A stretch of 64,000 bases of DNA from Escherichia coli (GCF_048403405.1 NZ_CP183131.1), one strand, 5' to 3'; counted from the stretch's first letter, positions 1-64,000 are shown. A program made the numbers and translations. Notes: generated from the letters alone by a model not told the origin.

Positions 1-269
1 TGCAAGGTATCCTCCTGAGGGAAATGTGTCAGGAAGAAATCTATGACCCTTGACGGCGTATGTCAATCAATTCGGAAGGCAACTCTATTCTGACGATTTA
101 GCGCCGGATGGTCTGACGCCAAGTTAGGGTATAGCCTAGATTGACATGCGCGATGCAACCCTTAACTTGCTTGCACCTATCGTTTCCATGCTAGCTTTAT
201 CGTAACGCTCAAGAAATTGGGCTTAATGCCGAAAACAATAAAATAAAACAGCCAACCCTTGAGGTTCTT

Positions 270-806
270 ATGCGCCAGAATTTACCAGTGACGGGTCGAA
301 ACTTAGAACTCCCAAAAGATGCCAATATTCTTTCGACTACCTCCCCTCAAAGCCATATCACGTACGTTAATCCTGACTTCATTAAAATCAGTGGTTTCAC
401 TGAGGAAGAACTATTAGGCCAGCCTCACAACATCGTAAGACACCCAGATATGCCGCCTGCTGCATTTGAGCATATGTGGAGTACATTAAAATCTGGCCGC
501 TCATGGATGGGGCTAGTAAAAAATCGCTGTAAAAATGGCGACCACTATTGGGTAAGTGCTTATGTAACGCCAATAGCTAAGAATGGTTCGATTGTTGAAT
601 ACCAGTCTGTAAGGACCAAGCCTGAACCTGAGCAGGTTTTGGCTGCGGAAAAATTATATGCTCAATTGAGAAGCGGGAAGGCCGCGAGGCCGAAATTGGC
701 TGCTAGCTTTTCCGTGAAAATACTCTTGCTCATATGGGGTAGTATTATATCAAGCGCAATGGCTGCCGGCATGCTTACTGATACATCAATAAGCAGCTTA
801 TTGTTA
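270..806 (+). pseudogene. Aer-like PAS-domain chemoreceptor (MCP), 5' fragment; gene split by insertion at 806/807
   Basis: PAS region (ITYVNPDF..NIVRHPDMP..GDHYWV) is followed by a hydrophobic hairpin. The frame rejoins 4078..5118 exactly when 807-4077 is removed, restoring about 525 aa. Confidence 0.85.
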
Positions 807-873
807 CCAGGAATCAACGCCTTTACCCGCTGCCGGAGCCTCACCTCAATAGCACTCTCCGGCAGCCGTATTG

Positions 874-1971
874 TTACAGCGAATCAAACTGATAGCTGAC
901 CGATAGCCCAACGCCATAGTTACGGCCCGGCGCCGGTTCATAATAGCGTCCGTTGCTCTCGTTGACGATAACAGAGCCGACGTAGCGCTTATCAAACAGG
1001 TTATCAACGCGCGTATAGAGGTCGACGGTCCAGTTATCTAGCACATATTTATAGCCGGTATTCAGTGCCGTCACCGTATAGGCTGGAGCCTGCTCGCTAT
1101 TGGCATCGTTGACCTGAATATCGCTCATATAGCGGACTTCAGCGCCAGCGTACCATCCCTCTTCCGGCACCCAGCCAAAGGAGGCATAGGCGCTATTACG
1201 TGCAATCCCCGGGATCCGATTGCCGCTCTGAATAGCATCGCCGGCGTTTTCACGGTAGGTCGCATCCAGCAGCGTCCACGCCAGTTTGGCGCGCCAGGCG
1301 GGCGCAAATTGCTGATCCCATCCCAGTTCGACCCCGCGGCGGCGCGTCTTGCCCGCGTTCTGATAGGACGTACGGCCATTGTCGCTGGCGGCAACGACAA
1401 TTTCATTTTTCGTGTCCGTATTGAAGACGCTCAGGCTCGCCATCCCGGTGCCCACCTGCCATTTACTGCCTGCTTCAACGGTGGTGTTAGTGGCCGGTTG
1501 CAGAGCAAAGTTAAGCCCGGACTGACCATCGGGACGATAGGACAGCTCGTTAATGGTCGGCGTTTCAAATCCCCTCCCGGCAGAGAGGTAAACGTTCCAC
1601 TGCGGCGTCATGGCATACTTCAGCGCTGCCGCCGGAAGCCACTTGTGATAGCTCGCTTCGCCGCTATCATCACCATTTTTACCTACAACATAACGATCGT
1701 TGGAATCAAACCATACCGAGCTATAGCGCGCCCCGGCGTCCAGCCCCAGGGCTGAGGTGAGCTGCCAGTGCGTTTGAATGTAGGGATCGAGGTTCCACAT
1801 CAGGTTACGTTCGTTACGTCGCATATCACCTTTGGTGCCGAGATCGTAAACGCCGTTCTGATAAACAAAGTTCTCATAGCCTTTGCGCTGTTCGGTCATC
1901 GCCTCGTAATCAAGGCCGGTGGTGATGGCGTAAGGGATAAAACCGCTGTCATCGTGGTGTGTCCAGCGCGT
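874..1971 (-). pseudogene. TonB-dependent siderophore receptor, C-terminal ~365 codons only (IroN-like fragment)
   Basis: Beta-barrel C-terminal region ends in ..GLSVSYQF. The frame stays open up to the IS903 IR at 1972. There is no plug domain or TonB box. Confidence 0.8.
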
Positions 1972-3028
1972 GGCTTTGTTGAATAAATCAGATTTCGGGT
2001 AAGTCTCCCCCGTAGCGGGTTGTGTTTTCAGGCAATACGCACGCTTTCAGGCATACCTGCTTTCGTCATTTTGTTCAGCGCTCGTACCAGGGCCATAGCC
2101 TCCGCAACCTGACCATCGTAGTCACGCAGCGTCAGTGAACCCCCGAACAGCTGTTTTACCCGGTACATCGCCGTTTCCGCTATCGAGCGACGGTTGTAAT
2201 CTGTTGTCCATTTCCACCGCGCATTACTCCCGGTCATTCGCTGATTAGCCACTGCACGGTTACGGTCTGCATATTCACCGGGCCAGTAACCCGCACCTTT
2301 TCGGGGCGGGATAAGCGCGCTGATTTTCTTACGCCGCAGTTCATCGTGACAGAGCCGGGTATCGTAAGCTCCATCGGCGGCGGCTGACCTGATTTTCCGG
2401 TGGGTTTGCCGGATTAACCCGGGGAAGGCCTCTGAGTCCGTAACGTTGTTCAGCGACAGGTCAGCGCAGATGATTTCATGTGTTTTACTGTCAACTGCCA
2501 GATGCAGCTTACGCCATATACGACGGCGTTCCTGGCCATGCTTTTTGACTTTCCACTCGCCTTCACCGAAGACCTTCAGCCCGGTGGAATCAATTACCAG
2601 GTGTGCGATTTCACCCCGGGTGGGCGTTTTGAAACTGATATTAACCGACTTTGCCCGCCTGCTGACACAGCTGTAATCCGGGCAGCGTAGCGGAACGTTC
2701 ATCAGAGAAAAAATGGAATCAATAAAGCCCTGCGCAGCGCGCAGGGTCAGCCTGAATACGCGTTTAATGACCAGCACAGTCGTGATGGCAAGGTCAGAAT
2801 AGCGCTGAGGTCTGCCTCGTGAAGAAGGTGTTGCTGACTCATACCAGGCCTGAATAGCTTCATCATCCAGCCAGAAAGTTATGGAGCCACGGTTGATGAG
2901 GGCTTTATTGTAGGTGGGCCAGTTGGTGATTTTGAACTTTTGCTTTGCCACGGAACGGTCTGCGTTGTCGGGAAGATACGTGATCTGATCCTTCAACTCA
3001 GCAAAAGTTCGATTTATTCAACAAAACC
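1972..3028 (-). mobile_element. IS903-like insertion sequence (IS5 family), 1057 bp
   Basis: 18-bp terminal IRs: GGCTTTGTTGAATAAATC at 1972-1989 and GGTTTTGTTGAATAAATC (revcomp) at 3011-3028. The 9-bp flanks differ (CCAGCGCGT vs TTTTTCTGG), so there is no TSD. Confidence 0.92.
2028..2951 (-). CDS. IS903 transposase (307 aa, GTG start)
   Basis: The sequence VAKQKFKITNWPTYNKALINRGS.. matches the IS903/IS102 transposase as I remember it. The ORF-track start at 2996 is an upstream in-frame extension. Confidence 0.9.
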   Translation of the reverse strand: MAKQKFKITNWPTYNKALINRGSITFWLDDEAIQAWYESATPSSRGRPQRYSDLAITTVLVIKRVFRLTLRAAQGFIDSIFSLMNVPLRCPDYSCVSRRAKSVNISFKTPTRGEIAHLVIDSTGLKVFGEGEWKVKKHGQERRRIWRKLHLAVDSKTHEIICADLSLNNVTDSEAFPGLIRQTHRKIRSAAADGAYDTRLCHDELRRKKISALIPPRKGAGYWPGEYADRNRAVANQRMTGSNARWKWTTDYNRRSIAETAMYRVKQLFGGSLTLRDYDGQVAEAMALVRALNKMTKAGMPESVRIA

Positions 3029-3886
3029 TTTTTCTGGTTTCAGTACGCGAGATACGACAAATCTTCTGTCTTTTTCCCATTTAACTAATTTTGTATACAG
3101 TTCTGTAGTTTCTCTACCTTCTTCTCCTTTAACGAATACAATTGATGAATTCGTTGCTTGTGAGGTGAGTGTAGAATAACTTTTGGCTTTAATTAAATAT
3201 TTGCATCCAAGAGATTCTATCGTTTCGATAATTTTTTCATCAAAGTAGCCACTATCCATTCGAAATAAAATTTCTAAATCGTCTGATTTGATGTTAGCAA
3301 CAATTTCTTTGATCATTTCCGCAGCACCGTTTGCAGTGTAAGTATTGCCACTTCTTACAAATCCGGTAACATATGCTTTTAATTCGTCGCAAAATGCAAA
3401 TTGGATATTGTAGCATCGGTTTCCCAGTTTCTTAGGATTATATCCTTTTGACGCACCTTCTTGATGACCTTCTACGTTAATTACACTACTATCAATATCA
3501 ATCGTAATGGATGTCAATTTACTTTTAGTGAGCAGTTTTTTAAAGACTTTAAAATTAATGTCTCTAAACATTTGGGTTGTCTTGAAGTTGAAGTTTCCTA
3601 GAAACCGTGACACTGTTTCAGGTTCTTTTACGGAAATATCAAACTCGTTGACGAGGGGATCATTTTGAAGTAGCTTTAGACGTTCTAACTTATCAATGCC
3701 AATGAAGTGACCGCAGAGCATGGTCTTTATATGATTCATCTTGATTTTATTTGTTGAGTCATTATCAAATACGAGGTCATTTTCAATAAAATCAAAAATC
3801 CCATTGCTTTTTGCATTCTCAAGGAGCAGAAAAAGACCTGCATTTGATGTTAGATTCTTAGCTTTGAAATCAATTTTATTAATCAT
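3029..3886 (-). pseudogene. ISEcp1 transposase (IS1380 family), truncated after codon 286 by IS903
   Basis: MINKIDFKAKNLTSNAGLFLLLENAKSNGIFDF.. is the ISEcp1 TnpA N-terminus. The frame runs into the IS903 IR and stops. Confidence 0.9.
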
Positions 3887-4058
3887 AATTAGAACCCCTT
3901 TTTACTACTTTTCTTACTATTATTTTACCATATATCGAGTCATAAAAGCTGATAATTTAACATATTTTTGAGCACTTTTCTTTCACCCAATGGGTGAAAG
4001 CTGAATTTCGAAGGAATGCATATTTATCAAGGCTTTGATTATGCTTTTTGAAGTACTG

Positions 4059-4072
4059 ACGTAGAATCTAGG
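4059..4072 (-). repeat. ISEcp1 left inverted repeat (IRL)
   Basis: acgtagaatctagg is the reverse complement of CCTAGATTCTACGT. The adjacent 100 bp match the ISEcp1 left end. Confidence 0.85.
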
Positions 4073-5118
4073 TGTTAGCCACTTTAATGTCAGGAAGCTT
4101 AAGCTCTGTTAGTGTTTTGGCTATTCTCTCTCCTCTTGGAAGACTGGTTGAAAGAGCCAGGAATATTTCCAATAACCCATTAAGTCAATCCCTCTACACT
4201 GGGCGCACCGATGAGTTTGGCCAAATAGAGTTTGCTTTACGAATGATGCAAGCTGAAACAGGCGCCATAGTAGGTCGCATAGGTGATGCATCAAATCGGC
4301 TTAGCGAACACACCCGAGGCCTACTAAAGGATATTGAGTCAAGCAATGTACTTACAGTTGAGCAGCAGGCAGAGACAGATCAAATAGCAACGGCAGTAAA
4401 CCAAATGGTGGCAAGCATTCAAGAGGTTGCGAGCAATGCACAGCATGCTGCAGATGCGGCCGGAAGAGCAGACACTGAGACGGCATCTGGCCAGCGTCTG
4501 GTAGCCCACACAAGCCAGTCAATCACTGCCCTTGAAGGTGAAATTAGGCAAGCCACTCAGGTTATTCATGAGCTTGAAGGTCAAAGTAACGAGATATCAA
4601 AAGTTCTTGACGTTATACGAGGGATCGCCGAGCAAACGAATTTGTTGGCACTCAACGCAGCAATTGAGGCCGCGCGTGCTGGTGAGCAGGGGCGTGGTTT
4701 TGCTGTTGTCGCCGATGAGGTTCGCAGTCTTGCTGCTCGCACACAGCAATCGACAACGGATATTCAAAGCATGATCAGCGCTCTACAAGAGCGAGCGCAA
4801 TCCGCTGTTACAGTCATGGAGCAAAGTAGTCGGCAAGCGCACACGAGTGTAGCTCACGCAGAGGAAGCAGCTACAGCTCTTGATGGAATTGGCCAACGCG
4901 TTAACGAAATTACCGACATGAACGCGCAAATAGCGACTGCGGTCGAGCAGCAGGGAGCAGTAAGTGAAGACATAAACCGCAGTATTATCAATATACGCGA
5001 TGCTGCTGATACCAATGTACAGACCGGGCAGAATAATTTGCAAAGTGCGAAATCTGTCGCTCAGTTAACTAGCGCTCTGAGCGAACTGGCAAAACAGTTT
5101 TGGGAAAAACGAGGATAA
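4073..5118 (+). pseudogene. Aer-like MCP, 3' fragment (TM2, HAMP, methyl-accepting signalling domain)
   Basis: Highly conserved MCP hairpin tip ([35 protein letters not shown]). Continues the frame of 270..806. Confidence 0.88.
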
Positions 5119-5138
5119 CGCTTTTCAGTATCTCGACA

Positions 5139-5172
5139 GGGATAACTTACTTTACCATCGGTTATCCCTTTT
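5139..5172 (+). terminator. rho-independent terminator of the chemoreceptor gene
   Basis: GGGATAAC-N14-GTTATCCC followed by TTTT, 20 nt after the stop codon. Confidence 0.7.
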
Positions 5173-5265
5173 AGCCGCACAAATTTTAGCCATGGCTTTT
5201 CAGGAAGTCAGGGCTATCAGAATGGCCTTAGAAAGCCTAGTCAAAGAGCTGTCACGAGAACACCG

Positions 5266-6180
5266 TTAGCTTAGCGTACGATTTTTTCCGAATTCTGCGG
5301 TTCCCCCTCCAGGGAAGGATTCGATAGTGACTCCACCGAAGGTGCCAAGGATTTCCGATGCCGCTTTATCAGATCGAGTTTTGCGTTGTTCTGAGGCGTC
5401 AAAGTTACGAAGCAATTTGAGCTGAACATCCTTATCCTGGAGCACGATCAGGGGCATTGGCGCGGTAACGGTTTTGAGTACCCCTGCGGCCATGACGTTT
5501 GCCACCGGTTGAACCTTTACTTCCCTTCGCTCCCGGAGATAAGGCTCCGGGGTGCTGGCGATCTTCTGGATAAGCTGCTCCAGGGGAAGTTGATAGTCTG
5601 GCCCAGATCGCTCCAGCTCCTCTCTGATGCGTTGCAAAAGCTCCTCTTTTACGGGCTTCTTCAAGGAGTCCTTCCGTTGCCAGGTGAAGCGGATAGAGTC
5701 GATGTCGCCATTGGTATAGCACCGAATTTGTCTGTAAAGGTGGAGAGTCATGACACCAGGGCAGTCCGCTCGAAGTGCTTCAAACCTCTCTTGCCTGGTG
5801 GGGTACGTCGAGATAATGAACTCCTCGATACCAGCTTTGGCCGCGTTGATGCGTTCAACCGTCGCCGCAATTTCGTCAGCTACACCAATCCTGGAAGGGG
5901 AGAACCAGAGTACCCCCACGGTGCGCCTGGCAGACTTCTGCGAATAGTCTGGGTTGATGTGAAGATCTCTGTAGCTGTGCGCTGCCAGCTCAAGAGCTTC
6001 GCGCCCAGTTTGTTCAGTTACGACAATCTTGTTGACGGGCTCGTTCTCCATTCCTTTTCCGGTAGGAGGGATGGCCGCAACTTTTGCGTACCGTGGCGGT
6101 AGTCGTTTGATAAGAGAGGACAGGTTCGTTAAGTCGCGGCACATGGCCGAGAATTGTTCTGATATGAAGTTTTTAGCCAT
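5266..6180 (-). CDS. tus: Tus-like DNA replication terminus site-binding protein
   Basis: Similar to E. coli Tus over its length, e.g. VKVQPVANV..TAPMPLIVL vs VKVQPIARV..CPTPLIALI, and ..GVLWF../..LHLYR.. blocks. Confidence 0.8.
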   Translation of the reverse strand: MAKNFISEQFSAMCRDLTNLSSLIKRLPPRYAKVAAIPPTGKGMENEPVNKIVVTEQTGREALELAAHSYRDLHINPDYSQKSARRTVGVLWFSPSRIGVADEIAATVERINAAKAGIEEFIISTYPTRQERFEALRADCPGVMTLHLYRQIRCYTNGDIDSIRFTWQRKDSLKKPVKEELLQRIREELERSGPDYQLPLEQLIQKIASTPEPYLRERREVKVQPVANVMAAGVLKTVTAPMPLIVLQDKDVQLKLLRNFDASEQRKTRSDKAASEILGTFGGVTIESFPGGGTAEFGKNRTLS

Positions 6181-6237
6181 GCTGCCGCCTATGTGTGGGT
6201 TTGTTCTAACAGTTCATTGGTTACATAGTAGACAGAT

Positions 6238-6459
6238 TTAGACCATCATGCAACGAGGGGGAGGGGCAAGAATACGCCTCCGCTTCGCGTCGGCGGGTGC
6301 CCTGTTTGACCTTCGTGTGTGAGATTAGATTGAGAAAGAGAGAGAAAGAGAGAAAAAGAGAGAAAGAAGAAAAGCGCGGGGCAAGCCAGAAATGTGGCTG
6401 AGGGGGACTGCTGGGGTGGGGCTGGCACCCTCTATACCCCACTTTGCATGATGGTCTAA
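6238..6459. repeat. pair of perfect 16-bp inverted repeats (TTAGACCATCATGCAA) flanking ~190 bp
   Basis: 6238-6253 and 6444-6459 are exact reverse complements. The pair lies upstream of the tus-like gene. Confidence 0.8.
6332..6374 (+). repeat. 43-nt uninterrupted polypurine tract with mirror symmetry
   Basis: gagaaagagagagaaagagagaaaaagagagaaagaagaaaag. The first 19 nt form a perfect mirror repeat, which has H-DNA potential. Confidence 0.85.
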
Positions 6460-6504
6460 CTTTGTGGTTATAGGACGACTTTTAGAGTGCCTAGATTTGC
6501 TCGA

Positions 6505-6996
6505 TTAGGACAAATTTCGGTCCATCCACGCTGATTGGCGTAGCAGCGCGATGGCATCAGAAGGGGTAACTTTCCATGCGTTGGAAAGCTGGCGAACTGC
6601 GAAGACTGCGAGCTCCATTCGGTCGTCATCATTGATGAAATTCTGGAGCTGGTTTCCTCGCTCACTAAGGATGATCGCAACACCGGCCTTGCCGTTGTTG
6701 TAAACCGCAAAGCTCTTATTCTTCGCGTCGCCGTGATAGGAACCCTCAGCCTTGCTACGCAAACCAAAGAGAACGCTGCAAAACGCCGTCAGTTCGCCGC
6801 GAGTGAGCTGCACCGTGATCTTGCTTTTCCAGTCTGGGCTGGACCCCGATGCCCTGATCGGCGCAATCTCGATGCTGACCGTAGGATATTCACCTCTGGT
6901 TAGCGTGTGTTGCACATTCAGGCCGGTGCGTTTCGCGGGGTCCTTCTGCCAGTCTGAGAAAAATTTGAGACTTTCGCCGTAGGATTGTTCTGTCAT
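6505..6996 (-). CDS. hypothetical protein (163 aa)
   Basis: Its start overlaps the stop of the upstream exonuclease gene (ATGA). No family recognised. Confidence 0.65.
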   Translation of the reverse strand: MTEQSYGESLKFFSDWQKDPAKRTGLNVQHTLTRGEYPTVSIEIAPIRASGSSPDWKSKITVQLTRGELTAFCSVLFGLRSKAEGSYHGDAKNKSFAVYNNGKAGVAIILSERGNQLQNFINDDDRMELAVFAVRQLSNAWKVTPSDAIALLRQSAWMDRNLS

Positions 6997-7862
6997 TCCA
7001 AATTACCTTTGCTTTGAAGCTCCTGGAGCTGGACCACGAGGTCACGTTGGACTTTGGCTATCTCTGTCACCAAGTCGGCGGTGGCAATAGCGTCGGTCGC
7101 TGCTGAATGGGCTCGACCTTTCCAGCTCACACCTGCCTCGCAGGTGGCATCCGCAAGTGAGATTGTGCCGTGCCGGTTGGTTGAGCCAAAGGCATCAGCC
7201 GCCAGCTTCATCGCGCACAGACAGTTCTGCTCTTGCCACCAAGAGAGTTGGTCTCCAAATGCACTGGCTGTTTGCCTCAACATCCTACTGTCGAAACTGG
7301 AGTTAAATATCACCAGATGACGGCCCGACAAAAGCCGGGCGAGAGCTGGCGCAACTTGAGTCCACGTAGGCTCATTCGACAGCTCAGTCTCGGTGATGCC
7401 ATGAACACCCATTGCCTGAGGGTCTATTTCCACGGTTGGCCGTAATCTGGTGCAGAGGAGAACCGCGCCTCTGATGTCAGTAACAGCCAGCTCGATCACC
7501 TGGTCTCTTTCACCAAGTCCGGTCGTCTCGGTATCGAGAACCAGAGGTTCCAGAGCGACCCACCTTTGTGCCATGACAGAGGCCTTTGCCAGGTTGCTAC
7601 GCATTCTTGCCTTGACCGAAAGGATGGATTGCGCCCTTATTTGCTTTTGTGATGCCGGTGAACAACCCCTTCTCCGCATTGGTTGGCAATCTGCTATCCG
7701 GTACACTCCAAATTGGCCACCATACCCGTTTTTGTAGAACGAAACTGGCTCTACTCCTGGCTTAGGCTTCATCCGAAATTCGTCCCTGAGCCGTCCTTTT
7801 GAAAAGCACCTATCGGCTTTCATGGCTTCGGCTCTGGCAAGTTCGAGTTCTTCATCATTCAT
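6993..7862 (-). CDS. DEDDh (DnaQ-like) 3'-5' exonuclease with N-terminal extension
   Basis: Exo I motif LVLDTETTGL and Exo III motif HSAATDAIATADL. Confidence 0.8.
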   Translation of the reverse strand: MNDEELELARAEAMKADRCFSKGRLRDEFRMKPKPGVEPVSFYKNGYGGQFGVYRIADCQPMRRRGCSPASQKQIRAQSILSVKARMRSNLAKASVMAQRWVALEPLVLDTETTGLGERDQVIELAVTDIRGAVLLCTRLRPTVEIDPQAMGVHGITETELSNEPTWTQVAPALARLLSGRHLVIFNSSFDSRMLRQTASAFGDQLSWWQEQNCLCAMKLAADAFGSTNRHGTISLADATCEAGVSWKGRAHSAATDAIATADLVTEIAKVQRDLVVQLQELQSKGNLE

Positions 7863-7866
7863 GCTG

Positions 7867-8877
7867 TTAATCCGCTATATCGAGGCGTTGGCTCGCTCTC
7901 TTCAAACGCTCATCGCCGCGTCTGTCATATTTCTGGGTAGTTGCAATGCTTGAGTGGCCCATTGCGTCCTTCACGGTCACAATATCCTCACCGTTATCCA
8001 GCATCGAGGAGGCAAAGGTGCGTCGCAGGTCATGGGGCGCAAACATCTCCAGACCGGCTTCAACTCTTCTGGTCTCCAAGATGTGGTAGATGGCCTGATC
8101 CGACATCCGCTCTCCAGTCACATCATCAAACCGCCTGATCCTCGGGAATAAAGGCCCTTCATGCGTTCCTCGAACCTCTTCAACCCACTTATCCAGTCTT
8201 TTCCATGCGCCACCAGGCACATACGCCATTCTCTCTTTGTTGCCCTTGCCAAGAACCTTGAGAGCGCGGTCCTTGTAGATCATGCTTCCCATGTCCAGCG
8301 CAACGATTTCCGAGCGGCGCAAGCCACACCCGAGGAGCACCCCGAGAATGGCCGCATCCCGAAGCCCTTTGGCGCTTGAATCACTTTCACATGTGAAAAA
8401 GAGGCTGCGAATCTCATGGCGTTCAAGTGCCCGCCCTTTAGGAAGTCGAGATCCACGTACTGAACGGACTTGCTTAATGTGCTGGAAGCTATCCGTATCA
8501 ATTTGCTTCATCGTCCAGGCTTCAAGAGCCACCCCTTTGAGCGCTGACAGGTAGGTGTTGATCGTTGCCGGAGCCTTCCCTGCATCCCCCAGCATTTCCA
8601 GCACCGCCAATATGTGGTGCCGCCTCATTGAGCTCCATGCACAGTCACGAAGGTTCTGAAACCCGATCATCTTGGCGACAATGTTGAGGAATGAGCTCAT
8701 GGTCTGCCTGCTTCGCTTTGACCCGAGGCTCACCAGATAGGCGACGGCGGGGTTGTCCTGGATGTTCCGGAGCGAGCTCGATGACGGCAACAGTTCACCG
8801 CGAATGCTTTGTTCTGCCGGAACATTTACTTTCGCATGTGAAACTAGCTCTTCCTTGTCATTGTTTGTGTCGTGCAA
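7867..8877 (-). CDS. int: tyrosine recombinase / integrase
   Basis: C-terminal catalytic motifs HDLRRTFAS and GHSSIATTQKY. Confidence 0.88.
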   Translation of the reverse strand: MHDTNNDKEELVSHAKVNVPAEQSIRGELLPSSSSLRNIQDNPAVAYLVSLGSKRSRQTMSSFLNIVAKMIGFQNLRDCAWSSMRRHHILAVLEMLGDAGKAPATINTYLSALKGVALEAWTMKQIDTDSFQHIKQVRSVRGSRLPKGRALERHEIRSLFFTCESDSSAKGLRDAAILGVLLGCGLRRSEIVALDMGSMIYKDRALKVLGKGNKERMAYVPGGAWKRLDKWVEEVRGTHEGPLFPRIRRFDDVTGERMSDQAIYHILETRRVEAGLEMFAPHDLRRTFASSMLDNGEDIVTVKDAMGHSSIATTQKYDRRGDERLKRASQRLDIAD

Positions 8878-8879
8878 AG

Positions 8880-9416
8880 TTACCTCCTAAGCCCGACCGC
8901 AACGAGAAGAAAATCCCATATTTTGAGGTGAAGAGGTAGTTCCTCCTCCATATGTTGCGTTTCGTAGCTTTGCATCAGTGGTTCAAACTTGGTTGGATTG
9001 CACAGCAATTCGTAAACTGTTCGGTTGGGCTTGGTGATCGGCTTATTCGGAGTGAATCCATGTTTGTTCTGGAGGTACAGCGCTACCGCGCCACTTCTGG
9101 ATTCTCCGTAATAGCAATGAACGAAGATCTGATCGATACCGCTACCAACCAATCCATCCAGGAAGGTGGACAGCTTTTCAGCCTGGGATGAGTCAATGTA
9201 AGAGGCGTAATTCATCCGGAACGCTGCCTTCATCGTGTGGATGGTGTTCTCAGAATAGCCGCCGTCATAGAAGCTATCGCGGTACAACTGCCCCCACTGT
9301 CCGAGAGCGGCAGGGGACTTGTCTGGGTCAGTTATGGAGATCATGGCCGCACCGGGAACCGGCTCCAGTCTTTCGGCCTCCGCTTGACTAATGAAAAAGA
9401 CTTTTTTGCTAAGCAT
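8880..9416 (-). CDS. protein-tyrosine/dual-specificity phosphatase-like protein
   Basis: CX5R(S) P-loop signature VHCYYGESRSG. Confidence 0.6.
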   Translation of the reverse strand: MLSKKVFFISQAEAERLEPVPGAAMISITDPDKSPAALGQWGQLYRDSFYDGGYSENTIHTMKAAFRMNYASYIDSSQAEKLSTFLDGLVGSGIDQIFVHCYYGESRSGAVALYLQNKHGFTPNKPITKPNRTVYELLCNPTKFEPLMQSYETQHMEEELPLHLKIWDFLLVAVGLRR

Positions 9417-9696
9417 GTCCCATCATCCCCTTACAAGGATGTGTTGCGAGTAGCTCACGCGCCTGACTTTGCCCCTCTTGAGTATCTACAGGAGCGGTCG
9501 TATACACACCTCCATGCCGCAAGTCCACAATACTGGTCCGACAGCAAGAACCTACGTTCTGAACTTTATTGTCCGAATCCAAACCAGCAAAAGTATGGCA
9601 CGGTCCAGGGAATGGTTTCCTGCAAATAGAGCAGCGCTCAAAGTTCTTATCGAGGATTCTCTTTAAAACTTTCTCAAATTTGTTTTTGTTTAACAT
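9409..9696 (-). CDS. small Cys-rich (zinc-ribbon-like) protein
   Basis: CSIC..PGPC and SCC motifs. ATG at 9696 is preceded by GGAGAA. The 3' end overlaps the next gene. Confidence 0.55.
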   Translation of the reverse strand: MLNKNKFEKVLKRILDKNFERCSICRKPFPGPCHTFAGLDSDNKVQNVGSCCRTSIVDLRHGGVYTTAPVDTQEGQSQARELLATHPCKGMMGHA

Positions 9697-9714
9697 CGAG
9701 TTCTCCACACAAAG

Positions 9715-10035
9715 TTACTGGCCGAGCATCCCAGCCAAGGTGGTCTGCTGGCCTTCGCTACAAGGTGCAAATCCGGCAAAAGCACCGGCATTAACCTTGA
9801 GCTCATCAAAGCGTCCATCGGTGTCCCGGTAGTACACCTTACGTTTTCCAATTCCACCTTCGAGGTTTGCGGCCAACCAGGCGATCACTGCATCAGCATC
9901 GTTCGTAACTGATGCTCCCTGATCCAGATCGATAAGTACCAGGTGGGTGTCCGTCTGGAGTGCCACTTCAAAGGTCGCTCTTACATCAAAAATCACTGGT
10001 CGCGCTCCTTGTAAAAAGTGGGCATTCAGCACCAC
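9715..10035 (-). CDS. hypothetical protein (106 aa, GTG start)
   Basis: ORF with an AGGATAGG SD-like sequence upstream. Divergent from the palindromic operator at 10115. Confidence 0.5.
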   Translation of the reverse strand: MVLNAHFLQGARPVIFDVRATFEVALQTDTHLVLIDLDQGASVTNDADAVIAWLAANLEGGIGKRKVYYRDTDGRFDELKVNAGAFAGFAPCSEGQQTTLAGMLGQ

Positions 10036-10114
10036 CTATCCTATTCCAAAAACTCTACTTTTTCAAAGATACATTTTAATAAGTAGAACAACAGCAAGAG
10101 GAACTCAAATTTAT

Positions 10115-10141
10115 TTACCGTAATTATCATAATTACGGTAA
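10115..10141. promoter_or_regulatory. 27-bp perfect palindrome (operator candidate) plus extra half-site 10142-10150
   Basis: TTACCGTAATTAT-C-ATAATTACGGTAA followed by TACGGTAAT, in the divergent intergenic region. Confidence 0.6.
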
Positions 10142-10197
10142 TACGGTAATTTTACAGATTTGGATGGAATGGTATAAGATGTCTCGCTGGAACATAC

Positions 10198-10860
10198 TTG
10201 CTGAAAAAACGCTTAACAACGATAGTGAAAACATCATGTACAGGTGCGAGAGATAATATGTATAAGAGCCTTGAAGATCTGATGGCGGGTATTTACGAGA
10301 TGGCAGCGCCAGATGGCATCATCTGTAACGAGGTTTCCAAATTCCTTGCGGCCAACCAGGTCAAGCCGGAAGACATAAGCTCTGGGATCTGGTTTTTCCT
10401 GTGGCTGAAATCAGCTCCCAAGGATGCGAAGCCAATCCAAAAAGAAATCCCCGGATTTGGAGTTGTTCTCAACATGCCGACTTATGGCGGAACGCTCAAC
10501 GAAGCAATCACAGGGTTGATCGAGAACGAGTGCCGTCAAATAGAGCTCGCTGAGGGACATCCGAGCCTTGAGGCTTGGGTTGAATCAGTATTAGCCGGTC
10601 GAGATGACGGAGAGGAAAATGAAGCTGCGGCCAATATCGTGGATCTGCTTAATGGGTGTCACGACCTACTGGATACAGCAATAATCAATTACCTTTTTAA
10701 GGTGGGAAAAATCAACGAGCAAGAGATTTTGTCGCTCATCTATTATGGAGAGCTATGTGACCACTCTCTTGTCGGTACGCCTTTTTCAACGTTACATATC
10801 CCGAGTGAAAATAACGTCCACGAACGTAACATCATCCCCATTAAAAAAGGAGCCAGTTAG
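10198..10860 (+). CDS. hypothetical protein (220 aa; alternative ATG at 10258)
   Basis: Long ORF followed by a strong terminator. No family recognised. Confidence 0.6.
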   Translation: MLKKRLTTIVKTSCTGARDNMYKSLEDLMAGIYEMAAPDGIICNEVSKFLAANQVKPEDISSGIWFFLWLKSAPKDAKPIQKEIPGFGVVLNMPTYGGTLNEAITGLIENECRQIELAEGHPSLEAWVESVLAGRDDGEENEAAANIVDLLNGCHDLLDTAIINYLFKVGKINEQEILSLIYYGELCDHSLVGTPFSTLHIPSENNVHERNIIPIKKGAS

Positions 10861-10870
10861 GCTCCTTTTT
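10843..10870. terminator. bidirectional rho-independent terminator
   Basis: AAAAAAGGAGCC-AGTTA-GGCTCCTTTTT between convergent genes. Confidence 0.8.
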
Positions 10871-10875
10871 GTTAC

Positions 10876-11328
10876 TCAGGGTTTGCTTTGAGAAACAACT
10901 TCATTCCAAGTATGCAGCACCTTCGATAGGTGCTGATGCTTTCTGGTGAAGTCCTTATCATCCAAGAGTGCTTTAAATGGCGCGTTCAGGTCACTGCATG
11001 TGACGTTCTTGCCGATCACAGACAGGGTATCCTGGAGTGATCCACCAGCAGCATCAAGCCCCATTCTATCGACGGTCTCACTACTCACCATTGCCTGGAC
11101 AACATTGGTGAATGCCTTTGAGTTGAGCTGCTCAACGCTCAGGGCTGTATTGCATTTCTGCTCAACCGCTTGCTTGTACTGGATGGTGTACTTTGCAGTG
11201 ATAGGTGACATGGTGTTCATCGCAAGTATGTATGCGTCTACCTCACTGGTCGGTAATGTCGCGGCATAGACTGACGAGCATGATGCGGCTGCGGCCATTA
11301 TCAAAGTTATTACCTTCTTATTCTTCAT
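10876..11328 (-). CDS. secreted hypothetical protein (150 aa)
   Basis: N-terminal signal peptide MKNKKVITLIMAAAASCSSVYA. Confidence 0.65.
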   Translation of the reverse strand: MKNKKVITLIMAAAASCSSVYAATLPTSEVDAYILAMNTMSPITAKYTIQYKQAVEQKCNTALSVEQLNSKAFTNVVQAMVSSETVDRMGLDAAGGSLQDTLSVIGKNVTCSDLNAPFKALLDDKDFTRKHQHLSKVLHTWNEVVSQSKP

Positions 11329-11494
11329 TTCTCTGAAATCCCCCTTTAAAATATGGAGCTACAACTCATTTGTACCAATCATAATACTATTGATTTCCAA
11401 AAGTATCTCTCTCTACTGACTCTATGATGGCTCGCCTTCCAAACACTTGGCCGCTGGCGGCGGCTGGGCCAACGCCAGAGCCTGATCCACACTA

Positions 11495-11794
11495 TCATCC
11501 GCCTGAAAAAAATCTCATTACCTCTGACGGATAAAGAAACAGATTTCCCCCTTTGGCAAAAAACAGATACCAAACAGAAAAAGCCACAGAAAAAACACCT
11601 GCAACACACACTTCAAATCTATTTCTTGCAGAGAAATACTTGTAGTGCTTTTTTTCGTATCTCGGGGCTCTCATTTTGACTAGATTTTTCAATGTCAACC
11701 AAAGAAAGATAACCCCAGTAGGAAGGATAACTATCACAACCCCAAAGAAATAAATTGTGTATATAATAAAATCAAACCAGTTATTGATTTCCAT
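11495..11794 (-). CDS. small polytopic membrane protein (possible orphan immunity-type gene)
   Basis: Start MEINNWFDFIIY.. Two or three hydrophobic helices. AT-rich like the rhs-CT/immunity region. Confidence 0.5.
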   Translation of the reverse strand: MEINNWFDFIIYTIYFFGVVIVILPTGVIFLWLTLKNLVKMRAPRYEKKHYKYFSARNRFEVCVAGVFSVAFSVWYLFFAKGGNLFLYPSEVMRFFSGG

Positions 11795-11841
11795 AAGCCG
11801 TCCCCAATGCTGCGCCAATAGCAGAACCATGTGAGCCGTAT

Positions 11842-12033
11842 TTAATCCCTGGATTCCTCATTAGCTCTCTTTAACTTTAATATTTTCCTTAGATTTAAGT
11901 ATCCATAGATTCCTGAGAACACTCCATACCCCCCCCAAACACCAACGGACAGATATAAGGCGAATTTGCTTAGAGGCCCATTCACATAATTTAATAAAGC
12001 GAACACTGCAATTCCTATAAAGGCTCCAGCTAA
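11842..12033 (-). pseudogene. small membrane protein, 3' part (interrupted by IS5)
   Basis: The frame joins 13233..13283 after removal of IS5 and one CTAA copy, giving an 80-aa protein MKKTGLKYRAVYLLGFPLAGAFIGIAV.. Confidence 0.7.
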
Positions 12034-13228
<1,195 letters not shown>

Positions 13229-13283
13229 CTAACGGAAATCCAAGCAGATATACTGCTCTATATTTTAAACCGGTTTTTTTCAT
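13229..13283 (-). pseudogene. small membrane protein, 5' part (interrupted by IS5)
   Basis: ATG at 13283 lies 4 nt after the stop of the immunity gene. See 11842..12033. Confidence 0.65.
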
Positions 13284-13287
13284 CTTA

Positions 13288-13560
13288 TTATTTATCTATA
13301 TGTTTTGAAATCTTATCTACAATGGATGTAGTATCCATATTCATTATCCTCCCTGCTTTTTCAATCAGAAACTCAGCTTCATTTGTTATGTTCTTTGACT
13401 CTTCATTAATAATGTCAATGATAGTTTCTAGTGCGATTCCATACTCACCCACATCAATAAATTCTTGCACTTCTATACTTTCAGATTCAGAAAACGAATC
13501 AGACAGCACCATAAGCAAAAGATCTAGCGTGGATTCAATTTCTCTATATTCATTTTTCAT
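13288..13560 (-). CDS. putative Rhs-CT immunity protein (90 aa, acidic)
   Basis: Its start overlaps the rhs stop (ATGA). AT-rich like the rhs C-terminal tip. Confidence 0.7.
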   Translation of the reverse strand: MKNEYREIESTLDLLLMVLSDSFSESESIEVQEFIDVGEYGIALETIIDIINEESKNITNEAEFLIEKAGRIMNMDTTSIVDKISKHIDK

Positions 13561-16500
13561 TTTGGATTCCTTGGTACGTTTGTTGGAAAACCTGAAACAA
13601 TATCACCATTAGATTCTTGTATTACACGAACATTAATACCTTCTTTAACTGCCTCTGCAATAGTCCTACCACCGCGCCCAGCCTTTCGAGAAACATTTGG
13701 ATCGGTAGCTATATCGGAAATGACGTGCATAATTTTTTCATCAGACCAACTTTGAGGAAACTCACTTTTTCCAGGCTTGCCTGTTCCTGCTCGATGCCCT
13801 CCACCAGTGGCGTCACCATCAAGAATATGCTTACGTCTCTGGGAACTGGCTAGGTCTACAAAATCATCAGCCGTATTTTTAAAAGCGCGTTCCGCAACAT
13901 TCCCTAGCGCCTTATAGTTGCCAGGCAGGATAATCCCAGCAGCAAAAAGCCCCCCGGAAATCCACTTTTCTCTTGAGGTCGCACAATCACTGGTGATGGT
14001 CTTGAAGGTGTCATAGGCGTCCCAAGCGCTCAAGGCAAAGTCTATGGCAACATAAGCCCCCAGAAGAAGCGGCACAAACTCCCCTGTTGGATCTGCATTG
14101 CCTATCGGGTTGCTCAGCGCATAGGCATAGGTGTTAATCCCACCAGCCAGCCCAATCGGGTCACTGGTGATGTAACGCCCGGTATTCGGGTCGTAGTAAC
14201 GCCGCCAGTTGTAGTGGAGCCCGGTCTCCGCGTCGTAATACTGTCCTGGGAACCGCAAATTGAAGGTCGGCCCCTGAGTGGTGATGCTGGCCTTACCGAA
14301 CGGGCTGTAGCTCGCCTTCCAAACCACTTGGCCGCTGGCGTCGGTTAGCGCCTTCGGGGTGCCCAGATGATCGACGTGGACTTGATAGGTCTGTCCTGAC
14401 TGAGCAAAGCTCAAGGGGGTGCCATCGAGCCAGATATACTCCGCCAGCACGTCTCCAGTGGCTGCGTCCAGCTCCTCGATGAGGTTTCCTGCCAAGCCGT
14501 AAATCAGTAGGCGGGTCTGGCCGTTTAGGGTCTTAGTTACACGCTGATCCAGATGGTTGTAGGTGTAAGCTGCTGTCACTCCAGCGACCGTTGCGGCCAC
14601 CAGCCGGTTCTGGCTGTCATAGGTGAAGGTATCCGCCCCCTGCTTCGTCAGGTTGCCATTGGCGTCATAGCTTCTGGAGGTTTGCCCAGTCTTCACCAGC
14701 CAGTTGTTCATGTAGTTGATGGTGTAGCTTTGGCTCAGGCCATCGGTCGTGATCGAGGTCCTGTTGCCGGTGGCGTCATAGCCATAGCCCAAAACGCCAT
14801 AGAGCCCCTCAGCAGAGGTGATGCGGCCAACCGCGTCATAACCGAGTGACTGATTGACTGATGAGCTGAGATTGTCGTCTATGGCTGAAATCAACGAGTC
14901 TGGCGTGTACCGATAGACCAGCGAATGCACTCTAGTAGCGTCGATGCCGGTGACTCGGTAATTGAGATCCAAAGAGCGACTTTCTGAAATGCCGTTCCAT
15001 CTGACCATACTGGTGACGGGGCCAAAGGGCGCTCGCTCGATCTGGCTTGCCAGGCTTGTTGTGGTGCCTGCTTGTGTCGTTGCCACCTCGATGACGTCAC
15101 CGGCTAAATCACGGGTGTAGGAAACCTCACGACCACTGGGATACGTGATCTTCGTGATGAGGCCTGCACCATCGTATTGGTACTGGGTAGTAAGGCTCTG
15201 CCCGTGGGTTTCCCAGGTCTCGTAAGCCAACCATCCTTCGGGTGTATAGCCATATCTCCGGACACCGTTGCCATCATCGACTGAGGTCAAGCGGCCCATG
15301 CCGTATGGTGAGGTTGCTTCGTCGTACCCGTACAGAATTGGCGATTCGCCAGCGACACCGCTGGATGCCTCGATGATCCGGTTCAGCGCGTCGTAGCTGT
15401 AGCTTGTGGTTTGTCCCTTGGCCGTCTTGCGCGTTGCCACGTTACCGGCTTCGTCATAGGTAATGTCGGTGGTGCCGGTGTCCGGGCTCCGGACCTGAGT
15501 CACTTCGCCAAAGCCGTTGTAGCTGTAGTAGGTCAGGCGCGAACGAGGGTCGGAGACACGGTAAACATCGCCGGTATCCTTGTAGAGCACCTGCGTGACC
15601 TTCCCGAGTGGATCGGTCGTTTGTGTCCGGTGATGGAAGCCGTCGTACTTGTAGGAGTGTGTGTTACCAGAGGGACTGGTCTCCTGTATCAGGTTTGCCA
15701 CCACATCGTAGGAAAACGATGACTGATTGCTATAGGCGTCGGAGACACTGGAGAGCCAGCCGATTTCGTTGAAGATCCGGCGCTCTATCCAACGGGTCTG
15801 GCCCAGCGCATCGAGCAGTCGCTCTTCTACTGGGTTCCCGAGGTCATTGAGCTCAAGCTCGCGCCGGTTGCCCTGTGCATCTGTTTCCGCCACCAGCCGA
15901 TGTGCAGCGTCGTACTCATAGCTGACGGTTGCACCATTTGGCTTAGTCAGCGAGCTCAGGAGGCCCACAGCATCATAGTTGTAGGCCGTGGTTCCTTCTG
16001 GTCCAGTGGAGCTGACAAGTCTTCCTCTGGCGTCATAGGTGAGGGTTTGGGTTACACCGTTGACGCCCTGAATGGTCCCGGCGCGACCGTTCGCGTCGTA
16101 GTCACCAAACTGCATCACCTGCCCCAGCGCGTTTGTTGTCCGGATCAGGTTGCCCTGGTCATCGTAGTCAAATGTCGTAACATCGCTGACGTCGGTGCGC
16201 GGACCATCAACCGAGGCCAACAGGCTCGGCTTTCCTGTACCAACAGGGGCATAGGTGTAGGTCCATGTCCGGGAAGCGCCCGAGCTGCGATCTGTGACCT
16301 TGCGGCTTATCACCCGGAGATGAGTGTCGTAGGTAAGCTCAGTGATCCTGGTTGGTTCCGTGATTTTTGCAGGGAGCGACTTGGAAGGAAGCCAGTCGGT
16401 CGTAACCTTGCCCCCATCCTGGTCTATCTGGGTGGTTTCCAATCCCCGGTCGTTATGGGTGAACGTGCGCTTCTGTCCAGCACGATCTGTAATGCTGGAG

Positions 16501-17819
16501 ACGAGGCCTTTGCTGTCGTAGACGTAGGTTTCCTTGCCTCCCACAAAGCCGGTACACGGCGCACCCTCAACAACATCAGGCTTGAGCATCCCGTTGTGAC
16601 GGCTGTAGGTATATCGCTGAACGTGGCCGAGGGCGTTGGTGACAGAGACGCTTCCGTCAGCGTTGTAGCTTACCTGAGTCTTCTCTGCGCCCCCGGCGTG
16701 TTCACTTAGAACTGCCATCCCCTGAGCATCATATCCCCATGTGGCGAAACGGTTGCCGTTCTCGTCCACCAGCCCAGAGAGCAAACCCGGTGCATTCGGG
16801 TCATCGTAGAGATAGCTGCGGCTCGTATTGTCCTGGTAGATCACTTCCGCCAGCTTGCCAGCGCTGTTGTACTGGTACTGAATACTGCCACCAGCAGGAT
16901 CGGTGACACTGACCATGCGGCCATCTTGATGCTGGAACTGGATGTTGCGGCCAAAGCCGTCAGTGATCGAGGATAGCTCTCCGTTCAGATAGCTCAGGGT
17001 GATGTGATTGCCGTTGGGCTTCTCGATGCCGGTCAGTCGTCCGGTTTCATCATAGGCCTCGACTACCCCGTCAGATTGAGTGTAACGCCAGCCGGTAGCA
17101 TCCTTCGTCAAGGTATCATCGGTTTTCCATGTTGGCACCCAGACAGAGGACGAGTTGTAGAACGCGAGTTGTTGCCCTTCTGGCCGGTGCAGGACAACCA
17201 TGTTCTCACCGTACTTCGAGGCGTTGACCTCGACGCTCCGCGAGTAGGTATGCCGCCAGCCGCCGAGCTCTTCATCAGGAAGGTGGCTATTGTAGTATCT
17301 GGTGAATGTGAAAGGGTCGGAGCCTCCGCTTTGATAATCCAGTTCAGCCTGGAACTTGTTGCCGGTGCCAAGATGGATAGGGTTCCCTACACACATGGTC
17401 GTTGTTGGTAAGCCGAGATCCCTGTCCAGGAACGGTGTTTTATCCATCTCACCCGGCAGAACATAGGTTGAGCGCCAGTAGACCGTAGCTGGGTCGCCAG
17501 TGCAGGTAGTGGGGTCATAATCGCCAGTAGCACCTAGATACTTAAAACAGATCCTGGAGACATAACGGCCATCACCATAACTGGCAACCGGATAAAGCGC
17601 ATCCCCAACTGGCGTTCCCTTCCCTTGCTCCTCACCAGAGCGATAATTCTTCATGAAGGAATGCGCGTCTATGATGGTGTTGAAGCGCATTTTGTCTACT
17701 TCGGTGCTCACGGCTACAACCCGCCATTGTGCAAAAGCAACGCATGGCAAAGTTGCGAGCACCACAACGGCCAATGACCGCAGGTTTCGCATCAGTAAAA
17801 GGGAAGGTCTCGATCTCAT
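13557..17819 (-). CDS. rhs: Rhs/YD-repeat toxin with Sec signal peptide and EndoU-like C-terminal domain
   Basis: Many YD repeats. Core-end motif DPIGL..NPIGNADPTGE. The last 173 aa (13560-14078) carry HILDGDATGGGH..GKSEFP..WSDE, which resembles bacterial EndoU nucleases. N-terminus is ..ATLPCVAFA. Confidence 0.9.
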   Translation of the reverse strand: MRSRPSLLLMRNLRSLAVVVLATLPCVAFAQWRVVAVSTEVDKMRFNTIIDAHSFMKNYRSGEEQGKGTPVGDALYPVASYGDGRYVSRICFKYLGATGDYDPTTCTGDPATVYWRSTYVLPGEMDKTPFLDRDLGLPTTTMCVGNPIHLGTGNKFQAELDYQSGGSDPFTFTRYYNSHLPDEELGGWRHTYSRSVEVNASKYGENMVVLHRPEGQQLAFYNSSSVWVPTWKTDDTLTKDATGWRYTQSDGVVEAYDETGRLTGIEKPNGNHITLSYLNGELSSITDGFGRNIQFQHQDGRMVSVTDPAGGSIQYQYNSAGKLAEVIYQDNTSRSYLYDDPNAPGLLSGLVDENGNRFATWGYDAQGMAVLSEHAGGAEKTQVSYNADGSVSVTNALGHVQRYTYSRHNGMLKPDVVEGAPCTGFVGGKETYVYDSKGLVSSITDRAGQKRTFTHNDRGLETTQIDQDGGKVTTDWLPSKSLPAKITEPTRITELTYDTHLRVISRKVTDRSSGASRTWTYTYAPVGTGKPSLLASVDGPRTDVSDVTTFDYDDQGNLIRTTNALGQVMQFGDYDANGRAGTIQGVNGVTQTLTYDARGRLVSSTGPEGTTAYNYDAVGLLSSLTKPNGATVSYEYDAAHRLVAETDAQGNRRELELNDLGNPVEERLLDALGQTRWIERRIFNEIGWLSSVSDAYSNQSSFSYDVVANLIQETSPSGNTHSYKYDGFHHRTQTTDPLGKVTQVLYKDTGDVYRVSDPRSRLTYYSYNGFGEVTQVRSPDTGTTDITYDEAGNVATRKTAKGQTTSYSYDALNRIIEASSGVAGESPILYGYDEATSPYGMGRLTSVDDGNGVRRYGYTPEGWLAYETWETHGQSLTTQYQYDGAGLITKITYPSGREVSYTRDLAGDVIEVATTQAGTTTSLASQIERAPFGPVTSMVRWNGISESRSLDLNYRVTGIDATRVHSLVYRYTPDSLISAIDDNLSSSVNQSLGYDAVGRITSAEGLYGVLGYGYDATGNRTSITTDGLSQSYTINYMNNWLVKTGQTSRSYDANGNLTKQGADTFTYDSQNRLVAATVAGVTAAYTYNHLDQRVTKTLNGQTRLLIYGLAGNLIEELDAATGDVLAEYIWLDGTPLSFAQSGQTYQVHVDHLGTPKALTDASGQVVWKASYSPFGKASITTQGPTFNLRFPGQYYDAETGLHYNWRRYYDPNTGRYITSDPIGLAGGINTYAYALSNPIGNADPTGEFVPLLLGAYVAIDFALSAWDAYDTFKTITSDCATSREKWISGGLFAAGIILPGNYKALGNVAERAFKNTADDFVDLASSQRRKHILDGDATGGGHRAGTGKPGKSEFPQSWSDEKIMHVISDIATDPNVSRKAGRGGRTIAEAVKEGINVRVIQESNGDIVSGFPTNVPRNPK

Positions 17820-17951
17820 TTACAGCTCCAGTTTTTATGCTGGAGCTATTTTCAGGTGGGAGAGTCGTTATCAACGACTGCGTTTTTGCCCTTTTAGGGT
17901 ATGAATACGTGATTTGGAGAGGTTGTGTATTCAGAACAAATGAGAAGCAGG

Positions 17952-18677
17952 TTACTCATTTCGCTCAAACACTGTGACAAGAACACGTTTTTGGTTGTCG
18001 TCGTTGATCACCATCAGGTACTTGAACTTGGAATCTCTATGGCCCCAGACTTCCACGTTATCTACGCGGCCATACTTTCTGGCTTTATGGCGAGCCACTT
18101 TCTCGTCAAAGGGTTGAACCTGTAACTCTGGATGCTGGAGGCGACCAACGAGTGAGGCCCACGGTTTTTTAGGGTCTCCAGAGGTTATCCGGGCCTGATA
18201 CTGATCGATGGCATGTTGAGTAACAAGGACGGGACCAATGGCCGGTGTAGAGATTTCGTCATGGGTTTGAGTATAGGCTTGCTTGTCCACATCGAGGAGC
18301 TCAACGTTGCCCTCACCCGGCTCATCCATAAACTCCATGCTCTGCGAAACTTCAATAGTAGCGCCCTTTAAACGTCCAGTGAGGCAAGCCGCAAACTTGA
18401 ATGCAAACTCCTTGGTGGATTTGCCCAGCGCCAGCTTTTTAATCGCACCTTTGGATACCACCAGCTTGTAACCAGCACCAGCACCTGGCTCTCTGCAAAA
18501 AACCTGTTTGTCCAGCGCCAGATAGCGAATGGCTACGAGCTCAGCCAAAAGATCTGCCTCCTCGTTGTCAAAATCAATACGAACATCAAGGATGCCTTTC
18601 CGTTTTGTACCAACGCGCCAGAATACAAGGGCTGAATTATTAGAAGTTTTCTTCGAGACAGTAGTCAGTGTCATCAT
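17952..18677 (-). CDS. hypothetical protein (241 aa)
   Basis: ORF with GGAGAAATAGACC before ATGATG. No family recognised. Confidence 0.65.
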   Translation of the reverse strand: MMTLTTVSKKTSNNSALVFWRVGTKRKGILDVRIDFDNEEADLLAELVAIRYLALDKQVFCREPGAGAGYKLVVSKGAIKKLALGKSTKEFAFKFAACLTGRLKGATIEVSQSMEFMDEPGEGNVELLDVDKQAYTQTHDEISTPAIGPVLVTQHAIDQYQARITSGDPKKPWASLVGRLQHPELQVQPFDEKVARHKARKYGRVDNVEVWGHRDSKFKYLMVINDDNQKRVLVTVFERNE

Positions 18678-18687
18678 GGTCTATTTC

Positions 18688-18705
18688 TCCATTATCGGGA
18701 TAATG
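18688..18705. promoter_or_regulatory. 18-bp inverted repeat CCATTATC-GG-GATAATGG (operator candidate)
   Basis: Perfect 8-bp arms immediately upstream of the SD of the 241-aa gene. Confidence 0.45.
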
Positions 18706-18790
18706 GTCGGCATCGCCGCCAGCACCCCTATTCGTTAGGGTTCATTTAGATGCTACCACGGGTTTTAAAAATGCAACCCCTAGTGCCACT

Positions 18791-19192
18791 CTATTTGTGG
18801 TCCCAAGTATTTTTATAAGCTCGGGCTAGGCGTTTCTCTATCACTTCTGACAAATTGCAACCATCGACTTCTGCCAACCGCTTCAAAATCCTGTGGGCTT
18901 TATCGCTTATAGTTATGCTTTTACCAACACCATATCCCCTTCTGCGACGTTGCCTAATTGATGTCCCGAGTTTATTGATTTGCTCTGCTGTCAGATATTT
19001 ATTAATCCATTCAGTGAGTTCTGATGGTGATCGCCCCATGCTGTTCAGGCTGTCCACGGCTTCAAGTTTCTTATCGAATGGGACGTCACGCCAGAAAGCT
19101 GGGCGCGAAGCAGCTCTGAGGAGATAGATCGCCGTAGCCTGAGCATCTTCATTGGATACTTTCAAAAAAACACCTTTACCGTTACATGTCAC
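18791..19192 (-). CDS. ribbon-helix-helix (CopG/Arc-like) domain protein (133 aa)
   Basis: C-terminal KSITISDKAHRILKRLAEVDGCNLSEVIEKRLARAY has an RHH pattern. Confidence 0.6.
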   Translation of the reverse strand: MTCNGKGVFLKVSNEDAQATAIYLLRAASRPAFWRDVPFDKKLEAVDSLNSMGRSPSELTEWINKYLTAEQINKLGTSIRQRRRRGYGVGKSITISDKAHRILKRLAEVDGCNLSEVIEKRLARAYKNTWDHK

Positions 19193-19234
19193 ACCAACTT
19201 CATCGTGACATGTAACACTTCAAACTGCAAGTAT

Positions 19235-19262
19235 AAAAAAAGGCCAGCTATTGCTGGCCTTT
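19235..19262 (-). terminator. rho-independent terminator (end of transcription unit H)
   Basis: Sense AAAGGCCAGC-AATA-GCTGGCCTTTTTTT. Confidence 0.8.
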
Positions 19263-19285
19263 ACGTTCATTATCGCAGTTACTCT

Positions 19286-19402
19286 TTAGGCGTTGTGATG
19301 CTTTTTTTCCTTCTGTTTCTCATGGTAGAGATACAGACTGCCGCCAGTGACGACAGTGAAAAAAATGAGCAACCCCAACATGCCTAATGTGAAAGCGTCC
19401 AT
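19286..19402 (-). CDS. unannotated small membrane protein (38 aa) MDAFTLGMLGLLIFFTVVTGGSLYLYHEKQKEKKHHNA
   Basis: AAGGGGG SD 5 nt upstream. One TM helix plus a basic tail. Below the ORF-track cutoff. Confidence 0.4.
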   Translation of the reverse strand: MDAFTLGMLGLLIFFTVVTGGSLYLYHEKQKEKKHHNA

Positions 19403-19411
19403 TTGACCCCC

Positions 19412-19651
19412 TTAGGAATTGCTGACCTTGGTTAAGATTATACCATAGATCCACAGGATAACCCCAATGACCAACACCAAACCGGCTTCTTTGACGGTTA
19501 TAGTGTCCCCAGATACAGCCAATCCTACAATACCGACACCGATGGCTGTTACGGCGACCTTACGCAGGTCTTCACCGATAGCTCCCAGAGTCTTCTTGTC
19601 AGGAGAGAAAAGACGCACAAACCACGTCTTAATACGCAAAAACTTTTTCAT
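19412..19651 (-). CDS. small membrane protein (79 aa)
   Basis: Start MKKFLRIK with a GGAGG SD. Two hydrophobic helices. Confidence 0.6.
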   Translation of the reverse strand: MKKFLRIKTWFVRLFSPDKKTLGAIGEDLRKVAVTAIGVGIVGLAVSGDTITVKEAGLVLVIGVILWIYGIILTKVSNS

Positions 19652-19719
19652 GATTACCTCCATAGTTGAAGAGGAGGCGAATCATGCCCGAGAGGGCATG
19701 AACACCCCCTCAGGGTTAA
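19652..19719 (-). promoter_or_regulatory. intercistronic RNA switch (CCC trigger / SD-mimic GAGGGGG / anti-SD CCUCCUC / SD GGAGG)
   Basis: Sense UUAACCCUGAGGGGGUGUUCAUGCCCUCUCGGGCAUGAUUCGCCUCCUCUUCAACUAUGGAGGUAAUCAUG. Confidence 0.55.
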
Positions 19720-19723
19720 AGTT

Positions 19724-20002
19724 TTAGGCAGACAAAGCTGTTGGCTTCGCCTTGTTCATCTTCATTGAGTTAATGATCTTCGTCGCTTCATCAGCAAACG
19801 GGCCAGTAACTTGGATAGGCTCCCTTCTTGCGAAGGAGGCTGTCACCATCATTCTCTGGCCGTGCATCAGATGACGATACCGAGACCGCATAAGCTCAAC
19901 GTAGGCCGCAGAGTCCCCCTCCCACCCCTCAGGGGGAGAAAAGGGGCACACCGCGTCGTTACCAGGCGTTGTATCAACCTTCGAGACATCAATGACGGCC
20001 AT
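19724..20002 (-). CDS. hypothetical protein (92 aa)
   Basis: Start MAVIDVSK overlaps the end of the primase gene. Confidence 0.55.
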   Translation of the reverse strand: MAVIDVSKVDTTPGNDAVCPFSPPEGWEGDSAAYVELMRSRYRHLMHGQRMMVTASFARREPIQVTGPFADEATKIINSMKMNKAKPTALSA

Positions 20003-21716
20003 ACTCAGCTCTCCTTCTCGCAATGAAATCGCGCAGGTAGCGAGCATTCGGGAAACCGAGGCTTCCCTGACTCATCAGGACATCGTTCCAGTCAATCCCT
20101 TTCGCTCTGGGCGGGATCGGGAGTTTAGGCAGCAGGACGTACACACGAATGCCGCGCTTCTCCAGCTTGGCTTTCAGCACGTTCGCTGACTTCTCACCAG
20201 TCACAGACTTATCTTTGTCAGCCCAGATCAGTACGGTGTGAACACCTTCTGGAACCTCGAAGGACTCCATCAGGGTCGCATTGACCGTTGACCAAACCGG
20301 GATTTGAGTGACTCGATAAGCTGACAGGGCTGTTTCCAGCCCTTCTGCAACACCCAGGATACCCTCAGTCGGTTCACCGAGGCGGATGGCCGCGCCATTG
20401 ACATCCAAACCGTCAGGAATGGGCATCATCTTCTTGGCGTTGCCGACCTTGGCTTTTTTACCGTTTTGGGTGAGATAGGTGCGGTGGAGCGTTACCAGGT
20501 TGCCTTCCACATCTCGGATAGCGCAGACGATAGCCGGGAATTTCCCAACTTCATTGCCATCTTCGTCGTAGTAGGCCATAGCCGGATTGAACCGCAGACA
20601 GTCTGTTTTTTCTACTTCATCAACCTTGAACAGAAGCTCGCGGTTTTTGAAGTACAGACGCATTGGCTCAGTCACATGACTGGAGAACGGCAAACACTCG
20701 TTCCATACCTTCTCGATTTTCTCACGGAGACGAGCACTGTAAGCGCGTTCGCGCTCCATTCTCTTCTCCATTTCTTCTTGGAGCTCAAGCAGCCAAGGCT
20801 TAGGTTGTTCACGAAACATCGGAACAACTTTCGGCTTGTTTTCGCTGCTTTGCTCTTCCGGTTGTGTGGCCGCATGTTGTACTTGCGGTGCCGGAGCTTC
20901 TACCGTGCGGTTGACCACAGGGGCCGACTCAACATGGTGACTCACCGGCTCAACACCACCGTTCGAGCGAGCGCGGAACTGCGTTACCGTAGCGCCGCGA
21001 CGTTCCACCAGCCAGGTGTTGCGATGCGTTTGCATAGGTTGTTCTCTCACAACATTCCCCTGCTCGTCCTTAACTTCAACGACGACAGTTACAGGCTCGC
21101 GCCCGAGGTTTGTCATGACGATCTCATCCCCATACTTGGCTTCACTTTCACCAATGGCTCTTTCAAGATCCACGCCCCAGATGGTGCGTTCCAAACCGCT
21201 CTTGTCACGGATGAAGGCAAAGTAGCTGAGCTCGTTGTCTTCGTTATGCTCATAAGGAGCTTTACCGTGGGCAATCAGAGTACCGGCAATGGATTTTTTA
21301 CGATTCTTGGAATCGAGAACCTTGTTATTCACCTTCATAGGCTCTTGCTGAACAGGCGCTTTGGCCTGGACAGGAGCTCGTGTCGGTGCAGCGGCTTGTT
21401 GATACTGGGGTTGCTCTTTCTCAACGCCCAGATAATCACCAACCTCGCTCAGGCACTGTTTAAAGTCCCAGTTATTGAGCCACATCAGCAGCTCAAAACC
21501 ATCATGATTGGCACCGCATGTATTGCATACGCCGCCACCAGTCAGGTGGGCATCCTTGAACAGTCGGAAGCCATCTTTCCCGCCGTGGATAGGACAAGAA
21601 ACATGACGACCAGGTTTACGGAGAGCTGGTTCAAGATGGGGCGCTAGGGCCGCCAGGATGAATAGCCAGTTTCCGTTTGCAGCTTCACGAACGGTGTCAG
21701 CTTTGTAGTAAGACAT
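19989..21716 (-). CDS. pri: DNA primase (zinc-binding + Toprim domains)
   Basis: CPIHGGKDGF..GGGVCNTCG zinc motif. Toprim motifs GVAEGLETALS and IWADKDKS. ATG at 21716 follows AAGGAG. Confidence 0.85.
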   Translation of the reverse strand: MSYYKADTVREAANGNWLFILAALAPHLEPALRKPGRHVSCPIHGGKDGFRLFKDAHLTGGGVCNTCGANHDGFELLMWLNNWDFKQCLSEVGDYLGVEKEQPQYQQAAAPTRAPVQAKAPVQQEPMKVNNKVLDSKNRKKSIAGTLIAHGKAPYEHNEDNELSYFAFIRDKSGLERTIWGVDLERAIGESEAKYGDEIVMTNLGREPVTVVVEVKDEQGNVVREQPMQTHRNTWLVERRGATVTQFRARSNGGVEPVSHHVESAPVVNRTVEAPAPQVQHAATQPEEQSSENKPKVVPMFREQPKPWLLELQEEMEKRMERERAYSARLREKIEKVWNECLPFSSHVTEPMRLYFKNRELLFKVDEVEKTDCLRFNPAMAYYDEDGNEVGKFPAIVCAIRDVEGNLVTLHRTYLTQNGKKAKVGNAKKMMPIPDGLDVNGAAIRLGEPTEGILGVAEGLETALSAYRVTQIPVWSTVNATLMESFEVPEGVHTVLIWADKDKSVTGEKSANVLKAKLEKRGIRVYVLLPKLPIPPRAKGIDWNDVLMSQGSLGFPNARYLRDFIARRRAEYGRH

Positions 21717-21893
21717 AGGTTTTCTCCTTAGCGTGAACCCCAGCATCGAGGCTTCCTTAAACCCCCGTCGCCAGGGTTTTAAGGAAACCCCGACACCGGG
21801 AGAATGTGCCAAGGAGGCTCCCCAGCCGGGGAGAACTCCCCGGCGAGGGGTTTAAAAAGGTCGCCCCCGAAACGGAGGCGAATTTTGTGAATA

Positions 21894-22280
21894 TCACAAG
21901 CACAAATGAGTGCCATCTTCCGAGGCCATCATGATTGTGACATCTGCGGTTACAGGATCTGACTTAATCACAACCTCAGTGGGTTTGAAAAAGCCATCTA
22001 CAGTGGGCATGGGGTAATAAAGACGAATCTTTCCCCAATTCTTGTTGTCGGTAAAAGCGACCTTTGTTTGAGCAACACAAAGCTGCAAAAACATGAAAAG
22101 GAAGTCTTCTACCGAGTGCTTACCATCTGCACCAAATACTCCATCGACAATTGCCGGGGTCACTGCCACATTGGTCAGGAAACCAGCTTGTTTACCGATG
22201 GAAGATTGGTCCACCAGCAGACCATCATTGATGGCTTGTTGACGGATTTGGGCGAGGTCCAATTTAGCTACTTGGTTCAT
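21894..22280 (-). CDS. hypothetical protein (128 aa)
   Basis: ORF with a GGAG SD. No family recognised. Confidence 0.65.
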   Translation of the reverse strand: MNQVAKLDLAQIRQQAINDGLLVDQSSIGKQAGFLTNVAVTPAIVDGVFGADGKHSVEDFLFMFLQLCVAQTKVAFTDNKNWGKIRLYYPMPTVDGFFKPTEVVIKSDPVTADVTIMMASEDGTHLCL

Positions 22281-22344
22281 AAGGTGTACTCCAAAGTTAA
22301 TGGGTACACCTACCCCGTGCGGGGAAGTGTACCCGCATGGGTTA
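22281..22344 (-). promoter_or_regulatory. intercistronic RNA switch (arms GGGUACAC / GUGUACCC / GUACACC)
   Basis: Sense UAACCCAUGCGGGUACACUUCCCCGCACGGGGUAGGUGUACCCAUUAACUUUGGAGUACACCUUAUG. Confidence 0.6.
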
Positions 22345-22381
22345 TTGAAAGGTCACGGCCAAAGCCGAGCTTTAAGGTTCC

Positions 22382-22537
22382 GAGTTTTACGCTGGCTGAA
22401 TGCGCCAAAGAACGGTCGGAGGAAACGAGTCAGCGACACGCTTCACATTCGCGTAAAGAGTGTCCTTAAAGACACGCTCTAAGCGACGACCACCTTGACG
22501 ATAAACCAACTTAAAGTCTTGGAATTTGTTCATGGAT
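22382..22537 (-). CDS. unannotated small basic protein (51 aa) MNKFQDFKLVYRQGGRRLERVFKD..
   Basis: GGAGGTATCC precedes the ATG. First cistron after leader element H. Confidence 0.4.
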
Positions 22538-22610
22538 ACCTCCAGAAATAACGGGAGGTATCTCCAGCAGGAGATAGACTCCCGCAGGGATTAATAAATT
22601 AACGTTAATT

Positions 22611-22669
22611 TGCTGTTTGTTTTTGGCGACCAGCTATCGCACGCTTTCGCCCTCAGGGAGGACAAAATC
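22611..22669 (-). promoter_or_regulatory. P1-P2 leader element, copy H (ops-like loop)
   Basis: Sense GAUUUUGUCCUC-CCU-GAGGGCGAAAGCGUGCGA-UAGCUGG-UCGCCAAAAACAAACAGCA. Confidence 0.65.
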
Positions 22670-22737
22670 TGCTTACTGATGGCTTAACCATGAGTAAGAA
22701 GACTTGGGAAGTAAAGCAGGGGTTTCCCCCTGCCTTG

Positions 22738-23589
22738 TTATGCCGCTTTGAGGTGGCGAGAGAAAAAGTCCCTGGTTTGCTGGATAGCGCCCCGGAGAAG
22801 TTCTCGTCTGTAGCCAGCGTAGCTCTTGTCATCACTGGCAACGGTCAAGCCGTGCAGACTCTCTTCACCCAGGACAATCTCGTTTTCACGAGAGAGTACC
22901 TCAACACGTAGGCCAAGCACTCGCTCTTTCCCTTCCAGGATAGAACAAATTGTTTGGTCTCTTACTTCGTCATCCCAGTGGCCCATATCGAAATCCCGCT
23001 CAGGGAGTTCAGTAACACGCACCAGGTAGTTTTCAGTGGCCCGTTCCCAAACCACTTCATCTTCGCATGGAGAGGCCTCGATCAGCGAGTACCCGTCCGC
23101 TTCGAGCTTCTTGGAAAGACTTTTTACATCATCCGCCAGCTCCAGCACAAAGCGTTCCCAGAGGTCTTGCCAGCGCTCGACCATATCCTGGTTAATCCCT
23201 TCAATGCCGGTGCCAATCATGGAATCATCATCAGGGAAGATCCCTGTGAAGTCCACGTTGTCGTCGATGTTCATGCAGTTCCAATGGCTGTAGTGATGCC
23301 CGTGACTATTCCGAGTAATGGACAGGTCACAGGAACCATATTCGCGGAGGACAGAAAGCATATTCTCAATGTCTTTCTGTGCCATCAGGTTCTTCACGCG
23401 GCTGACAGCATCCACTTGGCCGGGCTCAGTGCTGAATAGGCGATTCATGAGAGCTTTGACGTCATCAACGCTCAAATCCCCGTAGAAGGCTACGCCATCC
23501 CCCTGGCAGTATCCGAGACTGTACTCAATCGTCAGATCATCCGGGTATCCACACTTAACCAGTTCGTTTTGAAAATGCTGTTTAATCAT
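22738..23589 (-). CDS. hypothetical protein (283 aa)
   Basis: Start MIKQHFQ with an AAGGAG SD. No family recognised. Confidence 0.7.
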   Translation of the reverse strand: MIKQHFQNELVKCGYPDDLTIEYSLGYCQGDGVAFYGDLSVDDVKALMNRLFSTEPGQVDAVSRVKNLMAQKDIENMLSVLREYGSCDLSITRNSHGHHYSHWNCMNIDDNVDFTGIFPDDDSMIGTGIEGINQDMVERWQDLWERFVLELADDVKSLSKKLEADGYSLIEASPCEDEVVWERATENYLVRVTELPERDFDMGHWDDEVRDQTICSILEGKERVLGLRVEVLSRENEIVLGEESLHGLTVASDDKSYAGYRRELLRGAIQQTRDFFSRHLKAA

Positions 23590-23666
23590 TGGTATCTCCT
23601 TAATTTCAGAGGGAGACACCATCCCCTCAGGGACCGATGTCCCCCGTGGGGTTAATGTTTGGGTTA
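23590..23666 (-). promoter_or_regulatory. intercistronic RNA switch (SD GGAGAUACC pairs with GGUGUCUCC)
   Basis: Sense UAACCCAAACAUUAACCCCACGGGGGACAUCGGUCCCUGAGGGGAUGGUGUCUCCCUCUGAAAUUAAGGAGAUACCAAUG. The upstream stop is the first UAA. Confidence 0.6.
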
Positions 23667-24221
23667 AGAAGCCTTGCGGTTTAATTCAGTATCAAATCGA
23701 GGACCTTTGAGAACCGCAGTTTTCATAACCTCGAAGTTTCTTGGGTAACGCAGCTTTGAAACTGCGCCAGCTCGGATGTCGGCAGCCTCACTTGGAGAGA
23801 CTAGCCTTAACCCTTCGCTGGTTTCAGCGTAGAACCAACCGGCATAACGCTCATAGGCATTCTGCTGGTACTGTTCAGTCGCCATATTCTTCCGGATCGC
23901 CTCTGTTAAGGCCTCAACAACACCGTCATCTTTCGTGATGATGTTGAAAACATGAGAGACGGTCAGGAAGTTCCCAAAGAAGCAGGCTGCCCCAAGCCAA
24001 GGCTGGAACATTTCGCCATTTCGCCCCGTCCTCACCATTGGTTCAAACGGGTATGGGCGATAACAGTGATACTGCTCAAACATCGGGTCAAGAACGTTGT
24101 CACCCAGGACATCCAGTAAAGTCTGAATGCTGTCCGGGTCTTGGCCTGCCCACTTACTCCCATTGCTGAGAATCAGTGTTTTACCGTCAGTACGCTCCAG
24201 AGCTTGTTCAAAGTTAGACAT
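23664..24221 (-). CDS. hypothetical protein (185 aa)
   Basis: Start MSNFEQALE after AAAGGAAUGCACU. No family recognised. Confidence 0.65.
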   Translation of the reverse strand: MSNFEQALERTDGKTLILSNGSKWAGQDPDSIQTLLDVLGDNVLDPMFEQYHCYRPYPFEPMVRTGRNGEMFQPWLGAACFFGNFLTVSHVFNIITKDDGVVEALTEAIRKNMATEQYQQNAYERYAGWFYAETSEGLRLVSPSEAADIRAGAVSKLRYPRNFEVMKTAVLKGPRFDTELNRKAS

Positions 24222-24294
24222 AGTGCATTCCTTTTGGTTAGGACGCACCACACCCTCTCGGGATGATGCGCCCGAGTGGGTTAGTTGAGAAGGC

Positions 24295-24513
24295 TTAGCC
24301 GTCAAGTCCGTAAATTACGGCGGAGCCGGGCTCCATCTCGACAACTTGTGCGCTTCCTTCTTCTATCAGCTCCTGCATGTAACCAGACTCAGCATCCGGA
24401 TTACGTTCGCAGTGTTCGTCCCAGCGTTTCAAAAGCCCTTCTGTGGCTTGTCCGTGGGTCTCACCAAGGCCGATAAACTCATAGTGTCCTGTGTTTACGA
24501 TGATCACCACCAT
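24295..24513 (-). CDS. hypothetical protein (72 aa)
   Basis: Start MVVIIVNTG after AGGAGAG. Confidence 0.55.
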   Translation of the reverse strand: MVVIIVNTGHYEFIGLGETHGQATEGLLKRWDEHCERNPDAESGYMQELIEEGSAQVVEMEPGSAVIYGLDG

Positions 24514-24526
24514 AGCTAGTGCTCTC

Positions 24527-24796
24527 CTACAGGTCACTTGGTACATACAGGTCATCTTTGATGGCAGAAAAATCGACAGGAGACTGGTCCCCATAGGTTC
24601 GATTCACGCCACCAGCATCATCGACACTGACAAAAACCGTGCGGAGTAAACCGCTGGGCTTTGCAGGGTAAACGATGCTGACATGCTGACCTTTGTACTG
24701 TTCTGACAAAGTGCTTTGAAGCTCATCAACCGAACGGAATTTCCGGTCGCGGCCAAAGTCCTTAATCTTGATGTCGCCAGGGATTGGATTAGTCAT
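24527..24796 (-). CDS. hypothetical protein (89 aa)
   Basis: Its ATG overlaps the stop of the HD-domain gene (GATGACTAA). Confidence 0.6.
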   Translation of the reverse strand: MTNPIPGDIKIKDFGRDRKFRSVDELQSTLSEQYKGQHVSIVYPAKPSGLLRTVFVSVDDAGGVNRTYGDQSPVDFSAIKDDLYVPSDL

Positions 24797-25394
24797 CGTT
24801 ACCCCCTGCCAGCAGTTTATCTACTGAATGGCCGAGTCCGTTACCAAACCATTTGTCCAGAGCGTCGATTTCCGGGAAGTCCGATTTCACCTGAGCAACA
24901 ACACGTTCCATTTTGCTGAGAGCATCCTGGAACTCAAGGCCATTACCTGCGGCCACCTCAAGTTTGCACTTGATGTAAGCGGAGTAGGTATCACAGGCCT
25001 TAACCAGTGATTGTTCATAGCCACCGGGAGCGAAGGCTATGGCGACTGCATCCTGGAGTTCTTCGGGAAGAGTCTGGATGAGTTTGTCCTCTGCGGCCTT
25101 TTCCAGTCGTTCAAACTCACGCTGCAAAACAGCGTTTGCTTTCTTGACCGGTGTTACAACATCCGAACAGAGAACCTCGGCTGCATCATGCAACGAAGCA
25201 TGAGCAAGCATGACTGCCAGATCCACCGACTTCCCTTGCTGAATGGCAATATTGCCAGCCAGGTAGGAAAGCAGGGTAACAACAGCGCTGTGTTCCAACA
25301 CAGACTCCGGTTGAACAGAGTGCATCAGTGACCAGCGTTTGATCAGGCGTTGGCGCAAGGCCAGAGCTAGAAAGCCGAAATTTGAATTAGACAT
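24789..25394 (-). CDS. HD-domain phosphohydrolase (YfbR-like 5'-deoxynucleotidase)
   Basis: H..HD..D pattern: EHSAVVTLL, SLHDAAEVLCSDVVTPVK. Confidence 0.75.
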   Translation of the reverse strand: MSNSNFGFLALALRQRLIKRWSLMHSVQPESVLEHSAVVTLLSYLAGNIAIQQGKSVDLAVMLAHASLHDAAEVLCSDVVTPVKKANAVLQREFERLEKAAEDKLIQTLPEELQDAVAIAFAPGGYEQSLVKACDTYSAYIKCKLEVAAGNGLEFQDALSKMERVVAQVKSDFPEIDALDKWFGNGLGHSVDKLLAGGNDD

Positions 25395-25465
25395 AGTGCC
25401 TCCAAAATTGGTTGGAGGTACACCAAAGCCGACCGGGCCTTGGTGTACCCGGTTGGGTTACTTAG

Positions 25466-25669
25466 TTATCTCGGGTCAAGCTGCTTAGCTATAGCGAGTA
25501 AAAACGGATGGAATGGATGATCTTGCGGGACACCCCCAACAAGCTCACGGGCTAAACCGACTGAGTTTGTAGCCAACACCTCTTTGACGGCCAGAATGAT
25601 TTCATTGTCGATTTCATCCTGGGTCTTTCGTTGTTGGTCCACCAGCCGACTTAACTTGTCTAGGCTCAT
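25466..25669 (-). CDS. hypothetical protein (67 aa)
   Basis: First cistron of unit G. Confidence 0.55.
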   Translation of the reverse strand: MSLDKLSRLVDQQRKTQDEIDNEIILAVKEVLATNSVGLARELVGGVPQDHPFHPFLLAIAKQLDPR

Positions 25670-25732
25670 GCTTCTCTCCTTTGTTTGTGGGAGAGAACCC
25701 AGGAGGGGTTTCCTCCCGAGGGGTTAGGTTAT

Positions 25733-25773
25733 TGCTGTTTTGGGCCAGCTACCGTTATAGCCAGCAAGCGCTG
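25733..25773 (-). promoter_or_regulatory. P1-P2 leader element, copy G (degenerate, carries CGGTAGC)
   Basis: Sense CAGC-GCUU-GCUGGCUAUAACGGUAGCUGGCCCAAAACAGCA. Confidence 0.45.
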
Positions 25774-25810
25774 ACAATGAACAAAGAGTATGACAGCCAC
25801 CTAAAAGGGT

Positions 25811-25840
25811 AAAACGCTGTAATTGCCCTTTTGGGGTGCA
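25811..25840 (-). promoter_or_regulatory. AcaCD/SetCD-type activator box candidate (unit G promoter)
   Basis: Sense TGCACCCCAAAAGGGCAATTACAGCG. The -10-like CATACT lies 31 nt downstream. Confidence 0.45.
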
Positions 25841-25846
25841 AAAGAA

Positions 25847-25872
25847 AAAGCCCTCCCGAAGGAGGGCTTTTT
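25847..25872 (-). terminator. rho-independent terminator after the 817-aa gene
   Basis: Sense AAAAGCCCTCC-TTCG-GGAGGGCTTTTTCTTTT. Confidence 0.85.
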
Positions 25873-28324
25873 ATGCGGCCAAGGACAAGCCTTGCTGTCC
25901 TCTTTGCAACTCTGTGTCGTCGCGGCGATGTAAGCGTTGAACCGCCTTGATCATCGTTCTGACATGTCGCTCCAAAGAGGCTGGATGGCGTTTTGACAGT
26001 AGGTTGATCCAGTCGAGATAGATAGCAAGCGCGGAACCTTCGGTTAGGGCTGCCTGTATCGCCTCATACTGCCCTACGGCACTCTGGACCACATCATTCA
26101 CCCACTGGGCGTCAGTATTGTCCAAGAGCTCGCAGAGGGCCGTATAAGCCTTCCTTCTGGTCGCGGCCATGTAACGACGAATGTTGGCGTTTCCGCTCCC
26201 CTCTCGCCCTTCCATGACGCTCATACAGAATGCGCTGGAGTAACAAAGCATCGCGTCAGTCACGTAGTTAAACCATCGCTCCTGATGCCGTTTCTGTTCT
26301 TCCATTGCTTCCTGGTCAAGTTGCTTCTCGATGAACAACCCCGTCGGAGTACGGTGGTGCAGATGGTACTTGAACGTTAAGTGCAAGTTGACCCACCAGC
26401 GTACCGTTGCCAGTCTTCCCTTGATTTTTCGCTTCACCAGATCTTTGTACTTAGCATCGCTAAGCACTTTGACATCCTTGCGCTGTTGGATTCCTTCCAT
26501 CGTCTGTAGCCCTGTAAGGCCCATCTGGTGGTAGGTTTGACCTCTTTGCATCATACGGTGATACAAAGCGCCTTTTCCTTTCGCAAGCTGGATTGCTCCG
26601 AACCGAAGGTAGAACTGCGCTGCACTACCGGGCGTATAATGTCCCTTTAGTACAGACTCCCTTAGTCGCGGGTATTCGTTCCAGATGATGAACGCAGCGG
26701 AGTCGGGATCGACTTTCACTTCATCATCTTCTGCGAAGCAAACCACCCTTCTCTTTCCGTCTGCGGTATTGATCACTTGCGCTGCCAACGGGTCATCCCC
26801 GCCGTCAAAGTAAGCCATTTCCGCTAACGGATCGGCCAAGCCATCAGAAAGCGAACCATCGCCCCAGCGACCAACCTTCAACCACAATGGCTTCGGAATT
26901 GGTGACTGAGGAACGGTTTCACACTGCGGCTCGTCTTCCAGCAAGTCCAGATCACCCATCGACCAAACCCTGTGGTAAATCTCCAGGGCATGGAAAGGCT
27001 TATCATTGAAATGATGGAAGGCCCACATGAAGTCGATATGGACTAAAGCCTCTTCCGATATGATCCGGAATTGTGGCTCTGCCATTCGACGGTTCCAGTC
27101 GTTATCCTCTGCTTGACCAGTAGCCAGCTTGTATGCCAGCTCATCAGCTCTCTTTTGCTCCATGTAGTCCATGCTGCAACAGACATGAAGCAATCGTTCT
27201 AGGAAAACAGGACTGTAAACGTCCGGCTGTATTTTGATGTATCCGCCCTCGTAAATCGTTCGACCTACGGGATGGCGGTCTTCCCATGCGTACCGGCGTT
27301 TTGCCAAGTAGCGCTGGATGCGGTTCAGCCCCGACATATAGCCATGCCTTTCAGGGTCCGTGGCAAGCAACGTCTCCATTGACTTATCCAACCCAACAGC
27401 CTGGCAAGCCCAGCAACCGAAGCGAGCGCCACAGGCGTCACTGGCCTTCTTCTCTGTTGCCGACCACACGCACTCCCCTGTTGCCGCCTTGTAAAGCTCT
27501 GCCGTAGTGACATTGCTCTCCAAGTAACTTGGCAGAGGATATGCTGAGCCCATGCCAGCGGATAGTAAGAACTCCCAGACATCACTCGCCAACCAGTTTT
27601 TCACCACATACAGCTCACCCCCATCTTTCGTCTTAATGACGCGATCTGAGCTTCCTCGCTGTTTTGCAATGTTGGCCGCACGAATAGTGCTTTCAGCATC
27701 ACGACTGCCCAGCAAAAGGCAGACTTTCTGTCGAACCTCTTTGGGAAGCTCTCGCATATAAGCTGCCTTCGCTCTTTTGGCAGAGGTGATTTTTAAATCC
27801 TGGCTACACTGGCGGGCCGTGGAGTTGGAAAACGTAGGCAACCCCCTCCCAGTAAGGATTCGGCCCGTCCAACTCTGCGAGATCCCAGGCTTTGCTAGAA
27901 CGATGGTCAGAGGAAGGTTTTCCTTCGCAATGAAACGCTCCAGCTCGGCCAGTTTCTGATCCGCCAGCCACCTTACCTCTGGGCTTTCGATCAGTGTGTC
28001 AGTGTGCAAGATGAAGTGGTGCTGGCTGATGGTCGCCCCACTCCTTACAGCCCGGATCAGGGCCATCAGGAACAGGTGCAAGACCGTTTCAGAATCTTTA
28101 CCACTGGAATAGCCGATCATCATGGTCCACCCATCAATTAAGGCCGTGTGAATGGACTCAACCGATGACGTGATCAACGATGACAGACTGGTTCCTCTAC
28201 TGGCATCAACGAAGTTCAAATCCTCGTTATCAGTCAGTTCTGACCAAACAGAATCCCACTTATCCCCACGCAAAAGCACTGGGATGGGTTGTTCTGATAG
28301 ATCAAAGTTTAATGTTTGTTGCAT
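25871..28324 (-). CDS. PAPS-reductase/DndC-like PP-loop ATPase domain protein (817 aa)
   Basis: PP-loop MIGYSSGKDSETVL near the N-terminus, with a long uncharacterised C-terminal region. Confidence 0.75.
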   Translation of the reverse strand: MQQTLNFDLSEQPIPVLLRGDKWDSVWSELTDNEDLNFVDASRGTSLSSLITSSVESIHTALIDGWTMMIGYSSGKDSETVLHLFLMALIRAVRSGATISQHHFILHTDTLIESPEVRWLADQKLAELERFIAKENLPLTIVLAKPGISQSWTGRILTGRGLPTFSNSTARQCSQDLKITSAKRAKAAYMRELPKEVRQKVCLLLGSRDAESTIRAANIAKQRGSSDRVIKTKDGGELYVVKNWLASDVWEFLLSAGMGSAYPLPSYLESNVTTAELYKAATGECVWSATEKKASDACGARFGCWACQAVGLDKSMETLLATDPERHGYMSGLNRIQRYLAKRRYAWEDRHPVGRTIYEGGYIKIQPDVYSPVFLERLLHVCCSMDYMEQKRADELAYKLATGQAEDNDWNRRMAEPQFRIISEEALVHIDFMWAFHHFNDKPFHALEIYHRVWSMGDLDLLEDEPQCETVPQSPIPKPLWLKVGRWGDGSLSDGLADPLAEMAYFDGGDDPLAAQVINTADGKRRVVCFAEDDEVKVDPDSAAFIIWNEYPRLRESVLKGHYTPGSAAQFYLRFGAIQLAKGKGALYHRMMQRGQTYHQMGLTGLQTMEGIQQRKDVKVLSDAKYKDLVKRKIKGRLATVRWWVNLHLTFKYHLHHRTPTGLFIEKQLDQEAMEEQKRHQERWFNYVTDAMLCYSSAFCMSVMEGREGSGNANIRRYMAATRRKAYTALCELLDNTDAQWVNDVVQSAVGQYEAIQAALTEGSALAIYLDWINLLSKRHPASLERHVRTMIKAVQRLHRRDDTELQRGQQGLSLAA

Positions 28325-28474
28325 AGGGCCTCCTGGATTAGCAGGGTGCCCATCCCTTCCGGGAAAGCACCCCGGTAGGGTTAAAATTGAATCCTGGCTA
28401 TCAGACCTGAATGAATCGCCACGGGTTTAACAGACACCTCAGAGTCATTTAAGATGGCTTAAAGAGAGGTGCCC

Positions 28475-28753
28475 ATGAGCGGTAAGCGTTATCCCGAAGA
28501 GTTTAAAATTGAAGCAGTCAAACAGGTTGTTGATCGCGGTTATTCTGTTGCCAGCGTTGCAACACGTCTCGATATCACCACCCACAGCCTTTACGCCTGG
28601 ATAAAGAAGTACGGTCCGGATTCTTCCACTAATAAAGAACAGTCAGATGCTCAGGCCGAGATCCGCCGTCTCCAGAAAGAGCTGAAGCGGGTTACCGACG
28701 AACGGGACATATTAAAAAAAGCCGCGGCGTACTTCGCAAAGCTGTCCGACTGA
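28475..28753 (+). CDS. IS3-family transposase OrfA (HTH)
   Basis: MSGKRYPEEFKIEAVKQV.. and a leucine-zipper-like C-terminus ..RDILKKAAAYFA. Confidence 0.9.
   Translation: MSGKRYPEEFKIEAVKQVVDRGYSVASVATRLDITTHSLYAWIKKYGPDSSTNKEQSDAQAEIRRLQKELKRVTDERDILKKAAAYFAKLSD
28714..28720 (+). promoter_or_regulatory. programmed -1 ribosomal frameshift site (A7 then G)
   Basis: ATATTAAAAAAAGCC. orfB is in the -1 frame relative to orfA. Confidence 0.75.
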
Positions 28754-28809
28754 GGTACGCCTTTATCCGTGACAACACCTGTTGCTGGCCTGTTCGCCTG
28801 CTCTGTCGG

Positions 28810-29622
28810 GTGCTGGATGTTCATCCCAGTGGTTTTTACGCCTGGCTTCAGCAGCCGCATTCACAACGCCATCAGGCAGACCTAAGACTGACAGGACAGA
28901 TTAAACAGTTCTGGCTGGAATCGGGATGCATCTATGGTTATCGCAAAATCCATCTGGATCTGCGGGACAGCGGGCAACAGTGCGGAGTGAACAGAGTCTG
29001 GCGACTGATGAAACGTGTCGGGATAAAGGCTCAGGTTGGATACCGGAGCCCGCGAGCACGTAAAGGCGAAGCCAGTATCGTGTCGCCCAACAGGCTCCAG
29101 CGACAGTTCAATCCGGATGCTCCGGATGAGCGTTGGGTAACGGACATAACCTACATCAGGACCCACGAAGGCTGGCTGTATCTTGCCGTGGTTGTTGATC
29201 TGTTCTCACGCAAAATTATCGGCTGGTCCATGCAATCCCGGATGACAAAGGACATTGTCCTGAACGCACTGCTGATGGCTGTATGGCGGCGTAATCCCCA
29301 AAAACAGGTGCTGGTTCATTCGGATCAGGGCAGTCAATACACAAGCCATGAGTGGCAGTCGTTCCTGAAATCACACGGCCTGGAGGGCAGCATGAGCCGT
29401 CGCGGTAACTGCCATGATAATGCGGTTGCAGAAAGCTTTTTCCAGTTGTTGAAACGCGAACGGATAAAGAAAAAGCTCTACGGAACGCGGGAAGAAGCCC
29501 GCAGCGATATTTTTGATTACATCGAAATGTTTTATAACAGTAAGCGTCGGCATGGTTCTAGCGATCAGATGTCACCGACAGAATATGAAAACCAGTATTA
29601 TCAACGGCTCGGAAGTGTCTAG
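28810..29622 (+). CDS. IS3-family transposase OrfB (DDE integrase core), expressed as OrfAB fusion
   Basis: DDE-type motifs WVTDITYI, HSDQGSQYTS and NAVAESFF. The frame is open upstream to the slippery site. Confidence 0.9.
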   Translation: MLDVHPSGFYAWLQQPHSQRHQADLRLTGQIKQFWLESGCIYGYRKIHLDLRDSGQQCGVNRVWRLMKRVGIKAQVGYRSPRARKGEASIVSPNRLQRQFNPDAPDERWVTDITYIRTHEGWLYLAVVVDLFSRKIIGWSMQSRMTKDIVLNALLMAVWRRNPQKQVLVHSDQGSQYTSHEWQSFLKSHGLEGSMSRRGNCHDNAVAESFFQLLKRERIKKKLYGTREEARSDIFDYIEMFYNSKRRHGSSDQMSPTEYENQYYQRLGSV

Positions 29623-29643
29623 ATTATCCGTGGCGATTCAGAA

Positions 29644-30030
29644 CTAGCTGCTACTCGACATCTGGTTGTCTTCGTATTGCTGCTTGGCCTGTTTCACCAG
29701 ATCAATGTCACCGTCTTGCAGCTTTTGAATATCAAGCTGTAGACGAGCCTTGTGTTTCAACAGTTCAGCGACCGCATTATCAATGTGATCAATGAGCGAT
29801 TGGTTTTTTTGGATGGTGTAACTGTTGAGTTCATCGAGCAGGGGCCATGCAACACTCGAATGAGTGTTGAGCAATGGGTACTCTGCTTCGATCTCACAAA
29901 CCACACCGTTTGCTCCTTCTCTGTAATGAGGGAACCCGACACGCAGACCGATACGACGATCCAGCGCTGCATTTACAGTACATTCCAAAGAAGTTCGGTT
30001 TGAAAAAACATCGTTGACGTTTTTAGACAT
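29644..30030 (-). CDS. hypothetical protein (128 aa)
   Basis: First cistron of unit F. The IS3-family element inserted directly after its stop codon, at the GAA duplicated as the TSD. Confidence 0.65.
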   Translation of the reverse strand: MSKNVNDVFSNRTSLECTVNAALDRRIGLRVGFPHYREGANGVVCEIEAEYPLLNTHSSVAWPLLDELNSYTIQKNQSLIDHIDNAVAELLKHKARLQLDIQKLQDGDIDLVKQAKQQYEDNQMSSSS

Positions 30031-30091
30031 GCTATATCTCCGTTCAGTTTATGACGGAGCCCCCCTAACAGGAGGTGCTCCCGTCAGGGTT
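30031..30091 (-). promoter_or_regulatory. leader RNA switch (ACGGGAG / CUCCGU / ACGGAG)
   Basis: Sense AACCCUGACGGGAGCACCUCCUGUUAGGGGGGCUCCGUCAUAAACUGAACGGAGAUAUAGCAUG. Confidence 0.6.
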
Positions 30092-30098
30092 GATAATT

Positions 30099-30148
30099 TG
30101 CTGTTTGTTTTTGGCAGCCAGCTACCGCACTTGAGCGCCTAAGGCACT
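30099..30148 (-). promoter_or_regulatory. P1-P2 leader element, copy F (best ops match GCGGTAGC)
   Basis: Sense AGUGCC-UUA-GGCGCUCAAGUGCGG-UAGCUGG-CUGCCAAAAACAAACAGCA. Confidence 0.65.
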
Positions 30149-30262
30149 TTCCGAAGCACCCTGGGAAACCGAGATGCTTGGGAAAGCGCGGGGTTTCCCC
30201 CTGCGCTGATTACCCTTTTTAAGGGGCCGGTACGCCGATTTCTCGGCGCACTCAGGTTGAAG

Positions 30263-30817
30263 CTACACAGTCAAGAACCAACGTTTCATAGGGACGGTGA
30301 TGTCTATCATCCCGTTTCCACATGGATTCTGGCCCCAGAATCTGTAGGTCGTCTCATAGAAGTCAAACTCAGACAAGGACTGAATCTGCGCTTCTGAGAT
30401 CGGCTCAAATGGTCCACCGCAACCGATGTGCATATTGAGCCCATAATCTCGAAGCTCTAGCTCTCCGAGATTTAGCGTCTTCCCGCCCACACAAGCAACC
30501 AAGTTCTGGTTTCTGACGTCGCCTTCTTTGAACAGCAAAGCTGACTCATCGTAGCTCCCATATTGGTTGGTAAACTTCACAATATGCCCGTGCTTAGGTG
30601 AGGTTTGTTCCGACAACTCTTTCAGTAATCGCTTTACGCTTTGAAATCTCGCGTACAGAGCTGGCGTAAACTGCCCAGAGTAGTTCAAGTTTGGGCAGAT
30701 CATTTCAAGCATCTCATCAGGTACAGATTCAAGCCCCATTTGCGCGGCCAATGGCTTCGCCTTTTTCAGACCTTCCTCAAGCACTCTCTGATTTACAAGT
30801 TGTTCTAATGTGTTCAT
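30263..30817 (-). CDS. hypothetical protein (184 aa)
   Basis: Start MNTLEQLV after GGAGAG. Last cistron of unit E, followed by two GC hairpins. Confidence 0.65.
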   Translation of the reverse strand: MNTLEQLVNQRVLEEGLKKAKPLAAQMGLESVPDEMLEMICPNLNYSGQFTPALYARFQSVKRLLKELSEQTSPKHGHIVKFTNQYGSYDESALLFKEGDVRNQNLVACVGGKTLNLGELELRDYGLNMHIGCGGPFEPISEAQIQSLSEFDFYETTYRFWGQNPCGNGMIDITVPMKRWFLTV

Positions 30818-30890
30818 TTGACTCTCCACTTTCGAGAGAGCAATGCAAGCCGTCTCCGGACTTACATTGCCCGTTAACGGCTTTATTGGT

Positions 30891-31322
30891 TTATCCCAAG
30901 AGGTACGGAGCTACGCCAGTCAGGAAGCCCATGACTCCCAACACAGCGCCAACCACGCCCAATTTGATTGACAGTTGGACACTTTGATCCGGATGGTTCC
31001 AGAACCACTGCCAGACTTCCCAGCGCCTGGCTCTGCGAACCTCAAGATTTACAGTGTCTTTAAAACGAACACCCAGAGCATCTACCGCATCGTAATCCAG
31101 CGCGACCGCCAGCTTTGTGATGGATAAATTCCCAGGGTTGCCCATCGCATACCGGAGAACCTTTGCTTTGGTCTCTGGGTTTACGATCATAACCGGCTCC
31201 CTCCTGAAAAAACGGGTCTTGTCTTTTCGCTTGGAATCCATGTTGCGGTTATGGAACCTGGCAATGCAGTGTTGAAGGCCTGAATCCTCGGGAGGTAAAG
31301 GCACAACAGTTTCGATTTTCAT
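30891..31322 (-). CDS. hypothetical protein with C-terminal TM anchor (143 aa)
   Basis: Start MKIETVV after AAGGAGAG. C-terminus is LGVVGAVLGVMGFLTGVAPYLLG. Confidence 0.6.
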   Translation of the reverse strand: MKIETVVPLPPEDSGLQHCIARFHNRNMDSKRKDKTRFFRREPVMIVNPETKAKVLRYAMGNPGNLSITKLAVALDYDAVDALGVRFKDTVNLEVRRARRWEVWQWFWNHPDQSVQLSIKLGVVGAVLGVMGFLTGVAPYLLG

Positions 31323-31382
31323 GATTACTCTCCTTTCGGATAGGCCGGAGCAAAGGCCTTTCGGCATTGCCCCGGTGAGTTA

Positions 31383-33008
31383 CTAATGAACCAAAGATGA
31401 AGTGACCATGATTGCGTCTCCGGACATCATTACCGGGAGATATTCGCAAGGCTCATGGCCGCAGCTCTTTTTAGTTCCGTTAGGTGAATAGACAGCCAAT
31501 TGACCATCCATAATGTTGAAGGGCATCCCCTGTTTTTTCGCTGCCGGTGACAGCTTGAGAGTGCCCTTTGCGTCAACCAATGCCGTTGCCCAATGGAAGT
31601 CTTCACCACCGATCACCGGCTGTGATTCATCCACGACTTCGACCATGATTGGCATCATTCCAACCCAGCTCCACAGGCTGTTCCCTAATGCGAGGGCTAA
31701 AGCCTCGAACGCGGGAAAGACTACCGATTGCCCGAGAATCTGGTGGGCAATAGTGTCCGACAGACCTTGGATGAGTTCCTCTGGTATCCCTTTCACTCGA
31801 CAATGTTCTGTCGGTGTAAAGATGCGAGACAACTCCGGCTGTTCTGGATGAACAATGAAAGGTTCGGTACTTCTGCATTTTGCATAGTCCTTACCTATGG
31901 TGCCGCAAAACTCATCGTCGCCAGTCAGAAGCTGGCGAGAGAACCCCTTGCCAGCAGCTTTGTCTCTCAACTCCTTCTCAGCCAGATAGTCAAATGACTT
32001 CCAACGTTCAGAATCGAGCGGAACTGGCTCCAGGATGTCCTGTATGCGACTTTCCTTGGTGCGAACAGGCTGAACCTTCTCAAGTTCAAACCCGTCGATC
32101 CCGTGGGAAAGCGCAACAACACAAAGACGCTTGCGGCGCTCAATAACCCCAAACTCATTGCCGTCGAGAATGCGCTCTTGTAGGGAGTAACCCAACGAAG
32201 AGAGCACCGAACGAATCACTTCCATCGAAGCGGTGTTCTGGTACTCAGGCACGTTCTCAATCAGCACAACGGCTGGGTTTAGCGCTTCTACGAATTGCAG
32301 GAAGTTGAAGAACATGGCACCTGCCGCCTCATGCGATTCGGCAAACTCCAACTTGTTCTTACTGCGACCTGACTTTGACGCGCCGGTACACGGTATGCCC
32401 CCCATCAAAACATCCACCTGTGGTGGGCGTTTGCTGAGATTCACAGCCTGGATTGGCGATTCGATAACAATAGAATCTTCGTTCCAAAGCTCCGGGTTAT
32501 TTGCCAAAGACGAATCGAGATATTTCCCTTCCATCTCCACGGCCACAGATATGGCACTGGCAATTCCCGCCTTGTGAAAACCGGCGTGAATCGCTTTATC
32601 AAGCACACCACCCCCATGAAAGAGGCTGCATACCGAAAGCGATTCTCCATTCTCCAGCTTACTGATAAGCCGGTTGACGCGCTCGATCACTCGCTCTTGT
32701 TGATGGTGAGCAGAGATCACAATTGCGCCGTTACGGATGAACACGCGGAGCATCTCTACACCGTCAAAAACGGTAGCAAGCTCCTGCACGGTCAGATCGA
32801 TGATTGGAGACACCCGGCCATTGCGCTCGCGCTTACTGATGGTGAACTTACCCTCCTCTTTGACGCGAAGCACAACCTGGGAATCTTTCAGCTCCAGATC
32901 ATACTTCATGCCAGGATAGTAACCTTCACGCAGTAGCTTTTGGCCTTCCAGCCAGACGCGCTTCTTGCCTCGATGTTCTCCTAACTTGGTGTTTACGATA
33001 GTAGCCAT
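31383..33008 (-). CDS. dcm: DNA (cytosine-5)-methyltransferase with N-terminal extra domain
   Basis: Motif I LFHGGGV, motif IV GGIPCTGASKSG, motif VI LIENVPEY, motif VIII ERRKR. No cognate endonuclease is adjacent. Confidence 0.88.
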   Translation of the reverse strand: MATIVNTKLGEHRGKKRVWLEGQKLLREGYYPGMKYDLELKDSQVVLRVKEEGKFTISKRERNGRVSPIIDLTVQELATVFDGVEMLRVFIRNGAIVISAHHQQERVIERVNRLISKLENGESLSVCSLFHGGGVLDKAIHAGFHKAGIASAISVAVEMEGKYLDSSLANNPELWNEDSIVIESPIQAVNLSKRPPQVDVLMGGIPCTGASKSGRSKNKLEFAESHEAAGAMFFNFLQFVEALNPAVVLIENVPEYQNTASMEVIRSVLSSLGYSLQERILDGNEFGVIERRKRLCVVALSHGIDGFELEKVQPVRTKESRIQDILEPVPLDSERWKSFDYLAEKELRDKAAGKGFSRQLLTGDDEFCGTIGKDYAKCRSTEPFIVHPEQPELSRIFTPTEHCRVKGIPEELIQGLSDTIAHQILGQSVVFPAFEALALALGNSLWSWVGMMPIMVEVVDESQPVIGGEDFHWATALVDAKGTLKLSPAAKKQGMPFNIMDGQLAVYSPNGTKKSCGHEPCEYLPVMMSGDAIMVTSSLVH

Positions 33009-33085
33009 GAGCTCTCTCCTTTCGGTTGAGAGGCCACTACCGTCCCAATCGGGAAGTAATGGCCCCGATGGGTTTAAAGTGGTTC

Positions 33086-33388
33086 TCAGTTCACAGCGAT
33101 GCCGTGAGACTGAATGGCATTAGCAAAGCCAGCCATTTGTTCAGGGAAGGTGTAGCGGTTGATGTCCTGGCTGCGAGCCAGATTGACATGCACCTTCTTC
33201 ACCTTCGTTTCGTCAGAGTCGTACTTTTCAAGCGCCAGCTTCTCAGCTTCTTCCGGATCTCGGCCCAGCGAGTAGGCGTAAATCACAGAGGTGAAGCCAA
33301 GTCCTGAGCCGAATGCGTAGACTTGTTTCTCGAAATGGACGTCAGCGAAATAGATGCTGAATCCGGATTTGAGGTTATGTTTTTCCAT
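33086..33388 (-). CDS. hypothetical protein (100 aa)
   Basis: Start MEKHNLKS after GGAGUGCAUC. This 5' UTR is shared with the genes starting at 42044 and 46879. Confidence 0.6.
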   Translation of the reverse strand: MEKHNLKSGFSIYFADVHFEKQVYAFGSGLGFTSVIYAYSLGRDPEEAEKLALEKYDSDETKVKKVHVNLARSQDINRYTFPEQMAGFANAIQSHGIAVN

Positions 33389-33465
33389 GATGCACTCCAA
33401 ATAGTTTGGGGGCGCACCACGTCCCGAACCGGGCGGATGCACCCGGTTTAGGGTTAGTAGATTGC

Positions 33466-33810
33466 TCAAGCTGTTACGCCAGCCTGAGCCTTTATTGCTT
33501 CAAGCACGATCTCTGCTTCCTTGATAGAACCAGTGCTGTACAGCTTATGCAGCACCCGGCCAAGGTTCACAGAGATCTTTTCTTTCACTTGGAGATACTT
33601 GACATAGAAGTCATACAGTTTCTCCGCCTGCTCAAGGTGGGACATGCTCTCAACGGGAATGGTATTCCCTGGATTGCAGTACCACTTTCCGAGCACCTTT
33701 TGTACAAATCCCTCTTTGTCTCCTACGAACTGATTTGTGCCAAACACCCCACTGGTTGGTGAGCGTTGAATAACAGAAATCGGATTCGCAAAGCTGGCAA
33801 GAGTAGTCAT
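33466..33810 (-). CDS. hypothetical protein (114 aa)
   Basis: Start MTTLASF after GGAGCC. First cistron of unit E. Confidence 0.6.
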   Translation of the reverse strand: MTTLASFANPISVIQRSPTSGVFGTNQFVGDKEGFVQKVLGKWYCNPGNTIPVESMSHLEQAEKLYDFYVKYLQVKEKISVNLGRVLHKLYSTGSIKEAEIVLEAIKAQAGVTA

Positions 33811-33880
33811 AGTTGTGGCTCCATGTTTGTCAGGGAACCACCAGCCCGAGGGGCAGTGATCCCCCAAGGGTTATGTAGAA

Positions 33881-33939
33881 TGCTGTTTGTTTGGGGAGGC
33901 CAGCTACCTCACTATTCACTCTCGACAGAGAGCAAAATC
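33881..33939 (-). promoter_or_regulatory. P1-P2 leader element, copy E
   Basis: Sense GAUUUUGCUCUC-UGUC-GAGAGUGAAUAGUGAGG-UAGCUGG-CCUCCCCAAACAAACAGCA. Confidence 0.65.
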
Positions 33940-33959
33940 TTGCTTTCCGAGGGGCACAA

Positions 33960-33977
33960 ACTTTCACATGTGAAAGT
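33960..33977. promoter_or_regulatory. 18-bp perfect palindrome ACTTTCACATGTGAAAGT
   Basis: The same 14-16-bp core recurs at 8385-8398 and 49356-49371, and in degenerate form at 8829-8842. Confidence 0.6.
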
Positions 33978-34001
33978 CGATGCCACTGGGAAAGCAGGGG
34001 G

Positions 34002-34355
34002 TTAACCCCCCGCTTTAACCCGCGCTAAGCGGTTTAGGATAGACTTCACGCCTTCCCTTACTCCAGATGGATCGTAACCTGCTTCATCGCAGCAGACCAC
34101 AAATGAGAATGGATGTACCTCATCGGACATCACCCAAGCCATCGTTTCCTGCTTGATTTCACTTCCAGCTCGACCATCAGCAAGGACTCTAAGGCTATGC
34201 CATAAAAGCCCATCACGTAACTGCCTTACCTCATCATCAGTCCATTCAGGCTTTGGCTCAAATGGAATGACTTCTGCGGTCTTCGGCTCTTCATCCAGGA
34301 AGAAAAGCGGCAGCTCAAGCTGGTTTTCCTTCTGGATCATCTTCACTGCATTCAT
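34002..34355 (-). CDS. hypothetical protein (117 aa)
   Basis: Start MNAVKMIQ after AAGGAG. Last cistron of unit D. Confidence 0.6.
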   Translation of the reverse strand: MNAVKMIQKENQLELPLFFLDEEPKTAEVIPFEPKPEWTDDEVRQLRDGLLWHSLRVLADGRAGSEIKQETMAWVMSDEVHPFSFVVCCDEAGYDPSGVREGVKSILNRLARVKAGG

Positions 34356-34423
34356 GGTGACTCCTTTTACGGGCACCATGCCCCCACAGGGGCATGAAGC
34401 CCCCAGTGGGGTTACAGTCATAG

Positions 34424-34615
34424 TTACTTCACGCCTGCCAGTTGAGAATTGATGTTCTCTTCCAGCCAGCCTTGAAGCGATTCAAGGTCACGTTTGTCTT
34501 CCGTATTGCTGGCTTTACGTGCATCTTCCGACACAGCGCTCAACATGGCGTTAGCCTCAGCAAGTGATTCAACATTGTTCCCAGGGAACACAATCGTTTG
34601 ACTGTGATCTTTCAT
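34424..34615 (-). CDS. hypothetical protein (63 aa)
   Basis: Start MKDHSQT after AAGGAG. Confidence 0.55.
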   Translation of the reverse strand: MKDHSQTIVFPGNNVESLAEANAMLSAVSEDARKASNTEDKRDLESLQGWLEENINSQLAGVK

Positions 34616-34672
34616 GGTCTTCTCCTTTGAGAATGGAGGACCGTCTCCCATCAGGAAGAGCGGCCCCGTGGG

Positions 34673-34948
34673 TTAAAAGTAAAAATCCTCCAGCTCTTCA
34701 TGGTCAGGCTTTCGCTCAACTGGTCGAAGCAACTCAGCTTCATCAGCGAACTCAAGCTCAGGATGAAAAGCAGGATGAAATCCTCGATGCCAGACTGGAC
34801 GGTCATTATCGAGGTCTAAGTAGCAGTGCCTCCCACTGGCTGGGTGATAGCAGTAAAGCCACTGTCTACCACTAACGGTAAACGGCTTCTCTGCACCTCC
34901 ACATGCCGGTACAAGGTTATCTGCTGCTATATGCGCTACAGCATCCAT
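34673..34948 (-). CDS. hypothetical protein (91 aa) with acidic di-aromatic C-terminus ..EELEDFYF
   Basis: Start MDAVAHI follows GAGGA, 4 nt after the upstream stop. Confidence 0.55.
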   Translation of the reverse strand: MDAVAHIAADNLVPACGGAEKPFTVSGRQWLYCYHPASGRHCYLDLDNDRPVWHRGFHPAFHPELEFADEAELLRPVERKPDHEELEDFYF

Positions 34949-34952
34949 AGGA

Positions 34953-35405
34953 TCAGTCCTCATCTTCGTCATCACGAACACAAAGATCACGAGCAACTAT
35001 TTCCGCAGCTATCAACGCATAATCGTTGCCCTGCCAGAACCACCGCTCCGCCAGCTCATAGGCTTCGCTGGAAGGTTCGCCATAACCATGAGCCACCACG
35101 TAATCGTGGAACACTTCATGATCAAATGCCTTGCCATCAGCTTCCATGAACCAACCGACAGGGCACTCCAGAATGCGATGCCTTACGACATCTCGCTCTG
35201 AATACCCCTCTCTGACGGCTTGCTCCAACATTTCCCGCGACATACCAGGAGGAGTGATGATCTCTATGCTGATCCCGTCACTTCCTGCAAGATTGTCCTC
35301 GTATGGAAGACCGGCAAGTGTAAGGTGATTGCGCTTGCACCAGCCGATGGTCCGAAGTATCCGACTTTTGTCAGACTCCCTGGCCGTGTATCGGTTAAGC
35401 TGCAT
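34953..35405 (-). CDS. hypothetical protein (150 aa), C-terminus DDEDED
   Basis: Start MQLNRYT after GGAGG. Overlaps the end of the upstream gene. Confidence 0.6.
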   Translation of the reverse strand: MQLNRYTARESDKSRILRTIGWCKRNHLTLAGLPYEDNLAGSDGISIEIITPPGMSREMLEQAVREGYSERDVVRHRILECPVGWFMEADGKAFDHEVFHDYVVAHGYGEPSSEAYELAERWFWQGNDYALIAAEIVARDLCVRDDEDED

Positions 35406-35784
35406 AGCCACCTCCAGCACACTCCCCATCTTCGATTTCACTTCCGAGCTCGACCATTCCAATCAGGTCAAGCTGGGTCATGTCCGAATCCAGAGAGCAG
35501 TCAATTGCTGACTGAATGATGCCTTTGTGGGCCAAGCCTAAAACGGACTTAATAGTCGAAAGCAGAGACTCGGCTTCGCTCTCGATTTGCTCCAGAATGT
35601 CTTTCCATTCCCAGTGCTCAAACGGTTGCCAAACGACCAGATCCTCAGGCTCGTCTCCCCGTTCGACACACTCAGACAAATACTCATAAGCCTTGCACCA
35701 ATTCTCTTGTTGGCCCAGTTCACTGAGCACTAGAGCGGTAGCATGACCGTATGCGATTTGTTCAACTTTGGTATTGATAGACAT
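35395..35784 (-). CDS. acidic hypothetical protein (129 aa)
   Basis: GAGGAG SD. Strongly acidic composition, so a DNA-mimic or anti-restriction role is speculative. Confidence 0.6.
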   Translation of the reverse strand: MSINTKVEQIAYGHATALVLSELGQQENWCKAYEYLSECVERGDEPEDLVVWQPFEHWEWKDILEQIESEAESLLSTIKSVLGLAHKGIIQSAIDCSLDSDMTQLDLIGMVELGSEIEDGECAGGGYAA

Positions 35785-35845
35785 AGTGTTTCTCCTCGTA
35801 ATGGATAGAGGAGCCCCACCCGCAGGAAAGGCTCCTCCGGATGGG

Positions 35846-36070
35846 TTAAATTTCCAAGGTCACATCGGTTTTTGCTTTAGCGCAGCAAACCAACACTTCC
35901 CCTTCTTTGACAAATGCGATGGGCGTCTCGTCATAGGCCACTTGACCTTCGAGTAGACGAACCCGGCACATGCCACAAAAGCCACTGCGACAATGCGTTT
36001 CAACAGTGAGGCCTTTGCTTTCGATTTGCGCCAACAGCACATTGTTGCTGGCTTGAAGTTGTACGTTCAT
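35846..36070 (-). CDS. 2Fe-2S ferredoxin (YfaE-like, 74 aa)
   Basis: Cys pattern CRSGFCGMC..VLVCC. AAGGAG lies 7 nt before the ATG. Confidence 0.75.
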   Translation of the reverse strand: MNVQLQASNNVLLAQIESKGLTVETHCRSGFCGMCRVRLLEGQVAYDETPIAFVKEGEVLVCCAKAKTDVTLEI

Positions 36071-36135
36071 GGTCACGCTCCTTTGTTGTTGATGAGCGCG
36101 ACCAATCCCCTCCGGGATGTCACGCCCCGGTTGGG

Positions 36136-37020
36136 CTACTCAGCAAGTGCATAGACACCTACCTCGATGCGAATAAAGAACCTGGCATCTTGAAGAACTT
36201 GCCTGACCTTTGCTTGCCAGTGGTTGTTCTCTCGATGCTTTGCGTAGGGTTCAATCTCTTTGTAAATCTGCTCCAGCTTCAACGTTTTCCCCTGTAGGGT
36301 TCGGCGTATTGCAGCTTTCCACGTAGTCGAAACCATATTGGTTGCTCGACGGTGTACGGCAGCAAGAAGACAGAGCGATGAGGCAACGTCGTTACGACGA
36401 AACACCAACAGCTTTTCATGGGCGATACGCACCAGCTTCCCGGAATACTGAGTTCGGTCACTCACACAGTTGTGCTGTGTTTTGATGATCTCATCCACCA
36501 GCTTCCCAGGTGCGATACGTTCCACAAGGCTGGACAGGTTGAAATAATCCCCATCGCGCCTCAGGTTTCCCATGAGGATTCCGTAATGCCCTCCTCGCTC
36601 ACAGGCGTCATGAATATTCATAACGGCCAGCTCAAGGGCTTCAACGAACTCAGGCAAATTCATGCGGCTCATATCCCATTTGTTGGGCTCGCCCCACTGC
36701 TTACCTGAATACTGGATCATGTCCCAGTAAGGAGGGTGCCACCAGATCAGGTGTGCAGGCTCTCCGAGGAACGAAAGGAAGTCATCCCGCAACAGGTTGA
36801 ACCCCTGATGCAAGTCTGTCCCTTTGAAACGGACACCAAGTTCATTGGCAACGTCGATGCTAGAGCCACCCCCAACACTTGGGTCTGCCACCAGCCCGTT
36901 CGGCTTTCTCATGTAAGACTCAATGAAGTCTTTAACGATAAAGCCCGAGCAGTTGCCTCGGTACTTGTTGTTTCCGTAAGGCCCCCTGTTTTCGTAGGAG
37001 CATACTGATGATTTGAACAT
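36136..37020 (-). CDS. DNA N6-adenine/N4-cytosine methyltransferase (orphan)
   Basis: AdoMet motif ADPSVGGGSS and catalytic HPPY. No nuclease partner. Confidence 0.8.
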   Translation of the reverse strand: MFKSSVCSYENRGPYGNNKYRGNCSGFIVKDFIESYMRKPNGLVADPSVGGGSSIDVANELGVRFKGTDLHQGFNLLRDDFLSFLGEPAHLIWWHPPYWDMIQYSGKQWGEPNKWDMSRMNLPEFVEALELAVMNIHDACERGGHYGILMGNLRRDGDYFNLSSLVERIAPGKLVDEIIKTQHNCVSDRTQYSGKLVRIAHEKLLVFRRNDVASSLCLLAAVHRRATNMVSTTWKAAIRRTLQGKTLKLEQIYKEIEPYAKHRENNHWQAKVRQVLQDARFFIRIEVGVYALAE

Positions 37021-37093
37021 GGCGTCCTCCATCATAGATGGGGCGCACCATGCTCCCATCAGGGGCCGGTTCGCCCCTGGTTAGGGATTAAGA

Positions 37094-37594
37094 TCAAGCG
37101 TTATCTGCATACCACCAGCTAAGGCGATTGCAATCACGAAAGAAGGTTGCTTCATCAGGAGCCTTCATCATGACCACATCACCTTCGCAGTAGGTGCATA
37201 GCTCAAGCGTTGCTTCATTTTTCCAAAAGGCACTGCACCCCGATTCTTGATACACAACCTCCCATTTGGGATGTCGCAAGTACCGATGGAAGAAATCGAG
37301 AGTGTCACCATAAGGGAAGTTGAAGCGCTCCATCACTGAACCATTTTCTGTCAGTTCAGGTTTAACCTTGCCGGTTTTCAAGCGCTTCTTGATGATGCGC
37401 TGAACCCAACGAAGTCGTGCAAACAGCCGATTGGTGTCTTTCTCGTACCACTGGGGATTACGCTTGCTCCAGTAGAGCTTGGCGAAGATTTCCCCGGACA
37501 AATCCTTCATCTGGTTTTCGTTGAGCTCATCAAGAAAACGTCGAGAAGGTTTGTCGTAGTCAAGAACTGCTTCCAAAGCTGATAGGTTTTTCAT
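37094..37594 (-). CDS. hypothetical protein (166 aa)
   Basis: AAGGAG SD. No family recognised. Confidence 0.65.
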   Translation of the reverse strand: MKNLSALEAVLDYDKPSRRFLDELNENQMKDLSGEIFAKLYWSKRNPQWYEKDTNRLFARLRWVQRIIKKRLKTGKVKPELTENGSVMERFNFPYGDTLDFFHRYLRHPKWEVVYQESGCSAFWKNEATLELCTYCEGDVVMMKAPDEATFFRDCNRLSWWYADNA

Positions 37595-37684
37595 AGGGAC
37601 TCCTTATTGCGATTGCGGAGCCCCGTCCCCTCAGGGCTATCGGAGCCCCATAGGGTTAATTAGGGTTAATGGTTGAACGGCGAT

Positions 37685-38224
37685 TTATCGAGGGTTGGTG
37701 AATCGAATGGCTTTACCAACGAAATCGGCCATCAGTCGATTCCCAGTAGAGCTGAAATAGCTCTGCCACTCTTTCCAACCACCAACGGATTCCACCGAGC
37801 TTGGAGACTCGAAGATACCCCAGATACGCATTTCACAACCTCGTTGCAACACTCGGTTTACCTGGTCAACCAAGTATTCCTTGTTCTGCAATGAAGAGAG
37901 GTTGCAAGGCATCTGCATGATCAGCTTTTCAGCTTGCTCGAAGTCGATTTTTTCAATCAACCCCGTGCGGGTATCCACAGAGAATGGAACCACCTGTTGA
38001 CCGTGGTTAGACCACAACCAATGGGTGATATAGATCGGATTAACGCCAACTTCCGCTGGCACCAATACGCTGCCGCAAGACCGCAACAGCCAGACCAGAC
38101 GTAAACCATCGAATCGATCCAGAGACTCCACATCGGTAGTGATGTCATCCTGGTAGATTTCAGGCAGCTTATGTTCGGCGGCGAGAGAGATCATTACGGA
38201 TTTGAGATTGTTCAGATGAGACAT
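37685..38224 (-). CDS. hypothetical protein (179 aa)
   Basis: AAGGAG SD. First cistron of unit D. Confidence 0.65.
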   Translation of the reverse strand: MSHLNNLKSVMISLAAEHKLPEIYQDDITTDVESLDRFDGLRLVWLLRSCGSVLVPAEVGVNPIYITHWLWSNHGQQVVPFSVDTRTGLIEKIDFEQAEKLIMQMPCNLSSLQNKEYLVDQVNRVLQRGCEMRIWGIFESPSSVESVGGWKEWQSYFSSTGNRLMADFVGKAIRFTNPR

Positions 38225-38294
38225 GTGTGCTCCTTAAAGTAACTTGGGCACACAGAGCCTGTCAGGCGCAGTGCGCCCTTAGGCTGAGGTTGAA

Positions 38295-38352
38295 TGCTGT
38301 TTGTTTTTGGCGACCAGCTATCGCACGTTTCGCCCTCAGAGAGGACAAAATT
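38295..38352 (-). promoter_or_regulatory. P1-P2 leader element, copy D
   Basis: Sense AAUUUUGUCCUC-UCU-GAGGGCGAAACGUGCGA-UAGCUGG-UCGCCAAAAACAAACAGCA. Confidence 0.65.
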
Positions 38353-38444
38353 CACTTTCTCAGCAACCCTCAATGAAGGCCTCTGAGAAAGTGGGAGGGT
38401 ATTCCCTCCTCACTTTGATTGTTCCACGAGAGCTGTGTGAACAG

Positions 38445-38473
38445 GAACGCTCAAACTGCCCTTTTCGGGTGCA
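38445..38473 (-). promoter_or_regulatory. AcaCD/SetCD-type activator box candidate (unit D promoter)
   Basis: Sense TGCACCCGAAAAGGGCAGTTTGAGCG. Confidence 0.45.
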
Positions 38474-38488
38474 AAGCTCAAAGACGCA

Positions 38489-38824
38489 TCAACTGCCCCG
38501 TCTTTTCAGTTCTTCGACCAGATGTTCAGGCACCTTACTCGCAGTACAGGCCAGCAATACATCGAGGCCTACCGGCTTGTGAAAGCGCTTATTTGACCAG
38601 GAATCGCCAACTGATGACTTTGCCCAGTCGATTGCTTGCCCAAGACTGTGGAACTGCCGCCTGCCTGTGTATCCCATACGACTATCCAAAGTAACACCCT
38701 GGAACAGTCTCCAGTACATCGGAGGAATGCGCTTAGCAAGCAGTAAAAAAGGCGTCTCCGGCACTGTAGCCCTTCTACCTTTGTTCCGATGATACAAATC
38801 CAAAGATGAATGGAATTGGTTCAT
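38489..38824 (-). CDS. hypothetical protein (111 aa)
   Basis: GGAGAG SD preceded by a terminator-like hairpin. Confidence 0.6.
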   Translation of the reverse strand: MNQFHSSLDLYHRNKGRRATVPETPFLLLAKRIPPMYWRLFQGVTLDSRMGYTGRRQFHSLGQAIDWAKSSVGDSWSNKRFHKPVGLDVLLACTASKVPEHLVEELKRRGS

Positions 38825-38885
38825 AGACTCTCCAAATAAAAACGGCCACCCCCGAAGGGATAGCCGTTTGTCGTTTCACTTCCTG

Positions 38886-40682
38886 TTAAGCTGCAAAAGC
38901 AGTCAATGACCGCTCCATCAACTTAAACAGTGTGCGTTGCAGAGCTGCCGCATCATCAATGACAATGTTCTTTTGGAACAGTCCTGACACTGCGGTAGTC
39001 TCTACCCCTATGCCGATCACCTCAACATCGCTTCGTTCACAGAGGTCAATCACTGAGCGACATGCCGGGGCGCTTTGAGGCTGCCCGTCAGTCACTACGA
39101 TCAACATTTTTCGCTCTTCACGGGTCTTGGTGAGTTCAAAAGCTGCATACCACATAGCTTCCGCCATAGGCGTACCGCCAGTTGCTTTGAACCCAAACCG
39201 ACCGGCCCGATTCTGAACCGTATCTCCATGCTTCACGACACTGAACACTGGCTGGTTCCGGTTGCCACCAAAAAAGGTGACTGCCGGGTTTACGCCGGGT
39301 ATTGCTTCCAGAGCCATCGAAATAGCCAAGGACGCTTCCCGCGCAATGTCTTGACGCTCCTTTCCATTGGCGGCCTTGTAGGCCATCGAGGAGCTCATAT
39401 CAACCAGGATGTGAACCGCCGTATTAGGGCGTTTCTTGGCTTCCGGCTTGAGGAATACGCGGGTATCACCCGTCACTACACGATGTAGTTTCCGAGCATC
39501 CACACGCTTCCCTGATCGTTGGTTACGGTGAGCAACTCGCTGGCTGGCCTGGACCAATCCGTAGAGCTGCGTTCTTATCTTTGAAGTGGTGCTCTTCACA
39601 TCCCCTACCAGGCTTTTGCCAACAGCAGGGTTGTCCTGGGTGTTCACAGCAGAGCGAACAGTCATATAGCTACTGTCCCCCTTATCTTGAGCCACCCGGT
39701 TGAGCTCGGCTTTAAGTGCATCATGCGCGTCACCACGCAAATCACCGGCACCGGCATTCAGAACCTGCTGGAGCATTTTGGCCGCGTCTTGTTTCGCCGC
39801 GTCAGAATTGCCACCAGCCTGGCTTTGTCCTGCCTTGCTGCCACCATCAGTATCCGACTTGCCTTGGTCGCCCTGTCCTTTCGGATCAGATTTCCCGTTA
39901 GCATCGTCTTGCTTCTGGTCTTTACCTTGCTGATCACCACCATTGGCATCAGGCCCTTGGTTTTGATCGTTACCACTTCCGCCCTGACTGTTCTGAGGTT
40001 GGTTGCCACCAGCATTCTGCTGGTTGTTACCATCCTGACCATTCAGGGGCTTTTGCTCTTCTTTCTCCTTTTCCTCCTCGATCATCTTGATGATTTGGTC
40101 GGCCAAGGATGTCACCTCTGCGGTTGACTTAGTGTTCACAGCCTTACGCAGTAAAGCGTTCAGCCGAACAACAACACCCTGAGGGAACACGCGCTCGAAT
40201 ACGGGGGTAGCCGAATCGAGATAGGGTTGAAGGACGGATTGCCCTACAGCCTTGGTTTGCAACCAGTACAAACAAAACCCTGTCAGAATGGAGGCAGGGG
40301 CCTCTTTGTCTGTGACGTGCTCGTAATGACCAGCTTGAGCCATATAGCGAGCAACCTCATTCAGGGTCTGCGACGTACCGGGGAAGAGTTCCATCATGGC
40401 CCGTTCTATGCGGCAGTCCTCCAAAACGTTGGACAACTCAGCATGAAGACCTCTGCGGCGCTCAACACCAAAGTCCGTAAACCGGACATGGGCTGCTTCA
40501 TGGGCCAAATACCCCCAGACAGCATCCATGTGAGGATAGTCGTCGGGGATATTCGGAACCACGATGGTCTTACCATCGGTGTATGCGTCATCGTTACCGA
40601 TGGCGACTTTGACACCGAGTTTTTCACCATAGGCTGCGGCCACGATTGGTAGAGCGCTGTAAATGGTGCGTTTTTTGGACAT
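38886..40682 (-). CDS. CobT-like protein: N-terminal HExxH zincin-like region, Q/N/G/D-rich linker, C-terminal VWA domain
   Basis: AHEAAHV motif. MIDAS VDMSSSM. About 100 aa of low-complexity linker. Confidence 0.8.
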   Translation of the reverse strand: MSKKRTIYSALPIVAAAYGEKLGVKVAIGNDDAYTDGKTIVVPNIPDDYPHMDAVWGYLAHEAAHVRFTDFGVERRRGLHAELSNVLEDCRIERAMMELFPGTSQTLNEVARYMAQAGHYEHVTDKEAPASILTGFCLYWLQTKAVGQSVLQPYLDSATPVFERVFPQGVVVRLNALLRKAVNTKSTAEVTSLADQIIKMIEEEKEKEEQKPLNGQDGNNQQNAGGNQPQNSQGGSGNDQNQGPDANGGDQQGKDQKQDDANGKSDPKGQGDQGKSDTDGGSKAGQSQAGGNSDAAKQDAAKMLQQVLNAGAGDLRGDAHDALKAELNRVAQDKGDSSYMTVRSAVNTQDNPAVGKSLVGDVKSTTSKIRTQLYGLVQASQRVAHRNQRSGKRVDARKLHRVVTGDTRVFLKPEAKKRPNTAVHILVDMSSSMAYKAANGKERQDIAREASLAISMALEAIPGVNPAVTFFGGNRNQPVFSVVKHGDTVQNRAGRFGFKATGGTPMAEAMWYAAFELTKTREERKMLIVVTDGQPQSAPACRSVIDLCERSDVEVIGIGVETTAVSGLFQKNIVIDDAAALQRTLFKLMERSLTAFAA

Positions 40683-40766
40683 ATCTTTTCTCCTGGTAGG
40701 GAAGGAGATAGTCCACCCCTGGAGGGAATGGCTATCCCCTCCGGGTCGGTTTAGTTGAAGTGACTA

Positions 40767-42044
40767 TTAGAAGAAATAGTCGCCATCGTCGTCAGTTTTA
40801 GGCAGCTCCTGGTTGAGAGGCTCCTCTGTCGGCTCCTCTTGGACAGGCTCTTGCTCTACCGGAGTTTCCTCAGGCAAAACCGGCTCATCCTCAACATCAA
40901 CGCGCTCTTCTCGAACCACATCACCGGCATTGGATTCATCTTCCGATTCACCCTCGCCTCGTTCTGCAAAACTCTTGAAGAAGTTGTCGATGTCTTCATC
41001 CAGGTCAACAGCGTTACCACCGCTGTTAGTCTGTTCTGATTGAACAGATTCAGTACCACCTACCTGTTGCTGCTTGGTTTCGCCACCCTCTGTTGCAGGG
41101 ATAAGCTCACCGGCTTTATCGCTTTTCTGTTCGGCCTTTTCATCTTTAGAACGGTCCCCCATCTGGGCTCCCGAACCGCCAATGTCATTAGCCATGCCCT
41201 CTACAGTAATCGAGCCATTGGCATACTGCTCGATGCGGTCCCTCTCGCTCATGATCAGCACTGCGGCCACGACCTGATAAAAGAAAGGCGCAACGATGTT
41301 TCGGCCATCGGCATGTTGCTCGTATCCCCGGAGGGTTTGGTCGAGCAGCTTGACCAGAGGGTTAAAAGCGCTGTTCAGGAAGCTAAGCCCATCCACCTTG
41401 TCGCGGATGTTACGGAGTGTCTGCCGAGTAGTGACCGCACATTGGTCTCGACCGGCCAAACGTTCCATATAGAACTTATTCGCTTCCTGAACCACTTCGG
41501 AGATGAGATCGTCACCCAAGCGCTCAACCTTGCGGTTAAGGCGTTTGGCGTTGGCCTCATCTTCGTTCACAGGCTGGATCATGAACACCTGGTACTCAAA
41601 GCCAATCCGCTCCTCGACCGTTTCCTTTGGAAGGGCTCCGGCACGGATAGCTCGTTCATACTCAGGGTTCTCCTGACACCATTCATCCACGGCTTTGTTG
41701 TAACCTTTGATGAAATCCTGTTTCAGTTGGTTAAACTGAAAGTTTATGTCATTCAGCTTGTTACAGATTTCATCGGTCTTGCTGACGGGTACGGCAAATC
41801 CGTTCATGAACGGCATACCGAATTTCAGCAGGAGGCGACGAGTTTCTGTTTTCAGGCGATGAAAGCCTTTCAGCTTAGCCGGATCACAGATCTTCTTACT
41901 TCCCAGTTGAGCTACTTTCTCAGGTGGAATTTCACCACCCTCGCCCAGCTTGAGATCAGATGCAGACAAACGGGTTTGTCCACTCCAGATGTCAAAGTCT
42001 ACGTGGATAACACAGAGGCTTTGTAGATGGTTCACTTTAGTCAT
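40767..42044 (-). CDS. hypothetical protein (425 aa) with long acidic tail ending DDDGDYFF
   Basis: Start MTKVNHLQ after GGAGUGCAUC. First cistron of unit C. Confidence 0.7.
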   Translation of the reverse strand: MTKVNHLQSLCVIHVDFDIWSGQTRLSASDLKLGEGGEIPPEKVAQLGSKKICDPAKLKGFHRLKTETRRLLLKFGMPFMNGFAVPVSKTDEICNKLNDINFQFNQLKQDFIKGYNKAVDEWCQENPEYERAIRAGALPKETVEERIGFEYQVFMIQPVNEDEANAKRLNRKVERLGDDLISEVVQEANKFYMERLAGRDQCAVTTRQTLRNIRDKVDGLSFLNSAFNPLVKLLDQTLRGYEQHADGRNIVAPFFYQVVAAVLIMSERDRIEQYANGSITVEGMANDIGGSGAQMGDRSKDEKAEQKSDKAGELIPATEGGETKQQQVGGTESVQSEQTNSGGNAVDLDEDIDNFFKSFAERGEGESEDESNAGDVVREERVDVEDEPVLPEETPVEQEPVQEEPTEEPLNQELPKTDDDGDYFF

Positions 42045-42126
42045 GATGCACTCCAAAAAGTTGGGGGCGCACCACGTCCCGAACCGGGCGGATGCGCCCG
42101 GTTGGGCTAGTAAATTAACGTTAATT

Positions 42127-42185
42127 TGCTGTTTGTTTTTGGCGACCAGCTATCGCACTTTTCGCTCTCCGAAGAGAACAAAATC
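42127..42185 (-). promoter_or_regulatory. P1-P2 leader element, copy C (UUCG tetraloop in P1)
   Basis: Sense GAUUUUGUUCUC-UUCG-GAGAGCGAAAAGUGCGA-UAGCUGG-UCGCCAAAAACAAACAGCA. Confidence 0.65.
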
Positions 42186-42243
42186 TTGCTTTCCGTTGGA
42201 GACTCCCAGAATCCCCAAGGGAAAGCGGGGGAAAATCCCCCAC

Positions 42244-43254
42244 TCACCAGTAGAACGTCTCTACTTCTTCCGGCAAATCATCAAGAGGAGCAAGCACGTC
42301 CTCATCAACAATGTACCGTGGCTTCACAGAGCCAGTAACCGTTACACGGCACCGCTCTGATGACTTCTCTCTGTACTGGTCAACATCCTCAGGCTTCACG
42401 CCTGACGCCTTATCAGCCAACAGCTTTTTGTAGTCTACCCGGCCAGCCGCTTTGTATCTCGTTACCATCACACCGCAGTAGTCGGCATGGAAGTATTCCC
42501 CCATGAGGGACTTCATGGTGTCGAGATGAGGCTTTTGCCTTTCTTGAAGCTCAGACAGTCGCTGTTTCAGCTCCTGAATCTCAGCATCATAGAGGCGGTA
42601 TTCCTCAGCAGCAGCAATCCAACGGTTGACCTCTTCACCTTGCGGTATGTACAGGTCTCTCTCTGGATCTTTGTCGGGCTCCTTCTTGTCTACTACCTGT
42701 TGCCAGAACTTTTTAGCCTCGGCCAAGATTTCTTGAATCATGGCTTCGTCTCGGAGTATTGGAAACTCCTGAATCTGACCTTCAAAGTAGAAGACTAACC
42801 AGCCTTGCTTGGCCCCCGTTACCAGGAGCTGGTGTTGCACCTGCGGGTAATAAAGCTGGTATGCCTTGCTGTTTGCTTTCTCAGCACAAACATCTTCCCA
42901 GACAGTCGCACTCGGGCTTTTCAGCTCGACGGGCTCCCCGTTATCTCTCAGGCCATCCAGGGAGGCCCTCATGAGCGGGTATTGAACCGATTCGACACAG
43001 GCGGGGAGCAGCATGTCATCATACTTCTCCTCGAAAGCGCGTCTTGCAGCATCTTCGTTTTCTATCCCCCGGCGAACCAGCGGATTAAGACTCAGATCGA
43101 CTTCACGCGCATACCCAGTCTTCTCGGCCCACAGTCTCCATCGTGTTTTGTACGGAGACCGATTGAGCAGGATAGCGGCGTCAGTGGCTGTTACACCTTG
43201 ACGCCGCCAATCAAGCCAATCTTCCTCTCGTTGCGATAGGTTGACTATTTTCAT
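42244..43254 (-). CDS. exo: YqaJ/lambda-Exo-type recombination exonuclease
   Basis: N-terminus QREEDWLDWRRQGVTATDAAILL..SPYKT is typical of YqaJ-family nucleases. Adjacent to bet. Confidence 0.85.
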   Translation of the reverse strand: MKIVNLSQREEDWLDWRRQGVTATDAAILLNRSPYKTRWRLWAEKTGYAREVDLSLNPLVRRGIENEDAARRAFEEKYDDMLLPACVESVQYPLMRASLDGLRDNGEPVELKSPSATVWEDVCAEKANSKAYQLYYPQVQHQLLVTGAKQGWLVFYFEGQIQEFPILRDEAMIQEILAEAKKFWQQVVDKKEPDKDPERDLYIPQGEEVNRWIAAAEEYRLYDAEIQELKQRLSELQERQKPHLDTMKSLMGEYFHADYCGVMVTRYKAAGRVDYKKLLADKASGVKPEDVDQYREKSSERCRVTVTGSVKPRYIVDEDVLAPLDDLPEEVETFYW

Positions 43255-43319
43255 GGACCTCTCTCCAATGGTTAGGAGGGAGATCTCCCCCAGCGGGGGA
43301 GTCCCCCCCGTTGGGGTTA
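43255..43319 (-). promoter_or_regulatory. intercistronic RNA switch between bet and exo
   Basis: Sense UAACCCCAACGGGGGGGACUCCCCCGCUGGGGGAGAUCUCCCUCCUAACCAUUGGAGAGAGGUCCAUG. The bet stop is the UAA fused to CCCC. Confidence 0.55.
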
Positions 43320-44306
43320 GTAGTAACTGCCTTCCGCGCCCTCCTCTTCTGTAACAGGGATCATGTCCTCGTCACTCAAAGGCGGCATTTCTTCGGCACC
43401 AGGTTCAGCATTTGCAGAACCACCAGCGGCGGACTCTTGCTCGTGCGCTTCCTGGTAGTCAGGTTTCGGAGGCTCCATTTGATCCATCTCCTTGTCACGA
43501 AGGAATTGAGTCGCATATTGCAGTTCCGAACCTTCATACCGTCCCTTCACATACTCATGCGCCGCAGACCATGCGTTTTCAGCAATGGCGCGATTTGCGA
43601 GTTTGGTTAGGATCGGGTCAAGCTCTTTGTGCTCAATAGCCAAAGGCTCTTGGCTTTGAACTTGAGATGGTGAAGGGAGATTGGCAATAGCCGGGTTAAT
43701 GGCCGATGCCTGCTCCATTTCACGGATGCGTTCAGCTTCATCCTGGTCATAAATACCAGAGAAACCAAATGCGACACGAGAACACTGGATCAGCGACTTG
43801 TGCCGGAGTTGACGCTTGGTGTGCGTTTGCCAGGGGCCATCAACAGTGTAAGCACCATTGCGACCTTGACCCTGAAACGGTTCACGGTACACCTCATCAA
43901 TGAACTCCTTGATGCGGATAGGGCGAGATCTGTCCTTACGGTAAATCACGCATTCAATCCACTCAGGGCAGTCAACTTTCGCCCCCTGCATTCTGACCAT
44001 CTTGTCCGAATACACGAACTCGACGCCATCATACTGGGGATGCTCGTTGATGATGCGGCTCCAACCATCAACACCTACTACCGGAATGATCCCATTTTGC
44101 TTGTCAGGAAACGCATAGATTTCCCGAGTGAAAGGGTTCAAACCGTACTGTTCAGCCACGATCAGGAGCGTCATCATCTGCTCATCGGTCGGGGCACTTC
44201 CATCTCGCTGCTTGAATGCGGTCGCCTTCAAAGTTTCATAGAACTTTCGGGTGTCCACGCCAAACCGGCTTGCGATACGGGTTACAAGAGATTTGTTATC
44301 AGACAT
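43317..44306 (-). CDS. bet: lambda Bet-family single-strand annealing protein
   Basis: LIVAEQYGLNPFTREIYAFPDKQNGIIPVVGVDGWSRIINE is almost identical in pattern to lambda Bet. Confidence 0.92.
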   Translation of the reverse strand: MSDNKSLVTRIASRFGVDTRKFYETLKATAFKQRDGSAPTDEQMMTLLIVAEQYGLNPFTREIYAFPDKQNGIIPVVGVDGWSRIINEHPQYDGVEFVYSDKMVRMQGAKVDCPEWIECVIYRKDRSRPIRIKEFIDEVYREPFQGQGRNGAYTVDGPWQTHTKRQLRHKSLIQCSRVAFGFSGIYDQDEAERIREMEQASAINPAIANLPSPSQVQSQEPLAIEHKELDPILTKLANRAIAENAWSAAHEYVKGRYEGSELQYATQFLRDKEMDQMEPPKPDYQEAHEQESAAGGSANAEPGAEEMPPLSDEDMIPVTEEEGAEGSYY

Positions 44307-44400
44307 GGTGTTTCTCCAATTCACGAATGAACGGTTTGAGGACACCATGACCCCCTCGGGGCATGAGTGCCCCCGTGGGGTTTAGTAAGAGTTGGCGGTG

Positions 44401-44928
44401 TTACCCGCCAGCCAAGTGGTGCAGCCGCATGAACGGGATGTCATCATCCCAGCCATCAGGAGCGGGACCATAGCCTCCGCCCATACCACCTTGCGGTGCT
44501 GATTGCTGCACAGGAGCAGATTGCGTACCGGCTCCTGTACGTTGCCCTTTTTGGGGCGCTGCACGTTGAGAGTTGTCCTGAGGTGCATTTCCACGACCAC
44601 CAAGCATCTGCATTTCAACGCAGTGTACTTCGGTGGTGTAGCGCTCGATTTGTTGGCTGTCAGTCCACTTCCGGGTGCGGTTGCTCCCTTCGAGATAGAC
44701 TTGGGAGCCCTTTTTCAGGTACTCACCAGCGACTTCTGCCAAACGACCTTTAAGCACAATACGGTGCCACTCAGTATGCTCTCTTTGCTCGCCAGACTGC
44801 TTATCGCGCCACGTATCCGTTGTTGCAACGTTGAAGTTGGCAACGGCAGTTCCGCTTGGCATGTAGCGAATTTCCGGGTCAGAACCGAGATTACCGACCA
44901 GAATTACTTTGTTGACGCCTTTAGACAT
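44401..44928 (-). CDS. ssb: single-stranded DNA-binding protein with internal DDDIPF and 9-aa C-terminal extension
   Basis: OB-fold N-terminus [12 protein letters not shown]. Gly/Gln-rich linker. ..[16 protein letters not shown] stop. Confidence 0.9.
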
Positions 44929-44994
44929 CATGACCTCCAAGTTATTTGGAGAGGGCCAACGCCCCTTTCGGGGAGCAAGCCCCCGTAAGGGTTA
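44929..44994 (-). promoter_or_regulatory. intercistronic RNA switch upstream of ssb (GAAA loop; CUCCAA/UUGGAG SD hairpin)
   Basis: Sense UAACCCUUACGGGGGCUUGCUCCCCGAAAGGGGCGUUGGCCCUCUCCAAAUAACUUGGAGGUCAUGAUG. Confidence 0.55.
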
Positions 44995-45900
44995 AAAAAA
45001 GTGATCCTCTTGTTCGGCGTCGATCTCTGCCAGGCGAATCAGCTCAGATACAAGGCCAAGCCTTTCTGCATCTGCTCTTACTTCGTCGTAGCTGAAACCA
45101 AACCGTTCAATGAGGGGTTTTAGTGAATCAAAACGCTCGTAGTCGAAGGTATCACCCTGTTCATCACAGAATGCCACCAGCGGCTTCTCTACGTTTGAAA
45201 AGTCATCCGCGAAACGCTGTTGCAGGTAAACCAACATCAGCAGGGGTTTGTGACCATGTTCCGGGCGGAGTTCACCAGCGCCTTCCAGCGTAGCTGGATG
45301 GATAGTGTTTTCGCCTAGTCCAGTGCTAACCCCAAGCTCATAACCGCTGTCAGTACGCATCAGCACACTGGGTAGCAAGTCATTTGAGCCTTCGCTCCGA
45401 GCAACCTCAAAGCCGATTAAACCGGCTCCTTTGGCAAAAACCCCAGCAACAAAACCTTTGAAGAGGTTTATGTCACCTGGAGGTAACTCAGAGGGCGGAG
45501 ATAACAGCCAGTTGAGAGATCCCAAGCTGGCTGTTTGTCCGGCTGAAACATTCCCCCCTTCCAGCACCGTCTGTGTCTCTGCGTTTACCAGCACCTCATC
45601 CAGAAAGGTGTACCCCTGGCTGAGAAACTGTGACACATACTGGCTTTCTTTGTCCTTGTAGGACATTGGGATCGTGTCTGGGCCGTTAGCTTCAAAAGGT
45701 CCTTCGAGCTTTGTCTCAGACCAATTTTCAGCTTTCCCATCAGTGACGGTTCGGCGTAGCTCGACCATCGTGAATTGGCCTGGCTCCGAGGAGCTGGGCT
45801 CCCGGAGCAACTTGTAGCCAATGAAGACTTCTATTGTGGTTTCGTCATTGCCCCACTCTTTAGCAGTGTAACGACGGCACAAACAGTCATTTTTCTTCAT
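44992..45900 (-). CDS. hypothetical protein (302 aa), C-terminus ..AEQEDHFF
   Basis: Lies between the AAA+ gene and ssb. AAGGGG SD. Confidence 0.7.
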   Translation of the reverse strand: MKKNDCLCRRYTAKEWGNDETTIEVFIGYKLLREPSSSEPGQFTMVELRRTVTDGKAENWSETKLEGPFEANGPDTIPMSYKDKESQYVSQFLSQGYTFLDEVLVNAETQTVLEGGNVSAGQTASLGSLNWLLSPPSELPPGDINLFKGFVAGVFAKGAGLIGFEVARSEGSNDLLPSVLMRTDSGYELGVSTGLGENTIHPATLEGAGELRPEHGHKPLLMLVYLQQRFADDFSNVEKPLVAFCDEQGDTFDYERFDSLKPLIERFGFSYDEVRADAERLGLVSELIRLAEIDAEQEDHFF

Positions 45901-45910
45901 GCGTCACCCC

Positions 45911-46879
45911 TTAGCGCCATTGGTCCCCGAACACATCCTTCGCAACACGCAGGATGGCTTCACGCTCCTCTTTGGCCGCACGGATAAGCAGAGCTTGATC
46001 CAGGGCGTATTCAAGAGCATTTGGGGCACCACGGAACGCTAGAGACAGTTTCGCCCAACGCACCAACGTCCGAGTGGACATGGTGACGCTGATCTGACCA
46101 TCTTCACCGTTTTCGCCAAGAAACAGTTTGCGGACCTGATTAGCAATCCGAACCATTCCCTTCCGCACATTTTCCGGAAGTTTCGGAGTAACACGGCCAA
46201 GAATGCTGAGTTCAGCTTCCTCATCCGCATACCCTACTTTGGTGAAACGATAGCGATCCATAGCTGCGAGGTTCTGCATCATCACCCCCTGGTACAAACC
46301 AGAAGCATCACCGGACCCCGTAGAGTTACCAGTAACGACCACACGAAACATCGGGTGCGGCTTGATGATTTCCCCGCCATTCTGAGCGATCACAAGGGGA
46401 CGCCCTTCAAGGACATCGTTGAGACCAGCCAGCTCGGCAGGGTCGGCCAAATCCACCTCGTTGATGAGGAGCAGATGACCTTCACGCATAGCGACTGCCA
46501 GAGGTCCATACATGAACTTCATGACAGGTGGTTGACCAGGCTTTTCCGCGACCAGAGCGTGATGTCCAATCAGATCTGTCAGCTCCATCCGCCCGTGGGC
46601 AGTGATTTGCTGAACAGGCCAGTTGAGACGACCAGCGATCTCGGTGATACCTGAGGTTTTGCCAGACCCGGTAGGGCCGGTTACGAACAATGCGTCACCG
46701 CCAGGCTCTTTGAGATAGGCCAAGACCTCTCGCAGAAACTCTTTGCGGAAAACGTAGTTGGTATCAGTGGCAGGGATGAAAGGGTTTGAACCGTCAGCGT
46801 AGCCGATGGCCGTTACCTTCTCCGGAATGCTGGGCATACCGAAAACCTTGCTTACTGAGAATTGAGAGTATTGAGACAT
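45911..46879 (-). CDS. CobS/MoxR-like AAA+ ATPase
   Basis: Walker A VTGPTGSGKTS and Walker B LLLINEVDLA. Confidence 0.85.
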   Translation of the reverse strand: MSQYSQFSVSKVFGMPSIPEKVTAIGYADGSNPFIPATDTNYVFRKEFLREVLAYLKEPGGDALFVTGPTGSGKTSGITEIAGRLNWPVQQITAHGRMELTDLIGHHALVAEKPGQPPVMKFMYGPLAVAMREGHLLLINEVDLADPAELAGLNDVLEGRPLVIAQNGGEIIKPHPMFRVVVTGNSTGSGDASGLYQGVMMQNLAAMDRYRFTKVGYADEEAELSILGRVTPKLPENVRKGMVRIANQVRKLFLGENGEDGQISVTMSTRTLVRWAKLSLAFRGAPNALEYALDQALLIRAAKEEREAILRVAKDVFGDQWR

Positions 46880-46945
46880 AGGTGCGCTCCTATTGTGACA
46901 GGCGCACCACGTCCCGAACCGGGCGGATGCGCCCGGTTGGGCTAG
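46880..46945 (-). promoter_or_regulatory. leader RNA switch (GGCGCAUC / GGUGCGCC / GCGCACC after SD)
   Basis: Sense AACCGGGCGCAUCCGCCCGGUUCGGGACGUGGUGCGCCUGUCACAAUAGGAGCGCACCUAUG. Confidence 0.6.
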
Positions 46946-46961
46946 TAAATTAACGTTAATT

Positions 46962-47020
46962 TGCTGTTTGTTTTTGGCGACCAGCTATCGCACTTTTCGC
47001 TCTCCGAAGAGAACAAAATC
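46962..47020 (-). promoter_or_regulatory. P1-P2 leader element, copy B (identical to copy C)
   Basis: Part of the 121-bp perfect repeat 46901-47021 = 42066-42186. Confidence 0.65.
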
Positions 47021-47098
47021 TGCTTACTGATGGTATTCACCATGAGTAAGAAGACTTTTAAGGAGCGAGGAGAGTAGCCTCTCCTGGAGGCCACTCCC

Positions 47099-47284
47099 TC
47101 AATGGACGAACATCACCACATCGTCGTTTTGACCAATGACCCCGGTTTCTTTGGCCCACTTCACTGCTTCACTGTGCGCCTGGTAGGAGCTGGAATACAG
47201 TTTCGGATCAAATTTCACCTCGCGTCCATCAGCCAGATAGATGATGCCTGCGTGATCGTCGTAAACATGAAGATTCTGTTGCAT
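47099..47284 (-). CDS. hypothetical protein (61 aa)
   Basis: Start MQQNLHVYDD after GGGGGA. The ORF-track start at 47350 is less likely. Confidence 0.5.
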   Translation of the reverse strand: MQQNLHVYDDHAGIIYLADGREVKFDPKLYSSSYQAHSEAVKWAKETGVIGQNDDVVMFVH

Positions 47285-47400
47285 TCGACATTCCCCCTGT
47301 AGCTTGTCGTCAAAGCCAACTGACACCAGAAGACTTTGAGGACAAGCCACAGAGGCTTGACCAGAAAGAGAGGGGTTGCCCCCTCCCTTTGCGTTGACTA

Positions 47401-47493
47401 TCAGCAGTAACCGAACGATTCAGCGATTCTCACGAAAGGACGAGAGATTGCCCAACCAGTAGGGATACACAAAGCGATGATAGCGATTTCCAT
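47401..47493 (-). CDS. unannotated small hydrophobic protein (30 aa) MEIAIIALCIPTGWAISRPFVRIAESFGYC
   Basis: AGGAGCAACAUC precedes the AUG, directly after a hairpin. Confidence 0.4.
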   Translation of the reverse strand: MEIAIIALCIPTGWAISRPFVRIAESFGYC

Positions 47494-54454: not shown

Positions 54455-55716
54455 TCACCGCCCTCCTCAGCAAGTTCGCGGACAACAAACTTCTTGCCTC
54501 TGGCAGTAATGACGCTCGGTGTGTGCTCCAGCTCGAACCGGGTAATCAGATCTGGCGTCAGCAGATATACCGGCGCGTCAAAGTTGTCGGTGACACTCTT
54601 GTAGGAATCCCAGCCTTTGTCTTTGTCGAACTCTGTGGCGATATAGGTAATCCGTTGTACGCCAGGTTCCTGCTTAATTTCAGGCAGCTTCTTGGCGAGC
54701 AGCTCCATTTGCTTTTTGTCCAGCGGGTCGAAAACTACGACCGCTTGGGTAAATGGCCGCGTTCCAGGCTTGCAAACTTCCTTCGGATCGCACAATGGGT
54801 TGATCACGTCACCCGCGTGAGCGAACACAGTGCCATCCGGAGTGCTGATGTCACTGGTGATCATGACGCTAGGGTCAATTTCTCGTGTTCGAGATTTTGG
54901 CGCTCTGGGCAGCTCATTGAAATTCTGCTTGGTCCAGAAGCGCTCTATAGCCTGTTTCTTCTTCTCTTCCCAGTCGATATTGGCAAGGCGTTTCTTGGCA
55001 ACATCAATAAGGTCTGGCTCACTGATTTTCTCCACCGGCCCCTTAACGCCGAGATCGCCTTTTTCTCCGTTATCCACTTCCCGAGCCAACCATACCGGGT
55101 CGGACAACCCGGAGACCTGGGCGACGACGTTTGGTTGTTCGCCAGGCAGCGGCTCATCCTCCAGCATCACAATCGTGGGAACGGCTGTGATGTTGTACGT
55201 TTTGAACAACGTAGGGTTGATGATGATGTTCGGCACTGGGTCTTTTTTGGCCGCGAGCGCCTGAATAGCTTTAACTCCCTGCCCCAAGTTCATTCCTTCC
55301 GGGATGCCACGGAACACAATTACAGAATCAGGCTGGCCTGACACCGCCGTTAGGACGTCATCTAACCCCTGTTCGCCAAGAGACAACGAGGCGAAAACCA
55401 GTATCCGATGGTCAGAGTAGATACCCTTTTCAGCCTGTTTCCGGTGCATCTCCTTGAGCGTTGGGTTAGTAGTTTGGAGCTGCTTGAAAAATGCCTTGGC
55501 TTCGGCCTGAGCCTCGTCCATGTGTTGGTTTTGCAACAGAGATGGCATTTCCATCTTCTGGGCCTTTTGGGCAATTTGCTTTCCTTTCTCAATAAGCGCC
55601 TTATCCTGCTCTGTGAGCGGAGACTCTTGAGCGTATGCCCCGCCAGCCACAGAGAATATCAACGCCACCAGAACGCTCTTAGAACAGGGGATATGCGCGG
55701 CCAATGATCTGATCAT
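54451..55716 (-). CDS. traW: TraW-like F-type conjugative transfer protein (long form)
   Basis: Signal peptide. Position between trhF and traU. Size and composition resemble the SXT/IncA/C TraW as remembered. Confidence 0.75.
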   Translation of the reverse strand: MIRSLAAHIPCSKSVLVALIFSVAGGAYAQESPLTEQDKALIEKGKQIAQKAQKMEMPSLLQNQHMDEAQAEAKAFFKQLQTTNPTLKEMHRKQAEKGIYSDHRILVFASLSLGEQGLDDVLTAVSGQPDSVIVFRGIPEGMNLGQGVKAIQALAAKKDPVPNIIINPTLFKTYNITAVPTIVMLEDEPLPGEQPNVVAQVSGLSDPVWLAREVDNGEKGDLGVKGPVEKISEPDLIDVAKKRLANIDWEEKKKQAIERFWTKQNFNELPRAPKSRTREIDPSVMITSDISTPDGTVFAHAGDVINPLCDPKEVCKPGTRPFTQAVVVFDPLDKKQMELLAKKLPEIKQEPGVQRITYIATEFDKDKGWDSYKSVTDNFDAPVYLLTPDLITRFELEHTPSVITARGKKFVVRELAEEGGE

Positions 55717-56209
55717 TTTTCACAGTCCCCCAGTAACGTGAGTCGAAGCTGAATGGGCTTTTGCCCATAAACCAGTAGTTATTCTCTTTCAGCGTGGTCT
55801 TGCCGTAAAAGTGGCTCTCTGGCAGATGTAGTTTCCCTGCGAGCTGGAGCCCCTCTCCGACGACATCACCATTGACGGTGATCTTCCACTTATCGTTGAT
55901 CTCGACTTTATCCCCCGGCATACCGGTGAGGATTTTGACCATGCGAGTCCCGTCCTTGTAGAAAGGCTGCATGTTCTTGGCTTGGAAGGCGTAAACAGCT
56001 CCCCTCTCCAGAGTTTGGTCGTTCAGATCAATGAGGAAGAAGGTGTAACCCGGCAGGCACTTCTCCTGTTGTGGATCAATGCCAATACGGTAGCGGCTGG
56101 CAAAGGCCGCACCAGCAGCCCAAAGAACCAGTAGTGTCACACCGGCCTTAACCCCGAAGCGCTTCCAGGATTCCTTTTTGACGAAATACTTCTTGAGTGG
56201 AAAATTCAT
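55679..56209 (-). CDS. trhF: conjugative S26-family signal peptidase TraF/TrhF
   Basis: N-terminal TM. GKSPFSFDSRYWG and ..MPGDKV.. peptidase S26 motifs. Confidence 0.85.
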   Translation of the reverse strand: MNFPLKKYFVKKESWKRFGVKAGVTLLVLWAAGAAFASRYRIGIDPQQEKCLPGYTFFLIDLNDQTLERGAVYAFQAKNMQPFYKDGTRMVKILTGMPGDKVEINDKWKITVNGDVVGEGLQLAGKLHLPESHFYGKTTLKENNYWFMGKSPFSFDSRYWGTVKNDQIIGRAYPLF

Positions 56210-56523
56210 TTCAGCACCTCATCAGGGAGGTACACGTCACTTGGAGCACCGACGACAGCACTTGCGTCAAGGACCAAATAACCTGCGTCTTTCAACTTCA
56301 AAATTGCGTCATTGGTCTTGACCATCAGTCTTTCAACTTCCTCCTGAGAGGCACCAGCGGGATACGCCGACGCCACTTTAGCGAAGTCAACCACGACCAC
56401 TGGCGGGGTTTGATTCAAACGCTGATGGATGCTTGCCGTTTGTTCGCTCATCACGTAGTAGCTACCGCCGAAGCCACCAGCGGCACCGAGAATGGCGGCG
56501 ATTGCGATTGATTTAATGTCCAT
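56206..56523 (-). CDS. small T4SS-associated membrane protein (105 aa)
   Basis: N-terminal TM IAIAAILGAAGGFGGSYYV. Translationally coupled to trhF. Confidence 0.65.
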   Translation of the reverse strand: MDIKSIAIAAILGAAGGFGGSYYVMSEQTASIHQRLNQTPPVVVVDFAKVASAYPAGASQEEVERLMVKTNDAILKLKDAGYLVLDASAVVGAPSDVYLPDEVLK

Positions 56524-56537
56524 TACTGTCTCCCTGG

Positions 56538-58985
56538 TTATGCAGCCTGCTGACGGCTTCGCATCACGGCCTTGATTGCCTCAGGAATGCTCATGCCTTG
56601 TTTCACAAACTGGTCGATGGCGTTAACGTCCACCGGATCGGTCGAATAAAGCAGCTTCTGGAAGTCGCCCACTATCAAGCGTCCGACGCCCATGCCGCTC
56701 TTCGATTTGATAAAGATTTCTGAGTACACGCCCTGGATGGTGTGTACCGTCTTGAGGGTGTGGAACCCGCCCTCTGAAAGGGTCAGACGACCGCTACGTT
56801 TAACAGATTCCACGGTTTCTTCGGTTTGGCCGAGCAAGTACATGCTGGCCGAGTTCTCCGCGATGGCGCGGCCCACTGCGTTCTCATAGAGGTCGTTGAT
56901 GGACTGCGTTGCAATGACAACGGAGCCACCGTACTTACGGAATTTGCGGTAGGCATGTTCCATGAAGACCGAGACCTCGCCCTCTTTGAGCAGGTCCCAG
57001 GCCTCATCCACGATGACGACTTTCTTGCGGTTACGTTCACCCAGGAATACTTCTTGCTGGATCTGGTAAATAAGCTGGAGCAGTACAACCTGACGCAAGT
57101 GCTTACGCCCTTGCAGTTCATCGAGCTCCAGTACAGTGAACTGGTTCTGGAAGCTGACGTTGTTCTTGCGAGAGAAGTATTTCCCGTAGCTACCTTTCGA
57201 CGTAAAGGCGTAGAGCTGCTGACCAATATCCTTGAGGCGCTGGTCGTTTTCTTCTTCCAGACAGCGCTCAGCGATGTCGTCAACCTTCATCTCTTTACCT
57301 TTCTCTTCCCACAGGCGAGAAAGGACCTGTTTCAGCGCAGAGATTTGCCATTCATCCAGCAAGCCTTTGGCCGACGCCATTGCACAAACGAGGCTGACAA
57401 TCGCGTCTTCTTCGTCCTCGTAGTTCTGTATGAGCTCGAACGGGTTGAGGCAGACGTGCGTTCCTTCTTCAAAGTGAACGAAGTCGCCATTGAGCATTTC
57501 CGACAGCTTCTGGTAGGACTTACCGGCATCAATAACCCAGACCTGAGCACCCTCGGACAAGTAGGAAAAAATCAGTTCGTTGGTAAGGAACGATTTACCC
57601 GAGCCGGATTCGGCTGCGATCACCAGGTTTTTGTTGGTATTACTGTCGTGAAGAGACAGACTCATGAGCTGGCCGTTGCGGGAAATCAGCGCTGCATGAT
57701 AGGTCCCGGTCCCCTTCCATTCCCCAAACACCGGCAGGACCACAGCCGCCTGCTCGGTTGTCATGGTCTTGTAGCGGAATAGGTCTCGCACTGCATCCCG
57801 GTCTGTACAGAATGGCAGGCAGTTGAGGAACATCGGCAGAGCAACGAACTTATCCTCCATCAGCTCGAACCGAGATTCACGCCAGATGTTTCGTGCGGCC
57901 ATCGCCGCCGCTTCAACACGTTCTTTGGTTGGAGCAAATAAAACCACCGAGTAGGTGATCTTGACTGGCTTAGCCCCCTCTTTCATGGACTCATAGAGAG
58001 TGTCGAAGCTCTCCTTTTTGTCCGCCAGCACCGGCACGAATTTGAGCATCGGCCCGTAGGCTTGGTTTACAGTGAACTGGCGTTTGCGCTCCAGAGTGTT
58101 TTTCGTGCTTTCTGCCTCAGGGAAAAACACATTGGTCACAACCATGTAGTTTTCTTTGATGCTGGAGTTGCCGCCGCTGAGATCCCCGGCATAGGTCAAC
58201 GCATCACCAAAGTAGAAAACGTCAGGCAGCTTTTTCGCTGACATGACTTTCGCGTGGTAGTCCCCCAGCCTGATGCCGTTCTTGCTGACTTCCACATCAG
58301 TGCCGTAATCGAAGATTTGCTCGCAGATGGGCTTATCCATCTCCCAATCCACAGAGTCATGTCGCCATGAAGCATCCGGCCCCCAATTCAGGATGGTGCT
58401 CATGATCCGGATGTAGTTCACCGCCGTCATTGTGCGGGGACGCAGACCAACGGTTTGAAGCGATGATTCGACCTTCGTGCGAAGCTGTGCGAGCTGCTGG
58501 AGTTCGCTTTCAGTCGGGTTATTGTTCTTGATGGGGACTTTGCACGTAACGAACAGCTTGAGGTCTTGGATCAAGCCATTGTCGTAGATACCTTTGTTGG
58601 TCTTGGCAAATATGCGTTCTGTCGTGTGGTGCTGGAGGAAGTTAATCCGTTCCTTGATGACAGATGTCAGCAGCTCGTGACGGAAGCCATCACGCAACCC
58701 CATCATCCGGTACATCTCCTGATTGATGTCCGGGGAGCGGAACAGAACAAACTGGAGCGTAGTCTTCGACGGGAACTCCTGATTCAGGAAACCGTTCATT
58801 CGCTCCTGAACTTTTTCATCGGCACCACACAGGGGCTCACACATGAAACCAAAGCCTGCACTGTGGTCATCCATAAGGAAGACATGATCGTCTTCGTCAT
58901 AGGCCAGGACAGGAATAATCCCGGCAGCTCGCAAGTGCTCCGGGATCAACGTTTCTTCGAGTTTCTTTTTGATGGTTACGATCAT
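56538..58985 (-). CDS. traC: TraC, F-type T4SS VirB4-family ATPase
   Basis: 815 aa. Walker A AAESGSGKSF and Walker B VVIVDEAWD. Confidence 0.93.
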   Translation of the reverse strand: MIVTIKKKLEETLIPEHLRAAGIIPVLAYDEDDHVFLMDDHSAGFGFMCEPLCGADEKVQERMNGFLNQEFPSKTTLQFVLFRSPDINQEMYRMMGLRDGFRHELLTSVIKERINFLQHHTTERIFAKTNKGIYDNGLIQDLKLFVTCKVPIKNNNPTESELQQLAQLRTKVESSLQTVGLRPRTMTAVNYIRIMSTILNWGPDASWRHDSVDWEMDKPICEQIFDYGTDVEVSKNGIRLGDYHAKVMSAKKLPDVFYFGDALTYAGDLSGGNSSIKENYMVVTNVFFPEAESTKNTLERKRQFTVNQAYGPMLKFVPVLADKKESFDTLYESMKEGAKPVKITYSVVLFAPTKERVEAAAMAARNIWRESRFELMEDKFVALPMFLNCLPFCTDRDAVRDLFRYKTMTTEQAAVVLPVFGEWKGTGTYHAALISRNGQLMSLSLHDSNTNKNLVIAAESGSGKSFLTNELIFSYLSEGAQVWVIDAGKSYQKLSEMLNGDFVHFEEGTHVCLNPFELIQNYEDEEDAIVSLVCAMASAKGLLDEWQISALKQVLSRLWEEKGKEMKVDDIAERCLEEENDQRLKDIGQQLYAFTSKGSYGKYFSRKNNVSFQNQFTVLELDELQGRKHLRQVVLLQLIYQIQQEVFLGERNRKKVVIVDEAWDLLKEGEVSVFMEHAYRKFRKYGGSVVIATQSINDLYENAVGRAIAENSASMYLLGQTEETVESVKRSGRLTLSEGGFHTLKTVHTIQGVYSEIFIKSKSGMGVGRLIVGDFQKLLYSTDPVDVNAIDQFVKQGMSIPEAIKAVMRSRQQAA

Positions 58986-59689
58986 TCAACACTCTCCAAC
59001 CATGATTTCAGGTTCTTCGGACGTCCTTTGCTGACACGACCATCCGGAGCAACCACGAACGGAACGCCCTCAATCCCAATGAAATGAGCTGTCAGCAGCG
59101 TTTGATCGTATTGGCCGGGGTCGCAGGTTTCTTTTGAAGGAAGGGAACCCAAGGTGTTGTTCATCAGCGCATCGAGCGCGTGGGTTTTGTCTTTCGCGCA
59201 GTACAAGTTCTTTGCCAAGCGGTTGGACTCAGCACCCAGAGCAGGAATCACGATAAATTTAAAGGTGTAATCATCCACCAGCGATTTGGCATCACCCATG
59301 AGCTGATGGCAAACCGCGCATCTAGGATCGACAAAGACCACCACCTCTTTGTCACCACGCCCCATCGAAACGGTGTTCAGCGTGTCCACATCCATGCCCA
59401 TGCTCTTGAAGTGGATACGCTCCGCTACATCCCTCATTTGGGACATCGTGTTGAGGGGCTTCTTGCTCCACAGGTCGTAGATTTGTCCTGAAATAACAAA
59501 TCGCCCGTTTTCAGAGAGGAACATGATCTGCCCATCACTTTGGACGGCTCGAACCCCTTTGATGGGTAGCTCTACGATGTCCTCTATCTTCGCCGCTCTG
59601 GGATCGGTGATTTCCAATTTCGATGACGCATGAGCCGTGCCGGTAATAATCCCGAACACCATCAGCGCCCCGAGTAATTTTGTCCGCAT
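58982..59689 (-). CDS. dsbC: DsbC-like thiol:disulfide interchange protein
   Basis: Signal peptide. CAVC active site in a thioredoxin fold. Coupled to traC. Confidence 0.85.
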   Translation of the reverse strand: MRTKLLGALMVFGIITGTAHASSKLEITDPRAAKIEDIVELPIKGVRAVQSDGQIMFLSENGRFVISGQIYDLWSKKPLNTMSQMRDVAERIHFKSMGMDVDTLNTVSMGRGDKEVVVFVDPRCAVCHQLMGDAKSLVDDYTFKFIVIPALGAESNRLAKNLYCAKDKTHALDALMNNTLGSLPSKETCDPGQYDQTLLTAHFIGIEGVPFVVAPDGRVSKGRPKNLKSWLESVE

Positions 59690-59755
59690 GTCTATCCCCT
59701 AAGATTGGATTACTGGATGCTGGGCAGTGTATCCGGGGGAGGGAAATAGACTCGC

Positions 59756-59780
59756 CTCTGTAATAGCCCAATTTGGACAA
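59756..59780 (-). promoter_or_regulatory. AcaCD/SetCD-type activator box candidate (dsbC-traC operon promoter)
   Basis: Sense TTGTCCAAATTGGGCTATTACAGAG. The -10-like TACACT lies about 33 nt downstream. Confidence 0.45.
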
Positions 59781-59794
59781 TTCCAGCGCGATAC

Positions 59795-59823
59795 AAAAAA
59801 AAGCCCGGTCTGAACCGGGCTTT
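59795..59823 (-). terminator. rho-independent terminator after the giant ORF
   Basis: Sense AAAGCCCGGT-TCAG-ACCGGGCTTTTTTTT. Confidence 0.85.
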
Positions 59824-59837
59824 GAGAGGAATGAACC

Positions 59838-62800
59838 TTAGTTCATGGTAACAGCTTCGGATTTGCCACCAGAGTCATCGACCCCAACCAGAGAGATGGT
59901 CGGCATCGTTTCATAGGTGCCCTTGCTGATAGTCACTCGATCAGAGCTGATGCTCTGCAACTCACCGGCAATGGTCCATTCGTAGGACTTCATGCGGCCA
60001 TCGGTATCTTCGCAGTTCGCATAAACGATCCACGACCCAACGGTCTCTCGTGAGCTCAGGCTACATGCAGGCAACTTGTTCTCTGCCACATTGATGTTCA
60101 CCTCGCCCTCAGCTTCATGCCCCATTTCTGAGGTTATTTTCAGCTTGATGCTGTGCTCACCAGCGCCCAGAGTTGCTCTGCCGTAGTAACCGCTGCTTTC
60201 CAACGGCGTACCATCTACCGAGTAGACGCGAGTCGAAATACGGTCGCGTGGGTGGCCGCCAGAAATGTACGGTCGCAACAGCACATCCAGAGGCTCACGC
60301 TCGTATTTGTTCGAGCCAGAGTATTGCAGGTCGATAGCATAGGGCTCTGCCTGGCCGATCTTGAGCGGTTGCTCGATCACGGTTTCATGGCCGCGAGCAT
60401 CACGGACAGTCACCTTGATGTTGTAATCGCCCGGCTCATTGATCACAAAGGACCGGACAATATCCTGCCGCTGATCCTGAATCACTGCGTCTTCCGGCAA
60501 CTCCCACTCGTAGGTCGGTTCTTCCAGCTTGCCGTTGAAGGCAATTGGCCGCACTGACGCGGTGATCGTCGCAGGAGCCACGTCAGCGTTCTTCCTGACC
60601 TGCATTCCGAAGCTCGGCCATACATACTGCCACACGCGGGAGCGTAGGCTATGCGAGGCTTCTGCACCCTGATCTCGGTATCCTTCGATCCAGGTGGTGT
60701 ACTTCGTTTCTACAGTAGCCTGGTTGAGGTCAGTGTCCGAAGGCACGTACTCAGCAGTATCACCCTGCACAATTGAGCCATCAGGCAGCGTGAAGAACCC
60801 GTTCAGCTTCACGTCCATCCCACGGTAAGGCAGGCTGGTTTCGGCTTTGAACACATACTTCTTACCGGTCTCAATGACTCGCGGCCCTGTCACGTAAGGA
60901 CGGGGGGCCTTCACTGCTCGGAAGTCAACTGCCGTTTTCGCAACTTCATAGGCATAGCCGTCATCAGCCGGTGCAGTGGCAGAGCGCACACGAGCCCACA
61001 GGCGGTATCGGGTTTCTTCATCGCTCGAAAGCGTGATGCTATCCCCTGTCTGCGCGTAGGTTTTGCCACCGTCAGTAGACCACTCAACAATGGCATTGCC
61101 ACCGGAGATTGGCTCATCGTTCAACGTCAGGTTCGCTGTGTACTTGCCTTCACTTCCGACAAACAACGTGGTCGGGCCGATAACAGCAATATCAGGTTTG
61201 TCGTAAGCGACAACACTGACCGCTTCGGTGTACTTTTCCGCACCTGAGTTGACGTTCACCACCTTGGCCCGAACCTGGTACTCCCCCTTGTCGAAGGTCT
61301 TCACAAGCTGATACTTGTATCGATCTTCTGGGATGAACTGCTCCCAGGTTTTACCGTCGTCCTTACTGGTTTCCCACACAACCTGGCCGGTAGCCCGGAG
61401 ATCCTGACGGTCGTCCAAAGATAGCTTGAACACAGCAGTGAACGGAGCTTCACCAGACAACTTGCGAGCCTCCACGCCAGCACCGATGGCACCACCACGA
61501 AGCACTGTCAAGAAGGCAGGTCTGATAGACAACTCTGTGCGGTTGTAACCCTCAACAGGGCTTTCCAGAACAGCCTCAGCAGCGATACGGACGGAGGAAG
61601 TATCCACACCAGACAGGTCTACTGAGAACTGAGCTTCACCGTTCGATGCTTCCGCATAATCAGTGAGCGCAACCGTCTCGTTGTAGGCCTTTTGCTGGAT
61701 CAGGCGTACTTTCCACACCCCCATCGTGTTAGCGTCATAGTCACCATCAGGTTTGTACTGATCACGGATGAGAACCCTAACCGGCAATGCCTGGGTGTCA
61801 ATCGCGGTATCACCTTTAACTTCAACGATAGGACGGATACTGTCAGAAGGTGCAGAGATAGCCCGGTAGACAACCTCAGTCTTCACATCAGGCACCTTGT
61901 TGTAGGCCGCGTTCACCTTGTAGGTGGTCTCCTCCCACAACGCTCGCTCATCGGTATTGATGCGGCGATACACCTTATTGGTGGCACCCCATCCCGGAGT
62001 GAAGGTCTCAGACTCAAGAACATCAGAGTTGCGCGATATGGCAATATCCAGATCAGCTCGTTCAGAGTTGATAATGGCATCACCCAGGTAGTTACCTGTC
62101 ATCGGCACCAAGTAGATGTTGTCTTTGAAGTTGTAGTCGGAGGCTAGTTCAACGGTCGGAGCTGGTGGGTCAACCGCTTCGACATTGAAAGTCTCGTCGT
62201 TCAACGTCACCCGAGTGCCGTTACGGGTGAAAATACTTACCCGCCACCCCAGAGGGTGATCACCGTTCTCGGCCAGGGAACCTGACAACGAAGGAGATTC
62301 CGATAACGGGTCTTGGACCAGTCCATCGGGGATCTGCTGCCACTCGAACAGACAGGTGCGGCTTGCACTGCCAACAGCTTTGTTCGCGGCCTCGTTTTTC
62401 GCACGGTCAGCACTGAGAGTGATTGAACAATCAGGACCTTTGCTCTGCTTGAAGTTCACATCAAAGTCTTCAATGACGCGATTCACCTGAGCAATGTCAT
62501 CAATCGGGGTGTAACCAACAGAGCCATAGGCAGTAGTTACCGTCAGGTTCTGAGAGCCAGACCCAACTTTTACCTTGGAACCGTCACCACTGAACAGGTA
62601 CAGGCTGTATTCGACAGGTTGTTCACCAATGCTCACAGCCTGCCCCACCAGCCCGGCAACTTTCATCCCGTTGTTGTCCTGCGTAGTTTGTTCAGCCTCA
62701 TCCGGAGTTCTGTCCCATTGGAGCAAACACACCGGGTCACGAATTGGGTCTGCGGCCATAGCCACATCCTCTTTCGTGGTGAACCGGCAAGGCACACCCG

Positions 62801-64000
62801 ACTCTGGCAGGGCATAGATTTTCACCGGGTCAATAACCTGGCGAATTGTCCATGATTCAGCCGAGAGCTTGGCCGTCCCTTTCCAGGTATTGATGTCCAC
62901 AACCAAGATGGGTGAGTTCGGCGCGGAGGTCATGACAAGAAGACTGGAAGAGCCGACCACATCAGGAACAGCCGGTTTAACCGGAATGCTCAAACGACCA
63001 CCTGACGCACCGAAATCATGTTGGCTCATGATCCCCATTGTCTGGCCCGGCTCGATACGCACCCCATTCACCACCAGCGGCACTTTCGCATCAGAACGGA
63101 GGGTCGCAAACACGTCGTATGAACCTGTCACGACAGCACCATCACTGAGCGTCAGCGGCTTGGTCTCGATGATCCGCTTGCCATCTGCATGAACAAATTC
63201 ATGAGTGACAGCGGGGACCATAACCTTGCCATCCATCCCATCCGCCAGCATCACCTGACGCGGTTTGTACTCGAAGCCAACCGCCTTTTGAACCGCGTTG
63301 CCTTGTGCGTCCTCACCGGAAACAGTCAGCGTGTAAGATTCCCCTTCCTTCAAAGACGGGAACATTACCGGGTACTCAAGGCGGAATCGACCTTTCGACT
63401 CCTCACGCCAAGACAACTGCACCTTGTCATCGGCTGGGCCTCCGACGAGGGCAATAGAGGTCAGCTTAGGACTCGGGTCGGCAGTATCAGTCAAGGTGAT
63501 TACAACATCATCCAAAGACTGGATTGGTGCTCCATCACTGATCGATACGGTTAGTGTCGGCGCTGAATTATCTATGCTCATAGCATATTGGGAGCCAGTG
63601 AATACCTGCTTAACCTCATTACCGAAAGCATCTTTAGCTACGAGAGATATGCCGGTATATGTGCCCTCTGACAGATTCTCAGCAGAAAATGTGAAAAACC
63701 AATCATTTGTGCTACTACGAAGAACTTCAGTACGAGACAACGGACGTTCTTCGCCAGTCGAGGTTATCGCAGACGCACTTGAGTTGTTAGAAATAACCCA
63801 CTGGTTAACACCCCAACCGTCAAATGAATCAGGCTCACGGAAATGAGCTTTAAAAATCCGCCCATTTCGTTCTAACCCAGCAATTTCAGGAGGGTTAAGG
63901 TCATAGCAGAACGTTGCCCCAATCCGATCAGACGGAAGTTCAGGCTTCCCTTCCGGTCGAGACCAATATCCAGGCCATGAACATGAGCGCCCACTGAACG
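59838..64000 (-). CDS. giant Ig/PKD-like repeat protein, 3' 1387 codons (N-terminus beyond window)
   Basis: The frame stays open from 63741 to 64000, so the TTG at 63740 is not the start. Beta-rich repeats such as YNIKVTVRDARGHETV are PKD-like. Confidence 0.8.
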   Translation of the reverse strand, partial: FSGRSCSWPGYWSRPEGKPELPSDRIGATFCYDLNPPEIAGLERNGRIFKAHFREPDSFDGWGVNQWVISNNSSASAITSTGEERPLSRTEVLRSSTNDWFFTFSAENLSEGTYTGISLVAKDAFGNEVKQVFTGSQYAMSIDNSAPTLTVSISDGAPIQSLDDVVITLTDTADPSPKLTSIALVGGPADDKVQLSWREESKGRFRLEYPVMFPSLKEGESYTLTVSGEDAQGNAVQKAVGFEYKPRQVMLADGMDGKVMVPAVTHEFVHADGKRIIETKPLTLSDGAVVTGSYDVFATLRSDAKVPLVVNGVRIEPGQTMGIMSQHDFGASGGRLSIPVKPAVPDVVGSSSLLVMTSAPNSPILVVDINTWKGTAKLSAESWTIRQVIDPVKIYALPESGVPCRFTTKEDVAMAADPIRDPVCLLQWDRTPDEAEQTTQDNNGMKVAGLVGQAVSIGEQPVEYSLYLFSGDGSKVKVGSGSQNLTVTTAYGSVGYTPIDDIAQVNRVIEDFDVNFKQSKGPDCSITLSADRAKNEAANKAVGSASRTCLFEWQQIPDGLVQDPLSESPSLSGSLAENGDHPLGWRVSIFTRNGTRVTLNDETFNVEAVDPPAPTVELASDYNFKDNIYLVPMTGNYLGDAIINSERADLDIAISRNSDVLESETFTPGWGATNKVYRRINTDERALWEETTYKVNAAYNKVPDVKTEVVYRAISAPSDSIRPIVEVKGDTAIDTQALPVRVLIRDQYKPDGDYDANTMGVWKVRLIQQKAYNETVALTDYAEASNGEAQFSVDLSGVDTSSVRIAAEAVLESPVEGYNRTELSIRPAFLTVLRGGAIGAGVEARKLSGEAPFTAVFKLSLDDRQDLRATGQVVWETSKDDGKTWEQFIPEDRYKYQLVKTFDKGEYQVRAKVVNVNSGAEKYTEAVSVVAYDKPDIAVIGPTTLFVGSEGKYTANLTLNDEPISGGNAIVEWSTDGGKTYAQTGDSITLSSDEETRYRLWARVRSATAPADDGYAYEVAKTAVDFRAVKAPRPYVTGPRVIETGKKYVFKAETSLPYRGMDVKLNGFFTLPDGSIVQGDTAEYVPSDTDLNQATVETKYTTWIEGYRDQGAEASHSLRSRVWQYVWPSFGMQVRKNADVAPATITASVRPIAFNGKLEEPTYEWELPEDAVIQDQRQDIVRSFVINEPGDYNIKVTVRDARGHETVIEQPLKIGQAEPYAIDLQYSGSNKYEREPLDVLLRPYISGGHPRDRISTRVYSVDGTPLESSGYYGRATLGAGEHSIKLKITSEMGHEAEGEVNINVAENKLPACSLSSRETVGSWIVYANCEDTDGRMKSYEWTIAGELQSISSDRVTISKGTYETMPTISLVGVDDSGGKSEAVTMN

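Follow-up and report, generated by a model that had tools for sequence, protein, structure and literature searches.

Conserved aromatic C-terminal tails on unrelated proteins of the IncC host-defence-evasion region as a candidate docking tag for an element-encoded AAA+/VWA/DUF3150 machine

Why do otherwise unrelated proteins encoded in the host-defence-evasion region of an IncC resistance plasmid share nearly the same C-terminal residues? We analysed a 64,000-nt stretch of Escherichia coli DNA (GCF_048403405.1, NZ_CP183131.1), referred to here as the window. An acidic run followed by two or three aromatic residues formed the C-terminus of five of its ORFs, all on the minus strand, encoding Vcrx090, Bet, Exo, the DUF3150 protein Vcrx094 and a 91-aa protein (Table 1). 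A preliminary description had listed these endings and set them apart from the other proteins of the region; each was present directly before its stop codon. An acidic run combined with at least two aromatics within the last three residues occurred in these five only among 341 six-frame window ORFs of at least 50 aa, which bears out the contrast. Three further window ORFs, probably spurious, had di-aromatic ends that were non-acidic. Extending the scan to the remainder of an IncC plasmid with 100% identity (NZ_CP054408.1) brought in only two more endings, those of APH(3')-Ia (LDEFF) and of a membrane-like hypothetical protein (ETFF), and no backbone protein of this whole plasmid beyond the five had such an ending.

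Table 1. Tail-bearing genes, their tails and untailed neighbours, in window coordinates
Feature	Position	Position with stop	Strand	Description
vcrx089	45911..46879		-	CobS-like MoxR-class AAA+ ATPase; Pfam AAA_5 and CbbQ_C; no tail of its own
vcrx090	44992..45900		-	302 aa, no Pfam family
vcrx090 tail	44995-45018	44992-45018	-	AEQEDHFF
ssb (vcrx091)	44401..44931		-	canonical DDDIPF
ssb DDDIPF	44431-44448		-	
ssb extension	44404-44430		-	nine residues, MRLHHLAGG, after DDDIPF
bet (vcrx092)	43317..44306		-	RecT/Redbeta-family annealase; Pfam RecT, NCBIfam bet_lambda
bet tail	43320-43346	43317-43346	-	EEGAEGSYY, preceded by acidic, proline-containing linker
exo (vcrx093)	42244..43254		-	YqaJ/lambda-exonuclease family; Pfam YqaJ
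exo tail	42247-42270	42244-42270	-	EEVETFYW
vcrx094	40767..42044		-	DUF3150 protein (Pfam DUF3150)
vcrx094 tail	40770-40793	40767-40793	-	DDDGDYFF
vcrx094 internal second motif copy	40977-41006		-	DLDEDIDNFF, residues 347-356
vcrx095	38886..40682		-	CobT-like; Pfam VWA, CobT, CobT_C
91-aa gene	34673..34948		-	unannotated; Cys/His-rich N-domain, variable linker
91-aa gene tail	34676-34699	34673-34699	-	EELEDFYF

Di-aromatic ends were found on ~0.5% of long ORFs outside the module in 80 related loci (~3 of ~665), and ~0.7% would be expected from composition. The probability that at least 5 of ~70 genes end in this way was ~1e-4, or ~1e-6 when acidity was also required. The stop codons of the tail genes lie 21-199 nt from the next start codon, indicating that overlap constraint is absent. 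The view that the tails are coincidental or reflect composition, for example through a nucleotide-level signal at gene ends, has nothing in its favour beyond the small number of proteins and the single window. The tails are conserved at the protein level across >100 diverged homologues; the orthologue data effectively refute this explanation, and we consider its probability negligible.

The tails were kept in orthologues of all five families down to ~30-40% identity, in Bet only in part, unlike the preceding 20-130 residues, which are hypervariable or disordered. This supports the view that the tails are a selected feature, conserved while the linkers diverge. The terminal Phe is invariant among the 15 Vcrx090 homologues, whose endings read ..E[DN]xFF (NFYF in one). 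An SXT-type 256-aa protein, encoded downstream of the AAA+ gene, was a remote homologue of the C-terminal domain of Vcrx090, tail included (hhalign probability 96.9%, E 1.4e-10); the AF2 model of Vcrx090 (pLDDT 85) shows two domains and a low-confidence tail. Of the intact sequences in a set of 120 DUF3150 homologues reaching down to 40% identity, nearly all finish with [DE]n-x-[FYW][FW]; the variants include DDWGAW, WAW and LHW. According to its AF2 model, the DUF3150 protein has a folded helical domain (residues 1-290) and is disordered over 292-425 apart from a helix at 348-362; a search for its structural neighbours gave nothing informative. Exo carried a di-aromatic end in 65 of 138 full-length 50%-identity cluster representatives and near variants in ~11 more, and many tail-less Exo proteins are shorter, stopping near the end of the region alignable to the IncC protein. 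Most intact homologues of the 91-aa protein (~10/11) end in an aromatic pair, e.g. D[FLC]YF, SFYW, DFFF or NLYF. The Bet tail was the least conserved of the five, with a di-aromatic end in ~7 of 22 lineages; in some lineages D[DN]FF is internal, with acidic residues after it. A comparison of IncA/C and SXT/R391 orthologues, suggested in the preliminary description, was positive for the Exo, DUF3150 and Vcrx090 families and negative for SXT Bet, which has no tail.

What stays constant across relatives is a hydrophobic or aromatic ending of two or three residues; the acidic run, pronounced in IncC, is weak in SXT/R391 and in IncP-7-like elements. In a few homologues the aromatics are followed by one or two further residues (FFP, YFG, FYLN), or the motif is present as an internal copy, indicating that a free carboxylate is not strictly required. 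The same ending was found on at least five unrelated folds, and some lineages have additional tailed proteins of their own, for example three paralogues in locus L080 and a DUF5983 protein in locus L084. Within an element, unrelated proteins had a common, element-specific dialect. The SXT endings are SSFYF (Exo), NSFYF (DUF3150) and QNYYF (Vcrx090 homologue), those of an IncP-7-like plasmid FFGTFWF (Exo) and PFGTFWF (DUF3150), and those of IncT TLF and FLF; L080 has WFF four times, L084 FCL, FCF and FCM, L070 AWF, CWF and AWF, and L090 VVF, MVF and IVF. The penultimate residue of different families within one element was identical at a frequency of 0.52 versus 0.26 expected (0/20,000 within-family shuffles), and for Exo versus DUF3150 alone at 0.48 versus 0.19 (2/20,000 shuffles), counts that overstate the significance because the lineages are phylogenetically related. 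Host lineage could contribute to the dialects of the Methylococcaceae and Azospirillum clades. Providencia hosts IncC, an SXT-type element, IncT and pC131, and the dialects differ in this shared host, which argues for a receptor encoded by the element rather than by the host. Conservation and co-variation across related conjugative elements thus suggest that the tail most likely serves these proteins as a common tag for docking on a single partner encoded by the plasmid. The earlier proposal that the five proteins share one docking site is supported by this co-variation of unrelated proteins' tails within one element, and we infer that they very probably do so.

A different receptor would be a conserved host hub, on which the tails would dock by mimicking the SSB tip or a clamp-binding peptide; candidates are the SSB-Ct pockets of RecQ, ExoI, PriA, RecO and similar proteins, the OB fold of host SSB, and the beta sliding clamp. 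Such docking would connect the recombination and anti-restriction proteins of the plasmid with host DNA metabolism. The IncC tails share with the SSB tip an acidic run, a terminal aromatic and a long flexible, disordered linker, and in both cases one short peptide would serve many interactions. DNA enzymes (Exo and Bet) are among the clients, and the xLF endings of IncT resemble the last two positions of the clamp-binding motif. The plasmid SSB itself has its tip capped by nine residues, which could keep the host pockets open to the tails; SSB family models stop at residue 167, the Phe of DDDIPF, and related elements repeatedly show 9-11 residues beyond IPF. However, the likeness to the SSB tip drawn in the preliminary description holds for acidity, terminal aromatic and flexible linker but not for Pro at -2, which, like Gln at -5, is absent from all five tails, and positions -2 and -3 are aromatic instead. 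SSB is one peptide carrier with many pocketed partners, whereas the plasmid has many carriers and presumably one pocketed partner. The SXT and IncP-7-like tails are only weakly acidic, and elements of the same genera differ in dialect (F/Y, L, V), which is unexpected for a conserved host pocket. Vcrx090-like and DUF3150 tails also persist where Exo or Bet is tail-less. We regard docking on a host hub as unlikely.

Every tail-bearing element found was a MOBH/F-type conjugative element, and each encoded a CobS-like MoxR AAA+ ATPase, a DUF3150 protein and a CobT-like VWA protein. This trio accompanied tailed Exo at all loci inspected (IncC, SXT/R391, IncT, IncP-7-like, pC131, Azospirillum and Methylococcaceae elements). 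The vcrx089 AAA+ gene was present in 77/80 related loci and in 6/6 related plasmid regions inspected, and the CobT-like VWA protein in 80/80 loci. The CobS/CobT-like pair and the DUF3150 gene flank the tail genes and had previously been overlooked as a hub. From co-occurrence and analogy, the trio is our receptor candidate: the hub is most likely the AAA+/VWA pair together with the DUF3150 protein, and on balance it is probable that the tails are a client-docking motif for this machine. Alternatively, the plasmid SSB or the Bet ring could be the receptor, and the tails would assemble an SSB-Bet-Exo complex in the way that Redbeta binds lambda Exo and SSB. The tail is indeed found on Exo and sometimes on Bet, ssb, bet and exo adjoin and work together, and exonuclease-annealase pairs are known to interact specifically (PMC11611040). 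The most constant tails, however, are those of the DUF3150 and Vcrx090-like proteins. These are kept in Azospirillum elements though Exo and Bet are tail-less there, and L080 has kept its tails while ssb, bet and exo were undetected in the fetched locus. Relatives of ssb were detected as only 56 ORFs across the 80 loci, and in VBR1 plasmids ssb is missing altogether (PMC12753305). An SSB or Bet receptor therefore has, in our judgement, a slim chance of being correct.

The trio was compared with characterized AAA+/VWA machines. The best solved relatives of Vcrx089 were midasin AAA domains and CobS (E 5.6e-32), followed by NorQ and CbbQ. It scored 105 bits against the NCBIfam CobS equivalog, far under the cut-off of 559, which rules out a true CobS and indicates a paralogue. 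Its post-sensor-1 loop and helix-2 insert differ between clades, with no interpretable match to tail dialect. In Vcrx095, a low-complexity linker connects an HExxH-bearing N-domain to a VWA domain with intact MIDAS, and the hydrophobic end of the protein reads ..SLTAFAA; its solved relatives are VWA domains of NorD-type proteins. Across 22 lineages of the CobT-like protein, HEAAH, ED.RIE and the MIDAS residues (D.S.S / T / D) were essentially invariant, with HEAGGH in place of HEAAH in Azospirillum. In CobSTN, the M48C-like N-domain of CobT and its VWA domain hold the client CobN between them, near the MIDAS (10.64898/2026.07.21.739949). The plasmid pair resembles this system in joining an AAA+ ATPase to a protein with M48C-like N-domain, disordered linker and VWA-MIDAS, HExxH and MIDAS being retained in Vcrx095, and it is the CobT-like subunit that would hold the client. 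It differs in the low CobS score, the absence of CobN and the setting in a conjugative element, and its clients would be DNA-repair and anti-restriction proteins. In NorQD, a two-residue deletion abolishes the complex, and the C-terminus of CbbO is likewise required (PMC13036017). Here the ATPase is of the same class as Vcrx089, the last two or three hydrophobic residues decide complex formation, and Vcrx095 has a comparable hydrophobic end of its own (..L.xxAA); however, the docking tail of NorQD is on the VWA adaptor rather than on clients and is aliphatic rather than aromatic.

The HExxH signature raises another reading, in which the tails are degrons for the timed removal of early establishment proteins, by a host protease such as Lon or by the element's AAA+ ATPase and HExxH-bearing VWA protein. 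The HExxH...E signature of Vcrx095 is essentially invariant and its AAA+ partner adjoins, the tails are exposed, C-terminal and hydrophobic, and an ssrA-like ..VAAAA takes the place of the tail on some Azospirillum Exo proteins. However, in the MoxR/VWA machines studied to date clients are remodelled and not degraded; descriptions of the CobT N-domain go no further than an M48C-like fold binding CobS and CobN, with peptidase activity unreported (10.64898/2026.07.21.739949). Element-specific dialects would be unexpected under a host protease. We consider the degron reading improbable.

In the docking arrangement that we propose, the motif, i.e. an aromatic or hydrophobic pair or triplet at or beside the free C-terminus, usually after acidic residues and on a flexible linker, would tether a changeable set of clients to one element-encoded receptor. 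The clients would be the anti-restriction protein Vcrx090, the nuclease Exo, the DUF3150 protein, sometimes Bet, and small proteins like the 91-aa protein. The receptor would lie within a conserved core of the AAA+ hexamer Vcrx089, its VWA partner Vcrx095 and possibly the folded DUF3150 domain; Vcrx095 is a candidate client adaptor or receptor, and Vcrx089 a candidate receptor or motor. By analogy with the CobS-CobT-CobN and NorQ-NorD machines, a single complex powered by ATP may bring together anti-restriction and break-repair activities shortly after plasmid entry into a new cell. Published work describes vcrx089 and vcrx090 as an anti-type-I-restriction pair and places vcrx089, the tailed vcrx090, ssb, bet and exo in one operon whose products act in the recipient (PMC7498323). 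The five-gene hde cluster leaves out vcrx094 (DUF3150) and vcrx095 (VWA), and TnSeq depletion was seen in vcrx089-093 only (Roy et al., 2020; PMC7498323), indicating that Exo and Bet worked there without visible need for those two genes.

The tails had also been likened to secretion signals of T4SS substrates. They would then be read by the coupling protein TraD, and the proteins would travel with the DNA through the T4SS. Substrates of the Dot/Icm (type IVB) system carry Glu-rich C-terminal signals; the plasmid tails likewise combine C-terminal acidity with hydrophobic residues close to the terminus, and a T4SS is part of their setting. In our searches the module was confined to MOBH/F-type conjugative elements, and two phage collections yielded no DUF3150 relative. 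However, the IncC T4SS is of type F, not type IVB, and the MobH relaxase, an obligatory T4SS substrate, is tail-less, as are MobI, the primase and TraD. Mutants in vcrx089-090 and ssb-bet-exo were rescued by expression in the recipient only, not in the donor (PMC7498323), and for this reason we give the secretion-signal claim a very remote chance.

We found no earlier description of the motif in the literature, and it appears previously undescribed; C-terminal docking peptides as such are already known. In phage T7, the SSB gp2.5 and the helicase-primase gp4 bear acidic, Phe-terminated tails that share binding sites on the T7 DNA polymerase. There too, the same acidic/aromatic tail recurs on several proteins encoded by one mobile genome, which also encodes their common receptor, but that receptor is a DNA polymerase, none of which is present here, and the plasmid tails are more aromatic, with acidity dispensable in some lineages. 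Proteasome activators use the HbYX motif (hydrophobic-Tyr/Phe-X), whose free carboxylate inserts into pockets of the ring partner. FYW and FYF match this pattern, but the last residue of the plasmid tails is constrained (mostly Phe or Trp) whereas X is free, and we know of no 20S proteasome in the hosts of these elements. Phage CobS/CobT pairs showed no clear tail set, with none in the phage-plasmid CMS-2020a and a single neighbour with an HWWW end in ICP2. Finally, PGAP leaves the 91-aa gene unannotated and calls a plus-strand ORF instead; this ORF had no homologues in related loci, and for the minus-strand protein there were 17, in which the Cys/His-rich N-domain and the tail are conserved.

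Over bases 34000-46000 the window matched many IncC (A/C2) conjugative plasmids at 100% identity, among them NZ_CP054408.1 (typed IncC, MOBH and MPF_F). The tail-bearing genes fall within the region that Roy et al. (2020; PMC7498323) call 'host defence evasion' (hde), and the hde operon acts in survival of restriction and CRISPR attack upon entry (PMC7498323). A preliminary description had reported five proteins ending in an acidic run followed by two or three aromatic residues, and all five endings were present exactly as described. Their last five residues are EDHFF (Vcrx090), EGSYY (Bet), ETFYW (Exo), GDYFF (the DUF3150 protein Vcrx094) and EDFYF (a 91-aa protein); in that order, the penultimate residues (position -2) are F, Y, Y, F, Y and the final ones (position -1) F, Y, W, F, F, and each tail has 3-5 Asp/Glu within its last 10 residues. 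The other proteins had been said to end differently, and a six-frame scan of window ORFs of at least 50 aa found no further acidic end with two aromatic residues. In the other 84 kb of the complete IncC plasmid, the only further cases were APH(3')-Ia and one membrane-like protein. Given a background rate of di-aromatic ends of about 0.5-0.7%, the probability of five among about 70 genes was about 1e-4, or about 1e-6 when acidity was also required. The observation is thus confirmed and strengthened.

Features of the hde region and its surroundings in the window
Feature	Coordinates	Strand	Description
233-aa gene	48142-48843	+	divergent; traN-proximal side of the module, beyond vcrx089
vcrx089	45911-46879	-	MoxR/CbbQ-type AAA+ ATPase (Pfam, NCBIfam)
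vcrx090	44992-45900	-	302 aa; no family (Pfam, NCBIfam)
ssb	44401-44931	-	Pfam, NCBIfam
SSB end	44401-44448	-	DDDIPF followed by MRLHHLAGG
bet	43317-44306	-	RecT fold (Pfam, NCBIfam)
exo	42244-43254	-	YqaJ fold (Pfam, NCBIfam)
vcrx094	40767-42044	-	DUF3150 protein (Pfam, NCBIfam)
internal motif copy of vcrx094	40977-41006	-	DLDEDIDNFF, residues 347-356
vcrx095	38886-40682	-	VWA/CobT-like protein (Pfam, NCBIfam)
acidic-end gene	34953-35405	-	immediately upstream of the 91-aa gene; end ..VRDDEDED
91-aa ORF	34673-34948	-	downstream of vcrx095, set apart; no PGAP annotation
hypothetical ORF	34633-34875	+	PGAP/RefSeq annotation overlapping the 91-aa ORF

The 91-aa gene is replaced in the PGAP/RefSeq annotation by an overlapping hypothetical ORF on the plus strand. 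The minus-strand product has 17 homologues, in which a Cys/His-rich N-domain (..PACGG..C.YHP.S.RHCYLD..) and the tail are conserved and the linker is variable; homologues of the plus-strand ORF were sought in the related loci and none were found. Judged from these comparisons, IncC records seem to be systematically mis-annotated at this point. The product of the gene immediately upstream ends in an acidic run without the aromatic part. At the other side of the module, the 233-aa protein showed 27% identity (E 5e-20) to related-plasmid proteins annotated as AcaB-family transcriptional regulators, and relatives of its gene were found in 65 of the related loci.

We then analysed the tails of orthologues. 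Among 120 DUF3150 homologues, nearly all intact members ended in [DE]n-x-[FYW][FW], down to 40% identity, with variants including DDWGAW, WAW and LHW. All 15 Vcrx090 homologues carried E[DN]xFF, or something close to it, at the C-terminus, and in SXT/R391-type elements the 256-aa product of the gene after the AAA+ gene was a remote homologue of the Vcrx090 C-terminal domain, tail included (hhalign 96.9%). A WGR-like N-domain was suspected from the consensus of these SXT-type homologues and was unsupported by Pfam. Most intact members of the 91-aa family kept the tail. For Exo, a di-aromatic end was found in 65 of the 138 full-length representatives of 50%-identity clusters, and about 12 more had close variants; many tail-less Exo proteins were shorter, stopping near the point where alignment to the IncC protein ends, so the linker and tail of Exo look like an add-on module. 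Bet was the exception, with the tail in about one third of lineages; in some Bet proteins, acidic residues come after an internal D[DN]FF. Conservation in SXT/R391 orthologues was partial: endings of FYF, YYF and FYF were found, but SXT Bet has no tail. Tail acidity was also weaker in SXT and IncP-7-like relatives than in IncC. Overall, the tail is borne by unrelated folds, including RecT, YqaJ, DUF3150, the Vcrx090 family, the 91-aa family and DUF5983.

The AF2 model of the DUF3150 protein comprised a helical folded domain (residues 1-290) and a disordered region, with pLDDT <50 over 292-347 and 364-425 and low confidence for the terminal tail. The approximately 130 residues ahead of the tail are hypervariable, yet ..D.FF is conserved. 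The disordered region also holds an internal second copy of the motif, predicted as a short helix. A conserved short peptide thus lies within or after a poorly conserved disordered stretch, and a similar pattern was seen in the 91-aa and Vcrx090 alignments. The predicted layout of DUF3150 is the one expected when a short linear motif is flexibly tethered. The internal copy generally reads D[IL]DxFF in DUF3150 proteins, and a few homologues (P0073, P0077 and P0083) terminate shortly after it.

To compare the tails between elements, 80 genomic loci and seven plasmid regions were analysed for dialects, that is, element-specific endings common to unrelated proteins of one element. The IncP-7-like plasmid has FFGTFWF on Exo and PFGTFWF on DUF3150, IncT has TLF and FLF, SXT/R391 has FYF, YYF and FYF, and IncC has mixed F, Y and W. 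Among the fetched loci, L084 has FCL, FCF and FCM, L070 has AWF, CWF and AWF, L090 has VVF, MVF and IVF, and L080 has WFF on four proteins; each of the distinct dialects (C, L, V and W) is seen on two to four unrelated proteins. When tails were permuted among elements within each family, the penultimate residue matched in 26% of between-family pairs per element, versus 52% for the real tails (0/20,000 shuffles), and for Exo versus DUF3150 alone the match was 48% with the real tails and 19% with the permuted ones (2/20,000 shuffles); these shuffle counts overstate significance because the lineages are related. The co-variation indirectly supports the earlier proposal that the five proteins may share one docking site. 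Dialects differ between elements that share host genera, as in Providencia, where IncC, an SXT-type element, IncT and pC131 all occur, which argues for an element-encoded receptor over a conserved host pocket. We also compared the dialects with the post-sensor-1 loop, helix-2 insert and pre-sensor-1 hairpin of the AAA+ protein; variation there tracked phylogeny and gave no readable match.

CobS-like AAA+, DUF3150 and CobT-like VWA genes were present in every tail locus, except where a contig end truncated the locus and in one MAG locus (L017), in which the AAA+ gene was not detected. In the IncP-7-like plasmid this trio lies about 14 kb from ssb-recT-exo. All tail-bearing elements were MOBH/F-type conjugative elements, with TraN and other tra genes flanking the module. 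In L080 four tails were kept and ssb, bet and exo were undetected in the fetched locus, and in Azospirillum (L021-L024) the neighbouring Vcrx090-like and DUF3150 proteins retained their tails without one on Exo. These results place the tail system with an AAA+/Vcrx090/DUF3150/VWA core, of which Exo, Bet and the small proteins are optional partners. The Azospirillum Exo ORFs (~6900-8040) end in ..VAAAA or ..AVAA, resembling an ssrA-like degron. Among the plasmid records listed, no obvious case of a minimal plasmid with vcrx089-090 but without DUF3150/VWA was found; of the 824 records that matched, nearly all were large conjugative plasmids.

Vcrx089 has a Pfam AAA_5 core and a CbbQ_C-type lid, placing it in the MoxR class; its nearest solved relatives in the PDB were midasin AAA domains and CobS, then NorQ and CbbQ. 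Its assignment as a true CobS was rejected (104.7 bits versus the NCBIfam equivalog cut-off of 558.55), and no CobN was annotated in the retrieved stretches of the IncC plasmid (~19-46 kb and 130-148 kb of the record lie outside them). Vcrx095 matched Pfam VWA and CobT, with a MIDAS (DxSxS..T..D) invariant in 22 lineages, and its nearest solved relatives were NorD-type VWA domains. Across the same 22 lineages its N-domain has an essentially invariant HExxH and downstream ED.RIE, a gluzincin-like signature, followed by a long low-complexity linker; the homologous CobT N-domain has been described as an M48C peptidase-like fold. The C-termini of Vcrx095 homologues are hydrophobic (..SLTAFAA, ..LLIAA, ..LLIQ and similar; compare ..LVA of NorD).

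The tails resemble in kind known C-terminal docking peptides such as SSB-Ct, the NorD C-terminus, the T7 gp2.5 and gp4 tails, and HbYX. The preliminary description had likened them to the SSB tip (DDDIPF). The acidic run before the end is common to both, but the defining Pro at -2 is absent from all five IncC tails and from the orthologue tails seen, so the likeness is only partial. The IncC SSB itself continues beyond DDDIPF, whereas SSB family models stop at the Phe, and the SSBs of related elements likewise extend 9-11 residues past IPF (MRLHPLEGG, ARLHYMAGG, AKVPYLCML, APISRLLLNII); because of this extension, the Phe carboxylate normally bound by SSB-tip clients is masked. In L002 (Shewanella profunda; 7106-7663), an otherwise 97%-identical element, the SSB frame shifts before DDDIPF and gives an altered end, which is either a natural variant or an assembly error. 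A beta-clamp-binding motif (QL[SD]LF / QLxLxL), whose pentapeptide starts with Gln and has aliphatic residues at positions 2 and 4, was rejected, as the last five residues of the IncC tails have neither Gln at -5 nor Leu. The other earlier suggestion, a T4SS translocation signal for transfer into recipients, is disfavoured: vcrx089-090 and ssb-bet-exo mutants were rescued only by expression in the recipient (PMC7498323), and the tail is missing from the relaxase and other transfer proteins, a whole-plasmid scan finding no di-aromatic ends on MobH, MobI, TraD or the primase. The earlier interpretation is thus partly supported.

Recent structural work on two machines provides precedents. Within the MoxR ring of NorQD, the post-sensor-1 loop forms the docking site for the final residues (..LVA) of the VWA protein, and a two-residue deletion abolishes the complex; the same has been inferred for CbbO (PMC13036017). 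The CobSTN structure shows the CobT N-domain, which has an M48C-like fold, bound to the small AAA+ subdomain, and the client CobN lies between the CobT N-domain and the VWA domain, near the MIDAS (bioRxiv 10.64898/2026.07.21.739949). By analogy with these structures, the AAA+ and VWA subunits are both plausible candidate receptors for hydrophobic/acidic C-terminal tails. The best explanation of the tails, slightly more probable than not, is that they form a code by which clients dock on the CobS/CobT-like machine of these MOBH elements, with either subunit as the possible receptor. The TnSeq of Roy et al. counts against this machine-docking model, as it flagged vcrx089-093 only and left the DUF3150 and VWA genes unflagged (PMC7498323).

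More tentatively, and with somewhat less probability than the docking code itself, the tails may mark an 'establishment complex' of MOBH elements (IncC/IncA, SXT/R391, IncT, IncP-7-like and relatives). In such a complex, the CobS/CobT-like AAA+/VWA motor would recruit anti-restriction Vcrx090, break-repair Exo and Bet, and DUF3150 proteins through the element-specific C-terminal aromatic code. Removal or neutralisation of host nucleases would thereby be physically coupled to recombinational repair of incoming DNA, and the dialects would insulate co-resident elements from each other. Full-text searches with the gene names, DUF3150, SXT/IncC Bet/Exo C-termini and MoxR/VWA anti-restriction returned no prior description of the motif. 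The novelty lies in the arrangement, in which many clients would share one putative receptor encoded by the element and each element has its own dialect. IncC plasmids and SXT/R391 elements rank among the main carriers of multidrug resistance. If the docking reading is true, a co-evolving docking tail ties Vcrx089/090, DUF3150, VWA and Bet/Exo into one physical network and explains why these genes travel together, and three-residue deletions or dialect swaps offer simple handles to dissect or block plasmid establishment. It would also extend an emerging rule that MoxR-class AAA+ machines are assembled via extreme C-terminal residues.

The finding may also have a bearing on the as yet unexplained CobS/CobT genes found in many phages. 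DUF3150 was absent from the phage collection and IMG/VR, and phage Exo homologues were below 30% identity. Around phage CobS/CobT pairs, CMS-2020a had no tail set and ICP2 had one neighbour ending in HWWW, indicating that the tail code is not general to CobS/CobT. In the lytic Vibrio phage ICP2 (L091, 32020-36230), the CobT-like gp41 adjoins the CobS-like gp42 in the early region, and the 261-aa gp38, which ends in ..VLVHWWW, lies just upstream of the pair. CobS-like genes were found in more than 500 phage records, for the most part cyanophages.
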